Assembly: GCA_038496445.1 (NCBI GenBank)
Contig: JALMLS010000173.1
Location: 1 to 64,000, forward strand
Reading direction: 5' to 3'
DNA: 64,000 nucleotides
From: Trichosphaerium sp. ATCC 40318
Taxonomy: Eukaryota > Protista > Tubulinea
The translations under genes and the position numbers were made by a program. The stretch's first letter is position 1. The number at the start of each line of letters is the position of its first letter. The notes below the pieces were generated by a model, which was given only the letters and a program-made list of their open reading frames with translations, did not search any database and had not been told where the DNA came from. Shown here one piece after another: positions 1 to 64,000 of this stretch.

Positions 1-96
1 GGTGTACCAAATCCCCTAGAAGAAAGTTTAGTTAGGGACTTTTTGCAATGAGGAAAAAAACAAGATAAAAAAAACTTGGGTGGTTTAAGTTTATGC

Positions 97-2723
97 TTAC
101 TTAAATAACTTCACATCTAAACTACCAAGCTTTGAAATTACTTCAGCCTTTAATGACGCATTCTTTGTAGCTGTTGCTTTAGCCTAAGAGGGAAAAAATA
201 AGTCAGAATAAAAGTACCAACCGAGGAAAACGAAATAAAAAATTTCGTTGAATTGTACCGCTGAACCATCGAGTATAGCATCAAGTAACGCATTACGGTC
301 TGCTGTAGATATTTCTGTTCCCTTTTTGTCCCTTCATAACGTTAGAGCGACACGGACGAGCTTTTTTTCGGGAAAGAGAAAAGAGCTATTTGATAACGTA
401 CTTAACAACGTTTACAACGTAGACTTGTGGTTTGTAGCTTGTAAGTAAGCTCTTGAAACGACTTTCAGCAACATCACCATAAGCAGTGGAAGAAGGATAG
501 TAGTAAGGGGTATTGGAAGCAGGGTCTTTGTTTCCAGTGAATCCAACCTAGCAAGTTTGTTAAGTTAACGGTCTACGAAAGCCAAAACCTTAAACATCTT
601 TTCGGCTTGAGCTTGGTCGATCCTAGATACAAGAGGAAATGCGCCAGTAGTATCACGCAACATTATAACAACTGATTTAGGGTGCTCTACAAAACTTGCT
701 TCGCCTGAAACAACAAGTAAGTACAATTTTTCAACGCAAAAGAGCAGTACCATCTGGTAGAGGAGTTGTGATAAAAGTGCCTTGAGGATTGTTCTCTACA
801 AAATCTCTATATCAACGTTAGAAGCGTAATGCCACTAAAAACGGTAATCATACCCTCGTTTGCGTGGAGCCTCAGCATCTGAATGTGTAACACTGGCGTA
901 TGAACGGTAAACGCCTTCGTGTTTCCAAATTGCACCGCTTGCGCCGTACATATCACCTCTTGGTGCCTATTGATGAGTTACAACCACAAACGCGTAACAA
1001 AAAATCCTCGTACTTGTTGAAGCATCACTTGAGATGGATCAATAACAAGTGATGATACACCGTTTTTCACAAAAGTATGTGCGTGTAGAGGAAGAGCATC
1101 CTTTTCAAAGTACAAATAGTGGAAAGTTTGTAGAGTATCCAAACAGTGTTTAATTGAAGCTGTAGATTGAGAAGCGCCAAGAAGAACGATTCCTAAGTGA
1201 TATTAGACCCTGCTAAATAGAGACTACAAAAATTGTTTATACGCACGCTTATCAGGGTTGATAACATGGAAAGGACCATTCTTAATACCAATGGACTCTA
1301 AAAAAGAAATTTAAGATACAGGCAAGTTGGAACAAATTCAAAGTAAAGGGCATGTACCTGGTGTTTGGTCACGCTCAACCAATGGGTTTTCTGATTTGTA
1401 GTTATGAGATATGTAAACGATCCAATCAGATGACCAAAGTTGAACACCACCATAACTAACCAAACGTTAGTCACAAACAATGTTGTCGAAAATGTTTTTT
1501 GGAGAATCTATACGCTACTCGCTTTGTACGCGTAAATACCAATGTAGACGCGTGGACGAATTTTTTCGAGTAGATACAAGTAATTACACTACTTTCAAAT
1601 CGATAGCGTTGAAAAATCAAAAGTCGCTACAGCAACCACAATGAATCTCTAATACGTACCCTGATAATCTTGATGAACATAATAAATGCCTACGGTTGAT
1701 TTAGCGCTTATCAAACAAAATAACTTTATACCTCAAGTACAAAGCGTGATTTCCGCTTTCCATTAGTGTACGAGTCCTCATTTCAGCAGCGCGATTTGAA
1801 CCTACAGCTGCATCATGCATGAATTTATGAGGGATATCTTGATCTGACATCCAGTCTGTTTGCTACAGACAACAATTAGACCAACAAACGAGATGGAGTT
1901 AAATAAACAAATTATTGACATATTTTCGTTAGAATTTGCTTTAAGGGTTCCACAAATACGTACAGCCTTAGCCAAGAAGCGAAATTGTTTCTTATCAATA
2001 GATTCAACGCCATCAGGTACAGAGTATTGATCTGTGTCAACAAAATACCTTGATTTTTCATCAGTCTCTATTTTTTCGAAGATCAAACGCTAAAAACTTA
2101 CACTTTATGATCAATAGGTGAATCAGCAGCGTCAGTGTGAATAGCTTTATATTTATCTAGATTTGAGCGTTACCAAACAAAGCCTACACGTGAGTTCTCC
2201 ATTTTCTTACCAGCTACACCCTCTGCAAGCATCAATAAATGGCGAAAATGTGGATTTCTGTACGTTGTACCATCTATTTTGCGACAAAGTAAGTAAAATG
2301 AGTTGTAAAGGTTTGTTTCACTCTATTTTTGTGTGTTTTGGTACTCTAGATTACGTACAGGCGGAAGGTGCGACTTGGTATCGTGCCATTGTGAAATTAA
2401 CTGCTGGATATCTTCCGAATGAATTTTGAGGAAAGACAACAACATGTTGCTCTCCTTCAAAGTCTATCTGCTTCTATACGAACTGGTTAACTTTTATTGT
2501 TTGTTTGCCGCCCAGCGTACAAAATCTCTTTTATTTCTGCTAATTCTGGCTTCTTGGAGCTGGGTTAACGCTCTGGTGGGTGTTTGCACTCGAATAGTCT
2601 ATCTTTTGTTAATTAAGTGTTTTCGTTACCTACACTCACTTGTTTCGAAGCTACAATGGCATTTTTACCCTTTGTTTTTTGCACGATTTTTGCCTGTCCG
2701 TGCCAAATTGACCTTGAAAGCAT
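97..2723 (-). CDS. Mitochondrion-targeted PEP carboxykinase (ATP)-like protein, probably catalytically degenerate; multi-exon
   Basis: Spliced translation begins MLSRSIWHGQAKIVQKTKG (basic, presequence-like). It contains PEPCK-like segments FMHDAAVGS..MRTRTLMESGNHALY, ALPLHAH, GAIWKHEGVY, HPKSVVIMLRDTTGAFPLVSRIDQAQA (cf. [22 protein letters not shown]) and DRNALLDAILDGS. The 3' end is uncertain. Confidence 0.7.
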
Positions 2724-2877
2724 AGTAGAGAGGACAGGTGCGGTGTATGAAGCGTTTTAAGACCTACTGCCAGATGAGACTCGTTTTGACCAAGTCAAAG
2801 CGTAGAAGTTGTGAAAAAAACTTGTAAAGTACACCAACACTCGTTAAGTAACCAGAGACGAAGTGAATACAGCCCAA

Positions 2878-5800
2878 ATGTCTCACAGAAGAGGTACGCA
2901 GAAAAAAACGCGCAATGTCAAAGCAAACAGTTGTATATGCTTGTATAATTCGCGAAACGCTGTGCAAATGTTGAGAAATTTTTATTACCTTTTTGTTTTT
3001 TGGCAAATTCGCTGTGGCTCAGCTTACGTTACAGGAAAGCGCCCATCAAAGCGCAAGCGCCCTGTGGCGGCAGAAACTTCCTCCAGTGCCGCAAGCGAAT
3101 CAACAAAAGGCCCAAGTATGATGGGAGGCGTAGATTTATTCGATGGTATGCTCCAATATATGCTAAACGAGCCTAATACACATTTCAGTCGATGCTGCTG
3201 ACAGCTCCATTCAAAAGGAAGCAAACGCCACCACTGGTATTGAAGATGATCTAGAAAACATTAGGAAGCGCAAATTAGGCAAATTAAACAAAATTGACAT
3301 TGAAGCTATGGGCTTTAAGGATATTTCAGAGCTAGAAGATCTACTATACGATTCTGAGGACTCTGAAAATGAGGTACACGAAATGAATATACTTTGACAA
3401 GTCAATTAGCCAGAAAGAGTTTTTCTTTGTTTTTTGCGTTTGTTTTATTTTAATGCCTTTAGCGTACTCTCACTACAATCGGTAATGTACCACTTGAGTG
3501 GTATGATGATTACGAGCATCTTGGTTATGATCTTGATGGTAATCCAGTCAAAAAACCTAAACAGTATGATGAAATTGATAAATGGGTTACAAGACACGAA
3601 ACACCGACATCTTGGTACATGACATATCCTCGCATTTTCTATTTCTTTCTTTTTTTTTTCTGAAAATAGAAATGTCTAACAGCTTGTTTCAGGCGTGTTG
3701 TTTTCGATGAGAAAACTGGTAAGAAGATTGTCCTATCCGCAAGAGATCTTAAAATTATACAACAAATACGTAAGGGAGAGGAACCTGCACGATATGCGTC
3801 AGAGAATGTGCGTAGAACTTTTTTTTTTGTTTAGTTCTGTTTTTGACTGTATTATTAGTGGTTTGTTGAGTTTACAGAACATAAAGATGATACACATGCT
3901 GTAACTAACCGACCACCTACAAAATCAAGCTTCTTGCCTTCGAAATGGGAGAAACAGAAGGTACTACTTATTCAGTAAACCGATGAGATATTAAGACTTT
4001 TGTTTAGATACAAGAACTGATGGTCAAGATGCGCAAAGGGTTTATTAAATTTGATCCTGAAAAGTTGAAACCAAAGACAGATGATGGCATGCTTGAAGAT
4101 CCTCTTATTTCTCAACAGTTTTATGATATGTGGGGAGATGAGGAGGATACTAAAGATCCTCTTAACAGATTACTGGCGCCAAAAGAGCGTCCACCACGTG
4201 CGTTTAATTTTAATCGTTTTGTTTTCTTTTGTTTCACCAAATCTTCATTTGTCGCTGTTCTTTTTCCCTACGAAAGCGTAAATACCCTTTGCATTCTGTT
4301 TCAGTACAAAAGGGATTTACTTGGAGTGGGTTCGACGTTGACCAACCTTGTGTTCTTTGAACTTCAGAATTTTTTTGTTTTTTTTCTAAATTCCTTTATT
4401 AGAGAATGAAGAGTCATACAATCCACCTAAAGAATATCTATGGGATGAAAGAGAAGAGAATAATTATGATAAAACACCAAAAGAACTACGTAAACAATAC
4501 TGGAAGCCTAAATCATACGGCAAACTCCTTGATGTTCCGGCATACCAGCACTTTTTCAAAGAGCGTATGGATAGATGCCTTGATCTATACATGTGTAGAC
4601 GTCTACCTAAACCAAAGGTAATTATTTCTCACATTCTTCATTGTGAAGCCATTCTTTGAAAAAACCAAGAAGTTTCTAGACCGTAATTAACACGTGTTTT
4701 GTTTAGAAAACAAAACGAAAAAACAGGGATGATATTCCTCCTATGCCAAAACCAGAAGAACTCAGACCTTTCCCAGAAAAAGAACGTATACGTTATATTG
4801 GTCATGAAGGCGGTGTTCGATCTATTAGCGTTTATCCTAGTGGACAATGGATGCTCTCAGGTTAGTTTCTAAAACAAAAACAAATCACATTTATTTTTTT
4901 TTTTGACATATTTGTTTTATAGGTTCTGACGATAAAACTGTTCGTCTTTGGGAAGTACAAACAGGTCGTTGTCAAAACAAATGGCAATTTGACTCTATTA
5001 TACATCAAGTATCTTGGAATCCAAATCCTGACTACTGTTGTTTCTGTGTTGTTACGTAAGTGATTGTTTTTGTTGACGTCTTTTGGTTTTCTTTTCTTGC
5101 TTTTTTTTTTTACTCTACTCCTCGCTTGGTTTTTGACGCTACGTTGGTAGTGATAAATGTGTGTACTTTGTTGTCCCAGATATTGGTTCAGAAGAACAAA
5201 CAGCCTACACAAAAGCTCTATTTGGTGAAGATAGAGAAACTATTATACAAGATAAGATGCTATCAAAGGTACAATGGCATTACCCTACAGAAGAGGAGAG
5301 GGAACATAAAATCGCTTCTAAGATCACCTTTGCCTACGTTGTACGTACAGCGATACTCTATTGGTGTTTTAGGCTCTAACTAATGCAATGTATAGAAAGC
5401 AAGCGTAAAACATATGACTTGGCACTCCCGCGGTGACTACATGGCAACTGTAGCTCCTCAAGGTATGTTTATCTTTAGCTTACGTATTCGCTATCTTACG
5501 CGTCCGATTAGCTACTGCTACAGCCGTATTGTTTCATCGTATAACAAAGAGACAAACACAAGCACCATTTAAAAAGAATAAGGGTATGTGTGTTTTTCAG
5601 GAACGCTTACAGGCGATACACAGTGTGGCCTGTTGTTAAGGCAATCTATTGACATTTTCTTCTTTTTGTAGGTTACATTACCGCTGTAAAATTTCATCCA
5701 TTCAAGCCTTGGTTGTATCTATGCTCTAAGCAATATTGTCGTGTTTATGACTTAAAAACACGTAATCTGAAATACAAAATTACTGGTAATTTTGAATTCA

Positions 5801-6396
5801 TTTCGTCAATTGATGTTCATCCAAAGGGTACGTGCTAGTGGTTTGAAGATTTCTTTTATAACTCGTGGTTCGCTAACTGAACAAAACAGGAGATAATTGT
5901 ATCATTGGTACCTACGAGAAGCGTTTACACTGGTATGATCACGATCTATCGTCCGAAGCTCCTTGGAAGAGAATAAAGTACGTTTTTTTTTTCAATTTGC
6001 TCACAACTCGATGCGACACATTTCACTTTCTTTTTTTCTCCGTTTTTGTGGATGGAATGGCTGATTGCTTTTGTTTCTAGGTATCATAAAGACTCATTGC
6101 GTAAAGTTGTATTTCACCCAATGTATCCTCTTTTCGCTTCCTGTGCAGACGATGGACAGATTCACGTATACCATGGAATGGTGTACGATGATTTAACGAA
6201 GAATGCTTTGATTGTTCCATTGAAAATATTACGCGGTCACCAACGCGTAGACGGATATGGTACGTATTTACTTACGGGTACGGTGACATGGCTAACGTGG
6301 TTTTTTCTCGTAGGAATTTTAGACATCGCTTTTTACCCTGGACAACCATGGCTATTTAGTGCTGGCGCTGATTCAACAATACGATTGTGGGTATAA
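2878..6396 (+). CDS. BOP1: Ribosome biogenesis protein BOP1/Erb1 (BOP1NT + WD40), multi-exon
   Basis: Exons encode PLEWYDDYEHLGYDLDG, SFLPSKWEKQK, ESYNPPKEYL, FKERMDRCLDLYMCRR, PKPEELRPFP, GHEGGVRSISVYPSGQW, VYHGMVYDDLTKNALIVPLKILRGH and QPWLFSAGADSTIRLWV*. Confidence 0.93.
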
Positions 6397-7486
6397 GAAC
6401 GAATAAAAAATAAAAAAAAGCGGCGAGAGCAGTTTTGTAAAGTGATCAGTGTTTTTGTTGTTTTTTTGTTTGTGTATGGTATTTTTAATGTTTCTATTGC
6501 ATTACGTACATTTATTGTATCTTTACACGTGATTAAAATAAAAATGGTTTTAAACCAAATCTAGTACCTAAACTCCGTCAAATAAAATACTTCCAGCTAC
6601 GTCCTACTCGAAAACAGTCTTACTATCTTCTTTTTCCCGGATTTACGAGATCTGTTTTCGATAGTCTCAATAAGCGGTATATTGGCGTCCGACTCAAAAA
6701 TACATACCAATACTACTCAAAACAGAGTGCTACACTAATAAACGACAGATTTGCCCGACAAATCCGAGTTCCCCAATTTTTTTTTTCAAATCCGTTAACA
6801 ACTCGTTTTTTTTATCTGTGAAATATCGACCGAGCGTATTTATACAATACGAATTGTCTTTCGTGGCTTTTTGTGAGTTTCTCCATTGGGAGGTTTTCTT
6901 CCAAATCGTTTTATGCCCGTACCACCCACTCCACAATAAACACGCACGCGTATAAAAACGAATAAACGACTTTCTAGCATAAGTTATTACAGCTGACATT
7001 ACTACAGGTTGTGCGCTTTTGCCAATGCCAAAACAGTCTTAAAAACGTTTGGTGTAAGCAGCAGCAAGGTAGTTTATTCTTCGGCGTACACAAGTTTTTG
7101 ATGTTCCTAACAAAAAAAGCTTCCTTTCGCAGTTTTACTACAAAGTACACCCTATGTATACGCTAGTTGGCTTGTATATATCCTCTCATGCTATAGCAAT
7201 TGTTGTATATGATCAAAGAGCCATTCTGGGCCCAAGAATGCTTTGACAGCGACCGTTTTCCGAGATAGAAGTAGTTAAAAATCAAAAGAGTTTTAAAACA
7301 GGATAGTAACCCATCTCCACGCGTCACAAGTGTACCAGTGGTAGTGAAATAAAAAACACCATACAACACAAATAAAAAAGCCTATTGTTGGCGTATCACG
7401 TGTCGCTGAACCAAGCGATACTAACGAACAGTGGAAAAAATCATTAAAGCAAAGTTGTTTTATTATTAATGAAACAAAGTATTGTA

Positions 7487-7940
7487 CTAACGACGGTTGT
7501 TTTCAACGTCCCCTGTGCTATAATATACAAAGACAAACCTTCCCCAATGTACGAAAACGTCCATAGCTGGCGCTGGATTGTGAAATAGCTTTGTTCTGAC
7601 TTCCTTTTGTGGGCCACACTCGAATGTTGTAAGGGTTTCCAAACCTTTGGCTCTACCGTTGTAATGGCTGTTCTTGTATCTCATTACTTGCGCGTTCGTC
7701 ATGTTGTACCTTTTTTTGCTCACTAACAATTGGATTAGTGAAACAAAGACCAAAGTGGGGCTGTGTACCTGCTGATCGGTGGTAAGTGAGCTGATAGAGC
7801 TCTGTCTCGTGGACAAACTCGACAGCTGGCTTGTACATCGATGGACGCTGTACTCGCTTTACTCTTGAGGTTCTAGTGTTTTTTATGGCGAATTGATTTG
7901 CACGTGCAGATGCAGAATAGCGGTTATGGGATGTAAACAT
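7487..7940 (-). CDS. Small hypothetical protein, two exons (about 135 aa)
   Basis: ORFs 7653-7961 and 7487-7816 join in frame via a GTACAC...CTAAT..TTAG intron (about 7723-7768). No recognisable motif. Confidence 0.4.
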
Positions 7941-10900
7941 TTCTTTCTTGTTGTTGCGCAAGTTATGGTAGAATTTAATGGATAGAAAGGCCAGAATAAT
8001 TTTGATAAAATAATCTTTTTAGTGCACAGACATGTTGATTTATTTTCGTTGGAGTCTTTTTTATTTAGGGCATAGTTGCAGTTTTAGTGACAAGAAACTT
8101 ACGAGGATGTGTTCACTGTTATAAACCGTATCCGTTACAACAAAATAATAGGCTTACATTGTAGGTGAGCGTCTTGTTCATCGTTGTGCTTTTGAAACTT
8201 TTTTTTCTGCAAAAAATTAAGAACATCTCCGAGTTAGTGACGCTCGGAAAAAAAAGTTTACCCACTCTAATCTCCGTATAAAAGCTTAGATAGTACAATG
8301 TTAACTGTATTTTACCTTTTGGAAATAAACCGAAATAGTCGTTTCAGTGTGAACACAAAAAAGATGAAATTTCAATATTTTTGTTCAAAAAAAAAATTCT
8401 ATTAGTTTTCATGTACCTCATGATGTGCTAACAAATTCCTTACAGATTTAAGAATTTCCGTTAGATCACAAGTGATTTGTGCGTATTTAACTTGGTGCAG
8501 CAAAGCGGTGGTTGTGATACGGTACTGCAAACTAAGCAAAAACAAAAATCCTTCGTAAAAAAATGAGATAGAACAAACCTAAGTTTTGATGGCACTCTGT
8601 GCTGGCCTTGCGATGTGATGCTTTTGTTTTTTCTATTTTTGTCAATCCATTTTTATAGAGAAAGCGAAATTCTTCGGGTAGGGAACTCCACGTGAATACA
8701 AGGTGTTAGAGAGCAAAAGTCTTGTTCTGGTTTTTTTTTCAGATTTGATTTTTTCTTTTGCCATTTTTTGTTTTTGTTGGTTTTGGGGCTAGGTACACAC
8801 GTATTTATATATCATGCGGAGTTTATAAATGATGGGTCAGTTTAAAACGAAGGATGGAAAATTACGTTAAAAACATCAGCAAAAAAACTTGCGAAGCTTC
8901 AGTGTGAGTGACATGTGATAGATTTATTAACGGAAACGTTTTAAGATAGTACACATAGTTATAGTATTGACATATCACCCCACTAGAATTGTAGCTGATC
9001 TACCAACCTAGAAAAGAAGTAAAGAAAGAGATTTTTTTTGTTGCCTTCTTTTCAAAAAAACTAAAGGACAAAAGAAACAAAAAACATGCTCTACGCTTGG
9101 TGCTAGTTGTAGGCTACTTTTGTACCTTTTCAACTTTTTGTCAATACAAAAAGGGTCACTCGAGTTCCCTACGGCGATATTTACCTAAATCAGCTGTTTG
9201 TTGACGTCTTTGGAACTTCTAAACTACACAAATCATTTAACAAAATAGTTTACCTACAACGTTATTTTTATCAACAGTTCCTCTTTGTACAGCGCGTCAT
9301 TGAGGTATGATCGATTCGAAAAGACATCTAATTATTTCTTATGTTTCATTGTCATGCGTGAATAGCACTATCACTTCGTATTGACCGCTGTATAACAATA
9401 GTAAGTCACACAAATACTTGCCTGAAAAAGTCCACTTTTTTTTGCTACAACAAGTGTGCGCTAGCGCTCAGCTACCTGTCATGATAAGTTAAAATGACAT
9501 AGTCTGCAATAATGACGCTTCCGCCGATATAAAATATTTGCCATCAATGGAGTCAAGCATGAAGACACATGTGTCTCATGTTGATTTGGAGAACGTTATG
9601 ATTTCTTTTGTTTAGCGCCACAAAAATTTTACTAATAGTGTGCTAGGGAGCCTCCATCGTATGCCATTTACCTACAACGAGTTTAATCAAAAGAAAAGTA
9701 AGCCTAAATCATATTTTTTCAGGTTTTTTTTTCGTACCAGTTTCCCTTAGATCACCGACATTGTTTTTTTTGAATACCACTACAGCGTATCTTTAAAATC
9801 ACGTGATTTTTTTTATATCATTTTTTGAAGTTTTATGTAACGAAAAGTCTAAACATGACCCTAGTGAAGCTTGACAAAGGACGTACTGATCGCAAAGTTT
9901 ATTAAAGCAGACGCTGGCTTTCAGGTTAGTTTCAAACTTCCATAAAAAAGACCACAAAAACCAAAACGTTTTGTTTGGTGACAACTTACGCATGCTTAAG
10001 TGATGGTTTCATGGCTTAAAATGTAGCCAACTGGATTCAAATTCTTTTGTGATTAAGAAGGATAAAAGCGGCTTGACGTTCATGATAAAAAAGGAAAAAA
10101 AAGAGGATAAGGGTTCGAAAGAGGAAAAGTTTTTTTTCAACAAGATCTTTTTGTAAATTTTTTTTTTTCTTCTCGAGCTCTTCTTTTCGTCCTTGCAATA
10201 AAACAAACTAAAAGCTTTGACGTATGAAAATTTGTTTAATTATTGAAACCACTTGTTAAACGTAATAACAAGGCTACGAGTGCCTTCCAATTCTAGTTTT
10301 TGAGTCCCTAATTTTTAAACAAACCAAAAAACCCACAAAACACTATTACTAGTTGGCAGTAAAAGTTGTCAACAAAACCGTATTTTTTTTATTTTTTTCG
10401 TTCAAAAACACGCATGGTATCGCTCGTACCCATTGAATATTTGATAGCAAAACCCCAACTTGAGTGTGTATTGTATAACGACAAAAAGATCGCACACGTG
10501 ATATCTTAAAAACCTAGTTCGTTATTTTAGTTGACGCCATTTACACTGTTTTTTTTACCATACGCAGCAAAGGTAGCACTTTTCCCAAGACGTTTTCGCC
10601 CGTGAGCTCGTTGCCATTTGCACACCCACGATACATCATTATTTTTTTTCAACTATTCGAAGTGAGCATAAGTTTTTTTTTTTACTTTAGCTCGCTGAAA
10701 CTTACCGTCACGTGATGTCGAACCGTTTTTAATATTTGTTCCATTCCGATCTTTTTTTTTTCAACTTGCAAAACCGTACCCTTTGCTAGCATTCGCCCAA
10801 AAAATGTACGCCACCAAGCGATCAAAAAACAGAAACAATTAATCTCACTACGTATACTTAATGACCTAAAATAAACAACCTAATCTTTACAGGCGACTTA

Positions 10901-13503
10901 CCTCACTCTCGACGCTACACTTTTTCCTTTGTTTTACAACAAAAACATTAGCAAAAAAGAAAAGTGCTCTTGAAGACAACCAGGCGAATCAAACTGGTCT
11001 AACGTACGGATAAGGTATGCATACAACGACAGCGGTCCCTAAAGAAACCTCTAATCTCATGTTTAGTAGCTCGCCTCTTACAAAAGAAGCCTATGACCGT
11101 CATATAGCGCCTTGGTTATCACTACAATCACTATGAATAACCAAGGCAGCTAAAATCGGCTTCTGTCTATAAATCCCCATTATTAAAAAGTAGATAATAG
11201 AGGAAGGGTTCATATTCCTTACATTGTTGTCGTGCTTATTAATCTTTTAGGACTCTATTATTTTAGTTTTTGATTCACTGTGTTTGTGTACTCTGTTTCG
11301 GCGCTTCTATGTAACGTATATAAAGCAGCAAAATAAAGAGAACTGTTGTTTAAACCAAGAAAAAAAAAGTGTTTGTTTCGTTTTGGGATTAACACTATTG
11401 AAATCCCTTTAAAAAACATAAGAACATGTCCATACGCAAGTGTATATCCTTAAATTATTAATTTTAAAGGGAAAACGTGATTGGCCTAAAACGTTTTTTG
11501 CAGATAATGCGAAAATGTTTGTCCCCAAAAACTATGTACAAAAACAACACTACAGCTATACCTTCATGATTAAAAGGTAAATTATTAACTAGTCATAAAA
11601 CTTTTCAAGAACAGTCAAAGGATTCGGAAACACCCGGACAACGTACTCAACGGTATGTGTAACGTTGTCATAACAGTTTTAAAACGAAGTTTTGATGGAT
11701 ACTATTAATTTGGAAAAACCGGTTTTATCACGTGAAACAATATCTCCGTATTCGCTATATCGCTTAGTTTAATCCTGTCTTTATAAACATGTAGAGTGAG
11801 GTTATATTATTTCTCCGCATGCGGAATTTTGCAGATTACGCCCTTTGACTACCCGCTAGCAACGCCGAGTCTTCATAATTTTGTGGGCGCTGGTGATACG
11901 GGGTCTATGAAGTGTGCTTTTGTCGTAGATGTATGCTTTGTATCTCGCGCTGGGAAAAAAATTTGTGCCCACGCGCTTTTGAGCTCCAAACCCTCACCAG
12001 ATACGTTTATTTCGCCAATGAAGAGCGCTCCTTCAAGGAAGTATGCGGGATCGGCACTGTGCGACGAGAAAATTTTGCTATTTTTTCGTGTCGTTGATAA
12101 CAAGCGTTTTAAAGCTTCTTTTACGTAACAAACCACATAATAAACGCTTTTCAAGCTGTAATTGCGTGTCAATAAAATAGTGACACGGTAAAAAAGGCAA
12201 ACATGTGCTTAATCGCAATAAACGCGTTGTTTCTACCGTTTCCAAGCATTCTCGTTCCCGTAATTGCGTTTAAACCTCATCAAAACTGATTAAGTGAGCA
12301 TTTTGTCAAAATGACTTAACGAATTCCGCCACTGGCTAATAAACATGAAAGAAACAGTGTTAAGTAGCCTACGGAAATGGCTTAAACCCGAAACCAAACT
12401 TTCAGCTGCAAAAAGATCTCTGTAGCAATGTAGGTAGACAAAAGGTGTTGTCGTTATTTTGTATCGTGGTAGTTACCTCACGTGAATATCAGCTGGATAA
12501 AGGCACCGTGCTTTCCTGAGGTTGAGGGCTTGTATTTGTTTCGTACGGTATACAGCGAAGATTGTACTTGTTGTGCTATCAAGAATTCAGTACTCATGTT
12601 TCAGTCGCTCGACTACTTCTCTACAAGGACTAGTATGTACCCTAGAGCTACTCCTGAAAACTGTGCAGCAGAAATCAAAAGAGTACTTTTTCATGCACGT
12701 GATACACAGAAATTTCAGTAGTAATTTTAAACAAATATGTAAATTGCACCATTGGTTTTTGTTTGTCACTTTTTATTTGTATCGTATCCTTTTCTCTGTC
12801 AAAGGTTTTCATCAACAATCTAGATGATGGCCACTCCTTGAATACTGGCCAGGTTGACGCACTACAACTCGAAAACAGCTACCGGTCTTAAAAGTAGACA
12901 TAGACTTAATAAACAAAACCTTCATTCATTCGTAGCCGGTTCAGTTATGTTATGGTGAAAGGAAAAGATGTTGGCTTCATTGTAATCCTCTAGACGCGTT
13001 TTTTTACATCCAAAACTACCCACATTGTTACACGTCAACTTCCTAATTAAGTAAATGTACATGACTCATTCGCTTAATATTACGAGTTGTTGCCAATCTA
13101 CCATGCAATTCGCGACAATAGAATGCGTACATTAACGCGGTATGTAGAGCATCATAATATATCATGCCACAAGTGAAAAAGTTGCTACTTTTCCAACTTG
13201 GTGCACCAAATTGCTACTTCGGTAGTAAACTTATGAGCTACCAGTACATCGCATTCTAGACTCGTATACACGTACAATAGTCTTATTTAGGTTTTGTTAC
13301 CACCAGCTAAGCCAGATTTTTTGAGACGGTTTGTGAACATAGGTAGCCTTTTGAAACTCTGCAAGCTATACTATTAGTGTATCCTTGTGGATTACTTAAT
13401 GTGAGTATAAGTACAAAAAGTCACGTGTGCTACAAATCGGGAGTGGCCTTTTAAAAAGTACAGATAAACCCATTGACCTTGACCCTCACGCGCAATAATC
13501 AAT

Positions 13504-15196
13504 ATGGAGAAGGAGGAAGCCGATGTATTACCTTTTGAATCGTTTCCGCGTGAAATACTTGTGTTAATCATCTATAACCTCGATGTGGAATATTTGGTAG
13601 CTCTTGGCGCTACTTCTAAGTCTTTTAGATCATTTACATCTGATAACTTTTTGTGGCAATGGTTTTACGCCCAACACTTCGTATCAGAACCTAAAGGTAC
13701 CGATTCAAGCGTTTAAATACAATTTACAAACAAACTTCAACAGGTGATAACATCAAGAGCGCTTTTATCTACGAATGGACACACAAGGTACTAATCTAAC
13801 TGAACCCATTGCAAACTGTCAAAAAAAGCCGGCTCTAAGAGCGTAGCAAAGTTTGTTCAAATTCTACTCGAAATGTGTTAACAGCCTTGTTGTAGATGGT
13901 CATGCTCCAAGTTTACAGGTGACCAACTTTTAATGTCTCGCTACTAGACCATTTTAACATCTTCCCAGTTCGTACAATAATGAAGTAGCAAAACATTTTC
14001 CAAAGTTGGAAATGTCAAAGACATCCGAAAGAAAAATAACAGCATCTGACAATGAAGTACGTGTTTACACCTTTAAAGTTAACTTGAACACTACCTAATA
14101 CAAACACGTTTTTTAAGATCAAGTGTTGTTTCTGTGGAGGTGGAGGCGTAGGATGTGTATGTTTCAAGAGTTTTTTTTTTTTTGTCACGTGATAAACCAC
14201 GTGTTTTGACAACCTCGATAATAGACCGCCATAATCACAAGATACATAACTGGTCGGTTCCTGGAGGAATATGATCCAATAATCGGTATGTGAGGGAAAC
14301 CCAAATATGTAGAACTTTGTCAAAAAAAAGTCGAAAATTCGGCACACTAATTATCCTATATTATGTCATAGGAACTATTTAGAAAGCCCCCCTTTCAAGA
14401 GAGGTTTGGGGGGGGCAGATCCTAGCTGTAGTGACATGACTTGTTGTACATCTGATACGGCACTCTAACACTGTATTTAGAAGATGAAACGATACTGTAC
14501 ATCAAAAAGGGAAATTTTTATGCTGAATTTAATGTACTCGATACCGCCGGCCAAGAAGAGTGCGTTTACATATCAGACTTCCAATTTTCGTGTTACATTT
14601 TTTGAAGTTAACTTTTTTATATCGGTTAGGTATAGTGCCATGCGTGATCAATACATGCGCAGCCGAGAGATATTTGTTCTTGTTTACTCTTGTAGAAGTA
14701 GATCAAGCTTTGATGAACTTAATAGTTTCAGTAAACAGATCATGCGCGTTCAGGATGTCGATGTATTCCCAATGATACTAGTACTGCTCTTTGCTGCGAT
14801 ATTCGTGATGGTTTTGGTCAGTTTAGTCACTTTTGTTAGGTTGCGAATAAGTGTGATCTAGTAGATGAAATACAAGTACCCGATTCTGAAGGTATAGAAT
14901 GTGCAAAGTCATGGGGAGCACGTTTCATCTCTGTGAGTTGTAAAACAGGAAAAAATATTTACAAACTTTTTGAACTTATTATTGAACACTATCAACATAT
15001 GGTGTTACAGCAACCTGTAAGGTATTGTCCATTTTTAAAGTTATAACGTTTCAAGTGTTTATCAATTCTCCTATTAATAACATTATTTAATGGTTCCTCA
15101 CAACACGTGCTACTCATGTCTAACCTTAAAAATAGTACTACAAAAAATAAATCCAAGATATCCAAATTTTTCTCTAAGATGCTTGGCAAGAAATGA
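13504..15196 (+). CDS. F-box + Ras-family GTPase fusion with degenerate P-loop
   Basis: F-box [35 protein letters not shown], followed by spliced exons [13 protein letters not shown]|[20 protein letters not shown]|[12 protein letters not shown]|[10 protein letters not shown]..|[17 protein letters not shown]. The last exon (polybasic ..[10 protein letters not shown]) is tentative. Confidence 0.8.
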
Positions 15197-15915
15197 TGTA
15201 ACTTGTATAAACTAAGCACTTGATTAATGGCACTCAATATAATTACACAACACCATGATTAATCACCGTTACACAAAATCTTTAACATACGAGGACAATT
15301 TCATTCTTAATGGAAGAACATTAGCTTGCCGAGGCAATAATTTGTGGCGACAAACAAAGCATAGGTCTTAACAATTAATAAAAAAGTAAGGTTAGTAGCG
15401 CATCACCAATATCATGTTTGAGCTTGAGTTCTAAGCGGAGAAAGGCGATTGCTTTGGCAACTCGAACACTATCCAAAGTTCTTCAACACGAATTAAAACA
15501 CGTGATTTTTAAATTGAAAAAAAAAGTGGTTTAGGTCCACCCAGACCAACCTTGTCAAACTGACTCTAAGTGCACATTATAAGCAAAATAGAGATGTTTT
15601 AATGTGGAGGTAAAGACTACTCATTAAAGGAAAAATCTTGGAATTTTGTTCATGAAACACGTGGTATGTAAACATACTTATGGATGATCCCTTTCTTTCC
15701 GAAAACTCTTATGTGCCCGTAGGCTGTAGCCGTAAATCAGTTTGCTACAGTGGTTTTAACAGCACCTTGTTGAGTAGTTGCCAACTATGTTATAAAGTTA
15801 GAGTTAGTCTAGTTCGATAAAAAAAACAGAAGAGTAAGTTGCTAAGGCATGAACTTTAAGCAAACCTATATATATACACCTACTCACTACGCTAAGCACA
15901 TATTAAAGAAAGAGT

Positions 15916-17333
15916 ATGTTACATAAATCTACGAATATACCTGAAGAGTACGTTTCCAATGAATATTGTTGTGATGTCTTTTTTCTAGTCCTTTCTCACT
16001 CAAACTTGTCTCTGATTACATACTCACAGGCCATTCGAATTACTTTGGCTACCTACAGAAATTATCTTTTGTATCCTGGCGTTTTTAGGCAAGAAATGCC
16101 GTATATCTGCTACATTCGCTTGTAAACTGTTTTCTACAATCATTTTGGAGCATTTAGGGTATTTAACAGTGAGTGTCAAGTCAACAGAAAATCTACACAA
16201 ACTGTACAGAAGTCCTCTTTTAACAAATACGACAGTAATTATTCACAACATTGTTATGACTGATGATGACTTTAAAAGTATTTCTGGTGTTCACCACCTA
16301 GAAATTAACAATTGGGGGATTTCATTAACAGATACTATGTTAGGACACATAGCAGGTGTACGTCATCTGAAAGTTGCGATGAAATTCTCTGGATCCAAGT
16401 TGACAAGTCTTGGGTTTAAGTCACTTCATGGTATTCATACACTACTCATGCCACAAATGTATTTAGAAGATGAATGGCTTCAAGAACTTAATAGTATCCA
16501 TACACTTGATATTTCAAACACAGATATAACAGACAAAGGACTTGCGGCACTGTATGGTTCACACTATTAATTTAAATTGTTGCAGCGAAATTAGCGACAA
16601 AGGTGTCATTGCCATTTCAGGTGGTGTACACAAAATACAGCTTAGTGAATGTAGTATTACAGATCAAAGTGTAAGATATCTAACAAACGCTACTGCATTG
16701 TCATTTTGTGACTGTAAGGGCATTACAGATGAAGGAGTAAAGTATTTGTTAACACAAAATCAAACAACAAAGAAAATCAACAAAATTAACCTTGAACGCT
16801 GTACTCAAATATCAAACAATGTGTTGAAACTTCTTGCTGGTATACCTTGTATAGAGATAGGTGGTTGTGATCAACTAACTGATGAAACTCTGGCATGTTT
16901 GGTAGGTGTAAATCATATTGATTTGAATGATTGTAACGCTTTAACAAATGATGGGATAAAACAATTGGCAGGTGTGAAAGTGATAAATATTTCTTGGCTT
17001 CATTGTGTTGATGATAGCACTTTACAGGCTCTTGCTGGAGTGCATACAATATTTATTGATGATACACATGTGACAGATGAAGGTTTAAGCTACTTAATTG
17101 GAGCTAAAGTCATAAGTCTTTACAAATGTAAGCACATAACTGACAAAGGAGTGAATAGTCTCATTGGTGTTAAGAAAATAGATCTTCATGGCTGCAAACA
17201 AATCACAGATAATGGAGTTGTTAATTTAACAAGCATTGATGAAATTGATTGCCTTAGTACTCAAATAACATGCCAAATGACTGATCAACTAGGATGCAAA
17301 ACAGACGTTGAAACTTTTTGGCCTGATTTTTGA
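15916..17333 (+). CDS. F-box/leucine-rich repeat protein with one frameshift (pseudogene or assembly error)
   Basis: Exon 1 MLHKSTNIPEE, an intron, then F-box LLWLPTEIIFCILAFL..ACKLF and many xxGVHTIxLxxCxxITDxG repeats. The frame breaks near 16557 (TATGGTTCACACT where the repeat consensus expects YGVHT). Confidence 0.78.
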
Positions 17334-17815
17334 TTGCTTAAGCATTTTCTCTACATAAATACATTAAACGTCGTTCTGTTTATTTTCAAATACTCAATTC
17401 AATGAATTTGGTTGTTGAATTAGCTTGCTACTCAGATGTTATGGACAAATGTGATAGAACAAACATGAGTGTACTTACGTACACGACGGCAAGGCAATGT
17501 GTGCCACTCATGAACGAGTAGGTTCTGTAAACTGACGGACCCATTCCGCACATCAAAAAATCTAACTATCAAGGTAGAAATGAAATTGTTCTCGCCCGCT
17601 TAAACAAGAAGTAAACAGGAACGTTATCGTGGTACCATAACGGAGGTTAACAAATAATATTACCATAGCTTATCGATAAAGAATGCAGTAACAAAATAAG
17701 TTATAGCATAATAGCTATCCGATCCGTACGTCTTATTCAGAAAAATGCCAACTTTTTCTAATTCAGATAATCCAAGAACGTCATCGTATTATTTGGTTTC
17801 TATTGCTGTAAAACA

Positions 17816-19573
<1,758 letters not shown>

Positions 19574-19854
19574 ACATTACATCTTTCTCTTACGCCAAAA
19601 GGAGAAGCGGCAAGTTGGTATTAAAACAAGAGCTTATAAATCTGACTTAAGAAAGACATATTGAGCTTAAACTGTATCCTACAGATGCTGTTATTTCTGC
19701 TCTTCTTCTTTTCACTGGATCTGGAGAACATAGCATACGTGCGAGTTGTATTGCTATTCTCAATGGATTTATGTTCAACTATACAGTCAAAGAGAATGGT
19801 ACTAAGGGGCTTTCATACTAATCATAGTCAGAACGTGATATTTTAGTTTACAAC

Positions 19855-20205
19855 ACCAGCGATTAGTACAGCTTTTTATATGGTGTGCCTGTAGTATTAG
19901 GTAGGAGAGCACTGTATCGCTCAGAACCTAGGATATTTTTTTAGATTGTCTAAAATTAATACAGTACAGGCACTGTTTGTGTCCCTGTGGAATAGCATTA
20001 GTGTCATGTAACAAAAAAGGGACTTACCAGATGTCCTGGTGTAGTTGTTTTCCTTTGTCTGTTACAAGAGTTTCCCTTAAACAAGGTTAGTGTGAATATT
20101 AATGTATTATAAAACCGTACCCACAGCTGAACACCCAAGAAATACTGCTTTGTATCTTGTAGGCTTTTCCGCCAGTGGCTTTTCTACAATGTAGTATGAG
20201 CTCAT
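19855..20205 (-). pseudogene. Rab5-like GTPase pseudogene (copy D), internally deleted and 3'-truncated
   Basis: MSSYYIVEKPLAEKPTRYKAVFLGCSAVG, then a jump from the GKT micro-exon into exon 4. SERYSALLP is retained; later exons are absent. Confidence 0.8.
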
Positions 20206-20904
20206 TGTATTTTCTGGAGTTGTTATTGAATTACCATTGCAATATCCTCTTTGGCTACAAGGTTTGTAAACCTTAAATATTGAATGGTATGACATGGATG
20301 GAGCCGCTTGAAACAGTACATGAAGACAAATAAAACGTTTCTACACTGATTCTTACTAGGTGGTTATTTACAAGCTAAGATAAGTATTGTCCGTATCGTA
20401 CAAATATCAAAGCTCTTGCGAGAACTAACTACAACGTACACTCAGAGCAAGATACTTTGGAAGCGCTTGTAATCAATTTAATTTCTTTGAGGTTTTTATG
20501 TTATCTCACATTATCTCATGTGAAATATTCCTCTTTATGCCTGAATGTGCCGTGGTGCTAGTAAGCTACCGTGTAAAAAGCATTATCAATTCGTTTTAGA
20601 ACTGCATAAGCTAATGTACCAAATAAAATAATGGTGGCTAAGAACACGTGGTGTCGCAATAATATTGTATGTGTTGTCCACGTGGATTTGTTTTTTTCAG
20701 AACTGATAAGATCTGCGTGTAGTTTTGACAGATCTCGCAAGAACTAACAAGATCCTGCAAGAACTAACAGAAGTTGCAAGATCTGTCAGATGACTAAACA
20801 CGAAACCAAAATCACAAACAGCAAAAAGTTGCAAACTTGAACAATATGGACAATGTGGTTACAAATAAAGAAAACCGAAACAGTTGAAGGGTGCTCAAAA
20901 AAAG

Positions 20905-21510
20905 TGAGCCTTGATAAATTTACAAGTCCTTTATGTTTTTGCAGGCTTTTTGGAGGTTTGCTGCTCAAAATCTTTGCCATGTGTACAAGTAAACTAAGTT
21001 GTTTCAGAAAATCAAGTTGTAAAAAAAGTAATTAAAATTTCAAGGTACCCCTCTCCTGTTGAAGCTGATACTTCTATGAACGCGCTAACCTTTGGGTTGT
21101 TAAACTTGGTTTGACCATCCTCTGAAGTGATTGTTCTATGATCTACTCTATCAATCTTATTTGCACATACAATGGTGTGACAATTGTAGTATATAGGTAG
21201 GAGAGCACTGTATCGCTCAGAACCTAGGATATTTTGTTAGATTTAGTAATTTGAGAGTTTGCTATAGACATATGATTGGCGTACATTCATCAAATGTGTT
21301 TCTTGTTATGCGTATGCCAAGCTACAAATGAGTTGAGATGTTTGAACAAGTGACTTGATTTTATGTACGCTAGTTTTCCTTAAAACAAGGTTAGTGAATA
21401 TAAATGTATTATAAAACCGTACCTACAGCTGAACACCCAAGAAATACTGCTTTGTATCTTGTAGGCTTTTCCGCCTGTGGCTTTTCTACAATGTAGCAGT
21501 ATGAGCTCAT
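20905..21510 (-). pseudogene. Rab5-like GTPase pseudogene (copy E), mirror of copy C with internal deletions
   Basis: Exons 1-3 are present (GCSAVG, GKTS, LGIRITRNTFDE) and exons 4-5 are deleted. SERYSALLPIYY is fused directly to NCHTIVCANKID; the terminal exon MAKILSSKPPK is present. Confidence 0.8.
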
Positions 21511-21850
21511 TGTATTTCCTGGAGTTGTTATTGAATTTACACGACCTTTTTATGGTTAGATTTTGCCTCAAGTTAGAGACATACCCACATTTGATTACTA
21601 AACTGACAGGATCTTGTCAGTTTTGTTAGTTCTGTTAATCACAGGGAAAAAAGGAACCACACCTCTACATAGCATACGTGCGAGTTGTATTGCTATTCTC
21701 AATGGATTTATGTTCAACTATACAGTCGAAGAGAATGGTACTAAGGGGCTTTCATACCAGTCCTTGTCAAGAGCTGAACGGACTAGTCAACATTTGTGAA
21801 ACAATTTTACAAAAAAAAAACACCATAAACTATGCCAAAAAGGTTTTTAT

Positions 21851-24800
21851 CTAGTTTCCAGGATTTAAAAAAGACACCAATTCTTGTACAATACTGTGTA
21901 CAGTTACTAGAAGATACTTATCAGCACTTTCAAGAGAGTCATACAAACTATCGTAGACAAGATTGATGTCTGATAGCATGTACTGGTACTTTGCTTGTGT
22001 TATGACATAAATTATAGCAGGCCATACTTTATCAGCTCCACCACATAAACGGTAATAGTCGTACAGTTTTGGCTCTTTGTCTTTTGTTTTTTGGGAAAAA
22101 ATTGAGAATGTGCTTCTTTTTTTCTTTTCCGTATTAGGTTGAGAAGCTGCTTTTTTTTTTTTTTCGGTAATACTTATGCAAATGCCGATACGTCGACTCA
22201 TCTCTCTTAAGTGACAAAATTTTTGGTAAGGAGATTTCGCTTCTGATATTCGTTTTATTGCATCAACAGCATCTTTCCACTGTGTAGAACCTTGGAGCGC
22301 CTATTTCGTAAAATATTAAGTACAAAAGAATATTTTGGAACACGTGCTTCTGGCAAGGGGTCGTTTGTGTGTTCAAGCATAGCCTTGGTCAACTCCTTAT
22401 CTGCTTTTTCGTACTAAATAAATAGAAAATTAGGCTTGAAGGTACATGGTGGAAAGTATCTTAAGTACATGTCTTTTGTATGTGCCATACACTAGAGAAG
22501 AGATATCTTGTTCCTCAAATAGTTTGGCATGTACCCAAGCCATAATCGTATTTTTAACCTCATATGGGAGCTTAAATTTTGGTGTAAAATTGCGAACTAT
22601 CGTAGCGAGTACTTCCTTCAATGCACTTGCAAGTTTTTCGACATCTGACGTGCTGTGCTTTTGACCAAACGTAATACCAAATTGTTTAATAGAATTCTCA
22701 TGTTGTCTACTCTACAATTTAGACTTATAAGGGTACCACAACGTACTCTAGTTGTTCATATAACGCAGTAGTACTAAATACCGGACTATTCTTGTAAACC
22801 TTGAATATATCAGAAATAATCACGTTTCTAAAGTCACGTACTTGATGGTTTTCTGGTTTTATTTTATCTACCATCCACCCAGTTATGCCACCTTTGCATA
22901 TAGGACACTTATCTTGTAGCTTATAAGCACAATAGGTACATAAATGGTTGCAACGATGAATTGTGTCTTTACACACAAAACATATTGGTGTCTTAACAAA
23001 TCATGTGAGTGTTAAAGCGTGAATTTTGTTACATACCGTGCTTTCTGTTGGGTCAACTTTCTCTCTTATTTCTGCAGTATTAAAGTTATATTGAGTACAT
23101 GCCCCCTCTATTTTTACTCTATGTCTTGTCAAGAACTCTCTCTTCCATACATATTCACATAGCGCAGTTTCAGTTAAGTCCAAAGACAATCGTTGCGCCT
23201 GCATTATTAGGTTAGATTACAATAGTTAAAAAAAAAAAACAGTTAAGTATTCTTACGTTAACAACACTCTCAATGTCTAAGACGCAAACATTAAGGCAAT
23301 TACATATGTACGCAATATTCCCTTCAAGGTTGCCCAGAGCCTTATTAGTCAAATCAGTGAACTCTGACTTGTTTGTGATATCTTTTAAGTTCTTTATCAG
23401 CATTTCAAATAGTCTCTGTTTGGTTTCTACATCGTGTTAGTCTAAACAAACGTAAAAGCACTACAAAGCATACCTTGTTCATCCTTTCCAGACGGCATTT
23501 TAGAAGTCCATATGTTTGGAAGAGCAATTGCTCCCGCTCCAACAGCCAGAACAGCCACACCGCCAGTAGTCACTGTAAGTACAGATAGCATCGTGGCAGC
23601 TGCAGGGTTCAATAAGTAGTATTCAACAACATTTTTGTACCAACTATTGCTACACTTGCCGCACCAGCAACGCCAAGTGAAGCTGTAGCAACATTTGAAC
23701 TTGTAGGTGCTTGGAAAAATGAGAGTAAGAAATTAAACGGACGAATGGTATATACCTAATCGTTGAGCATTCCACTATCAATTTATAAGTACACTTTGGT
23801 AAAAAATAGTAATAAATAACACGAACCTGAGTACTCAATTCAAGAGTTTGGGATGAGCTAAAGAAAACCATGACAACAAATTTAAATAAAAGGTGCGAAA
23901 GCAAGGCAAAACCCACTGAAGGTACTTTTTCTTCCTTTTTTTTTTTTTTTTTTTTTCATTCGCTGCACATATGATTTGAACGTACCAAACTGAACTACTT
24001 TTATTCTTAAAAACTTCTTTGGTGATTGTTTGTAAGCTTTCTACTTGACTTTGTATCCACCTTTTGAATTAAATTAATTGTTAAATACACGTGATCAAAT
24101 AATACAAAACACTCACACATCTAGTTTTTTTCGCTCCTCATGGACAAAGGTAATCAGAGTATCATGTGAATATCTATCAAAATATATCTTTAATTGTTCA
24201 TAAACCTTCGACTCGTAATCAGTGAAGTGCCTATTTCTTTGGAACCAGCTTGAACTTGGTAATTCAAAAGGAACTGTTGGTGTCATTTCCTAAAGACAAA
24301 AACCAATATAAGCGCGTCATAAGAGAACAGTTTTTGATGAAAAAAAAACGATACACATACCTCTAATTTAGTAGAACCACACAGTACGTTTTTAAATTTG
24401 TCTACTACTTTTGAGAAACGCGCCTTGAAATTTTTCTTAACTTCTTCTACTTTTAGTCTTGCTTCCGTTTCAAATCTTCGAATCTCAATATGTATTTTTT
24501 TAACTTTTCGTTCAACATCTTTGTAATCAATCTTGGACAGAGTAGTGTTTGGCTTATCAATCGATTTTGTAACGTGTGCCAATATTATCTTGGACAAGAA
24601 TAAATGCTGCACACTAAATAGAGGATCAACAGTCACAAATGTATTCTATCCATGTTTCTGTACCGAATCAATTGACGCATATTACTCAACATTGTTGATA
24701 CTGTTGTGTTTGACACTGCTTGCAAACTTTCACCGAGAGCTCTTTTGAACTCAGTGAAACCCGGACTCTTTTCGCCATAACTACATTGCTTTATGTTGAA

Positions 24801-26098
24801 CTATGTGTACTACCATTAAATATACTAACAATTACATTCCACGCACTTTAAATATTTTAGGGTCCTCAATCTGTAACTCGTCCCGTAATATCTTCTCTGC
24901 CTTCCGAATATCTTCTTCTGAGTCTGTACTGTAAATATTGAGAACAAACAAAACATTTTTGCCCATGGAATGCTGATGAGCAATAAATTTTAGTTCACGT
25001 TCTCCCTAAATTGTAGAGTCAGTTCTGTAAATCTCTTTGTGCTCGTACAGTAACGTCTCCACACAGTAACACGTGGATAATCAAAGGTGCTGAATAAACA
25101 TAATGTTGTGCTTGTAATCTTGAGCGTTCAGTGCTATTTCCAGGGGTATCGATGATGCATATACCAGGCTTGTCTATGCCAAAAATAGGGCTACATTTGG
25201 TCAAAAAAAAAAGTTCCAGATTTTTTTATGTACCGTTGAAATTGGACTTCCTTTACTAGCGGATATTTATGTAGCACCTTCGGTATATCAAATAGTACAC
25301 GCAGTGTTTCACCTGGTTATTATTAGCTGTGTAGTTACAGATAATAGTATACTAACCAAGCTTATCTGCGGAAATTTCTGGATTTTTTTGCAAAGTCGCC
25401 AATACCGATTTAAGTTCCAGGTGCTTGCCTTGTACATCAGGACGATCCCACGTTTGTTTTATATCAGCGTTGGGCTCTAAAGCAACGTGTGCTGCTCTAA
25501 ATTGGTTAAGGATAAAAAAAGTTACGAAGTACAAAAAATTACCTGGCTGTGTCCCGCATTCCTGAAGAAATAATACAAGGACAAGATGTGCACCGTGTTT
25601 TTGCAGTTGGTAGTATATCTGCGCCAAGAAATATATTGCCGAGGGTGCTTTTTCCTGCATTACGACCATAGAGTACCACAGTGGCCTTATCACTTTCAAG
25701 CTTTGGTTCGTTCAATCAGATTTGCTATCAAAAAGTGTACCGTACCCTTTCCAAGTGCTCCCTAGACATTTCATGTACAACAGCAAACGGGGAAGTCCCA
25801 GAAAACAGATTTTTGGAAACGACAGACACCTCCTTCATTTCTGAGAACGATTTTAATGCCATCTACAAATTTAAGTAAGGTGGGGTGGCATATGGGCCGT
25901 TTCACGTACTTGAAATTCTTTGTCTTCATAAAACTCTTTTACTTTTTCTTTTAGCGATATGGTGAGGCCAAGCTGTTCACTGAGCGAATTGATATCAATT
26001 TCTGGCTCCAGCTCTGAGTGTATGTGAGTAATTCAATCATTGGCATTAGAAAAAGCGCTGATACCAGTATTAGTATTTAGTTCCACACTCTTTTCCAT
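21851..26098 (-). CDS. Dynamin-like GTPase - TM hairpin - RING - VPS9 fusion protein, copy 1
   Basis: Spliced: MEKSVELNTNT|ELEPEID..; VVLYGRNAGKSTLGNIFLGADILPTAKTRCT (dynamin-type G1/G2); IIDTPG (G3); hydrophobic GVAGAASVAIV..MLSVLTVTTGGVAVLAVGAGAIALP; RING-like CFVC..CNHLCTYC..CPIC; VPS9 SPYQKFCHL..GGADKVWPAIIYVITQA..KYLLVTV. Confidence 0.85.
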
Positions 26099-26337
26099 GG
26101 ACAAAAAGAACTAAAGATTTGTGTTGGTTATCCGTTTATTTGTTTTGTGGTTTGTTCCCTTCCTACTTTTACACTTTGTGCTTTTCAATGAAAGGAACCG
26201 CTAGCGCTACTTTTTTGCTCACTATATGTTATGTTGCTTTGTGGAAAAAAAGAACCGCCAATTTCTTTCATGTGAACGCACAAGGCTCAACATGTGAGTG
26301 AATAGTTCTTGTAAATTCAATAAACAAAAAAACAAAC
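26099..26337. promoter_or_regulatory. Putative bidirectional promoter of pair 1 (dynamin-VPS9 / Rab A)
   Basis: 239 bp between divergent ATGs; the sequence is conserved with 30076-30311. Confidence 0.6.
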
Positions 26338-27473
26338 ATGACGTGCTGTTCTCCTGTAACCACTAAGCCACCGACAACAGAGCGAACTCTTGTATACAAA
26401 GTTGTAGTTCTTGGGGCCATATATGTGGGTACGGTTTATAACACATTAATATTTACACTAACCTTGTTTTAAGGGAAAACTAGCGTACATAAAATCAAGT
26501 CACTTGTTCAAAACATCTCAACTCATTTGTAGCTTGCCGGGCGCATAACAACAAACACATTTTATGATGGTACGCCAATCACATGTAGCAAAGGCTCAAA
26601 TTACCAGACCAGAAACCCACAATTGCAGCCGCATACTTGACGAAAAATCTTGACACAGACGACGGAAAACAGATAACTCTAGAAATATGGTACGCAAGTC
26701 TATTTTGTTTCATTACACTAATCTTATTCCACCAGGGACACAAGTGGTTTGGAAATGTACGACTTGGATTCAATCTAACGAAATATCCTAGGTGACGAGC
26801 GATACAATTCTATCATACCTATGTACTACAGGTGCGCCATATAAATCGCGATATCTGGTGTTATAAATTAAAGTTACAGTTCGACTGGCTTTTTTTCCCC
26901 AACGTCACAGAATGAGATTATGTATTTATTTCGCTTATAAAATGAGCGTTTTCAACGTGTGGGGAAAAAAAGCGGAGAATTTGAACGAAATCCTTTTTCA
27001 AATACAACTAATTTGTTCCTCTTGTTAACCAATATGCTAGAAACGCAGACCTTGCCCTTATTGTATATGATGTAACCAATTCAGAGTCACTTGAAGTAAG
27101 AGAATTTATTTTCACAAGGAAAAGTGTAACAAGTTTAGAAAGCTGATTATTGGATGAAGACGCTTCAAAAAAAAGTGCTCGATTGTGACACCATTGTATG
27201 TGCAAATAAGATTGATGAAGTAGATCATAGAATCACTTTAGAGGATGGTCAAAGTAAGTTTAACAACCCAAAGGTTGCTGCGTTCATAGAGGTATCAGCA
27301 AAAACAGGAGAGGGTGTTGATGGGTACCTTGAAATTTTAATTACTTTTTTTTACAACTTGATTTTCTGAAACAACTTAGTTTACTTAAACACATGGCAAA
27401 GATTTTGAGCACAAAAACCCCACAAAATTCTCATCAACGTAATGGATTGCGAGTTTTAGAGAGCACAGAATAA
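26338..27473 (+). CDS. Atypical Rab5-like small GTPase, copy A (9 exons, intact)
   Basis: Spliced: [106 protein letters not shown]. All introns are GT-AG. Confidence 0.88.
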
Positions 27474-27479
27474 ATAGAG

Positions 27480-27945
27480 TCGCCAAGGCTCACTTTTTTT
27501 GAGCACCATTTCACCTGTTTCGGTTATATTTATTTGTTATCATCATTCAAGTTTGCAAAACTATGCAACTTTTTGCTGTTTGTGACTTTTGGTTTCTGTG
27601 TTTAGTCATCAGACAGATCTTGCACCTTCTGTTAGTTCTTACAGGATCTTGAAAAAACAAAATCCACGTGGACATGTACAAGGCATACAAATATTTTTGC
27701 GACACCACGTGTTCTTAACCACCATTATTTTATTTTGTACATTAGCTTATGTAGTTCTAAAACGGGTACAAATTGATAATGCTTTTTTACACGTTAACTT
27801 ACTAGCACAACAGCACATTCAGGCGTATATATTTCACGTGAGATAACGTAAAAACCACAAAGAAAATTAAATTGATTACAAGCGCTTCCAAAGTATCTTG
27901 AGCTGAGTGTACGGTATTTCCATAGCGTAATAATCCGTTTTAGAG
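27480..27945 (+). repeat. Dispersed non-coding repeat; other copies at about 20440-20905 (-), 28000-28255 (-), 28452-28920 (-) and a diverged one at 40490-40700 (+)
   Basis: Shared core TTTTTGCTGTTTGTGA..TTTAGTCA..AGATCTTGCA..GTTAGTTCTT..CCACGTG. A 20-bp sub-repeat AGATCTTG(C/T)AAGAACTAACA is tandem at 28121-28160 and about 20729-20770. Confidence 0.75.
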
Positions 27946-28972
27946 TATAGGTGACAACTGTTGGATTAGAGGTCATCAGAGGCACCAACAGAACTCAACG
28001 CTAATGTACCAAATAAATATAATTTGTTGAAACACGTGTAGCAATAATATGTACGCGTTGTACACTGGATTGTATTTCCTCCGGAACTGACAAGATCCGT
28101 CAGATCTTGTAGTTTTTGACAGATCTTGCAAGAACTAACAAGATCTTGTAAGAACTAACAGAAGTTGCAAGATCTGTCAGATCTGACTAAACACGAAACC
28201 AAAAGTCACAAACAGCAAAAAGTTGCAAAGATTAGCAAACTTGAATGATACGGACAATACCCACATTTGATTACCATTGCAACATCCTCTTTGGCTACAA
28301 GGTTTGTAAACCTAAATATATTGAGTGGTATGACATGGATGAAGCTGCTTGAAACAGTACATGAAGACAAATATAACTGACAGAATCTTGTAAGTTTGGT
28401 AATCAGGGAAAAAAGGAACCGCACCTCTAATGTACAACGATTGTCTCCTACTAAAACGGATTATTACGCTATGGAAATACCGTACACTCAGCTCAAGATA
28501 CTTTGGAAGCGCTTGTAATCAATTTAATTTTCTTTGTGGTTTTTACGTTATCTCACGTGAAATATATACGCCTGAATGTGCTGTTGTGCTAGTAAGTTAA
28601 CGTGTAAAAAAGCATTATCAATTTGTACCCGTTTTAGAACTACATAAGTTAATGTACCAAATAAAATAATGGTGGCTAAGAACACGTGGTGTCGTAATAA
28701 TATTTGTATGCCTTGTATATGTCCACGTGGATTTTGTTTTTTCAGAGATCCTGTAAGAACTAACAGAAGGTGCAAGATCTGTCAGATGACTAAACACGAA
28801 ACCAAAATCACAAACAGCAAAAAGTTGCAAACTTGAACAATATGGACAATGTGGTAACAAATAAATATAACCGAAACAGTTGAAGTGCTCAAAAAAGTGA
28901 GCCTTGGCGACTCTATTTATTATGAACAATTTACCTTTAACATTCTGAATTGATACAATCACTTTGTGCTCT

Positions 28973-30075
28973 TTATAAATTTACCAGTCCTCCCTGTTTA
29001 TGAGAGCTTTGTGGGGGTTTGGCACTCAAAATCTTTGCCATGTGTGCAAGTAAGCTAAGTTGTTTCAGAACATCAGGGTGTAACAAAAAAAGTAATTAAA
29101 AATCTGTTTCAAAGTACCCATCAACACCCTCTCCTGTTGAAGCTGATACCTCTGTGAACGCGGTAACCTGTAGATCTTCAAACTTGCATTGAACTTCCTC
29201 TGAAGTGACTGTTCGATCTACTCTATCAATCTTATTTGCACATACAATGGTGTAACAATCGGGCACATTTTTTTGAAGCTCCCTCATCCAATAATCAGCT
29301 CTCTAAACTTGTTACACTTTTCCTAGTGAAAACCACCCTGGTGACAATAAATAAATTCTCTTACTTCGAGTGACTCTGAATTGGTTACATCATATACAAT
29401 AAGGGCAAGGTCTGCGTTTCTAGCATATTGGTTAACAAGAGGAACCAATTAGTTATATTTGAAAAAGGATTTCCTTCAAATTCTCTGCTTTTTTTCACCA
29501 CGTTGGGAAAAAAAGTCAGAGTTGAACATAGTCGAACTGCAACTTTAATTACACCAGCGGTTTATATGGCGCACCTGTAGTATATAGGCATAAGAGCCTT
29601 GTATCGCTCGTGACCTAGGATATTTCGTTAGATTGTATCCAAATTGTACATTTCCAAACCACTTGTGTCCCTAGTGGAATAACATTAGTGTAATGAACAC
29701 AATAAACTTACTTACCATATTTCTAGACCTATCTGTGTTCCTTCGTCTGTGACAAGGTCTTTCGTCATGTATACGCCTCCAATTGTGGGTTCCTTGTCTG
29801 GTAATTTGAGTTTGATATAGACATATGATTGGCGTACCATCATCAAATGTGTTGTTTATTATGCGTGTGCCAAGCTACAAATGAGTTGAGATGTTTGAAC
29901 AAGTGACTTGATTTTATGTACGCTAGTTTTCCCTTAAAACAAGGTTAGTGTAAATATTAATGTATTATAAAACCGTACCCACAAATATGGCCCCAAGAAA
30001 TACAACTTTGTATCTTGTAAGAGTTTCCTCGTTTGTTGGTGGGTTTTCTACAGTGTAACAGCAAGAGGTGCTCAT
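28973..30075 (-). CDS. Atypical Rab5-like small GTPase, copy B (intact)
   Basis: Spliced: [109 protein letters not shown]. Confidence 0.88.
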
Positions 30076-30311
30076 GTTATTTTTTTTTTTTGTTTATTGA
30101 ATTTACAAGAACTATTCACTCACATGTTGAGCCTTGTGCGTTCACATGAAAGAAATTGGCGGTTCTTTAGTTCCACAAAGCATAACATAAAGTGAGCAAA
30201 AAAAATACGGTTCCTTTCATTGAAAAACAAAGTGTAAAAGTAGGAAGGAACCAACTACAAAACAGAAAATAAACGGACAAACCAACACAAACACGACTAG
30301 TTCTTTTGTCC
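30076..30311. promoter_or_regulatory. Putative bidirectional promoter of pair 2 (Rab B / dynamin-VPS9)
   Basis: 236 bp between divergent ATGs; mirror of 26099-26337. Confidence 0.6.
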
Positions 30312-33300
30312 ATGGAAAAGAGTGTGGAACTAAATACTAATGGTACCAGTGGTTATTCTTATGCCAACAATTGAATTACTCACATACACTCAAGAGTTGG
30401 AGCTAGAAATTGATATCAATTTGCTCAGTGAACAGCTTGGCCTCACCATATTGCTGAAAGAAAAAGTAAAAGAGTTTTATGAAGACAAAGAATTTCAAGT
30501 GCGTGAAACGGCCCATATGCCACCCCACCTTACTTAAATTTGTAGACGGCATTAAAATCGTTCTCAGAAATGAAGGAGGTGTCTGTCGTTTCCAAAAATC
30601 TGTTTTCTGGGACTTCCCCGTTTGCTGTTGTACATGAAATGTCTAGGGAGCACTTGAAAAGGGTAAGGTACACTTTTTGATATTAAATCTGATTAAACGA
30701 ACCACAGCTCGAAAGTGATAAGGCCACTGTGGTACTCTATGGTGGTAATGCAGGAAAAAGCACCCTTGGCAATATATTTCTTGGCGCAGATATACTACCA
30801 ACAGCAAAAACACGGTGCACATCTTGTTCTTGTATTATTTCTTCAGGAATGCGGGACACAGCCAGGTAATTTTTTGTACTTCGTAACTTTTTTTTCCTTA
30901 AACCAATTTAGAGCAGCACGCGTTGCTTTAGAGCCCAACGCTGATATAAAACAAACGTGGGATCGTCCTGATGTACAAGGCAAGCACCTGGAACTTAAAT
31001 CGGTATTGGCGACTTTGCAAAAAAATCCAGAAATTTCCGCAGATAAGCTTGGTTAGTATACTATTATCTGTAACTACACAGCTAATAATAACCAAGGTGA
31101 AACACTACGTGTACTATTTGATATACCGAAGGCGCTGCATAAATATCCGCTAGTAAAGGAAGTCCAATTTCAACAGTACTTAAAAAAATCTGGAACTTTT
31201 TTTTTGACCAAATGTAGCCCTATTTTTGGCATAGACAAGCCTGGTATATGCATCATCGATACCCCTGGAAATAGCACTGAACGCTCAAGATTACAAGCAA
31301 AACATTATGTTTATTCAGCATCTTTGATTATCCACGTGTTACTGTGTGGAGATGTTACTGTACGAGCACAAAGAGATTTACAGAACTGACTCTACAATTT
31401 AGGGAGAACGTGAACTAAAATTTATTGCTCATCAACATTCCATGGGCAAAAATGTTTTGTTTGTTCTCAATATTTACAGTACAGACTCAGAAGAAGATAT
31501 TCGGAAGGCAGAGAAGATATTACGGGACGAGTTACAGATTGAGGACCCTAAAATATTTAAAGTGCGTGGAATTTAATTGTTTGTAATATTTAATGGTAGC
31601 ACACATAGTTCAACATAAAGCAATGTAGTAAAGGTGAAAAGAGTCCAGATTTCACTAAGTTCAAAAGAGCTCTCAGTGAAAGTTTGCAAGCAGTGTCAAA
31701 CACAACAGTATCAACAATGTTGAGTAATATGCGTCAATTGATTCGGTATGGAAACATGGATAGAATACATTTGTGCCTGTTGATCCTCTATTTAGTGTGC
31801 AGCATTTATTCTTGTCCAAGATAATATTGGCACATGTTACGAAATCGATTGATAAGCCAAACACTACTCTGTCCAAGATTGATTACAAAGATGTTGAACG
31901 AAAAGTTAAAAAAATACATATTGAGATTCGAAGATTTGAAACGGAAGCAAGACTAAAAGTAGAAGAAGTTAAGAAAAATTTCAAGGCGCGTTTCTCAACA
32001 GTAGTAGACAAATTTAAAAACGTACTGTGTGGTTCTACTATATTAGAGGTATGTGTATCGTTTTTTTTTTCATCAACAACTGTTCTCTTATGACGTGCTT
32101 ATTGGTTTTTGTCTTTAGGAAATGACACCAACAGTTCCTTTTGAATTACCAACAAGTTCACGCTGGTTCCAAAGCAATAGGCACTTCACTGACTACGAGT
32201 CGAAGGTTTATGAACAATTAAAGATAAATTTTGATAGATATTCACATGATACTCTGATTACCTTTGTCCATGAAGAGCGAAAAAAACTAGATGTGTGAGT
32301 GTTTTGTATTATTTGATCACGTGTATTTAACAATTAATTTAATTCAAAAGGTGGATACAAAGTCAAGTAGAAAGCTTACAAACAATCACCAGAGAAGTTT
32401 TTAAGAATAAAAGTAGTTCAGTTTGGTACGTTCAAATCATATGTACAACGAATGAAAAAAAAAAAAAAAAGGAAGAGAGTACCTTCAGTGGGTTTTGCCT
32501 TGCTTTCACACATTTTATTTAAATTTGTGGTCATGGTTTTCTTTAGCTCATCTCAAACTCTTGAATTGAGTACTCAGGTTCGTTATTTATTACTATTTTT
32601 TACCAAAGTGTACTTATAAATTGATAGTGGAATGCTCAACGATTAGGTATATACCATTCGTCCGTTTAATTTCTTAGTCTCATATTTTTCCAAGCACCTA
32701 CAAGTTCAAATGTTGCTACAGCTTCATTTGGCGTTGCTGGTGCTGCAAGTGTAGCAATAGTTGGTACAACAATATTATTGAATACTACTTATTGATCCCT
32801 GCAGCTGCCACGATGCTATCTGTACTTACAGTGACTACTGGTGGTATGGCCGTTCTGGCTGTTGGAGCGGGAGCAATTGCTCTTCCAAACATATGGCCTT
32901 CTACAATGCCGTCTGGAAACGATGAACAAGGTATGGTTTGTAGTGCTTTTATGTTTGTTTAGACTAACACGATGCTAACACGATGTAGAAACCAAACAGA
33001 GACTATTTGAAATGCTGATAAAGAACTTAAAAGATATCACAAACAAGGCAGAGTTCACTAATTTGACTAATAAGGCTCTGGGCAACCTTGAAGGGAATAT
33101 TGCGTACATATGTAATTGCCTTAATGTTTGCGTCTTAGACATTGAGAGTGTTGTTAACGTAAGAATACTTAACTGGTTTTTTTTTTTTATCTATTGTAAT
33201 CTAACCTAATAATGCAGGCGCAACGATTGTCTTTGGACTTAACTGAAACTGCACTATGTGAATATGTATGGAAGAGAGAGTTCTTGACAAAACATAGAGT

Positions 33301-34571
33301 AAAAATAGAGGGGGCATGTACTCAATATAACTTTAATACTGCAGAAATAAGAGAGAAAGTTGACCCAGCAACAGAAAGCATGGTATTTAAAAAAATTCAC
33401 GCTTTAACACTCACATGATTTGTTAAGACACCAATATGTTTTGTGTGTAAAGACCCAATTCATCGTTGCAACCATTTATGTACCTATTGTGCTTATAAGC
33501 TAAAAGAGAAGTGTCCTATATGCGAAGGTGGCATAACTGGGTGGATGGTAGATAAAATAAAACCAGAAAACCATCAAGTACGTTACTTTAGAAATGTGAT
33601 TATTTCTGATATATTCAACAAGGTTTACAAGAATAGTACGGTATATAGTACTACTGCGTTATATGAACAACTAGAGTACGTCATGGTACCCTTATAAGTC
33701 TAAATTGTAGAGTAGACAACATGAGAATTCTATTAAACAATTTGGTATTTTGTTTGGTCAAAAGCACACCACGTCAGATGTCAAAGAACTTGCTTGTGCA
33801 TTGAAAGATGTACTCGCTAAGATAGTTGGCAACTTTACACCAAAATTTAAGCTCCCATATGAGGTTAAAAATACGATTATGGCTTGGGTACATGCCAAAC
33901 TATTTGAGGAACAAGATATCTCTTCTCTAGTGTATGGCACATACAAAAGACATGTACTTAAGATACTTTCCACCATGTACCTTCAAGCCTAATTTTCTAT
34001 TTATTTAGTACGAAAAGGAAGATAAGGAGTTGACCAAGGCTATGCTTGAACACACAAACGACCCCTTGCCAGAAGCACGTGTTCCAAAATATTCTTTTGT
34101 ACTTAATATTTTACGAAATAGGTGCTCCAAGGTTCTACACAGTGGAAAGATGCTGTTGATGCAATAAAACGAATGTCAGAAGCGAAATCTCCTTACCAAA
34201 AATTTTGTCACTTAAGAGAGATGAGTCGACGTATCGGCATTTGCATAAGTATTACCGAAAAAAAAAAAAAAGCAGCTTCTCAACCTATTACGGAAAAGAA
34301 AAAAAGAAGCACATTCTCAATTTTTTCCCAAAAAACAAAAGACAAAGAGCCAAAACCGTATGACTATTACTTTTTATGTGGTGGAGCTGATGAAGTATGG
34401 CCTGCTTTAACTTATGTCATAACACAAGCAAAGTACCAGTACATGCTATCAGACATCAATCTTGTCTACGATAGTTTGTATGACTCTCTTGAAAGTGCTG
34501 ATGAGTATCTTCTACTAACTGTACACAATATCGTAAAAAAATTGGTGTCTATTTTAAATCATGGAAACTAG
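30312..34571 (+). CDS. Dynamin-like GTPase - TM hairpin - RING - VPS9 fusion protein, copy 2
   Basis: Same exon structure as copy 1: VVLYGGNAGKSTLGNIFLGADILPT, IIDTPG, TM segments at about 32700-32900, CFVCKDPIHRCNHLCTYC..CPIC and VPS9 GGADEVWPALTYVITQA..EYLLLTV. Confidence 0.85.
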
Positions 34572-35147
34572 ATAAAAACCTTTTTGGCATAGTTTATGGT
34601 GTTTTTTTTTGTAAAATTGTTTCACAAAAGTTGACTAGTCTGTTCAGCTCTTGACAAGGACTGGTATGAAAGCCCCTTAGTACCATTCTCTTCGACTGTA
34701 TAGTTCAACATAAATCCATTGAGAATAGCAATACAACTCGGCTATGTTCTCCAGATCCAGTGAAAAGAAGAAGAACAGAAATAATTAAGCTATGTAGAGG
34801 TGTGGTTCCTTTTTTCCCTGTGATTAACAGAACTAACAAAACTTACAAGATCCTGTCAGTGTAGTTAGTTCTTTGCAGCACTTTGATACTTGAACAATAT
34901 GAACAATAGCTATCTTAGCTTGTAAATAACCACCTAGTAAGAATAAGTTTAGAAACGTTATATTTGTCTTCATGTACAGTTTCAAGCGGCTCCATCCATG
35001 TCATACCACTCAATATATTAAGGTTTACAAACCTTGTAGCCAAGAGGATATTGCAATGGTAATCAAATGTGGGTATATCTTTAAACTTGAGGCAAAATCT
35101 AACCAGAAAAAGGTCTTGTAAATTCAATAACAACTCCAGGAAATACA

Positions 35148-36196
35148 ATGAGCTCATGCTGCTACATTGTAGAAAAGCCACTGGCAGAAAAGCCTGCAAG
35201 ATACAAAGCAGTATTTCTTGGGTGTTCAGCTGTGGGTACGGTTTATAATACATTAATATTTACACTAACCTTGTTTTAAGGGAAAACTAGCGTACATAAA
35301 ATCAAGTCACTTGTTCAAACATCTCAACTCATTTTTAGCTTGGCATACGCATAACAAGAAACACATTTGATGAATGTACGCCAATCATATGTCTATAGCA
35401 AACTCTCAAACTACTAGACCAAAAACCCACAATTAGAGCTGCATTCATTACGAAAACTCTTGTAACAGACGAAGGAAAACAAATACACCTGGACATTTGG
35501 TAAGTACCCTATATTGTTTCATACCACTAATGTTATTCCACAGGGACACAGACGGTGCCTGAACTGCGTTAATTTTAGACAATCTAACAAAATATCCTAG
35601 GTTCTGAGCGATACAGTGCTCTCCTACCTATATACTACAGGCACACCAATAAAAAGTTGTACTAATCGCTGGTGTTGTAAACTAAAATATCACGTGTTTA
35701 AACCCTTACTTTGGTGGAATTTTGACTTGTTCCTCTCTTGTGTTAACCAAATACCCTTAGAGGCGCAGACCTTGCCATAATTGTATACGATGTATCCAAC
35801 AAAGAGTCATTCAAAGTAAGAGAATTTATTTGTTTACACAGATAGAAGCGTAACATGACTAGAGAGCTGATTGTTGGGTGGAAGAGATTCATGAAAGAGT
35901 GCACAATTGTCACACCATTGTATGTGCAAATAAGATTGATAGAGTAGATCATAGAACAATCACTTTAGAGGATGGTCAAAGCAAGTTTAACAACCCAAAG
36001 GTTAGCGCGTTCATAGAAGTATCAGCTTCAACAGGAGAGGGTGTTGATGGGTACCTTGAAATTTTAATTACTTTTTTTACAACTTGATTTTCTGAAACAA
36101 CTTAGTTTACTTGTACACATGGCAAAGATTTTGAGCAGCAAACCTCCAAAAAGCCTGCAAAAACATAAAGGACTTGTAAATTTATCAATTGTATAG
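35148..36196 (+). CDS. Atypical Rab5-like small GTPase, copy C (intact only if a weak GC donor at 35641 is used)
   Basis: [105 protein letters not shown]. Confidence 0.72.
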
Positions 36197-36454
36197 TTTG
36201 TTACCATACAAAAAGGTCACTAAAATATTTATGTGTACAAGTATATCAAGCATAATTCAATGGATTTATTGAGCCGGATAAGCTGGATAAGTCACAGAGT
36301 CGATACAGATTTCACAAACGACGAAGTCGTATAACAGAGCCGGCCGTTTATTTACAATCACCAATGCTGATTTATTATTTTTTTATTGGAGTACGTTTTT
36401 GCCACTTTCCATTTTGATCCCATTCTTTTGCACTCGCCATTACATATGTTATTT

Positions 36455-36735
36455 CGTTTTCACGTGACAGCAAAAACACACTTGACATACGTATCCTACG
36501 CATCCACCTCCCAAGAAACAACCTTTGAACTTTAAAAACGTGTTTGTATTAGGTAGTGTTCAAGTTAACTTCAAAGGTGTAACACGTACTTCATTGTCAG
36601 ATGTCTTTGACATGTCTAACTTGGTAAAAGTTGTTATACTCCGTTATCGTACGAACTGGACATTTACCTGTTCTACTAACGAGACGTTTAAAATTGATCA
36701 CCTGGAGCTCACCATCTACAACAAAGCTATTACTA
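36455..36735 (-). pseudogene. Degraded fragment paralogous to the F-box-Ras gene (matches about 13890-14195)
   Basis: Clear nucleotide similarity including introns (AAAAACGTGTTTGTATTAGGTAGTGTTCAAGTTAACTT). The P-loop exon reads GCFLGGGCVGY and there is an in-frame stop upstream. Confidence 0.75.
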
Positions 36736-36965
36736 CATATTTCTACTAGCAAGCTGATTTGTATAGGGCACAACTGCTACTGGATTCAAAAAAAAAGTGA
36801 GGGTGTACTTAAGTGGATCGTGTAAAAACCACATGCTCTGAGCTTGAACTATCTATCAGGGACAAATGTGCTTTCTTTTTCCAAGGCTGTTTATTGCGTG
36901 TTGCTGGTTGAAAGGCATTGGTCTAAATATTAACTGAATGTACACCAGATAGAACTTTTAACTGT

Positions 36966-37760
36966 TCAGGTGTCCCGATAGATTTTATGAACACCAACAA
37001 GGGATTGTAACCCTTTATCTGTAATGTACCTGCAAAATGAAAGAGATATGGTATGGACGCCAGCAAGTGCTTTTAATCCTTCATCTGTAACTGATGTAGC
37101 ATCTAGAAAGATTGTATGAACGCTGGCAAGTGCTTCTAACCCTTTATCTGAAATTGATGTGCAAGATAGATAGATTGTGTGAACACCAGACAGTGCTTTC
37201 AATCCTTCATCTGTAACTGAGGTATCATTAAGAGAAATCATATGTACACCAGAAAGTGCTTTCAACCCTTCATCTGTAACCGAGGTATCATTAAGAGAAA
37301 TGACATATACACCAGAAAGTGCTTTCAACCCTTCATCTGTAACCGAGGTATCAGTAAGAGAAATGGTATGTACGCCAGCAAGTGCTTTTACCCCTTCATC
37401 AATTAAAGGATGCGCACATTGACTAAGGTTAATGGAACGAACACCAGCAAACGTCTTTATAACATCATTAGACGTTGCTTTGCCAGTAAGTGTGATGTGT
37501 GTGTTGGAGAGTACTTGAGTGTTTTAAAATAGCTTTTGCTTGGTCAACACTTGAAATACAGACGCGACAGTATCCTATAATATCGTGAATGATAGATGCA
37601 AGGCGATGACAAGTTTGAGAAGCGGCAAAGCGTGAGTTTGTTGTTTTACGTAAAATATGAGCTAAAATCTCTGTGGGAAGGTCTAATATGCTTGTCGTAG
37701 GTTAGAACAGTTTAACAACTAATTTTGTTCTTACTTCTCGGTTATGCTCTTTTCTGACAT
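36966..37760 (-). pseudogene. F-box/LRR gene with 66-bp (22-aa) tandem LRRs, frameshifted
   Basis: F-box ILDLPTEILAHIL..SQTCHRL, a frame break near 37525, then near-identical repeats ALSGVHxISLNDTSVTDEGLK. No clear splice acceptor at the expected position after exon 1. Confidence 0.7.
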
Positions 37761-40700
37761 CCTACCAAGCAATACAGCAAAGCAGTATGGGCTATAACTA
37801 TCAAGCATAAGCACAAGAGGTCAAAATCTTTTTTGTGTAAATTTATTGCGGAGTAGTTCAGAACAACTTAGAGAAACTATCGCAACCCTTGTTGCTCAAT
37901 CAAGCTCCAAATAGTACAGTGTCAAAGCACATTCTGACCCTGTCATTTGATTGGTTGTTTTTCTTTGTTGTAAATAAAAACACGTGCGCGAATGAGTGCT
38001 TTTTTGTTGATTATTTGCGAATGAGATTTTGCACGAATGTTGTTTTATTTCTCTTTCGTTAGGCACAGTGCGACGCTATGGCCTGTCTATTGTAAGTTTT
38101 TTATATTACTAGTTTTAGCACACTTAGACTTGTATAGGGTTATCTTTCACATCTTTTCAACCCTGTAATTGAAAAAGCTTGGTATGCATTTTAGTGTTTT
38201 TCCTATAAGGTTCCTTATACTGCTACCACACTCCTCCAACTCCACCACCGCCTGGTGAAGTACCTCTGACAAATTTCGTTAGAGCTTTAAATGTCTTTGT
38301 ATACTTTGTTACTTCCTTTAATTGCATTAGAATACCCACCTAACTTTTTCTTCTTCTCATATGAGCTTGTAAGAAACACCAATAATACTAAGTTAAAGTA
38401 CATGTACTCACATAAGAGTAAATTTATACACGCATCATGATCCATAGTAGAATCAAAAGCAAGAAAGTAGCTTTGCAGGCCTATTTGCAGATATGCGATT
38501 TTTTCGATTTTATCAATCAATAGAATTCCATGATGCAGCACTTTATCATACTCTCCTTATTGAAACAGATATGGTAAATAATGTTGCAATAATAAAGAGC
38601 GTCACACCTGTATTGAGGTAAGGCTTCATTGAATCCACGATAATCTTTACATCTCTCTAGTCGATAGGATAAGCATCATATCTGTTCCAGTTGTAATGTA
38701 TATAGCTCTATCAACCTTTGGCACAAACACCATGAGACCAGAGTTACAGTCCTTGAATCTAAATATACTAAATACCATATTTAAATACAGTCCAGTTGTA
38801 GCCAACACCCCAACGATCATGTAAAGCAGTAGCAAATTGCTTAGTGAACTATCAAAAAAAAGTAGGAAAAAACAAAGAACAATCCTCTTCACATTACAGT
38901 TGTGTCATAAGACTTATCTAATCTTTTGTTCGTGCACTAATTATATTGAATACAGAAGGTGTGAAATCGCCTTTTTTCTCTAACTGCCTAAGCCGGTACA
39001 AAAAGGTTTTCAAGCATTTAACAATCGCTAATTGTCCATTCCATCACTTGTAGCCAACCCAACTTGAGGATATCTTCATTTCTCTCATTTTATTAACTAA
39101 ATAAATGTTTTGCTTTACCTGTCGTATAAGGTTCCGCCTCACTCCAACAGCGAGTGTGTTTATACTCTTGTAAGATGCTGTTTCTAGATCGTCTTGTTAG
39201 AAGTTTATAAAGCGTCTTCGCCACGCTGCTTCTACTAATAGACGTTATACGTACAGCATAACAAATACGACAGAGAGCAGTACACAAGTCTCTAAAACCA
39301 CAACCGCTCGCTACAGCAGCGAGAAAGAGCTTGCTATACAATACTTAAACGGCGGTAGTCTTTTTTTCACAGAGGTCTTCATGATTGTACGTGTTACCTC
39401 AAGGCGTACTTGGCTACTCGCTGTGGCAGCTAGTGGCACTACTCTATGAACATGGCTGTAATTTTATCACGATAACATATATTGCTTTAGCCTTATCCAC
39501 GCATCAATTGATCTCATGTTTACCCATTTAGAGCGTTTTTGAGGGTTTTGCTACTCTAAAGCCCTCAAAAACGTTTCAAATGCACTAAACAGGCGCTTAC
39601 AGTCCTTTTGGCGCTTTCTTTCCTTTATTATTTTAGTAGCTAAAAAAAACTGACCGTTGGAGAAAAAGTGCGACTGCAACTTTTTTCAACGAGAAAAGGC
39701 AAGCTGCAACAACATAGGGGTATTGGCTTGAACTCTGTTCGCTTTTATTGTAGAGGTATCCCATTCGTAGGTGATAAGGGTTTACTGTTACCTCGTGCAG
39801 CTCCGTTGCAGTTTTGTCTTTTCTCATCTGCTCAAAGACTCTAAAAATTGGTTAGTAGCATCATTATACAAGGTAAGGCGTTCCCTTTAACTTAGTATCA
39901 GCGTTCTGACTTTTTGTTCGAGTAGTTGCACGGAGGACACTGTAGACGCATGGAGAGAGTAGTAACGCTTATTCAGCTTCTGCACCTTTTTGTTTAACTC
40001 TTTTTTGTTTTGTTTTGATCCTTGCGCGTTTAGTTTTCACCAAGACACCGCTGAATGGTTTGTCTCTTGTTACCCTTTTAATGTCTGTGTTGGAACCCGT
40101 GTTTGCCAAATTTGATTGCTGTTACGTATTCAAGAGGCGTAGTGAGCGTTACAGCTCTCGTTTATTAATATAAATGAAATGCAAATAGCTTATTTTTACA
40201 GAACATTTGAGGTTGCCCAAACGTACTGCAGTTTAGCTCACACTTTACGTGCTATTGCCGCCATCTCAAAAATGTTTCGAAGTTGTCATGTGTGCTTCAA
40301 TCATGACTTAGCGATGGCACTAATATTGCTTGTGCACGTCCGAATACACTTAGCTTAGCACTGTTGCACTCCAAACGCTGTAGGCATCAATAGTATAGAA
40401 TCGTTTCTGTAAGCCTTATCTGTTAACGACAGACATCATGTGCGATGTAGACTAGGTTGTTGTTAATATTGTCAAGTCGCTGAACTTCGCAACTTTTCGC
40501 TGTTTGTGATGCATGGTTTTCGAGTTTAGTCAGATCTTGCAAATGTTTGTTAGTTCTTATAGAACTGACAATTTTGCTAGAGCTAGGTCCAACGTTTGAA
40601 ATGATCCACGCTATTGTGAGAAATTATGAATATGCACTAGGACCACGTGATTTTAAAACCAATACCATATTATTTTTATTTCACATTTTGTACTAGCGTG

Positions 40701-41239
40701 TGCAGCGTAGTACGATAACAATACCTAGTAATTCATCACACCCAAAATTAAATTGCTACCGTGCGATTCGTTGTAGAATATCCTAAGTTGATTATTCGAC
40801 GTAAGGCACGTCCCCATGCTACTCTTGAAATTATTACCATGGAAGGGTGTCCTAAGTCGCTTTTCTTGACAACGCCCGTGACTAGCTCTGTGTTGCCACT
40901 TAACTTAAAGTCATTCCGGCGAAAAAAACCTTAAAACATTTTTTGTAATGTCACAGGCAGGTTATAGTTATCAACTTGATACCTTGTCGTGTACTACTAT
41001 ACGCCGGTCCCTTCCAGCAGCAAAGGGGGTTATTTTTCTCCGGGGTACGTCAAGAATAGAAGCCTACGCCCGATTAAGGTTTTTTTTTCTTCTTTTTTGA
41101 CTCTTTACGCTTTTAGTAAGTTATGCTAGACACGCTATAAAGATTCTTACAGGTGTATCGCCCCGTAATTGCTGCGCTGTAATGCATTACATTCTTTTTT
41201 AAGCACTACAGATGCTGTGCACTTAATTTCGAGTTACCA

Positions 41240-42164
41240 ATGCAACTCCTCATCGTTCTAGTCTTTGTAGGCATAGCTTTAGCTGATGTTTATCCTATTC
41301 CCCCACCAATAACAAGCACTCAATTTGAGTTTGTAGCTCATTTTCGCGGTATGGGCCCGGGTTCACTCAATGGTACACAAGCTTGGATGTCTTCAGGTCC
41401 AAAAAGCTTCAAATACGTATGCTATCGATAGTATGCTCTTATTTCGTATTTATTCCTTCAAGTTGGTTACTACAATAGACGAAGATAGTGATTTGGATAG
41501 TTCCCTTACGATTACAACACCAACAGAGGTACATTGACTTTTCCTTAAAGAAGTTGAAGACAGCACTTTTTTTTTGGGGTTTGTTCTACAAGCTTAGAGG
41601 GTTGGCCCGTTTAAGTGTGACTGCTTATGCAACTGTTATTGTCTTACTTCTTACCAGAGAGCTTCATATGACTATGAACCTGAAGGCTCGTGCAGCGGCT
41701 ATGTTTATCCTCTTCCTGATGAAGATGATCCTGTTTGCAACTGGACCAAAGTATGCCACTTTTTTATTTAGCTCTTACTTCTTTACAACATGACTTATCA
41801 CGTGATTGTAGGTAAACGAAGAAAATTGGACCCAAACATGCGTTGGTGAAGATGAAAAGTCCTTTGTTAGTGTACTTCTTGATGATAACGGAGCTATCAA
41901 GTCGATTGATCAGATATTACATTCTGATAGTTTGACTATTCAGATGTTTTCTGAGATAACAAAGCATCTCCCTCCACCAACAGATGCAGTATTTGATGTA
42001 CGTTTAAATGGTTTCAAGTTGTGTATAAAAAAGAGACACTTTTGTTTGTCACGTGCATAATTGTTGATTAAATTATTAAGGTACCATCTGGATGTGACGA
42101 AGGATTTAAGCGTTCAAATAAGCTCCCTATGTTAGCCAAACTCTTGAAAATGATAAACCAATAA
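41240..42164 (+). CDS. Secreted ependymin-related (EPDR-like) protein
   Basis: Signal peptide MQLLIVLVFVGIALAD, then PIPPPITSTQF, a Cys-rich middle and C-terminal PPTDAVFD|VPSGC, which matches the EPDR P-x-x-x-F-D-x-P-x-x-C ending. Confidence 0.6.
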
Positions 42165-43117
42165 AGAGTGGTATGATAACAGCTATACACGTAACAGTCA
42201 ACATCACGACTTACCAAACACGCGACTTGTTATCTTTAAGTACGCTGTTGTACGAGGTTACCCAGATTATCGAGTACAAAGATAATCATTTTTCATACTG
42301 TCAGGTTCATCATTGTGAGCATGTACTGCGTTTTAAGCAAACGGCATTTTTTACGCACCTGCAAGTAAACGCCATTTAAAATACGTGCTACGTGGACATT
42401 GTTTGGGGCTATGAGCGAAGCAATTAATATAAAAATGGGAATTTCGTTCGCCTTGTTTCATGAACATAGTAAGGAACCCAAATGGATAGCTCCATTCTCT
42501 GAACTGTTTTACAAGCAGTTCTTGAAAAGCACCAGTGCTAGTAAAGCCGACAACATAGGAATTGACCCGGATTACGCGAATAAAATATCGACTTGGGCGT
42601 GACTTAAAAAGTAGAGCTACCTAAGTCAGTTTCATTTTTCTACCATTCTAGATACAAAGACAACAATGCTCATTGTAGTGTTAATACTAGGCATAGTACT
42701 ATTCGCACTCACAGCCTCTATACATTTCGGTTTCTTCATCTACAAAACAGTTTTTAGAGCTTCTACTGGGTACCAGGGTATCGATGAGAATGTAATAAAC
42801 ATGCAGTCAGTCTTCTTTGTTTCTTGTTTTATCATTGGAATGAAAAAAGCCAAGAAATTTAACAAAACAAATGCCGTTTGAGTGAAGGTTTAGGATGCTT
42901 TACTGATACCATAAATGTAATGCACATGAAACTGTGGTCTCATTCAGATAAAAGATGCCACAAATAGGTCAAATAGTTAAGTATTGAAGCGTCTTAACAG
43001 TGACAAAAATAGCTTTGCTTTTTTTTTCTGAATTATTAATTGCAAGATTCCTTCCTCTCAAAGACAACTGTATGAACTTGATTTGTGAAGGTAGGTACAA
43101 TTTTTAAGTTTTTATTA

Positions 43118-46465
<3,348 letters not shown>

Positions 46466-46854
46466 TTGAAACTACAGTCAAATACGTTCAGTGTATTTTT
46501 CAGTTGAAGCTATTCAAAGTGTTGTAAATTGTACCCATTACGCCTATGACGCGTATCCTAATATTCACAAGCTGTAAAACCGTTTTGACGTTGAATTTAA
46601 ATTACTGAGACTAAACAACGTACAAAACGCTATTTCAAGAGCAATTTAGTTGCATCTACCATCTTCAGGTGGTATACAAACCATAGGGACAACTGCGACT
46701 AATATGATTTTACTGAGTTTGTTACGCGTATAGAAGCAAAAGGCACTTCGAATCGCATTTTTCTACGTCGTTAAAAAAATCGAGTTTTCGAAATTGTCGT
46801 TACGATTTCCTGGTGAAGTGCCACACTACAACTGCTAGCTCACGTTGTGATGAC

Positions 46855-49800
46855 ATGAGCTTGTTCAGTTCACCACCGCTATCACCACGAGGCAATCGTC
46901 CTACGTTCAAGCCCATAACAAACCTAAGCCACGTACGTGTTAGCTATGCGCAGCTGGGCGCTAATCTGCTAATAATTTGGTTATTTAAAACTGACAAGAG
47001 TCACAGCAAAAAGATCGGGATGACGACCCTGCAGCAAGTTCGGTTGCCTCAGAGCTTGAGGACTACCAGTTTCAAGAGAAAAAAATAAAACACCACTCAA
47101 GAGTACTCCATTCAACTCTGGAACGCGCCGATGGTGTCTACGAAGGTGAAACGTACAAGGGAGAGGTTCGTGCCCCAAAATTGTCCTTAAAAAATCTTAA
47201 CGCTCGTAAAAAAAGGCGCACGGCATTGGGCGTAAGACATACACTAACGGTAAAGTGTATGAAGGTCAATTCGATAATGGTAACAAGTATGGCTACGGAA
47301 CGGAGATTGAAAGCACTGGAGAAAAGTACCAGGTACAACGATTGGTTTTTTAACATCTCCCAATACGATCAAAACAAAAAAGGGAATTGTACCTAAACGG
47401 CACTACAAAACCTTTTTATTTATTCCCCTACGCACCATGTTAATAATTTAGGGCGAATGGAAGAGTAATGTACGTCATGGAATGGGTGCTTGCTCTTGGC
47501 CAAATGGAGAGTTTTTTGAGGGTTTCTGGGAGCGAGGAGATCGTTCTAAGGGTATTTATATGTTCCAATCACGAAAAATCAAGTATGAAGGTGCTTGGAA
47601 GAGTGACGCTCCAGGTATGTGTTTGTTTTTAGCTTACGTTTTATACATTCGTTTTTGGCCACGTTTTTTGGTTTTTTTCAGAAATCTGGCACTTGGGTAC
47701 ATATGATTACCTCAAAGTATGATTGAATCTACATCTTGAGAGTTTTTTCTATAACGTCAGGTCATGGCTTTTGAACTGCTAGGCCGATAGTGTTTTTGGT
47801 TGAGGGTTTTTTAATTTATTTTTTTTTGTTTTATTTTTACTTCTGACGCTTGAGATTTATTGTTAACTGTTTGTTAAATTATTAGCGCGTACTGGTAAGC
47901 TTTTAGTAGAAGATGGTATTTATAATGGTCATCTATCATATAAGTTAGTTGGCAGATACGTTGTTAAAGCGTACGAGATTTTTAGACAAGGACAGGCACG
48001 TGCTAAAAAAAGTTACACAAATATTTGTAAATAAACTAATTTTTTCGATTAGGGCGAGTTGCATTACTCTGACTCCTCGCGATACTATGGTTCATGGAAA
48101 TATAATAAAAGAGATGGTTATGGTGTTTATGTAACAAAAGATGGAACGGCGTACTATGGACAATGGAAAGCCGATAAGGTAAGAAAAAAAGAAAAAAAAG
48201 CTTTATGTTTGTTGTACCACGCGCCATTGCCTTTTTTGTTCTGGTACGAGTTGGCTAATGTTATTTATTTATAGAAACATGGTACAGGGACATTAATTTA
48301 TATGGATGGGACAGTTTATGAGGGATTCTTCTCTGGAGATACAAAACATGGTAAAGGAGCATTGTATTTACCAAATGGAGATATTATAAGAGGAGAGTTT
48401 AAGGAAGATAATATATTACGTGCGTCATACACGAAGGGCGTACATACGGGTGCCTCTAAGATGGTACGACTTGTTTGTTTTTGAGCAAAACTTAAGCATA
48501 GCTGGGACAGCACTGGATTTTTTTTGTTTTGATGATTTCGTGTAGGCAAAGGACTTGTTTCAGTACTTGGTGAATAATCCTTCTTCAAGAGTATTGCAGG
48601 AGCATCAAATGACATCTGTTTGTAAATGGAGTTCACTTGGTGGTATGTTAGTCAACTAACAACGAAGTGAAACGTTCTGTTTTGTTTGTTTAACTTTTTC
48701 TTGTTGTCAGGTGTAAATTTTGGCAATAGGATAGGTCATATTAGAATTACTGATGAAAAACATATTCCTCGTTTATTGAGGTGTGTCACGTGATTTTTTT
48801 TAATTTTTTTTGCCAGTCTTGAGCCAAGAAAAACTGCTTTCATTTCAAAGAATATGTCACTTACATTTTTTGTTAAACAAGGGATACATCACGACCTCTT
48901 CATACGATTGTGGTTAGTTTTGTTAATGTTTTCAACTGGAAGTATAGTACTTCTCGTTTACGGAAACATCCTAATCAGTTCATATTACCCAGTGCTGTGG
49001 ATGATATTTTATCGTTTATACGTACGTCAATACTCACTTTCTTTTTTTTTTCCTTTTTGTTGAAGATTTTATGCTTATTCTTGTATGCAGGGTACCTCAC
49101 AAACTTAATAATTAAAATGATTGAACAGACTGTAAACGAACAACTTAAGTTATCTAAGAAGAGACGAGCTTTTGCTACTGTTATGGAAGCGATATTTCCT
49201 CACACATACACATCATTATTTGGTCTTTATAAACATTACGTTCGTGCTTTATAACATTAGTTATTTTCTTGGTATGTTGTAGAGATAAACTAACTCATGA
49301 TTGATCTTAGGAGAGTAAGAATGAAGCTGAATTAAATAACAAGCGATCTCAGATAAGAGAAGTCTCAATGGCTGAGATTGGTATAAAGGTAAGCTCTTCA
49401 AGGTTGTCAGAAATAACACAAAAGAAGAAACCAACGTTCACTGTTGTTCTCACACTTTTAAAAATAGAGCCGACATATACTACCAATAGAGTTCTGGGGC
49501 CGTCGTATAAGAAAGTACGTATCTATATGGATAAATAGAAAAAAGAAATTAATACATCTTGGAAATGTTTGACTTTTTGTATTAAAATATTTTATCTTAA
49601 GGAGACGGTCACATACTCGCAGTCGTACAATAGATAATAAAAATGAGCCAAAGAAGAAAGAAACAACAAGCACAAGGTCATCACTTCGACGTAATTCAAC
49701 GTTATCAAGAACAGCACCATTACCTCGTCCTGGACTTGTTAAACCTCTTAACCTTAGCAAATCTATAAATCTTGATAATGAAACAAGGTCTAAGAGTAGC

Positions 49801-51902
49801 AGAGAATCAAGAAAAGTTGTTGATAAATTCGACCCATTATCAGAGTTGGATGTGATTCAAAATAACGTTAAAGATGCCATAACGTTCAGCCTTCCTATCT
49901 CAAAGCAAAAGAAAGGTGTGAACCAGGGTGATCTTTTACAGGGACTTAAGAAGAGTGCCATGTCTAAAAACACAAAACCTTCGAATGGGTCTACAACTAA
50001 GGTTACTAAATCGAGTACATTGGACGATACTGCTTCTGAACAAGATGAATTATCAGTTATAAGCACAGGAACCGATGGTCTAAGCACAGCTACGGATACT
50101 ACAGACATCAGCGAGACTAGTGAAGGTGCTGTAGATATTGCAGAACTTTCCGAAGTGAGTAAAGACAAACCTGATTCAAGTGGTCTTAAAGCGCCTTTGA
50201 ATACACCTGTAACCTCACCTCCATCGTCTCCAGCACCAGTGGCTGTAATTAACCCAGTTATTACAAGTCCACCGACCTCACCAGTTGTGCTAAACGGTGA
50301 CATTATATTCAATCAAACAGAAAAAGATGGCGACCAAAAAGATAGCTCAGAACAAGATGTCACCCGGGATGAGAGTCAAAAATCGAATGATGAGATGCGT
50401 AATGCTATAATGGAACCAAACGAGGGTATAACTGTAGCTAGACATGCTGCTTGTAAGTGTGCAGTACTAGTGAGTTTTTTTTCTAATTTTTTTTTCAATA
50501 GTGGAAGCACAGTTGGCTTCAGAGTCTGCTTTAAAAGATGTTAATGATATGGAAGCTCGTAAAAACAGTTCTAGAAATTCAAGTCCTGCTAGTAGTGCTG
50601 GATCAACAGCATCTCAATCTGGTGGTATGAAGACCGAAACGACGAAGACGAGAGCAGGTGTAAGTTGTTTTTTGTTTTAGCTTGAGCCTTTCAGAAAATC
50701 AAAAAATCTCACTTAGGGACAACCTTTGATATTTATTTTAGACGAATTCTATGGGTGTTAGACGTAGACGTGCACAAACTGCTTCTAAGAGAAGGGTAAG
50801 TATTTTTTGTTATGTCAAGGGTTAGGTACTTATTGTTCTGGTTTTAGAATAAGGAACCTTACTTGTCTGTCATTGAGAGCATTGAGAATATACAAGTTCA
50901 TAAAACTCCATTATCTAAGCTTCGTTGTATTGTCAAGGCTAGTAACGCAATATTGGAGGCTGTTGATGAGTATTATAGTACAAAGACAGGCGATACTAGC
51001 GTCACAATCATGTGCGTGGAGTTTTTTGTGATTTTTTCTCCGTTTTTTTTTTTTTTTTTGCTGTTCACCAAGCAAGAAGCTGATCTTGCTCTTTAGGGCT
51101 GCTGAAGATAAACTTCCTGTTATGATATTCGCTATTCTTCGGTCTAAAATTGATCATTTGTATTGGTACGTGCCACATCTTTGTGGCGTTTATTTTCGAG
51201 TTTATTTGTGCGCGTGAAGCTAACTAACTTCTTCCAGTCATATGTGCTTCTTGAGTGATTTTGTAAATGAAGAGACAGTACCTGATCCAGAGAGTGTCTA
51301 TAGACTTGAAGAGTTCAAGGTATTCCTTCTACAAGCGCTAAACTCCTTCATTCTTTATTTGACATTTTTTTGTTTTAGACAGCTATAAAATACATAATGG
51401 CTCTTGATTACAAAGTCCGTGATGAGAAGGGTATGGAGTATCATTTTACTATGTGTTGGAACAATTAACTTATTTTATTTACTTTAGGTGTTCTTATTCC
51501 GTTATATGTATTAAAAGAACGTGTAGAGTGGGCTATCAAGCAGGTTGGTTTGAACCTTTTTCTTTCCTTAATCTTACTTTTTTCTTACTTTTTTCTTAGA
51601 TTAAAGCGAACAATAAGCGTGGTACATATAAATTAGAATGGTCTGTTACTATGCTTAGAAAGCTATCTATTCGTCGTAATAGTAGGTTTGCTACATATAA
51701 ACTACCTACAGATCAAGTAGAGATGGTAAAAGCAACAAATATGTCTATCACACAAAGTTTGCTTAATGAGATTGGTCTAAAAGTAGCTATTGTTGATGGT
51801 GTATATAAGGTGGACTTTAAAGTAAGGTATCCAGCTTATGTATATGGTAGCCTTGCTGCTACTTTCTCTCGTTTGTTGTCATCTCGCTCACGATTGTTGT
51901 AA
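46855..51902 (+). CDS. MORN-repeat + VPS9 domain protein (alsin-like Rab5 GEF)
   Basis: MORN repeats (RHGMGACSWPNGEFFEGFWERG, YYGSWKYNKRDGYGVY, YEGFFSGDTKHGKG), a Ser/Thr-rich insert, and VPS9 TPLSKLRCIVKA..AAEDKLPVMIFAILRS..YRLEEF. Confidence 0.85.
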
Positions 51903-52318
51903 ATAAACAAAATGAAAACTCTACACAAACAAAGAAAACAAAATAGACTTGTATTCAGTTCTTGACTTGCTTTATACCTGTATTGATGTAAATCACACTG
52001 CAAAGGTAGCTGCAATATCTCAATTCCTAAATTCTGAATGATAACAGCTTGAGTTGCTATCAAAACGGACATTGTTTCAGATTTCACTCATCTTTTACTA
52101 TGTTTACCTAGATTATTGAGCCTGTTCTCTTTTTAACATAGCGTATACGAAGCGCGTTCTCATCAACGACCTTCATTAACTTCTGCGTGTTGCAGACTTT
52201 TATCTCATTTTCGAATTAGTAACTCTGCCATTGCTAGAAGCTCGGCTACTAAGTTGAACCATATACAGAATTTTATAAATAGAACACGTTTTATTGGTTG
52301 GTTGAACCAATAAATAAA

Positions 52319-53463
52319 TCAACCTAAGCTTGCATCTAGTGATACAGCAAGAGATATACCTTCCTCTTCTTCTTCAGAAGATTCTTCCTCTTCAGATGAT
52401 GACTCCTCTTCAGAAGATGATTCTTCTTCCTCAGACGAAGACTCTTCATCATCTTCATCTCCACTACTTTCTTCCATAGAAGACTCTTCCTCTTCTTCAT
52501 CAGAAACAGAATCAGAGCTCTCACTCTCATCTGAAGAGTCTTGTCCTATGCCTGCTGAAGGCATAGCAACGTTAACGTTACCTTCAACACCAAATGATCC
52601 TTCTTCATCATCAGAAGAAGAAGAATCTTCATCATCATCAGAAGATGACTCTTCAGAATTATCGTCTTCTTCATCAACAGATTTTTCATAAAGAGAATAA
52701 TCCTCCTCTTGTGATGTATAATCCGAAGAGTCATCAACCACAAGGGCTCCTTTAGCACTTGCTTTAAGGCCTCCATTGATCATTTTAATGCTTGGTTGAT
52801 GTCCTGACTCTGAAAGCCTTAAAGAACCAGAAACTGACTCTCCTGAACCTGTGCTTGAAGATTCTTCTAATTTAGCTGCTAACTGCTTTGACGCTGATTC
52901 TTTACGCTTAGATGTGGCTACTGAGAGCAAAACGCCCTCTTCTTCTACATCTGCGCCTCCAACGATTGTGACGCTTCCCAAATTCTTTTTACTCTTCTTT
53001 TTCGCCTTCTTAGACTCAGATGGAGGAGCATTAGCGCTTGCACCAGCAGTATAAGCCTTAGGTGGGCAACAGCAACACCATAGTATTATCACTAGGATAC
53101 CAACGCCAAGGAGTACTTGTAAGCGGGTTAGATTTACAAGCAACGATTTTTGGTAGTTTTTGAAATGAATTGTATTAAAAACGTTGTCATACGCGTAAAA
53201 GTGGTATAGTGAATCAATTGATGCAATTAGACATCGTTTTAATGGAAAGTAATTTTTTTTGTGTTTTACGTACCACCAACGCATACTAATATCACCGTAT
53301 CTACCGTTTCTAGAAATGCAAGCGATGCTAAGGATGCGTTAGAATAAAATTATTCAATCTCGAACGTACATGTTGTAGGTGTATCTATAGGCGCTAATGG
53401 AGTATTTTGCGCCACTACGATAGATAAACAGGCGAGTACTAAAACTACAACCGAAATAGTCAT
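52319..53463 (-). CDS. Type I membrane protein with Ser/Glu/Asp-rich cytoplasmic tail
   Basis: Signal peptide MTISVVVLVLACLSIVVAQ; TM VLLGVGILVIILW followed by CCCC and a Lys cluster; long acidic low-complexity C-terminus. Confidence 0.7.
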
Positions 53464-54995
53464 TTTAATGACCAGAATAGCGTTTGTTTCGTTTGGTTTG
53501 GATGAAACCTGTCCAAATACAGCTTGAACAATTTATTGTTCTGGATGCGGACGAATGTTCAAAAAAAGCGATTGTGGACTTAAATGTACCAAATAGCCTT
53601 ATTCGGCTTTTTGATGTTGGCCCGTTTCATTGCTGCGTATATTTACAATAACGTACATGTGATAATGAGTATAAACAAGATTGCAAAATGTGAAAACTCG
53701 TTTTATTTCGTTTGATACAGTTCACATTATTTTTTTCCCCAGCTGGTTTTATAAGTGAAATAAAAACAAAGGTTTCTGTGTTGTGGACACATAGTCATTT
53801 TTGTTGCGCCGTTTAGGGCAACGTGCTCAACCAACACGGTGCAAGTGAATCATCCACGTGTATGAAGTTACACGCTATACAATCACAGATAATTAAACCA
53901 CTGCATTAGGTGCTCAACAGATTAAAGCTGCAAAAAAGACAGAGCAAATTGCTTGACATCCTATCTCTTTGTTTGACGACCTCACGCAGTTTGAGATCCT
54001 ACTAAGTGAGTATGGTGGTCCCAACGATTCTTCTAAAGGAATAGTATACTGTTGCTGTTGCAAAGTGTCATCCGTTCGATTTTTTCTGATAATCAATGGA
54101 CCTTGAGATACGCGTGCTTCTCCGGGTTTCTAAATGATGTAAATAGTCAACTAGGTCTTGCACTTTGCGTGACAAGTTTGTTGCGTTGATGAAATAAATC
54201 ACGAGGCCGTTGAAAATGGGCTATGTTTGTACGACCGATATTGAATAGTACAGCGCTTGTTTTCATTTGTTCGTGGCTACCACTTTGATCGTGATAAGGA
54301 GCCTTTGCTTACTTTTCAGCCTCTTTCATCACCTTTGCTATAACGAGAATAGTTCGTGGAACAGTATAGGCTATTATGGTTTTGGTTAATAGTCGTGAGA
54401 TTCTTCCTACTATTACTTGTATTCTTTCAGATACAACTCTGTAAAATGAGGTACAGCAAACAGAGCTAGCGAAAAAAAACCCAACTCAATGAAGTCTTCT
54501 GCACCTTCTCAAGCTAATGATGAGGCTAAAGGATTATAATATTATGCTTTGGGTAACAGCCTAAACGATAAAAATAAACGTTTACAACGCTAGCCAAACC
54601 ACGTATACCTCACATGAAGTTTTAAGCATTTGTTGATCCGCGCTTACTTCATGCTTTCTAAAAACAGCTTCTTAGTCTTTTTTTACTGAATAGCCACCAA
54701 CTATTACAACTACTATTACAAACACGCCACCAAATCCTACTGCAACACAAGCAACAGTTCCCCCATAGTCATTTTCCAGCGGGATTTTCTGGGAGGGCTT
54801 GGGAGGTACTTCAAAACCGGATAAATAGACTATTCGGAGCAATTAAAAGCGTAAAATAGAAGTTTATTTTTGCTATGACACAACCACACGTCGTTCAGAT
54901 TTGATTCAATGAAATAACGAATTTTTTCTAAATTTCTGGAAAGGATGAAATACACTTGTAGTTCTCTGCCTGCCAATAAAAAAAATCCCAACACC

Positions 54996-57363
54996 ATGGA
55001 AACAGTAGCACCATCAGATGATTCTCTCGCGGAAGTATATAACCTCAAGAAAAGACATCTAGTGGCTGAGTTTACAGTCCAAGAGGCGTTGAAGTTTGTC
55101 GACGAAAAATCAGCTCAGGCGACGAGTGCATTCTTTTTCTTGCCTCCAGACCCTTACAAAGTAAACTGGACTCGTTTTATATCTACGGTACGGGTTTTAG
55201 ATTTACATCGTCTGAGATCTTGATTGAAAACAGTTCGGTTTTCCATGAGTTCTACCTCAGTTCTAAGATGTGTTTAGAGCAGCGCTATAAAAGGCTTCTT
55301 GTCTACTTTCCGGCGTCATCAGACAAATAAAATACCTGGTTCAGCGCATTACGCTGCTATTATTGGTAGCACAGAGCTTCTTAAGGTTGCTCTGGAACAA
55401 GGTTTGTAAAGTTTAGTGGTTTTTTTTGTCTACTTCGTCATCACTTATTTTTTTTGACTTAGATGTGGGCAGTGTTCACGTTTTAGATGCTTTGGAACGT
55501 ACTCCACTACATTACGCAGTGTTTCGAAACAAAATAAAGTGCGTTGAATTGCTATGTGCTTCAGCTGTGGCTATAGACGCCAAAGATAAAAATGGCGAAA
55601 CTGCCTTGGACATTGCTACAAAACTGTGCTTTCATAAATGTGCTGATACTATTCGTCGCTCAGCCAGCATCAATGTACGTATCAATGCGGTTAAATAATC
55701 TAGTGCTCATACTACACTAGATTCGCAGTAGCGCCGAAATAGTATCAAGTTCCGAAGAAGTTGGTAAAAATGAAGTTGTTGACACTTCAGCCGTTCCGCC
55801 AACTGATGTGAAGTTCATGAGCGCTATTGATAATATACCAATAGTAAGAGATTACTTGGACAAGATACAAAAACATGATATCGCCTCTTGGTCCAGATTG
55901 GCAATCATCGACAACAGAAATATGCCGCTGCTGTTTCGTGCTACTGAATGCAAAGAAGACGTTTACTTAGAATGCCTTGACAAACACTATCTCGCTACTG
56001 GTGGGTTAATAAACGTATTCACAAAACGTGGTTGGTTTAGACAAAGTGATTATAAAACGCTAGAGGTACGCACGTGATTCGAAAAGCAAAAAACCTGTAC
56101 TAACAAAAAAAAAAAAGGCAAACGGAATGCATGTTTTCTTTGCTCCTGATGATAAAATCCCAATAGGAGCTCCTTCTATAGTATCAAGGGGTTCCTTCTT
56201 TCCCCAATTCTCTAAATTCAGCGGACATAACTGGCCTGGGTTTCGTACGTTGCTAGTGTGGATAAACTTAGTCTAACCAAGTCAAATAGAATGGAGTAAT
56301 GTTTGTGTTACTGGGCGAGCTATTACAGCGTCGCTTATTCCACAGTTAAGCGTATGTAATACTCTCCTAAAAGGCGATGATTTACAAAATCGATATGATG
56401 GAATATACGGAGAAAGCGGAATTGATTTATACGTTCACGGCTTAACCAACCGCGAATTCTGTGAAAAAGTAAGTCCAAACAGAAAAAAACTCTGCTCTTA
56501 TATCTTACTTAGGTCAAGTACATCTACGACTATTTCACTTACTACGATGCTGTAGTATCCAGATCTTCTACAGAGTTAACTTTCACGTTTGCTTATCCTC
56601 GAAGACCCATTCACCTTTCGTTAGCGTACGAGCAAAGCTAGCTATTCTTTTTTCTTACCCATACCTAGTGAACACCCAAACATGGAGTCTATAATGTTGA
56701 AAGGAGATATTGATATTGAGTGTCTGGGATTTGACGGGAGGACAGTGTGGGCATCTCCTAGGGCTATGCATGCTTTTAAGTACCGTCTTAATCTCATCTC
56801 ATCGAAACGTGCATCAGTGAAAGGTGCTGGTTCTTTTACCAAGCGTCTTATGAAGTACGAAAATATTGGCTTCGGAATCGGAGACTACGTCATCAATTTT
56901 GTTAATAGAAACGATAAACGTAAGTACTCCTATTTCTTATCACGTGACACATTCTTCTTTGAAAAAAACTAATCACGTGTTCATAGAACTTAAGTCTCTA
57001 AAAAAACTTGAACTATTGGCACAGTACACGAGTGTGAGGAGTACTGTAAAGGCAACACCTCTCCCCTTTGGCGCTGAGCTATTTCTTATGGTGAAGAGCA
57101 ACACAGATATCGGAAATGGTATGCTCGATAAGCTCAAGAAAAGCCGAATAGCGGGAGTTCAGTGCCACTTCAAACAGCATAGGTTAATGACTAAGCGCGT
57201 TGTACAGCTGATTAGCATGCAAATTATCAAGCGTGGACATGAGGTTGTTACGGATAGTAGTGTCTTAGATTATGATGAAAAAAGAAAGGCTGTGATCAAC
57301 ACTAAGTCGAAGAATGTTGATTGGTATAGTTGTATACCATCCTTGAAAGGAAAGGGTTATTAA
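54996..57363 (+). CDS. Ankyrin-repeat protein with nucleotidyltransferase-like C-terminal domain
   Basis: Ankyrin SAHYAAIIG, ERTPLHYAV and GETALDIA; then WSNVCVTGRAITASL..SGIDLYVHGL..YPRRPIHL..GDIDIECLGFDGRTVWASPRA..KRLMKYENIGF. Confidence 0.72.
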
Positions 57364-57894
57364 AGTAGAATGTTACTTTAATAAAAGAGTAGTTTTGTTC
57401 ATTACACATCTTTCTATAATCGTTCAAGAGTTTGCCATGGTTTTTGCTTACATTCTTTACCTGTGCTTTTGAGACAAATTCAAAAATTATTGTTCGATGA
57501 CTTCAAGAATCTTTGGCATGTTTTTTAGTCACCTAGAACTATTTTACATTTCAATGCATATGTAGATATGATATTTTTAGTAAAACCGTTTTTGACTAAG
57601 GAAATATAGCAGTCAAACTTTTTTTTTAAAGTAAGCTACAAAACTCAAACAGTAAACTCAAGAGGTTTGCATAAACGTTAGGTACATTTCTTGTAACTCA
57701 AGAATGTTATTGACAAGAACAATTGGACTGTTTCATCAAAATTTGTCGTACAACCATTCTAGAATAGTCATAGATAACGTAGTAAATCCACGTGATTTAA
57801 CACTAAAATTTACAAGAAAAGTAGTTAGCGAAATAGTTGTTTATTAATAACCGAAAGCTACGTAGTTGCAATACACTAAGCCTTATCTTGGCCA

Positions 57895-58902
57895 TCATAC
57901 CCAGGCTATTTTATAAAGGTCAATATGTAAAGGAAGTCCCTTTGTTTCAGTTCTTGCAATCATATAATTAACTTGTGCTGTTTCAGAACCATAGCTAGCT
58001 TCGTAAGCAGGAGTTGGTTCCAGAGCACCATCAAGGGTTTCAAAGTTCCCTATTAATTTCCATTTCAACCCAAACTCATCCAAATCAGCTATAAAATGAG
58101 GAAGACGTATTTTGGAATCACCATGTGAACTACAAACAACGTGAAGATTGTTTTCTGGTCCTTTCAAAAACTCACAATTTTCGTATCCAACTGGAAACTC
58201 TGAACCTTCAGGGAATATTGGGTTATTATCGTATTCCTTATAAGGAGGTAGTAAAGAGTCTGTGACGTTACTGTTCGGAAAATAAGCTCCTTCTTGAGCG
58301 TCTTTGAAACCTGAAACGCCTTTTGTAAAGTAAATTCTTTTTCCTTTAATTTTCATAATTCTACCACTATCAAGTCTTCTCGCATTCCAAGTCTGATTCC
58401 AAGACGGTGCTTTTCCTGTTGGATAAGCAACAAGACCATGACGAGTCCAAGGTCCGTGCATTGTTGGTGATGATGCTACAAGTTGTGCTGACTCTTCAGT
58501 TGATGAATAGTTCTTTCCAGTTCCCGTATAAAAAACCCAAAACTTTCCGTTATCGTAGATGAGAGATGACGAAAACGTTCCAGCATAGTCAAACGCGTTT
58601 TCGTCTGAAGTGCGGTTAAATAATAACCCATGATCAGTCCATTCTCCTGTAATGTTTTTTGCGGAGTAGTAATGTAAGAAAGCGTGCCAGCCAGCTTGTG
58701 TTCCTTGAGATAACGGGATATAGTCCGACACAAACCAATACGTTCCATCTACGAGAATAACGCTGCTTGGATCGCGTAGATGCCCTGTTTTGTCCGCAGC
58801 TATCGTTTTAACTCTTGTAAGTGATGGCGTAAGAAAGCATAGATAGCAAGGTATTAACACGAAGAGAAGAACACTTGTTATAGGTAAGAAATGGTGCATC
58901 AT
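57895..58902 (-). CDS. Secreted five-bladed beta-propeller glycoside hydrolase (GH117/GH32/GH43-like), intronless
   Basis: Single ORF with signal peptide; RDPSSVILVDGTY, WTDHG..AFD..GKFWVFYTG, ASSPTMHGPWTR, RLDSG and YENCE. Confidence 0.78.
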   Translation of the reverse strand: MMHHFLPITSVLLFVLIPCYLCFLTPSLTRVKTIAADKTGHLRDPSSVILVDGTYWFVSDYIPLSQGTQAGWHAFLHYYSAKNITGEWTDHGLLFNRTSDENAFDYAGTFSSSLIYDNGKFWVFYTGTGKNYSSTEESAQLVASSPTMHGPWTRHGLVAYPTGKAPSWNQTWNARRLDSGRIMKIKGKRIYFTKGVSGFKDAQEGAYFPNSNVTDSLLPPYKEYDNNPIFPEGSEFPVGYENCEFLKGPENNLHVVCSSHGDSKIRLPHFIADLDEFGLKWKLIGNFETLDGALEPTPAYEASYGSETAQVNYMIARTETKGLPLHIDLYKIAWV

Positions 58903-59346
58903 ACCGAACGTCGAAAAATACAATGACTATTCATTAAGGGCTATTGCCGTCCTTAAGTATGTCGCCATATATTGTGTATGTGTATGTGTTAAACATGATA
59001 GCCTTGTTATGTGAAATTTAGATACTGACGAAGGAAGGATAAAGTAAATGAAAGTTCATATGAAAAGTTAAAAAAAACCACAAGTACTGTCGCAATATCA
59101 CGTGATTTTCAAGGTTGAATCAAATCCAATTACTATTCAATTCTATTACCTTTATTTAACGTCGTGTCATATTCCGTAGCTAAGGTTATAAGACGAGTTG
59201 TTACAGGTACGAGGTAAGGAGAATTCTAGTTTTATTAAATTTATAACATTACAAGGAGTTATATTCACATAACAAATGAGGAACCGACAGTTGTATGTAC
59301 ATTGTAAAAAATGCTCTACCAACAATGTTCTTATAATATATCTCCA

Positions 59347-61014
59347 TTACTGCAGATAAGAAGCTTGTACAGGTACTACAATAGACTTTACAAATGTATA
59401 TGATACCTGTGAATCATATAGACTGTTGACATATAATTTATAAGGATATAAGTACATACAACACCAAGCAGCGCAAAATGCTTTTTTAGATAAACACTTT
59501 GGAGCGTATCCTTGTCTTTTTGCTGTAAGCTTGGTTATTCTCCCTGGGAAAACTGAAACCTCAGTGACTTTAAAAGAAGTAAGTAGAATATACGTATCAT
59601 TCAGTATAAAAGACATTGCAAAGTCACGTGAAAGAAAGCAAAGAAAAAGAAAAATCCAAAAAGAAAATCCAAGAAATAATTTTCGCTTTGTTAAAATGTC
59701 TTGTGTTGGATTCCAAAGCTGACGTGAAACGAAAAGCACAACGAAGTTGTGGTGATGTTGTATAGATAAAAAAACCGCATAGTGCGCTAATAGTAACTCC
59801 TTACCAGTGATATGTGTATCGCTTTTCCTAGCTGTGCGAACAAGCTCTCTAAAATTATCCAAATTTGTTCTACTCTCCTTTGACACATTCACTCGCTTGT
59901 ATGATCTTACTTTAACCATATTATAACTTGTTGAATTAAGATCTGGTGTAGGCAATTGCGATTCATCTTCCCATGATGAAATAACTACCGCATCAGACTA
60001 GCAAACAATGTAAGTATTGTACGGTGAAAGATCACAAACAAGTTGGGATTAATGTCCCACGATTGTCAAAACAAAGATCTCGAGTAGGACAAAGTTATGT
60101 TGTATTGTAGGGAGGCAAAAAAGGGTTATAAAAGCAAGAAGTATTGGTGGTTTTTTTTTATCCTTTTTCCAAATAATAAATATTGCTCGTACTCCTCTGC
60201 TTGTAGTCACTGTGACTGTATAGGATTCTGTTGTTGTTTTACCATTTCTTGTTACTGTTCTTGTACGTCTCTCTCTATGCCAGTTTGACCAGCTACATAG
60301 TAATAAGTCAAACAAGTTGCCAAACTACAAAAAAAGAAATAACTAATCGCAAGTACTTGAATTTCATGATTGGTTGTGAATCAATAACTCCTTGATAGTA
60401 CTGATCCATCTCATCAAACGTCTTATTACTTGATGAAGACATCTTTCTACAAAAATATAAACGTGAGGAACGGAGTGGTTTTTTTCAAAACTATCAGAAA
60501 CAAAACGGGAAAAACCCCGAAAGCAAATGACGTACGACGCGAAGTGACTGTTGGCGGTTAATCCGTAAATGCAATACAATACTAGGAAACCCCCACCTGT
60601 ACCACCAAAGCCAATAAGGACTTTGAACGGTGTACTACTTTTGTCATTCGAGACAACGTTCGCGCCAACCAGAATACCCATGGTAATCACTTTTAGATGA
60701 AGAATAAGATAAAACCAGCATAAACCTAAGCTTCGATGAACGTACAGCCCAAACAGCACAAAATTATAGCTACCCATAGTACAAGTAACAGAGGGTAGCA
60801 TTTAGTCCTATATATGATAGATTAGAGCGTTTTAAGGCGCTTTTGTAACAGTTTTGCTTAAATGCGTACGGATTGCTTTCATTAAGGTTTGGATCATCTG
60901 CATGTTCGCCTGAGAACGATTCCTTGTATGTATGAGCTAAAAAATAGCTACTTTAACTCTTACTTCATCATAAGGGCTTAAACCATCATCACCGTCAACT
61001 TGTTGCATCTCCAT
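59347..61014 (-). CDS. TMEM151-like membrane protein
   Basis: N-terminal TM helices, then WHRERRTRTVTRNGKTTTESYTVTVTT, SSWEDES, and a C-terminal hydrophobic segment ..YLYPYKLYV..YTFVKSI, matching TMEM151 organisation. Confidence 0.6.
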
Positions 61015-61501
61015 TTCGCTCAAACGTTGTTTAACCGAAAATAAAAGAAGTAGTAAGTAACAAATTGTTTTCGGGTCCGGCCCAAAAAAACAGAGCGCGG
61101 TCCTGATAAGAACGATGGTTTATTGTACGCTGTTTACCTATACCCGCTTTAAAATTTGATCAGGAAGAGTTCTTTGAAGTCACTTTTTCTCTGAAAACCA
61201 ATGTCACGTGTTTTCATTGGCTTGTTTTTAATATAGTCCTTCGAGTCCTTTGGCAAACTTGAGAAGCGTTCTAAATTATCCTGAAGGCCCACCAAACTAC
61301 TCTATCCTGGGAGAAGACTTAAATGTGGATGAATTGCTCAAGTTTCCTTGGCTCTTGTTGTGCTACCTGTCACAGAGCTCATGAGTGCTTATTAGTTTAA
61401 TCAAGAAGGGCATTTATTGCGATGAAAATTGTACTTTAATCAAGAGTTTGGTCTTTTTGTGTCAACACTGTACTCTTTTGTTTGTAAAAAGATCGAGACA
61501 G

Positions 61502-62364
61502 ATGCCTCCTAAACGGAAAAAGTCGTAATCTTTTTAGCTTATCTAACACTGTCACAGTCGCGTGAAACATTCTTTGACGCCATCAAAGCAAGTTTTAGGC
61601 CTCCCTGAGCTCCTTTCAAAAATATGGGAGTATTTGCCTTTATCTAGCCATAGTGCTATGTCCAGGGTTTCTAAATACCACGAAAAAATATCTAAGAGCG
61701 ATTTAATTTGGAGACATGAAACCAATGACATCATTCCAAAACCTCACAAAAATCAACTACAAATCTAAAGATGACACATTATTAGCTCAAGTATGGAAGT
61801 TCCAGACTTACCCTTATTTCCTACCAGACGACTATGAAGGCGAGTTGTTGTATGTATTATTTTTTTGTTTGAAGAAAAATTTCTTAAGGTTTCTTAAGTT
61901 GCGTTACTCATACTTGTTAGGGGCTATCCTATATTCACTACACCAATAACTGTATCGAATTGTAAGATTTATATACACAAAGCTGATGACGTACAGGACC
62001 TTGCAAAGCATTTCAAGACTCCTTTGGAAGCTTACAAAGCTCTGAGAGTAGTTAAAAAAGCATCTGATCTACTTCATAAACACCGTATTAGGGATCTATC
62101 TTCAGAGACTGATCATAGATTCTATCCTTTTATAACCAGTTGTAAACCTTCCGTAGACAATGATATATCAAGTTTTGTTGACGCTGTAGGTGTCATAGAT
62201 CAAATCAAAGATGTACGTAAACAAATCACAAAAAGAAATAAACCGATTATTAAATACTTTTTAGAAAGTCATAGAGTATACTATCCTCGACCCAGATCAG
62301 TCTTTTGAGGATGAGGAACAAGCAAAACACCCCGAGATTGTTGAGGAGGTTCATAAAATGTTAG
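61502..62364 (+). pseudogene. F-box protein with two apparent frameshifts; 3' end unresolved
   Basis: MPPKRKK|..VLGLPELLSKIWEYL..MSRVSK..SDLIWR (F-box). The frame breaks near 61750 (A-run) and near 62292. Confidence 0.55.
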
Positions 62365-63593
62365 GTGAGTTGTTTTTGCTTATCGAGTATTGCATCTGAA
62401 GTAGGAACTTTTTTTTCCATCATAAAACTTCACAAAATAGACAGTTCTTACTCTGGTTTTAGAAAGTGTTGCTAATAACCCTGTCGTTGGTGTAAGTATT
62501 GGAGGAGAAGCATGCAACCCATTTCCTGCGTTTGTTTGTTGTAAGCTTTCACCTACTATCATCGGTGGGCTTATTACTGGAATTTGCTGGACATAGATAA
62601 ACAATGATCAAATTACATAAACCATTACAACAATTACATAATATCGATTAGCCTCACAGAATTAGTAGTACTACTTGTCCACTTTATTTGTCAAATCCAT
62701 GCCCATTTACAGCCCTTTGTAATATTAAAGATAACTTAGCCACCTACGTTTTTCGGTGATTTGACGTAAACTAATGCTGACAATGGAGAAAACACGTGTA
62801 CAGCCATATTTGTGAAGTTCATCTTTTTTGTAATTCTTTCTACTTAATTCAAGTGCTTGTTTGGCGATTTACTTGTACGTGTACTTGTATGAGATAAGGC
62901 TTTCCGAAAAATGATTTTTCTTCTACATTACAGTGCTCAACAGTGAAGTTAGCTCAGGCACGTGTTAAGTCACGGACAATAAAAGTGCGTAATCAAACAT
63001 TGGCAACACATAACTCACTGAGGTACATTAACAACACAACACTAAAACAAAGCTAAACCGAAAACCAGGTTGTTTGTAGTTCTTTGTAAACTCACTTTTT
63101 TTGTTTTTAAATCGCCTAACATCAGCTTTGTAGTACTCTCGTTTAAACCAGTGGCAATAATATACAGGTCATTCACAGGAAAGCCTATCCACAAAGGTAA
63201 ATAGCTCGTCAAAAAAAACACATGATAATCTAGTGCCACGATTATTTTTTCGGTTTTAATGTCTTGTATTGAGTTTGGCACTTTTTTCCTTTTCGCATAA
63301 ATCTAAGTCTTTACCTCGCTCAATTTCGGTGTAATTTCCGTGTACTTTCCGTGTAATTTCGAAATATTTGGCGTGGCTTTCCTGTTGTATTTTGAAGAAA
63401 TCGTTAGTTTTGCTCTTAATCACATTTCATTTGACAAAGCTGTTTACAAATGGATTTAAAAATTCGACGTATTTCCTCGGCTTTAGTCGAATATTCTTTC
63501 AGGTTTTATGTTGAGACAGCCAACAACTATTACTTGTTCTGTGAACAATTGTATCGGAATTAACTCTTGTTCAAGGGACAGATCGAAAATTAG

Positions 63594-64000
63594 ATGTGCT
63601 CGTTATTGGATCTTCCATGTGAACTTCAAAAGTACATTTGTACTTTTAATCGTGAAGCATTCACAAAGTTTCATACACTATCAAAGACAGCTGCAATGAA
63701 TACACACTTTAATGAGGCACTGCAGCCAAAAGGAATATGGATAAGATGGTACAAAAGTGGAAAAGTATGTGGCCATGTACATGCAAAGAATGGGTTATGT
63801 ACAACGTGGTATGAGAATGGACAACTTTCAGCGCAATATAAGTTCGTTGATGGTAAAATCCATGGCAAAGTAGTAACGTGGTATAAAAATGGGGCCCTCT
63901 TGGAACAAAGCATATCTGTCAATGGTAAAAGGAATGGACAAGTGAAACAATGGTATGAGAATGGGACTCTTATGTTACAAAACTCATGGGTGGATGGTAA
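63594..64000 (+). CDS. F-box-like + MORN-variant (YwqK-type) repeat protein, runs off the window
   Basis: Uninterrupted frame missing from the ORF track: MCSLLDLPCELQKYICTF..GLCTTWYENGQLSAQYKFVDGKIHGKVVTWYKNG..NGKRNGQVKQWYENG. Confidence 0.8.
   Translation, partial: MCSLLDLPCELQKYICTFNREAFTKFHTLSKTAAMNTHFNEALQPKGIWIRWYKSGKVCGHVHAKNGLCTTWYENGQLSAQYKFVDGKIHGKVVTWYKNGALLEQSISVNGKRNGQVKQWYENGTLMLQNSWVDG

Follow-up and report, generated by a model that had tools for sequence, protein, structure and literature searches.

VPS9 domains and Rab5-group GTPases form an ancient activator–switch pair. The activator is normally soluble and recruited to membranes, and the genes of such a pair are normally unlinked. 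Exchange by Rabex on Rab5 requires both Rabex D313 and the switch II Asp of the Rab, while the switch II Gln is dispensable for exchange and its loss chiefly slows basal hydrolysis (PMC3919270). Plant ARA6 is a Rab5-group member with no C-terminal Cys that is N-myristoylated and palmitoylated, and it has an activator, VPS9a, in common with the canonical RAB5s (PMC5947987). Amoebozoan proteins described as 'P-loop NTPase, Vps9' have been catalogued for Mayorella and Dictyostelium (Herman et al. 2018, PMC6032885, Table S1). Here we analyse a locus of Trichosphaerium sp. ATCC 40318, in a 64,000-nucleotide stretch of contig JALMLS010000173.1 (the window), where a dynamin-like gene that ends in a VPS9 domain adjoins Rab genes.

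A three-gene cluster in a palindrome

The locus is a lineage-specific cluster of three genes (Rab / dynamin-like-VPS9 gene / Rab), of which an inverted segmental duplication, about 4% of neutral divergence old, made a second copy. An earlier note on this DNA had placed here two units of a large gene and a Rab; both are present, with Pfam VPS9 and Ras matches above cutoff. The note had also called them duplicated as a unit. They are indeed inverted copies, 94–97% identical along about 5.2 kb, but they belong to one ~16-kb palindrome (about 20.2–36.2 kb) in which each arm also carries a third gene, a second Rab paralogue 3' of the large gene, and in which one arm is decaying. The models of Large2, RabB1 and RabB2 were hand-curated with GT-AG introns.

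In arm 2, the large gene (Large2; 30340..34571, + strand) is intact, with 19 exons, 1064 codons, 18 GT-AG introns and no stop; exons 11 and 12 (32547–32569 and 32695–32763) are the least certain part of the model. It diverges from RabB2 (28973..30075, − strand; 9 exons, 199 residues, intact) and is followed on its own strand by RabA2 (35148..36196, + strand; 200 residues), whose intron 6 has a GC donor in place of GT. In arm 1, Large1 (21851..26070, − strand) diverges from RabB1 (26338..27473, + strand), which is intact and encodes 201 residues in 9 exons, two of them micro-exons of 11 nt (26474–26484 and 26736–26746).

Arm 1 is the decaying arm. RabA1, 3' of Large1 on the same strand (about 20912..21640, − strand), is a pseudogene; it lacks the DNA equivalent to 35417–35580 and 35640–35902 of RabA2, i.e. 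exons 4, 5, 7 and part of 8. All 19 exons of Large2 can be projected onto Large1 with the GT-AG dinucleotides retained, but there are two frame problems. In exon 1, a single nucleotide is missing and no ATG stands where Large2 has its own; the earliest in-frame ATG is found at the beginning of exon 2. Exon 5 has an additional T within a T-run near 25212, leading to an immediate stop; this could be an assembly error in the homopolymer. Large1 may be a pseudogene. A fifth Rab is represented by fragments of its 5' half only (19899..20193, − strand), which were matched by tblastn with RabA2 (residues 6–30, at 96%, 56–73 and 77–86) and by blastn to 35121–35285.

The start-to-start gap between the divergent genes is 267 bp in arm 1 (26071..26337) and 264 bp in arm 2 (30076..30339), close to the ~240 bp given earlier, and the two intergenic regions are 94% identical. 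A conserved 17-nt element precedes the ATG of every Rab copy. It is Rab-proximal within both divergent regions (26307–26323 and 30094–30110) and is present also at both Rabs that do not diverge from a large gene, e.g. at 35114–35130 upstream of RabA2. At the palindrome centre (27474..28972), the Rab 3' flanks form inverted repeats around a ~500-bp spacer, with 27466–27943 pairing with 28924–28451; a Pfam scan of the open reading frames in this interval gave no match. LRR genes are found on both flanks of the locus, the LRR_6 genes lying outside the Rab/large-gene unit. Because the two arms reflect a single duplication, and the Rab copies one local ancestor, the adjacency of Rab and large gene counts once.

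The large protein and its relatives

By sequence comparison, the large protein is a member of a rare family that includes two other environmental or amoeba-type sequences. One (P0002) is colinear with Large2 across about 840 residues (phmmer E 3e-34); the other (L002) is a fragment that has both this zinc finger and a VPS9 domain. Along Large2, the P-loop lies near residue 105, DTPG at 246, a hairpin at about 558–612, a Cys cluster from 734 and the VPS9 Asp finger at 1005.

The earlier note had read the protein as a dynamin–transmembrane–RING–VPS9 fusion. The hairpin and the VPS9 domain of that reading stand, and the dynamin assignment is borderline. The GNAGKST and DTPG motifs are present, and at the exon level Dynamin_N matched the P-loop exon with an E of 7.7e-6 and 26.5 bits against a Pfam cutoff of 27; P0002 scored 26.1 bits against the same cutoff, so both sequences fall short alike, by 0.5 to 0.9 bits. 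The G4 position deviates, being N-I-Y-S in Large2 and N-V-H-D in P0002. A sequence search of the PDB with P0002 matched no solved structure; in the ESM Atlas, the clusters nearest to it (score 0.81) consist of bacterial dynamin-family proteins, which we take as a lead only. The hydrophobic hairpin (~45 residues) is encoded by two exons (32695..32930, + strand) and aligns with a hairpin in P0002. Kyte-Doolittle means over 19 residues reach 1.4–2.0 at residues 558–591, and the 558–612 segment has at its centre a TTGG turn that is conserved in P0002. A two-helix hairpin of this kind should leave both ends of the protein cytosolic.

The RING is insecure. The Cys-rich exon (33428..33675, + strand) has the pattern C-x2-C-x6-C-x-H-x-C-x2-C-x7-C-x2-C. 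In a canonical RING, the first loop is longer than the 6 residues, and the His-Cys spacing longer than the single residue, seen here. The zf-C3HC4_3 match to the Large2 exon (E 7.6e-4) is below cutoff, the copies in the window scoring 19.5–20.8 bits against 27, and there are rival weak matches to a double zinc ribbon. Pfam found no RING match in P0002 or L002; in P0002 the seven Cys ligands are invariant and the His is replaced by Arg. An AF2 model was unusable (pLDDT 37). An E3 ligase assignment is doubtful: the match is sub-threshold and not conserved, and the eight-ligand C3HC4 pattern with canonical spacing is lacking.

The last exon (34143..34571, + strand) carries the VPS9 catalytic core, with a Pfam E of 2.7e-8 and 34.6 bits, above the cutoff of 27 (48.3 bits in P0002). 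Searches with a VPS9 profile matched Rabex-5 (E 3.6e-8) and VPS9a (E 2e-6). The Asp finger corresponds to D1005 in a 'GAD' motif (codon 34389–34391), which aligns with the 'ADD' of Rabex-5 and is invariant in the family alignment. The core is interrupted at about 34230–34375 by a Lys-rich insert of ~45 residues that homologues do not have.

Comparison of Large1 and Large2 gave a pN/pS of 0.42 for the GTPase and helical part (residues 54–557; p 0.011), which indicates purifying selection, and of 1.18 for the half after the hairpin, which is indistinguishable from 1 (p 0.42). The VPS9 cores differ by 15 non-synonymous and 2 synonymous changes; two of the differences, E1006K and E1043K, adjoin catalytic motifs. 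In the last exon, the two VPS9 variants differ at 14 sites.

The Rab copies

The three intact Rabs are 62–66% identical, and GKT, DTxG, NKID and SAK/SAS are invariant among them. All retain the switch II Asp and the P-loop Lys. The switch II Gln is replaced by Asp in RabB1 (DTSGD), His in RabB2 (DTSGH) or Ser in RabA2 (DTDGS). Each has an N-terminal Cys-Cys motif (MTCC, MSTSCC and MSSCC, respectively). The C-terminal prenylation Cys is lost, none of the copies having a Cys among its final 40 residues. Exon 8 matched Pfam Ras (E 8e-6; 25.9 bits against a cutoff of 21.6), and a profile of that exon ranked Rab6B first, followed by Ypt51, RABF2b and Rab5. With a profile of the switch I exon, 20/20 PDB matches were to Rab22A, Ypt51, Rab31 or Rab5, at an E of 0.035 or weaker. 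The Rabs are thus likely to be young, Rab5/22-like paralogues, as judged from short exon profiles.

RabB1 and RabB2 have diverged by 17.8% in their exons, against about 3% for the adjoining large gene (Fisher p 3.5e-35). Their dN/dS is 1.05, with the reading frames open. When 106 random substitutions were simulated, just 1.3% of the runs remained stop-free, so it appears that the Rab frames have been held open. The site patterns among the paralogues are mosaic, which points to gene conversion. Together these patterns suggest that the Rab family here turns over by birth-and-death and gene conversion, with its proteins changing rapidly.

Explanations of the locus and comparison with known systems

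The best explanation, to which we give a probability of about one half, is that the large protein is a membrane-anchored GEF that activates the neighbouring Rabs and that the cluster was recently copied. A GEF–substrate relationship is plausible because the Rabs retain the switch II Asp and the P-loop Lys and the VPS9 core has its Asp finger. The GTPase part would be of the dynamin superfamily, in the style of bacterial dynamin-like proteins or mitofusin, followed by a helical region, and the hairpin would anchor the protein in the membrane of an endosome or phagosome. On that membrane, the VPS9 domain would load GTP onto the neighbouring Rabs, which would be retained on the same membrane through N-terminal S-acylation and, with slow intrinsic hydrolysis following the loss of the Gln, would remain in the active state for longer. 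Tethering or remodelling of the Rab-bearing membrane by the GTPase part could then follow. The 264-bp region probably serves as a bidirectional promoter for the large gene and the inner Rab. As counterpoints, Large1 looks broken yet RabB1 is intact, and an upstream element of its own precedes every Rab, the copies that are not head-to-head included.

The earlier note had proposed that large gene and Rab are a co-regulated functional unit. The pairing of activator and substrate remains plausible on the residues above, but the linkage is a single adjacency and did not recur in the one independent locus compared. That locus (L001) contains the P0002 gene, the one homologue outside this genome whose surroundings could be compared; L002 is too short to judge linkage. 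The neighbours of the P0002 gene encode Rft1, ALG11 and a protein kinase, and neither the 7.7 kb upstream of it nor the 1.7 kb downstream contains a Ras or Rab gene. The divergent Rab that the note would have expected beside homologues is missing from these flanks.

The solitary homologue favours the strongest rival, that the neighbourhood is incidental: a tandemly duplicating Rab family flanks a VPS9 gene whose product serves canonical Rab5, and the palindrome copied whatever it contained. Five Rab copies or remnants in 16 kb, clear birth-and-death and a separate upstream element at each Rab all fit this. We nonetheless regard it as unlikely, at something above one chance in four, as the neighbours are of the Rab5/22-like class that VPS9 domains are known to act on, they keep the residues needed for exchange, and the two arms have kept the head-to-head spacing.

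A good deal less probable is a conflict module with rapid co-evolution, in which the large protein would act as executor and the Rab as a decoy, as an antidote or as one partner in a polymorphic recognition pair. The excess divergence of the RabB exons with open frames and a dN/dS near 1, and the 15:2 ratio in the VPS9 core with its two Glu-to-Lys differences, could be taken this way, as could the palindromic amplification, the flanking LRR genes and changes of opposite charge in switch II of the partner Rabs (D/N in B1, H/K in B2). However, the charge pattern is anecdotal (n=2 pairs), gene conversion can be read from the mosaic sites, the C-terminal half has a pN/pS indistinguishable from 1 in a comparison where Large1 may be a pseudogene, and the outside homologue is solitary. 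Pfam found no immune-sensor or toxin domains, and the RING match neither reaches its threshold nor recurs in P0002 or L002. The roles that had been put forward, as guard/decoy, antidote or allorecognition partners, thus find no specific support.

We have equally slight confidence in private, rapidly co-diversifying activator–switch pairs, in which each VPS9 variant prefers its own Rab and the dynamin-like fusogen acts only on membranes with the matching Rab. If true, such pairs could serve self/non-self discrimination in cell or phagosome fusion, or could evade pathogen effectors that target Rab5.

Least probable of all is a duplicate region that is decaying throughout and has no present function: RabA1 and the 19.9–20.2 kb remnant are pseudogenes, Large1 has frame breaks and RabA2 a GC donor, but Large2 is open throughout with every intron GT-AG, RabB1 and RabB2 retain all G motifs and splice sites, stop-free Rab frames would seldom arise by chance, and the GTPase and helical part is under purifying selection.

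If the membrane-anchored GEF reading is correct, a Rab5-type activator has become part of a dynamin-like remodelling GTPase that is anchored in the membrane, and a eukaryotic GEF and its likely substrates have been kept adjacent and amplified together. With three intact Rabs and two VPS9 variants, the locus is a compact system for the evolution of GEF–Rab specificity.

Among known systems, the NLR sensor/executor pairs to which the locus had been likened resemble it only in divergent orientation and a short intergenic region. A Pfam search of all large-gene and Rab exons found no NB-ARC/NACHT and no death or signalling domains, and the genes contain neither an LRR nor an integrated decoy. The locus is a variant of the VPS9–Rab5 system with no sign of an immune system.

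Mitofusin/BDLP, DynA and atlastin are alike in combining a large GTPase (P-loop and DTPG) with a helical region and a membrane hairpin or paddle. Large2 differs in its just sub-cutoff Dynamin_N match, its deviant G4 and its zinc finger and VPS9 tail; we know of no member of those families with a zinc finger plus a VPS9 tail. For the proteins of Herman et al. (PMC6032885), compared by description only, a dynamin-like nature, hairpin, zinc finger and Rab linkage are undescribed there.

Like ARA6/RABF1, the Rabs appear to have given up prenylation at the C terminus in favour of a lipid anchor at the N terminus, here a predicted one. Unlike ARA6, they lack Gly2 and the switch II Gln and arose independently, in Amoebozoa; without Gly2, they could have at most S-acylation on the Cys-Cys motif. 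If true, a Rab5-group member would have made this change of anchor independently for a second time, plant ARA6 being the first.

Rabex-5, Vps9p and plant VPS9a share the VPS9 core with its Asp finger and act on Rab5-group GTPases, to which the Rabs found here appear closest (Rab22, Ypt51 and Rab5). In contrast to these activators, the predicted GEF domain here forms the C-terminal end of a dynamin-like GTPase that is anchored in the membrane, its core carries the Lys-rich insert, and Rab genes are the direct neighbours of its gene.

The inverted duplication and its genes

The window is AT-rich (about 36% GC), and its genes carry many very short GT-AG introns (38-125 nt) with exons down to 11 nt; gene models were curated by hand from three-frame displays. 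Using repeat finding and blastn, we located an inverted duplication spanning about 20.2-36.2 kb. In its best-kept part (21681-26886 versus 34740-29530), the two arms are 94% identical with gaps included and 96-97% identical in ungapped blocks. Each arm has one copy of a gene that combines a dynamin-like GTPase, a hydrophobic hairpin, a Cys-rich zinc finger and a VPS9 domain. The copy in arm 2, Large2 (30340-34571, + strand), comprises 19 exons separated by 18 GT-AG introns, with a reading frame that stays open over 1064 residues. The mirror copy in arm 1, Large1 (26070-21851, - strand), keeps all of the exons and splice sites, with the frame broken twice: in exon 1 a single nucleotide is deleted (near 26016) and the site homologous to the Large2 start lacks an ATG, and exon 5 has an extra T within a T-run (near 25212) that leads to an immediate stop. 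The first codon of exon 2, in which Thr is changed to Met, could give Large1 a later start, and the extra T could be an assembly error. An apparent frameshift in the hairpin region was rejected, being a 41-nt intron common to both copies.

The inner Rab genes, RabB1 (26338-27473, + strand, 201 aa) and RabB2 (30075-28973, - strand, 199 aa), are intact, have nine exons each and lie head-to-head with Large1 and Large2 at distances of 267 and 264 bp, respectively. Each large gene is also followed on the same strand by an outer Rab paralogue. RabA2 (35148-36196, + strand, 200 aa), directly downstream of Large2, has an open reading frame; its intron 6 starts with GC rather than GT (position 35641; GGTGCG in RabB1, GGCACA in RabA2), so this is either an intron of the rare GC-AG type or one whose splicing is defective. 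RabA1 (about 20912-21640, - strand), downstream of Large1, has lost the switch I and switch II exons and more. A fifth Rab fragment lies at 19899-20193. The earlier note described a two-gene unit that had been duplicated. The inverted copies with their head-to-head pair are indeed present; however, the outer Rab in each arm and the exon loss in RabA1 indicate that the duplicated unit is Rab / large gene / Rab, with arm 1 decaying.

To the left of the palindrome, on the + strand, are a Ras-family ORF (14484-14858), LRR_6 repeats (16145-17330) and a ZZ zinc finger (18962-19570). To the right is a mirrored LRR_6 ORF (36969-37328, - strand), and 13916-14197 matches 36704-36456 at 77-86%. These mirrored flanks (14484-19570 and 36969-37328) may reflect an earlier mirrored duplication of wider extent, or else a family of ROCO-like genes. 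Further away, an unbroken 342-aa ORF (57898-58923, - strand) has weak matches to glycoside hydrolase family 43/32; it has no introns although the genome is rich in them, and so may be a bacterial-type acquisition.

The large-protein family

The P-loop exon of Large2 scored 26.5 bits against Pfam Dynamin_N (E 7.7e-6; cutoff 27), and the last exon of the large gene matched Pfam VPS9 above the cutoff (E 2.7e-8). When the VPS9 exon was used as a query against 1.8 billion representative proteins, only two proteins, P0001 and P0002, were returned. Further searches for homologous proteins gave no new family members, and neither the metagenome scans nor the viral scan gave matches; given the latter and the dense spliceosomal introns, we dropped the idea that the genes came from a giant virus or a transposon. 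In P0002 (923 aa; Logan assembly) the parts follow one another as in Large2, and the two proteins are colinear over about 840 residues (phmmer E 3e-34, database scale); a sequence search of the PDB with P0002 gave no significant match. P0001 lies on a 1.26-kb JGI contig (L002), on which the upstream frame encodes the zinc finger of the family. An in-frame stop between the post-hairpin linker and the zinc finger (L002 1-525) might stem from intron retention or a sequencing error, or mark a broken gene. Large2, P0002 and P0001/L002 thus place the family in at least three organisms or samples.

Residues 558-612 form a hydrophobic segment with room for two membrane helices and a TTGG turn between them, a hairpin that would leave the GTPase and VPS9 ends both facing the cytosol. 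In a profile search, the VPS9 region matched Rabex-5 (E 3.6e-8) and Arabidopsis VPS9a (E 2e-6), and the invariant 'GAD' of the family aligned to the Asp finger motif of Rabex-5. Immediately before 'GAD', both window copies have a Lys-rich insert of ~45 residues (34230-34375) that P0002 and P0001 lack; this stretch could be a loop, or else an in-frame intron (GTATTA...AG, about 34249-34346) that was not spliced out.

Seven Cys of the zinc finger are invariant in the family. It had previously been labelled a RING, a name that we do not retain: the RING-type Pfam match of this exon is below threshold, P0002 has Arg where a C3HC4 RING should have its His, and P0002 and L002 did not match any of the RING models. 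We accordingly do not class the large protein as a RING ligase. AF2 modelling of the zinc-finger exon from three sequences reached a pLDDT of 37, too low for a fold search.

Divergence of the large genes and the Rabs

Between Large1 and Large2, intron divergence is 3.9%, pS is 0.042 and pN is 0.028. With domain borders placed at the true motif positions, pN/pS was 0.42 across the GTPase and helical part (<1, p 0.011) and 1.18 across the post-hairpin half (not different from 1), where the VPS9 core has 15 non-synonymous and 2 synonymous differences. The contrast between the halves (p 0.043) is weak, and decay of Large1 could explain it.

The exons of RabB1 and RabB2 are 17.8% apart, compared to about 3% for the large-gene exons (p 3.5e-35), with a dN/dS of 1.05. 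Introns 1, 2 and 8 are 97-100% identical among all of the Rab paralogues; however, introns 3-7 are 10-14% apart between RabB1 and RabB2, so the idea that exons evolve while introns are frozen was rejected. In RabB1, RabB2, RabA2 and RabA1, the stretch of about 104 nt made up of introns 1 and 2 and the 11-nt micro-exon between them (26429-26532, 29933-29978 plus neighbours, and 35236-35338) is 97-100% identical, compared to differences of 20-40% in exons 1 and 3 on either side; intron 8 behaves like this stretch. This near-identity reflects either constraint from micro-exon splicing signals or short-tract gene conversion. Site patterns among the Rabs are mosaic, e.g. RabB1 exon 8 is nearer to the RabA copies than to RabB2, a sign that the paralogues have undergone gene conversion as well as rapid protein change. 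Despite this divergence the Rab ORFs are maintained: when 106 substitutions were placed at random in simulations, only 1.3% of the runs stayed stop-free.

RabB1, RabB2 and RabA2 all keep GKT, DTxG, NKID and SAK/SAS. The P-loop GKTS and the switch II DTSG each occupy an 11-nt micro-exon of their own (26474-26484 and 26736-26746, with homologous sites in RabB2 and RabA2), so that both catalytic motifs are isolated on tiny exons. A single Rab exon gave no significant match to the PDB by sequence. As profiles, the switch I exon matched only Rab22A, Ypt51, Rab31 and Rab5, weakly, and exon 8 matched Rab6B, Ypt51, plant RABF2b and Rab5. The switch II and downstream sequence also resemble Rab5.

Proposed pairing of the VPS9 protein with the neighbouring Rabs

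We give a probability of about one half to the VPS9 protein being the exchange factor for its neighbouring Rabs. The domain logic fits, a VPS9 domain sitting beside probable Rab5-group GTPases; the residues needed are kept on both the GEF and Rab sides; and both arms keep the short head-to-head spacing. Exchange on Rab5 by Rabex requires Rabex D313 and the Rab switch II Asp (PMC3919270); this Asp and the P-loop Lys are present in the window Rabs. Their switch II Gln is replaced by Asp, His or Ser. In Rab5, mutation of this Gln left activation by Rabex unchanged and chiefly slowed basal hydrolysis (PMC3919270), so its loss does not argue against activation by a VPS9 domain.

That the VPS9 gene and the Rabs are neighbours by chance we consider less likely than this pairing. 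Several observations speak against a module. Every adjacency here descends from one ancestral event. The linkage anticipated in relatives did not appear in the one comparison available: in L001, the genomic context of P0002 and the only outside homologue with context, the neighbours are Rft1, ALG11, a protein kinase and two unknown ORFs, with no Ras-family gene found among them. In addition, all four Rab copies have a 17-nt element, TCTTGTAAATTCAATAA, 14-18 nt before the start (21528-21544, 26307-26323, 30094-30110 and 35114-35130); it has no other occurrence in the 64-kb window, and by chance 0 would be expected. This Rab family may use it as a core promoter or 5' UTR element. Its presence at all four copies suggests that the Rab duplication unit brings its own proximal control sequence, and its presence at the two tandem copies behind a large gene counts against a shared module.

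The immune, antidote or recognition roles suggested in the earlier note are, taken jointly, improbable; fast evolution and amplification would fit them, and we found no direct support beyond these.

Full-text literature searches returned nothing on this locus, nor any paper in which a VPS9 domain occurs together with the terms dynamin-like, mitofusin or atlastin. A pan-eukaryotic VPS9 survey lists 'P-loop NTPase, Vps9' proteins from Mayorella and Dictyostelium without comment (PMC6032885). For the Rabs, a precedent is plant ARA6, a Rab5-group GTPase with N-terminal acylation in place of C-terminal prenylation, which has a common activator, VPS9a, with the canonical RAB5s (PMC5947987). The intact window Rabs have no Cys near the C-terminus and begin with MTCC, MSTSCC or MSSCC; they are like ARA6 in lacking a C-terminal Cys and in having a putative N-terminal anchor, and probably belong to the Rab5 group as well.

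Follow-up and report, generated by a model that had tools for sequence, protein, structure and literature searches.

The locus described here raises the question of whether two copies of a VPS9 domain, each encoded beside its own Rab gene, have come to recognise different Rab partners. The original prediction was that reciprocal charge swaps between the VPS9 helices and the Rab switch regions reflect lock-and-key co-evolution. GEF-Rab specificity is normally ancient and static, and few surfaces in membrane traffic are as conserved as the catalytic faces of VPS9 domains and the switch regions of Rabs; this young duplication presents the opposite pattern, with the Rabs changing at about three times the silent rate and the GEF changing almost solely on its catalytic helices. 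The DNA analysed, hereafter the window, comprised positions 1-64,000 of the forward strand of contig JALMLS010000173.1 from Trichosphaerium sp. ATCC 40318 (assembly GCA_038496445.1). It carries an inverted duplication of a three-gene unit composed of a tail Rab gene, a fusion gene (dynamin-like, transmembrane, RING and VPS9) and a head-to-head Rab gene (Table 1). The arms of the duplication are 94% identical over 5.2 kb rather than 100% identical, and we therefore rejected the possibility that they arose as a fold-back artefact of assembly. In both copies the fusion gene encodes a dynamin-like GTPase, a membrane hairpin, a RING-like zinc finger and a VPS9 domain, as assigned by Pfam matches on single exons.

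Table 1. Coordinates of the predicted genes and of the VPS9 features compared in this study, in order along the window.
Feature	Position	Strand	Description
Rab D	20924..21510	-	Degraded Rab C counterpart downstream of copy 1
Fusion gene copy 1	21851..25862	-	20 coding exons, 1003 aa; predicted model mapped from copy 2 by pairwise alignment
Copy 1 ends	ATG at 25862, stop at 21851-21853	-	Open ORF, every splice site GT..AG
Copy 1 last exon	21851..22279	-	142 codons and stop; VPS9 domain with Lys-rich low-complexity insert; from alignment to copy 2
Copy 1 aV6 (Tyr354 helix)	21860..21919	-	Variable sites K (353), V (357), S (361), Q (364), E (365), F (369), P (372)
Copy 1 aV3-aV4 loop and aV4	21995..22066	-	Variable sites L, R, K (314), I, I
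Copy 1 extra intron	25191..25233	-	43 nt, GTACAT..TGTAG, T10 run inside
Rab A	26338..27473	+	9 exons, 201 aa; head-to-head with copy 1; spliced model, Pfam Ras match on exon 8
Rab B	28973..30075	-	9 exons, 199 aa; head-to-head with copy 2; switch I DDKEPT, G3 DTSGHERYK
Fusion gene copy 2	30340..34571	+	21 exons, 1059 aa if exon 1 is coding; hand-curated, 40-59 nt GTA..AG introns
Copy 2 exon 1	30340-30498	+	Without intact counterpart in copy 1
Copy 2 counterpart of copy 1 extra intron	31176..31217	+	42 nt, T9 run
Copy 2 last exon	34143..34571	+	VPS9 domain; Pfam PF02204, E=2.7e-8, 34.6 bits
Copy 2 aV3-aV4 loop and aV4	34356..34427	+	Variable sites P, F, E (314), L, T
Copy 2 aV6	34503..34562	+	Variable sites E (353), L, N, K, K, I, H
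Rab C	35148..36196	+	9 exons, 201 aa; downstream of copy 2; switch I YQKPT, G3 DTDGSERYS

Because exon 1 of copy 2 lacks an intact counterpart in copy 1, translation of copy 2 may begin in exon 2 (30546-). In copy 1 the exon 1 ATG is missing and the exon carries a 1-nt deletion, and in a model that omits the 43-nt intron the T10 run, T9 in copy 2, frameshifts exon 5. These features would be expected if copy 1 were a pseudogene and its changes were decay. However, the T run lies inside a canonical 42/43-nt intron, the removal of which is needed to avoid the frameshift in copy 1 and gives an intact 1003-aa ORF with an ATG at the start of exon 2. The junction produced by splicing, ..FQ(H/R)PIFGID, agrees with RIRPIFGID of homologue P0002, and the exonic indels downstream of exon 1, three in all, are each of 3 nt. 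Moreover, the N-terminal two-thirds of the protein, comprising the GTPase, stalk and transmembrane part, gave a dN/dS of 0.45 (P=0.01 for <1). The restored ORF led us to reject the pseudogene reading, which we consider very improbable. We concluded that both fusion genes, as modelled here, are intact once the 42/43-nt intron is included and that the GTPase/stalk part is, by this ratio, under purifying selection since the duplication. The description of that part as nearly identical between the copies was too strong, as 22 of its 507 residues differ (4.3%), compared with about 10% in the C-terminal third.

The last exon of copy 2 scored above the curated PF02204 cut-off of 27 bits, and the match covered profile positions 1-98 of 104. 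A single-sequence phmmer search of the PDB did not find a VPS9 chain; a profile built from four sequences found the Rabex-5 chains 2OT3/1TXU at E=5.7e-8. Judged by these matches, the last exon of both copies encodes a genuine VPS9 domain, although a divergent one. A search of 1.8 billion representative proteins gave two distant relatives of this domain at E<1e-3, and a word-index search yielded one further relative; two metagenome scans did not find relatives, and the fusion-gene homologues in two other organisms had no Rab neighbour, which counts against the co-diversification proposed below.

The two stretches of difference had been assigned to the Asp-finger and Tyr helices of VPS9, and the Rabex-5 profile alignment bore this out, placing them on helices aV4 and aV6. 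Both the GAD Asp finger (Asp313, at the start of aV4) and the Tyr354 equivalent (at the start of aV6) are invariant in all five sequences, namely the two copies and P0001-P0003. The Pro317 equivalent is present in both window copies (VWP) and absent from the three outgroups. At the position equivalent to Glu351 both copies have Ala, followed by Asp at 352 and Glu or Lys at 353, so that a one-residue shift of the loop is possible; in Rabex-5, Glu351 is moderately conserved and is required for full activity (PMC4379102). An AlphaFold2 model of the exon, of low confidence (mean pLDDT 54, pTM 0.37), was all-helical, with helices at exon residues 82-95, 98-119 and 121-139. Asp313 and Tyr354 are described, in a summary of earlier work (PMC4379102), as contacting the P-loop, switch II and interswitch segment. 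The groove between aV4 and aV6 is the predicted Rab-binding surface of both copies.

As originally claimed, 13 of the final 116 residues are not shared by the copies (for the whole last exon, 14 of its 142 codons); 12 of the 13 differences lie in the two stretches, and all four peptide strings quoted for them are present as written. The two K/E sites correspond to Rabex-5 positions 314 and 353, adjoining the Asp313 and Tyr354 equivalents. Differences were enriched in aV4 and aV6, at 9 of 33 residues versus 5 of 109 in the rest of the exon (Fisher p=6e-4), and in aV6 the seven variable sites fall on a single face of the helix, the centre of which is 27 degrees away from Tyr354 (p=0.02; joint p=0.003). 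By a scan statistic over the whole protein, clustering was borderline (p=0.056 for 22-codon windows, 0.023 for 70-codon windows), and inside the faster C-terminal third it was not significant. Note that the variable sites are not fast in general, P0002 and P0003 being identical at 8 of 12 of them versus 32 of 64 other columns. Since the three outgroups have D/E/E at position 314 and E/E/N at position 353, Lys314 and Lys353 of copy 1 are the derived residues; a Lys beside the Asp finger was absent from all other relatives and reference VPS9 sequences aligned. Polarised by the distant outgroup, derived states numbered 13 in copy 1 and 6 in copy 2.

Between the two copies there was an excess of replacement changes in the VPS9 exon (15 replacement and 2 silent; dN/dS 1.95), but the ratio was not significantly above 1 (P=0.30), and the same was true of the two stretches alone (13 replacement and 2 silent changes, dN 0.15; P=0.31). 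When counts were compared with the neutral rate, the 13 replacement changes in the stretches stood against 3.8 expected (a post hoc comparison, P=1.7e-4), whereas outside the stretches the exon, its low-complexity linker included, had 2 against about 10 expected (P=0.003). Total nucleotide divergence of the exon, 17 of 429 positions (4.0%), is at the intron level, neutral divergence of the fusion genes since the duplication being about 4%; for the whole C-terminal third (RING, helical bundle and VPS9) dN/dS was about 1.2. Two other origins of the stretches were considered and rejected: an old patch that escaped gene conversion, by the presence of 13 replacement but only 2 silent changes, and ectopic conversion from a distant paralogue, by the small number of differences (7-8 per 60 nt).

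Exactly neutral divergence of the exon, together with ratios near or not significantly above 1 and the lack of significant clustering within the C-terminal third, could reflect neutral drift under relaxed constraint. One VPS9 domain, probably that of copy 1, would then be partly redundant, neutral-rate changes would settle on exposed helix faces, and the charge swaps would be coincidences picked out of many differences. The larger number of derived states in copy 1, the decay of its tail Rab (Rab D) and the absence of statistical content in the charge pairing, discussed below, are consistent with such drift, and relaxed constraint, too, would be expected to let changes accumulate on the exposed side of an amphipathic helix, a point that counts against co-diversification. 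On the other hand, hardly any change has reached the linker and aV5, and the catalytic helices account for 9 of the 14 changes, the changed sites are conserved between distant homologues, the two charge reversals adjoin the two catalytic residues, and both copies keep their reading frame and splice sites. Weighing these points, we regard drift as a substantial possibility, though one that we lean against.

The partner Rabs named in the original prediction, Rab A and Rab B, are both intact, but they are not the full set, as there are four Rab loci, three of them intact (A, B and C) and one degraded (D), with deletions of the switch I exon and of the stretch between PIYY and NCHTIV. The spliced models contain the G motifs of the Ras superfamily (GAIYVGKTS, DTSG, NKID and SAK/SAS), with Pfam Ras matches on exon 8; Rab A, for example, has G1 GAIYVGKTS, switch I DDQKPT, G3 DTSGDERYN, NKID and SAK, and begins with MTCC. 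The switch motifs quoted for Rab A (DDQKPT, DTSG-DERYN) and Rab B (DDKEPT, DTSG-HERYK) were confirmed, although 'GDERYN' takes its G from the DTSG motif, which an intron splits onto a microexon of 11 nt. Intron 6 of Rab C has a GC donor. In Rabs A, B and C the catalytic switch II Gln is replaced by D, H and S, respectively, and there is no prenylation Cys in the last 40 residues of any of the three. Rabs of the Rab5/21/22 type carry a signature near the switch I Phe and in switch II, which in Rab5 reads TIGAAF and ERYHSLAPMYYRGA. The neighbouring Rabs have TIAAAY, TIRAAF or TIGGVY and ERYNSIIPMYYRNA, resembling Rab5 by motif comparison; searches of the PDB with single Rab exons gave weak matches or none. 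By these motifs the neighbouring Rabs look Rab5-like.

Between Rab A and Rab B there are 63 residue differences, a third of the total, and 24 of them change charge. Their dN of 0.20 stands against a neutral level of about 0.07, as silent differences amount to 0.067 per site and introns give 0.069 (Poisson P ~1e-13). These Rab5-like genes evolve very fast, with replacement changes at about three times the silent rate (dN/dS ~3). For these genes dS was taken from silent differences in unchanged-residue codons; a Nei-Gojobori dS of 0.17 was set aside because it is inflated by codons with several changes. The low silent divergence in unchanged-residue codons also excluded ectopic conversion from a distant paralogue as the source of the Rab differences. 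By these rates, Rab A and B show strong diversifying selection. The divergence was not concentrated in the GEF-contact region (18 of 48 residues there versus 45 of 148 elsewhere, p=0.38), and therefore much of it would be driven by something besides recognition by the GEF. A third party, such as effectors from intracellular bacteria or viruses acting on the Rab5-VPS9 axis, might select for change in both proteins without any pair-specific recognition. Divergence spread across the Rab surface and a dN/dS of about 3 would fit such an outside pressure, as would the loss of the catalytic Gln and the prenylation Cys if these were decoy-like proteins, and bacterial VPS9-like effectors that act on Rab5/21/22 are known (PMC4379102). 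Nothing within the window, however, points to an interaction with a pathogen, and we think a shared outside pressure quite unlikely.

In its strict form, lock-and-key recognition would make the locus two orthogonal GEF-Rab pairs, with Lys314 and Lys353 of copy 1 facing Rab A at its extra switch II Asp (and Asn), copy 2 facing the His and Lys of Rab B through Glu314 and Glu353, and positions 364/365 facing switch I. The location of the changes agrees with this, as 314 and 353 flank the two residues reported to contact the Rab (PMC4379102), each fusion copy is head-to-head with one Rab, and the replacement rates match (dN 0.15 for the VPS9 stretches and 0.20 for the Rabs). Furthermore, catalysis by Rabex-5 is faster once the Glu beside the Gln in Rab5 switch II has lost its negative charge (PMC3919270), and therefore charge near the entry site of the Asp finger matters. 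The Gln position itself, which is the site of the D/H difference, is nevertheless reported not to be placed for Rabex-5 catalysis, and Q80A had little effect (PMC3919270); Rabs A, B and C each have a different residue there (D, H and S), a pattern that does not polarise the change.

The reciprocal swap of charges carries no statistical weight when set against all of the charge changes between Rab A and Rab B. Eight of them fall in the segment from switch I through the interswitch to switch II, four in each direction, and the five charge changes between the VPS9 copies are split three one way and two the other. With signs so mixed, some complementary partner can always be picked, and the proposed pairing was picked post hoc from 5 x 8 such sites. 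Nor are the net charges complementary, VPS9 copy 1 being +2 relative to copy 2, yet Rab A being +1 relative to Rab B. A third candidate substrate, the intact Rab C (GSERYS, QKPT), also lies beside copy 2. We consider two strictly orthogonal pairs unlikely. The locus does have the features of a duplicated pair, namely the inverted duplication, the placement of 9 of 14 VPS9 changes in aV4 and aV6, and differences at 18 of the 48 switch and interswitch residues of the Rabs. Co-diversification of VPS9 and Rab is plausible, and residue-to-residue charge pairing is unproven.

We propose tentatively, as the most likely explanation, though at somewhat less than an even chance, that the two VPS9 domains are diverging in function, either in substrate preference or in activity, alongside fast-diversifying Rab neighbours. 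The three-gene unit was duplicated in inverted orientation with both fusion genes staying intact, after which replacements in the VPS9 exon gathered on the exposed face of the helices bearing the catalytic Asp and Tyr, where the groove for the Rab is predicted. During this period Rabs A and B, the head-to-head pair members, replaced a third of their residues. Copy 1 holds the derived states, with Lys in place of an otherwise acidic residue beside the Asp finger and another Lys beside the Tyr. In this proposal the substrate would be the neighbouring Rab, the changed VPS9 residues would touch it, and the change would have been adaptive.

A more far-reaching proposal is that the locus is a self-contained, fast-diversifying recognition cassette, in which a membrane-anchored dynamin-RING-VPS9 protein and its linked Rab5-like partners co-diversify into private GEF-Rab pairs. 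The Rab partners would be N-terminally acylated and lack the catalytic Gln, the units would duplicate together, and charge reversals beside the Asp and Tyr would set specificity. We doubt that all of this will hold, but if true it would be the equivalent in a eukaryote of bacterial pairs of the insulated two-component or toxin-antitoxin kind, and conflict with intracellular parasites might be its driver. If the pairs are specific, the rewiring of GEF-GTPase specificity could be followed at this locus, where the GEF contributes no more than 13 candidate residues; if not, the locus would show ordinary drift after duplication and, separately, a still interesting diversifying selection on atypical Rabs.

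Compared with known VPS9 domains of the Rabex-5, Vps9 and AtVPS9a type (PF02204; 1TXU, 2OT3, 2EFC), the amoeba domain has in common the GAD Asp finger (Asp313), Pro317 and Tyr354, and the GTPases beside it look Rab5-like. It differs in having a Lys-rich insert of about 45 residues ahead of aV4, Ala for Glu351 and no C-terminal helix after aV6, in being preceded in the fusion protein by a dynamin-like GTPase, a membrane hairpin and a RING-like finger and, in copy 1, in carrying Lys at the otherwise acidic position 314. The Rabs invite comparison with the plant-unique Rab5 ARA6/RabF1, which lacks a C-terminal prenylation motif and has VPS9a as its GEF. Common to both are a Rab5-family GTPase lacking that motif, an activating VPS9 GEF (predicted for the amoeba) and apparent N-terminal anchoring, the amoeba N termini being MTCC, MSTSCC and MSSCC. 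Unlike ARA6/RabF1, the amoeba Rabs lack Gly2 for myristoylation and the catalytic Gln (D, H or S instead), are genomically linked to the GEF, and have a dN/dS of about 3. Two groups of plant RAB5 are named in one account (PMC5947987). With regard to possible pair-specific recognition, the amoeba locus has only two pairs and a third Rab. Co-diversifying paralogous interaction pairs are found in bacteria among histidine kinases and response regulators, toxins and antitoxins, and colicins and immunity proteins. With these the amoeba locus shares joint duplication of both partners and changes on predicted interface helices in VPS9 and in the switch regions of the Rabs.

The two VPS9 domains encoded in the window have diverged mainly on their predicted Rab-binding face, and they lie beside fast-changing Rab genes. 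Both belong to fusion genes (copy 1 and copy 2) joining a dynamin-like GTPase to VPS9, which we modelled using open frames, GT..AG sites and an intron length that peaks sharply at 40-59 nt; introns are very short throughout and G+C is about 36%. The P-loop exon of copy 2 matched Pfam Dynamin_N (26.5 bits), its RING-like Cys cluster matched zf-C3HC4_3 (E=7.6e-4), and its last exon matched VPS9 (PF02204, 34.6 bits against a cut-off of 27). A frameshift in copy 1 at a run of ten T (nine in copy 2) was rejected, as the run sits inside a predicted intron. With this 43-nt intron spliced, copy 1 has an unbroken frame of 1003 aa that starts at the ATG opening exon 2 (25862) and ends at the stop at 21851, every splice site being canonical. 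The copies differ by three further exonic indels, each of 3 nt; both therefore look functional. The junction made by splicing, ..FQRPIFGID, agrees with ..RIRPIFGID of the distant homologue P0002. In copy 2, exon 1 is possibly untranslated. The 42-nt intron of copy 2 is stop-free, so that its retention would keep the frame, whereas retention in copy 1 would truncate the protein. The P-loop reads YGGNAGKST in copy 2 (30744) and YGRNAGKST in copy 1 (about 25664), relative to GRSKVGKST in P0002; because Tyr replaces the expected first Gly in both copies, the GTPase may be atypical.

Self-comparison of the window placed the copies in the arms of an inverted duplication, extended by two Rab-bearing flank pairs, with an additional inverted pair (94%) at its centre. 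An assembly fold-back was ruled out, since the arms differ in sequence. At least three copies of a dispersed repeat, about 280 nt long and 82-84% identical to one another, lie beside the Rab genes and at the centre of the duplication; each has an open frame reading ..LLRHHVFLATIILFGTL...

Features of the locus and their coordinates
Feature	Position	Strand	Remarks
Copy 1	21851-25862	-
Copy 2	30340-34571	+	dynamin-type P-loop GTPase, stalk, hydrophobic hairpin, RING-like Cys cluster, helical region, VPS9
Last exon (VPS9), copy 1	21851-22279	-
Last exon (VPS9), copy 2	34143-34571	+
Short intron with T run, copy 1	25191-25233		43 nt, T10; splice signals GTACTT or GTACAT ... TGTAG, usual for the locus
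Short intron with T run, copy 2	31176-31217		42 nt, T9; splice signals as in copy 1
Rab A	26338-27473	+	head-to-head with copy 1
Rab B	30075-28973	-	head-to-head with copy 2
Rab C	35148-36196	+	downstream of copy 2
Rab D	20924-21510		decayed Rab C counterpart downstream of copy 1; 95-96% identical where kept; internal deletions including the switch I exon
Microexon pair, Rab A	26474-26484, 26736-26746
Microexon pair, Rab B	29932-29922, 29670-29660
Microexon pair, Rab C	35281-35291, 35544-35554
Inverted duplication	21681-26886 vs 34740-29530		5.2 kb, 94.3% identity
Rab-bearing flank pair	20911-21598 vs 36188-35059		95-96% identity
Rab-bearing flank pair	26959-27438 vs 29501-28996		85% identity, more diverged
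Dispersed repeat	20435-20714, 27634-27913, 28481-28746
Protein with two ZZ-type zinc fingers	18962-19573	+	neighbour gene; E=2e-16
Leucine-rich-repeat protein	36966-37400	-	neighbour gene; internal tandem repeats; LRR_6, E=2e-15

The four variable peptide strings quoted in the original prediction are present exactly as given, and 12 of the 13 differences in the last 116 residues do fall within its two stretches; its sequence facts and structural mapping hold. The GTPase part, said to be almost identical between copies, is less similar than claimed, with 22 of 507 residues differing in the GTPase and stalk, compared with 12/89 in the RING, 10/120 in the helical region and 13/131 in the last exon. 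A second dense patch (8 differences in 27 residues), in the helical region before VPS9, contains an exchange of neighbouring residues, ..DVKEL.. versus ..DVEKL.., located at 33783-33788 in copy 2 and at the corresponding site of copy 1. By the Nei-Gojobori method dN/dS was 0.45 for the GTPase, stalk and TM part (P=0.01 for <1). The part that follows had 0.81 and the last exon 1.95 (15N:2S), a value not significantly above 1 (P=0.30).

A single-sequence search returned no relative of solved structure. A profile built from copy 1, copy 2 and the homologues P0001 and P0002 (the only two relatives among 1.8 billion library proteins) matched Rabex-5 (1TXU, 2OT3, 4N3Z, 4Q9U; E about 6e-8) and AtVPS9a (2EFC; 8e-7), and bore out the assignment of the stretches to the Asp-finger helix (aV4) and the Tyr helix (aV6). 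Residues were counted on the printed alignment from anchors Pro317, Tyr354 and Asp313; the alignment stops at 358, and later positions were assigned by ungapped extension along the helix. The Asp of GAD then corresponds to Asp313, the first K/E site to 314, Pro to 317, I/L to 319 and I/T to 320; the second K/E site corresponds to 353 and Tyr to Tyr354, followed by V/L 357, S/N 361, Q/K 364, E/K 365, F/I 369 and P/H 372. Both K/E sites thus directly adjoin catalytic residues, Asp313 and Tyr354. Glu351, among four Rabex-5 residues reported important for activity (PMC4379102), is Ala in the fusion protein.

Last-exon codons differ at 14 of 142 positions, and aV4 plus aV6 hold nine of the 14 differences in 33 residues (Fisher p=6e-4), aV5 having none, with helix limits (exon residues 82-95, 98-119 and 121-139) taken from a low-confidence AlphaFold2 model (pLDDT 54). 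The seven variable sites of aV6 lie on a single face of an ideal helix, 27 degrees off Tyr354 (p=0.02; joint p=0.003). At the neutral rate the two stretches should carry 3.8 replacement changes but carry 13, and the rest of the exon, its Lys-rich linker included, should carry about 10 but carries 2. Overall divergence of the last exon (17/429) equals that of introns (40/993) at 4.0%; the signal is therefore a redistribution of changes, with no excess. That equality also favours neutral drift on an exposed helix face, which is where relaxed constraint also shows, and we consider drift nearly as likely as functional co-divergence of the VPS9 domains and the Rabs, which we tentatively adopt as the best single reading. 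The variable sites are not variable in general; P0002 and the homologue P0003, 53% identical in the stretch, share their residue at 8 of the 12, versus 32 of 64 other columns. An unbiased clustering scan of the whole protein was borderline (p=0.056 and 0.023), and clustering within the C-terminal third alone was not significant. Evidence that the VPS9 pattern exceeds chance is thus mixed.

The Rab5-like genes A and B adjoining the copies are under strong diversifying selection. The original prediction named Rab A and Rab B as partners; the locus holds four Rab loci and not two; two Rabs were retained in one arm of the duplication and only one in the other. The intact Rabs A, B and C each have nine exons, two of them 11-nt microexons, and encode proteins of about 200 aa that keep G1, DTSG/DTDG, NKID and SAK/SAS, have D, H or S at the catalytic Gln position, and lack any C-terminal Cys, the N-terminus reading ..CC... 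One microexon codes GKTS (P-loop) and the other DTSG (G3), with flanking introns of 45-48 nt. Introns 1, 2 and 8 are near-identical across all four loci whereas adjoining exons differ strongly; the introns near the microexons may be so conserved because they carry signals for microexon splicing. Rab A and Rab B are 68% identical, differing at 63 of 196 residues, 24 with a change of charge. Silent differences in codons of unchanged residues number 6 per 89 sites (0.067) and short introns differ at 0.069, whereas dN is 0.20; replacement changes therefore exceed the neutral rate about threefold (Poisson P about 1e-13). This excess is spread across the protein (switch/interswitch 18/48 versus 45/148 elsewhere, p=0.38). 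Residues 139-159 of Rab B contain 13 consecutive derived changes.

The fused architecture is present in at least two other eukaryotes (P0002, 923 aa; P0003, 851 aa; Logan contigs), and no Rab was found within several kb of either gene in those contigs. A eukaryote-wide survey of VPS9 proteins makes no mention of dynamin or transmembrane fusions (PMC6032885). In P0002, P0003 and P0001 respectively, residue 314 is D, E and E and residue 353 is E, E and N; 314 is D in Rabex-5 and E in AtVPS9a. Lys at both sites of copy 1 is thus derived, copy 2 retaining the usual acidic residues. Copy 1 also has derived residues at 320 (Ile) and 369 (Phe); at 364/365, where outgroups have NN or DN, both QE (copy 1) and KK (copy 2) are derived. 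Over the whole protein copy 1 disagrees with P0002 at 13 states and copy 2 at 6.

The original prediction went further, proposing reciprocal charge swaps that pair copy 1 with Rab A and copy 2 with Rab B. The five charge-changing sites of the VPS9 stretches run three in one direction and two in the other, and among eight such sites from switch I through the interswitch to switch II, Rab A is more positive at four and more negative at four. With signs so mixed, every VPS9 site can be given some complementary Rab site, and the stated pairing therefore has no statistical weight unless three-dimensional contacts back it. Nor is net charge complementary: copy 1 minus copy 2 gives +2 for VPS9, and Rab A, the neighbour of copy 1, minus Rab B gives +1. 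Rab C (GSERYS, QKPT), equally near, is also a candidate substrate of copy 2. Specific lock-and-key pairing, chosen after the fact, is possible but improbable. When Rabex-5 acts on Rab5 or Rab21, the Rab's own DxxG Asp and Asp313 of Rabex together hold the P-loop Lys; the switch II Gln is not positioned to contribute and Q80A has a small effect (PMC3919270), so that the D/H site of Rab A and Rab B is no known determinant. Loss of the Glu beside that Gln doubled the rate, possibly through easier entry of Asp313 (PMC3919270). It is plausible that the added negative charge in Rab A (GDE) would impede the Asp finger and that Lys314 would counter it; this is the sole part of the charge proposal with a mechanistic rationale.

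Follow-up and report, generated by a model that had tools for sequence, protein, structure and literature searches.

The interval from 30312 to 34571 of the window (the whole 64,000-nt stretch of DNA that was analysed) probably holds, with a rough probability of 0.7 and as judged from the sequence, one functional gene of a rare family. Its product of about 1000 residues is predicted to be a membrane-anchored Rab activator of VPS9 type with an impaired dynamin-like scaffold and a ribbon-type finger, i.e. a VPS9 guanine nucleotide exchange factor (GEF) set on a BDLP/mitofusin-like chassis. By analogy with mitofusin and atlastin, the protein would sit through its hydrophobic hairpin in a membrane of endosome or phagosome type, its two halves facing the cytosol, and the dynamin-like part would supply self-assembly, tethering or curvature-dependent clustering. 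To our knowledge, those VPS9-domain exchange factors that have been studied well are soluble and reach membranes by recruitment, and we know of no dynamin-like fusion or fission protein with Rab regulators. With a Rab5-type activator fixed to a mitofusin/BDLP-style anchor, nature would in effect have tried out the coupling of organelle identity (Rab activation) to membrane remodelling or tethering.

The gene (copy B; an inverted paralogue, copy A, lies in the same window) was read on the + strand from an ATG at 30312 to a stop codon at 34569–34571. The exon model gives about 1012 codons without a stop, and its introns (37–125 nt) are GT..AG throughout. The encoded domains follow in the order N-terminal helix, Dynamin_N-type G domain, helical stalk, hydrophobic hairpin, return helices, seven-Cys zinc finger, helical bundle (HB) and VPS9, and the homologue P0002, searched against the window by tblastn, was collinear along copy B. 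ATG 30361 was dropped as a start codon, since it would put copy A out of frame; with ATG 30312 and a 52-nt intron both copies stay open, and this start was chosen. Likewise, a single 133-nt intron at 33578–33710 (980 aa) was dropped in favour of an extended exon 18 followed by a 37-nt intron, since the spacing from finger to bundle then becomes about 50 residues, against 47–48 in the homologues, and a 3-nt indel at 33616 becomes coding. The less certain points of the exon model are the 23-nt mini-exon 32547–32569, the 37-nt intron 33676–33712 and the in-frame 93-nt intron 34249–34341. Coordinates are collected in Table 1.

Table 1. Positions of the gene, its domains and motifs, and the associated genes in the window
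Feature	Position	Strand	Remark
Whole gene, copy B	30312–34571	+	22 exons, ~1012 aa
Copy B, exons 1–8	30312–30342, 30395–30498, 30546–30662, 30708–30865, 30912–31051, 31097–31175, 31218–31359, 31403–31561		
Copy B, exons 9–16	31609–31745, 31796–32048, 32119–32294, 32351–32425, 32547–32569, 32695–32763, 32805–32930, 32989–33158		
Copy B, exons 17–22	33218–33382, 33428–33675, 33713–33953, 34009–34098, 34143–34248, 34342–34571		
P-loop (G1), YGGNAGKST	30738–30764	+	read from sequence; one residue under G-x4-GKS/T
G3 motif, DTPG	31258–31269	+	agrees with DxxG; aligned to DCPG of P0002
G4 place, NIYS	31469–31480	+	guanine-specifying Asp missing
Helical stalk, exons 9–13	31609–32569	+	charged, helix-type sequence
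Hydrophobic hairpin, two exons	32695–32930	+	~48 uncharged Gly/Ala/Ser/Thr-rich residues
Return helices, exons 16–17	32989–33382	+	between hairpin and zinc finger
Zinc finger	33434–33517	+	C-x2-C-x6-C-x3-C-x2-C-x7-C-x2-C
Helical bundle, exons 19–20	33713–34098	+	aligned to P0002 residues 700–820
VPS9 domain, exons 21–22	34143–34568	+	Pfam 34.6 bits, cut-off 27
Inverted paralogue, copy A	21851–26098	-	same 22-exon model, ~1010 aa, intact
Rab5-like small GTPase gene	29096–30076	-	head-to-head with copy B, start codons ~236 nt apart
Rab5-like counterpart beside copy A	~26338–27366	+	duplicated with the gene

Among 1.84 billion representative proteins, the relatives found came to three other sequences. 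P0002, from a Logan contig, is an uninterrupted ORF of 923 aa on a 12-kb genomic contig and carries a Dynamin_N match, the hairpin, the Cys finger and a VPS9 domain of 48 bits. P0003, from a Logan contig of a second sample, encodes 851 aa in one uninterrupted ORF at a syntenic locus. On the metagenome contig L002, the return helices, finger, HB and VPS9 lie in one frame except for a single in-frame stop. Two metagenome scans gave no match, the contig of L002 itself included, and so carry no weight on distribution. A word-index search with the 149-aa VPS9 piece, which covered lengths of 82–260 aa, also gave no match. In the searchable literature, no paper describing a fusion of dynamin-like, hairpin, finger and VPS9 parts was found; the family appears to be a rare eukaryotic one, and its fusion apparently undescribed.

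The original prediction of a mitofusin- or bacterial-DLP-like N-terminus was supported by Dynamin_N matches on two collinear exons and by the presence of DTPG. The P-loop exon (YGGNAGKSTLGNIFLGADILPT, 30738–30800) scored 26.5 bits (E 7.7e-6, profile 8–43) and the G3 exon 15.4 bits (profile 95–138), these window scores being per exon and each lying below the gathering score of 27 bits; P0002 scored 26.1 bits over profile positions 14–156. Residues 1–620 of P0002 lay nearest, by Atlas features, to clusters of bacterial dynamin-like proteins including PF21808 (0.92–0.94). Matches in NCBIfam were weak and confined to generic TRAFAC GTPase and DynA models. By sequence, no solved dynamin-like protein was matched, and phmmer of the PDB with the G1 exon returned only Era (E 0.016). 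Copy B shares with BDLP and mitofusin/Fzo1 the N-terminal helices, the G domain, the long helical stalk, the central hydrophobic hairpin or paddle, the return helices and Dynamin_N as best Pfam family, but differs in its G1, which is one residue short, in a G4 without Asp and in Dynamin_N scores just below the cut-off. We know of no BDLP or mitofusin with a C-terminal zinc finger and HB-VPS9.

Both deviations from the GTPase consensus were confirmed by comparison. The two window copies read G-x3-GKST at the P-loop (YGRNAGKST in copy A), one residue less than the homologous loci L001 and L003, whose P-loops, located in upstream exons, are the canonical G-x4-GKST (GRSKVGKST and GPSNVGKST). VLNIYS does replace NKxD at G4: NIYS, the same in copies A and B, aligns with NVHD of P0002 and NRRD of P0003, the homologues thus reading N-x-x-D. 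In P0003 the G3 Gly is also gone (DFPF), which suggests that decay of G motifs is tolerated in the family. Of the altered nucleotide specificity proposed earlier, it can be retained that the G1 and G4 changes are real, so that altered or lost binding of guanine nucleotides may fairly be assumed. With the P-loop shortened by one residue and the G4 Asp gone in both copies, the dynamin-like part in this genome would rather more probably serve mainly as a nucleotide-impaired scaffold than as a GTP-driven fusion or fission motor.

A possible, though doubtful, alternative is that the G domain is an active NTPase of changed base specificity (ATP, XTP or promiscuous) and the protein a motor that remodels membranes and contains its own Rab GEF. 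EHD proteins, which are members of the dynamin superfamily that use ATP, offer a precedent; the gene still encodes GKST, the Thr of G2 and DTPG at G3, and the G domain is the region most constrained between the paralogues. Weighing against an active enzyme, the shortened Walker A (G-x3-GK[ST]) and the loss of the G4 Asp occur together in both copies, and the loss of the G3 Gly in P0003 points to tolerated decay. No working Walker A loop of the short form G-x3-GK[ST] is known to us. With a degenerate P-loop and G4 here and canonical motifs in the relatives, the family lends itself to comparing, within one architecture, an active dynamin-like module with one that is likely dead.

A sequence of helical-stalk type and the two Gly/Ala-rich hydrophobic segments were found as predicted, the segments being nearly free of charge: the hairpin exons 32695–32763 and 32805–32930 had charged fractions of 0.00 and 0.05 and maximum KD15 values of 1.72 and 1.99, respectively. 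P0002 and P0003 likewise have about 56 uncharged residues in the corresponding place. Set between charged helical regions, the hairpin corresponds to the predicted membrane-binding element within the stalk that is a feature of the dynamin superfamily. The return helices share a motif across the family (ALCEYVWKRE in copy B, SLCEYLKMKS in P0002, QLCTYLQMRE in L002). The AF2 model of P0002, built from 3 sequences (pLDDT 48, with only the HB-VPS9 part usable), showed long helices in the stalk at low confidence. Viral contigs scanned with the stalk exon gave no match.

Judged by its conservation and profile matches, the zinc finger most probably serves as an interaction module of the (double) zinc-ribbon kind and not as an E2-binding RING. 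Seven Cys are invariant across the family alignment, and copy B has in addition a His within CNHLC; P0002 and P0003, two of the four lineages, have Arg in its place, so that conservation of eight ligands fails. The DZR model matched all five family members (best E 5.3e-4) but stayed below its cut-off of 27.3, at 14.7–17.9 bits, in the three scans of individual sequences. In the PDB, the family profile matched the zinc ribbons of Spt4, RpoE'' and Nop10 at E 0.003–0.03 (Spt4/RpoE'' 0.003) and RINGs only at E > 6, and phmmer with the finger exon retrieved only non-significant cIAP1, CRIPT and BRCA1. The last four Cys of the family (LC-x2-C-x7/8-CP-x-C, followed by W) align with the Spt4/RpoE''/Nop10 ribbons; unlike in these and in DZR, to which the matches are below cut-off, three more invariant Cys lie upstream, and the membrane-trafficking context is unrelated.

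The compact RING of the original prediction was accordingly not sustained: a Cys/His pattern is present, but the score is below cut-off, the spacing exceeds RING limits, the His is unconserved and the profile leads to zinc ribbons. The proposed ubiquitylation likewise lost its support, as the finger failed every RING test that was run (score, spacing, ligand conservation and profile). A genuine RING E3 flanked by a dynamin-like NTPase, active but altered in specificity, and by a VPS9 GEF, whereby ubiquitylation, Rab activation and membrane fusion would be coupled, is distinctly unlikely. The best single-sequence Pfam match of both window copies is indeed zf-C3HC4_3 (E 1.5e-4 and 8.7e-5), yet at 19.7–21.9 bits it stays under the gathering score of 27, and it matches only the window copies, i.e. 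two of five family sequences, as compared with five of five for DZR. The window copies offer eight candidate ligands and the RING-like signatures C-x-[IV]-C and C-P-x-C, and a His inside CPHC of P0002 and P0003 might compensate for the missing one. Canonical spacing, taken as C-x2-C-x(9-39)-C-x(1-3)-H-x(2-3)-C-x2-C-x(4-48)-C-x2-C, is nevertheless not attained: loop 1 has 5–6 residues instead of at least 9, and one residue instead of 2–3 separates His from Cys. An AF2 model of the finger exon from 5 sequences showed, at low confidence (pLDDT 55), a helix that follows the C-x2-C pair in the manner of RINGs. A precedent for the combination with VPS9 is Rabex-5, in which a ubiquitin-binding or ligase zinc finger occurs together with VPS9. 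Another is RNF112/neurolastin, an endosome-linked GTPase of the dynamin superfamily with a classical C3HC4 RING and a C-terminal hydrophobic membrane element (PMC12012479); its RING is N-terminal, its G domain atlastin-like and VPS9 absent, whereas in copy B the finger follows the hairpin and the G domain is BDLP-like.

The predicted C-terminal VPS9 domain was corroborated by a Pfam score above the gathering score and by retention of the Asp finger. The latter is D (34389–34391) of GADE (34383–34394; GADK in copy A), and the family profile, which matched Rabex-5 at E 1.6e-6 and AtVPS9a at E 1.2e-4, aligned GaD with SADD of Rabex-5, where D313 is catalytic. Pfam VPS9 scores of the homologues were 46–56 bits, and Atlas features gave 0.92 for the domain of copy B. 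When the P0002 model was searched with Foldseek, the Rabex-5 HB+VPS9 tandem 2ot3_A was retrieved (E 1e-5, 237 aligned columns, TMt 0.66; pLDDT of the region 70–87); phmmer with the VPS9 piece of the window found nothing in the PDB at E ≤ 0.01. In common with Rabex-5/RABGEF1 and plant VPS9a, the protein has the HB-VPS9 tandem, the Asp finger and a Tyr that corresponds to Y354 of Rabex-5, and as in Rabex-5 a zinc finger precedes the bundle. Rabex-5 is a soluble protein recruited via ubiquitin and Rabaptin-5. Copy B differs from it in being predicted membrane-integral by its hairpin, with a dynamin-like module, in a finger that is not of the A20 type and in a very divergent VPS9. The Rab sensing and the membrane fusion or disruption of the original prediction are conjectural roles, and VPS9 domains are exchange factors (activators) of the Rab5 family and not sensors; the Rabex-5-like tandem with its Asp finger would activate a Rab5-type GTPase on the membrane to which the hairpin is bound.

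The likely substrate would be the product of the Rab5-like gene that is transcribed divergently from a shared intergenic region of about 240 nt and was duplicated together with copy B. Its last exon scored 29 bits with Pfam Ras, and the sole PDB match was Rab5 8xtu_A (E 3.4e-4). No Rab adjoins the homologues at L001 and L003, so the GEF–Rab pairing would be a local feature. As a tentative and rather improbable extension, the two genes may constitute a dedicated, co-duplicating GEF–Rab pair, in which a membrane-embedded dynamin-like pseudo-GTPase scaffold sets a fast-diversifying VPS9 surface beside its private Rab; this might be a route, peculiar to the lineage and possibly driven by pathogens or prey, by which amoebae arrive at new endosome or phagosome identities.

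Copy A was found by tblastn of every exon piece and is about 96–97% identical to copy B at the nucleotide level, introns included (divergence 3.0% in exons, 3.6% in introns). It has no stops in about 1010 codons and keeps all splice sites. All four exonic indels between the copies are of 3 nt, and none of the 11 intronic ones is a multiple of three. The pN/pS ratio was 0.30 for the G domain, 0.40 for the stalk and 0.63 overall; in VPS9, 14 non-synonymous stood against 2 synonymous differences, which is also compatible with relaxed constraint. It is very improbable that copies A and B are recent duplicates on the way to becoming pseudogenes, their degenerate G motifs and high VPS9 pN/pS reflecting lost function. 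The overall pN/pS, an exon divergence near that of the introns and the degenerate G1 and G4 would fit such a decay, but neither copy has stops or frameshifts, the exonic indels are all in frame, copy A retains every splice site, and the G domain and stalk remain at 0.30–0.40. Moreover, the G1 and G4 deviations are identical in copies A and B and hence predate the duplication.

From these indirect lines of support, 30312–34571 is read as a real, intact eukaryotic gene for one polypeptide with all domains. The single polypeptide of the original prediction agrees with an exon chain that is in frame, with coding-type indels in the paralogue and with an uninterrupted ORF in two other organisms. It is extremely unlikely that two neighbouring genes or transcripts, one for a membrane protein of dynamin-like type and the other for a zinc-finger–VPS9 GEF, were wrongly joined: although the longest gaps of the model (121 and 125 nt) lie directly before the hairpin and P0001 was called as a 241-aa protein standing alone, every junction is frame-continuous with canonical splice sites, no Met-initiated start is found downstream of the hairpin, P0002 and P0003 are single uninterrupted ORFs from the G domain to VPS9, and the call of P0001 is truncated, its contig continuing upstream through the finger and return helices.

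The DNA of the window is eukaryotic, as seen from its GC content (~36%) and from its coding sequence, which is split into short runs without stops over all three forward frames. The exon chain of copy B, the gene combining a Dynamin_N-type G domain, stalk, hairpin, Cys finger, helical bundle and VPS9 domain, was assembled by hand and then checked by script. It comprises 22 exons with ~1012 open codons, starting at the ATG at 30312 and ending at the stop at 34569–34571, exactly the coordinates of the original prediction; all introns are bounded by GT..AG and measure 37–125 nt. This ATG, with a 52-nt intron, was chosen because both copies stay open; a start at the ATG at 30361 would frameshift copy A, the inverted paralogue. 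A K-rich stretch of 31 codons (34249–34341) was taken as an in-frame intron, since it is missing from the homologue P0002 and bounded by GT..AG. Exon 18 most likely reaches 33675 and is followed by a 37-nt intron; this extension gives a finger-to-bundle spacing of ~50 residues (47–48 in the homologues) and renders a 3-nt indel at 33616 exonic. The 23-nt mini-exon at 32547–32569 is uncertain. Exons 14 and 15 are uncharged, rich in Gly/Ala/Ser/Thr and jointly encode a ~48-residue hydrophobic stretch. Domain scans were run exon by exon or on homologues.

Three indirect lines, i.e. frame, paralogue and single-ORF homologues, agree in suggesting that copy B is a single gene. The reading frame is continuous over every exon junction, and neither promoter space nor an initiator Met was found 3′ of the hairpin in the exon chain. 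Copy A, at 21851–26098 (−), is ~96–97% identical at the nucleotide level, introns included, with every splice site kept and zero stops in ~1010 codons. All four exonic indels between the copies are 3 nt, and the 11 intronic ones are 1, 1, 1, 1, 1, 2, 7, 2, 2, 11 and 1 nt; pN/pS is 0.30 for the G domain and 0.40 for the stalk. A HMMER search of the VPS9 piece against 1.84 billion representative proteins gave only two matches at E ≤ 1e-3. P0002 contains Dynamin_N (26.1 bits), a ~56-residue uncharged stretch, the Cys finger and VPS9 (48 bits), and its tblastn matches on the window are collinear, exon after exon. Apart from introns flanking the P-loop exon close to the 5′ end, the P0002 and P0003 genes are one long exon each, compared to 21 introns in copy B; both are flanked by an opposite-strand protein kinase gene upstream and a ~380-aa gene downstream. 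In the JGI metagenome, the gene call of P0001 is truncated; on its contig, L002, translation can be continued in the 5′ direction across finger and return helices. A lone in-frame stop on L002 (RKE*QHLV, between return helices and finger) may reflect a tiny intron, an error of assembly or a pseudogene.

Coordinates of genes and further features
Feature	Sequence	Position (strand)	Size	Remark
P0002 gene	L001, Logan SRR28798987	7771–10542	923 aa	syntenic locus; one uninterrupted ORF on 12.3-kb genomic contig
P0003 gene	L003, Logan SRR14005095	2673–5228	851 aa	syntenic locus, from region search
In-frame stop	L002	262–264		
Inverted duplicate unit	window	21851–34571		copy A (−), Rab (+), Rab (−), copy B (+)
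VPS9 piece, copy B	window	34143–34568		
VPS9 piece, copy A	window	21854–22279		
Ras/Rab-family exon	window	35878–36084 (+)		Pfam Ras 27.4 bits
LRR_6-type gene	window	16145–17333 (+)		Pfam LRR_6 on 16542–17330, E 1.3e-11
LRR_6-type gene	window	36966–37328 (−)		
ZZ-type zinc finger ORF	window	18962–19573 (+)		Pfam ZZ 59.8 bits
Acidic-tail ORF	window	52319–53284 (−)	321 aa	
Glycosidase-type ORF	window	57895–58923 (−)	342 aa	Glyco_hydro_32N 28.3 bits, GH43 31.4 bits

In copy B, Dynamin_N was matched on the P-loop exon (26.5 bits, E 7.7e-6, profile positions 8–43) and on the DTPG exon (15.4 bits, profile positions 95–138). The G domain probably belongs to the dynamin-like class of bacterial dynamin-like proteins (BDLP) and mitofusins, which share with this family the order G domain, stalk, hairpin, return helices. 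The nearest Atlas neighbours of P0002 residues 1–620 are bacterial dynamin-like protein clusters (Dynamin_N 100%, PF21808; 0.92–0.94); NCBIfam gave only weak TRAFAC and DynA matches, and no solved dynamin-like protein was matched by sequence search. The deviant G1 and G4 motifs noted originally were borne out against the homologues: upstream exons on L001 and L003 encode canonical P-loops (GRSKVGKST and GPSNVGKST), whereas the window copies read YGGNAGKST and YGRNAGKST, with a loop interior one residue shorter, and NIYS stands at the G4 site where the homologues have NVHD and NRRD. G3 is DTPG in copy B, DCPG in P0002 and DFPF in P0003, which has lost the G3 glycine. By this comparison the G1 and G4 deviations are peculiar to the two copies of this genome, in which we infer guanine-nucleotide binding to be impaired or altered; the constraint persisting on the G domain (pN/pS as above) fits a structural role.

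The Cys finger had been read as a RING. An alignment of five sequences showed seven invariant Cys (C-x2-C-x6-C-x3-C-x2-C-x7/8-C-x2-C, then Trp), a spacing beyond RING limits, and the candidate fourth RING ligand, a His, is Arg in P0002 and P0003; both carry a His within CPHC, which may compensate for the loss, as judged from these two lineages only. The RING profile zf-C3HC4_3 scored 19.7 bits on the Cys-rich exon of copy B and matched only the two window copies, compared to DZR in 5/5 members and DZR_2 in 4/5, all below cut-off. Against the PDB, the family profile favoured zinc ribbons (Spt4/RpoE″, E 0.003; Nop10, 0.013), RINGs appearing only at E > 6; the AF2 model of the finger is of low confidence (pLDDT 55). 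A RING, and with it ubiquitylation, is thus unsupported, and the finger is more likely a zinc-ribbon-type module.

The predicted C-terminal VPS9 domain was upheld by Pfam (34.6 bits on the last exons of copy B, cut-off 27) and by Atlas language-model features, which independently assign the last piece to VPS9 clusters (0.92). The family profile matches Rabex-5 with an E value of 1.6e-6 and Arabidopsis VPS9a with one of 1.2e-4; the Asp finger of Rabex-5 aligns with GAD of this family, and the Tyr corresponding to Y354 is conserved. In the P0002 model, the confidently predicted C-terminal region (pLDDT 70–87) matches the helical-bundle-plus-VPS9 tandem of Rabex-5 (2ot3_A, E 1e-5, TMt 0.66). Between the copies, VPS9 shows 14 non-synonymous and 2 synonymous differences; the resulting pN/pS of 1.85, against the low G-domain value, would fit a diversified Rab-binding module, although with such small numbers this is suggestive only.

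A Ras-family gene lies head-to-head with each copy, the start codons ~240 nt apart, and Rab5 was the sole PDB match of its last exon. The high identity of the duplicate unit, introns included, points to very recent duplication or gene conversion. No Rab gene was found beside the homologues on L001 and L003, where the kinase gene lies upstream instead, so the pairing of putative GEF gene and Rab is local. Just downstream of copy B, a third Ras/Rab-family exon resembles the last exon of the Rab gene adjoining copy A.

In the proposed mechanism, the hairpin would anchor the protein in a membrane with both halves cytosolic; there the bundle–VPS9 tandem would act as activator of a Rab5-type GTPase, for which the product of the co-regulated head-to-head neighbour is the most plausible candidate. 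The dynamin-like half would supply assembly or tethering, in this genome probably without a normal GTP cycle. A full-text literature search found no description of a dynamin-like protein fused to VPS9; the closest precedent for a membrane-bound GTPase of the dynamin family that bears a zinc finger is RNF112 (PMC12012479).

Elsewhere in the window, the leucine-rich repeat genes share a recurring ‘GVH.I’ unit, and the ZZ-type ORF contains a second Cys-rich repeat. In the acidic-tail ORF, a single hydrophobic segment precedes a long tail that is extremely acidic and rich in Ser/Glu/Asp. The glycosidase-type ORF encodes a hydrophobic segment at its N terminus and a beta-propeller signature of GH43/GH32 type; it is intron-free, which is unusual beside its intron-rich neighbours.
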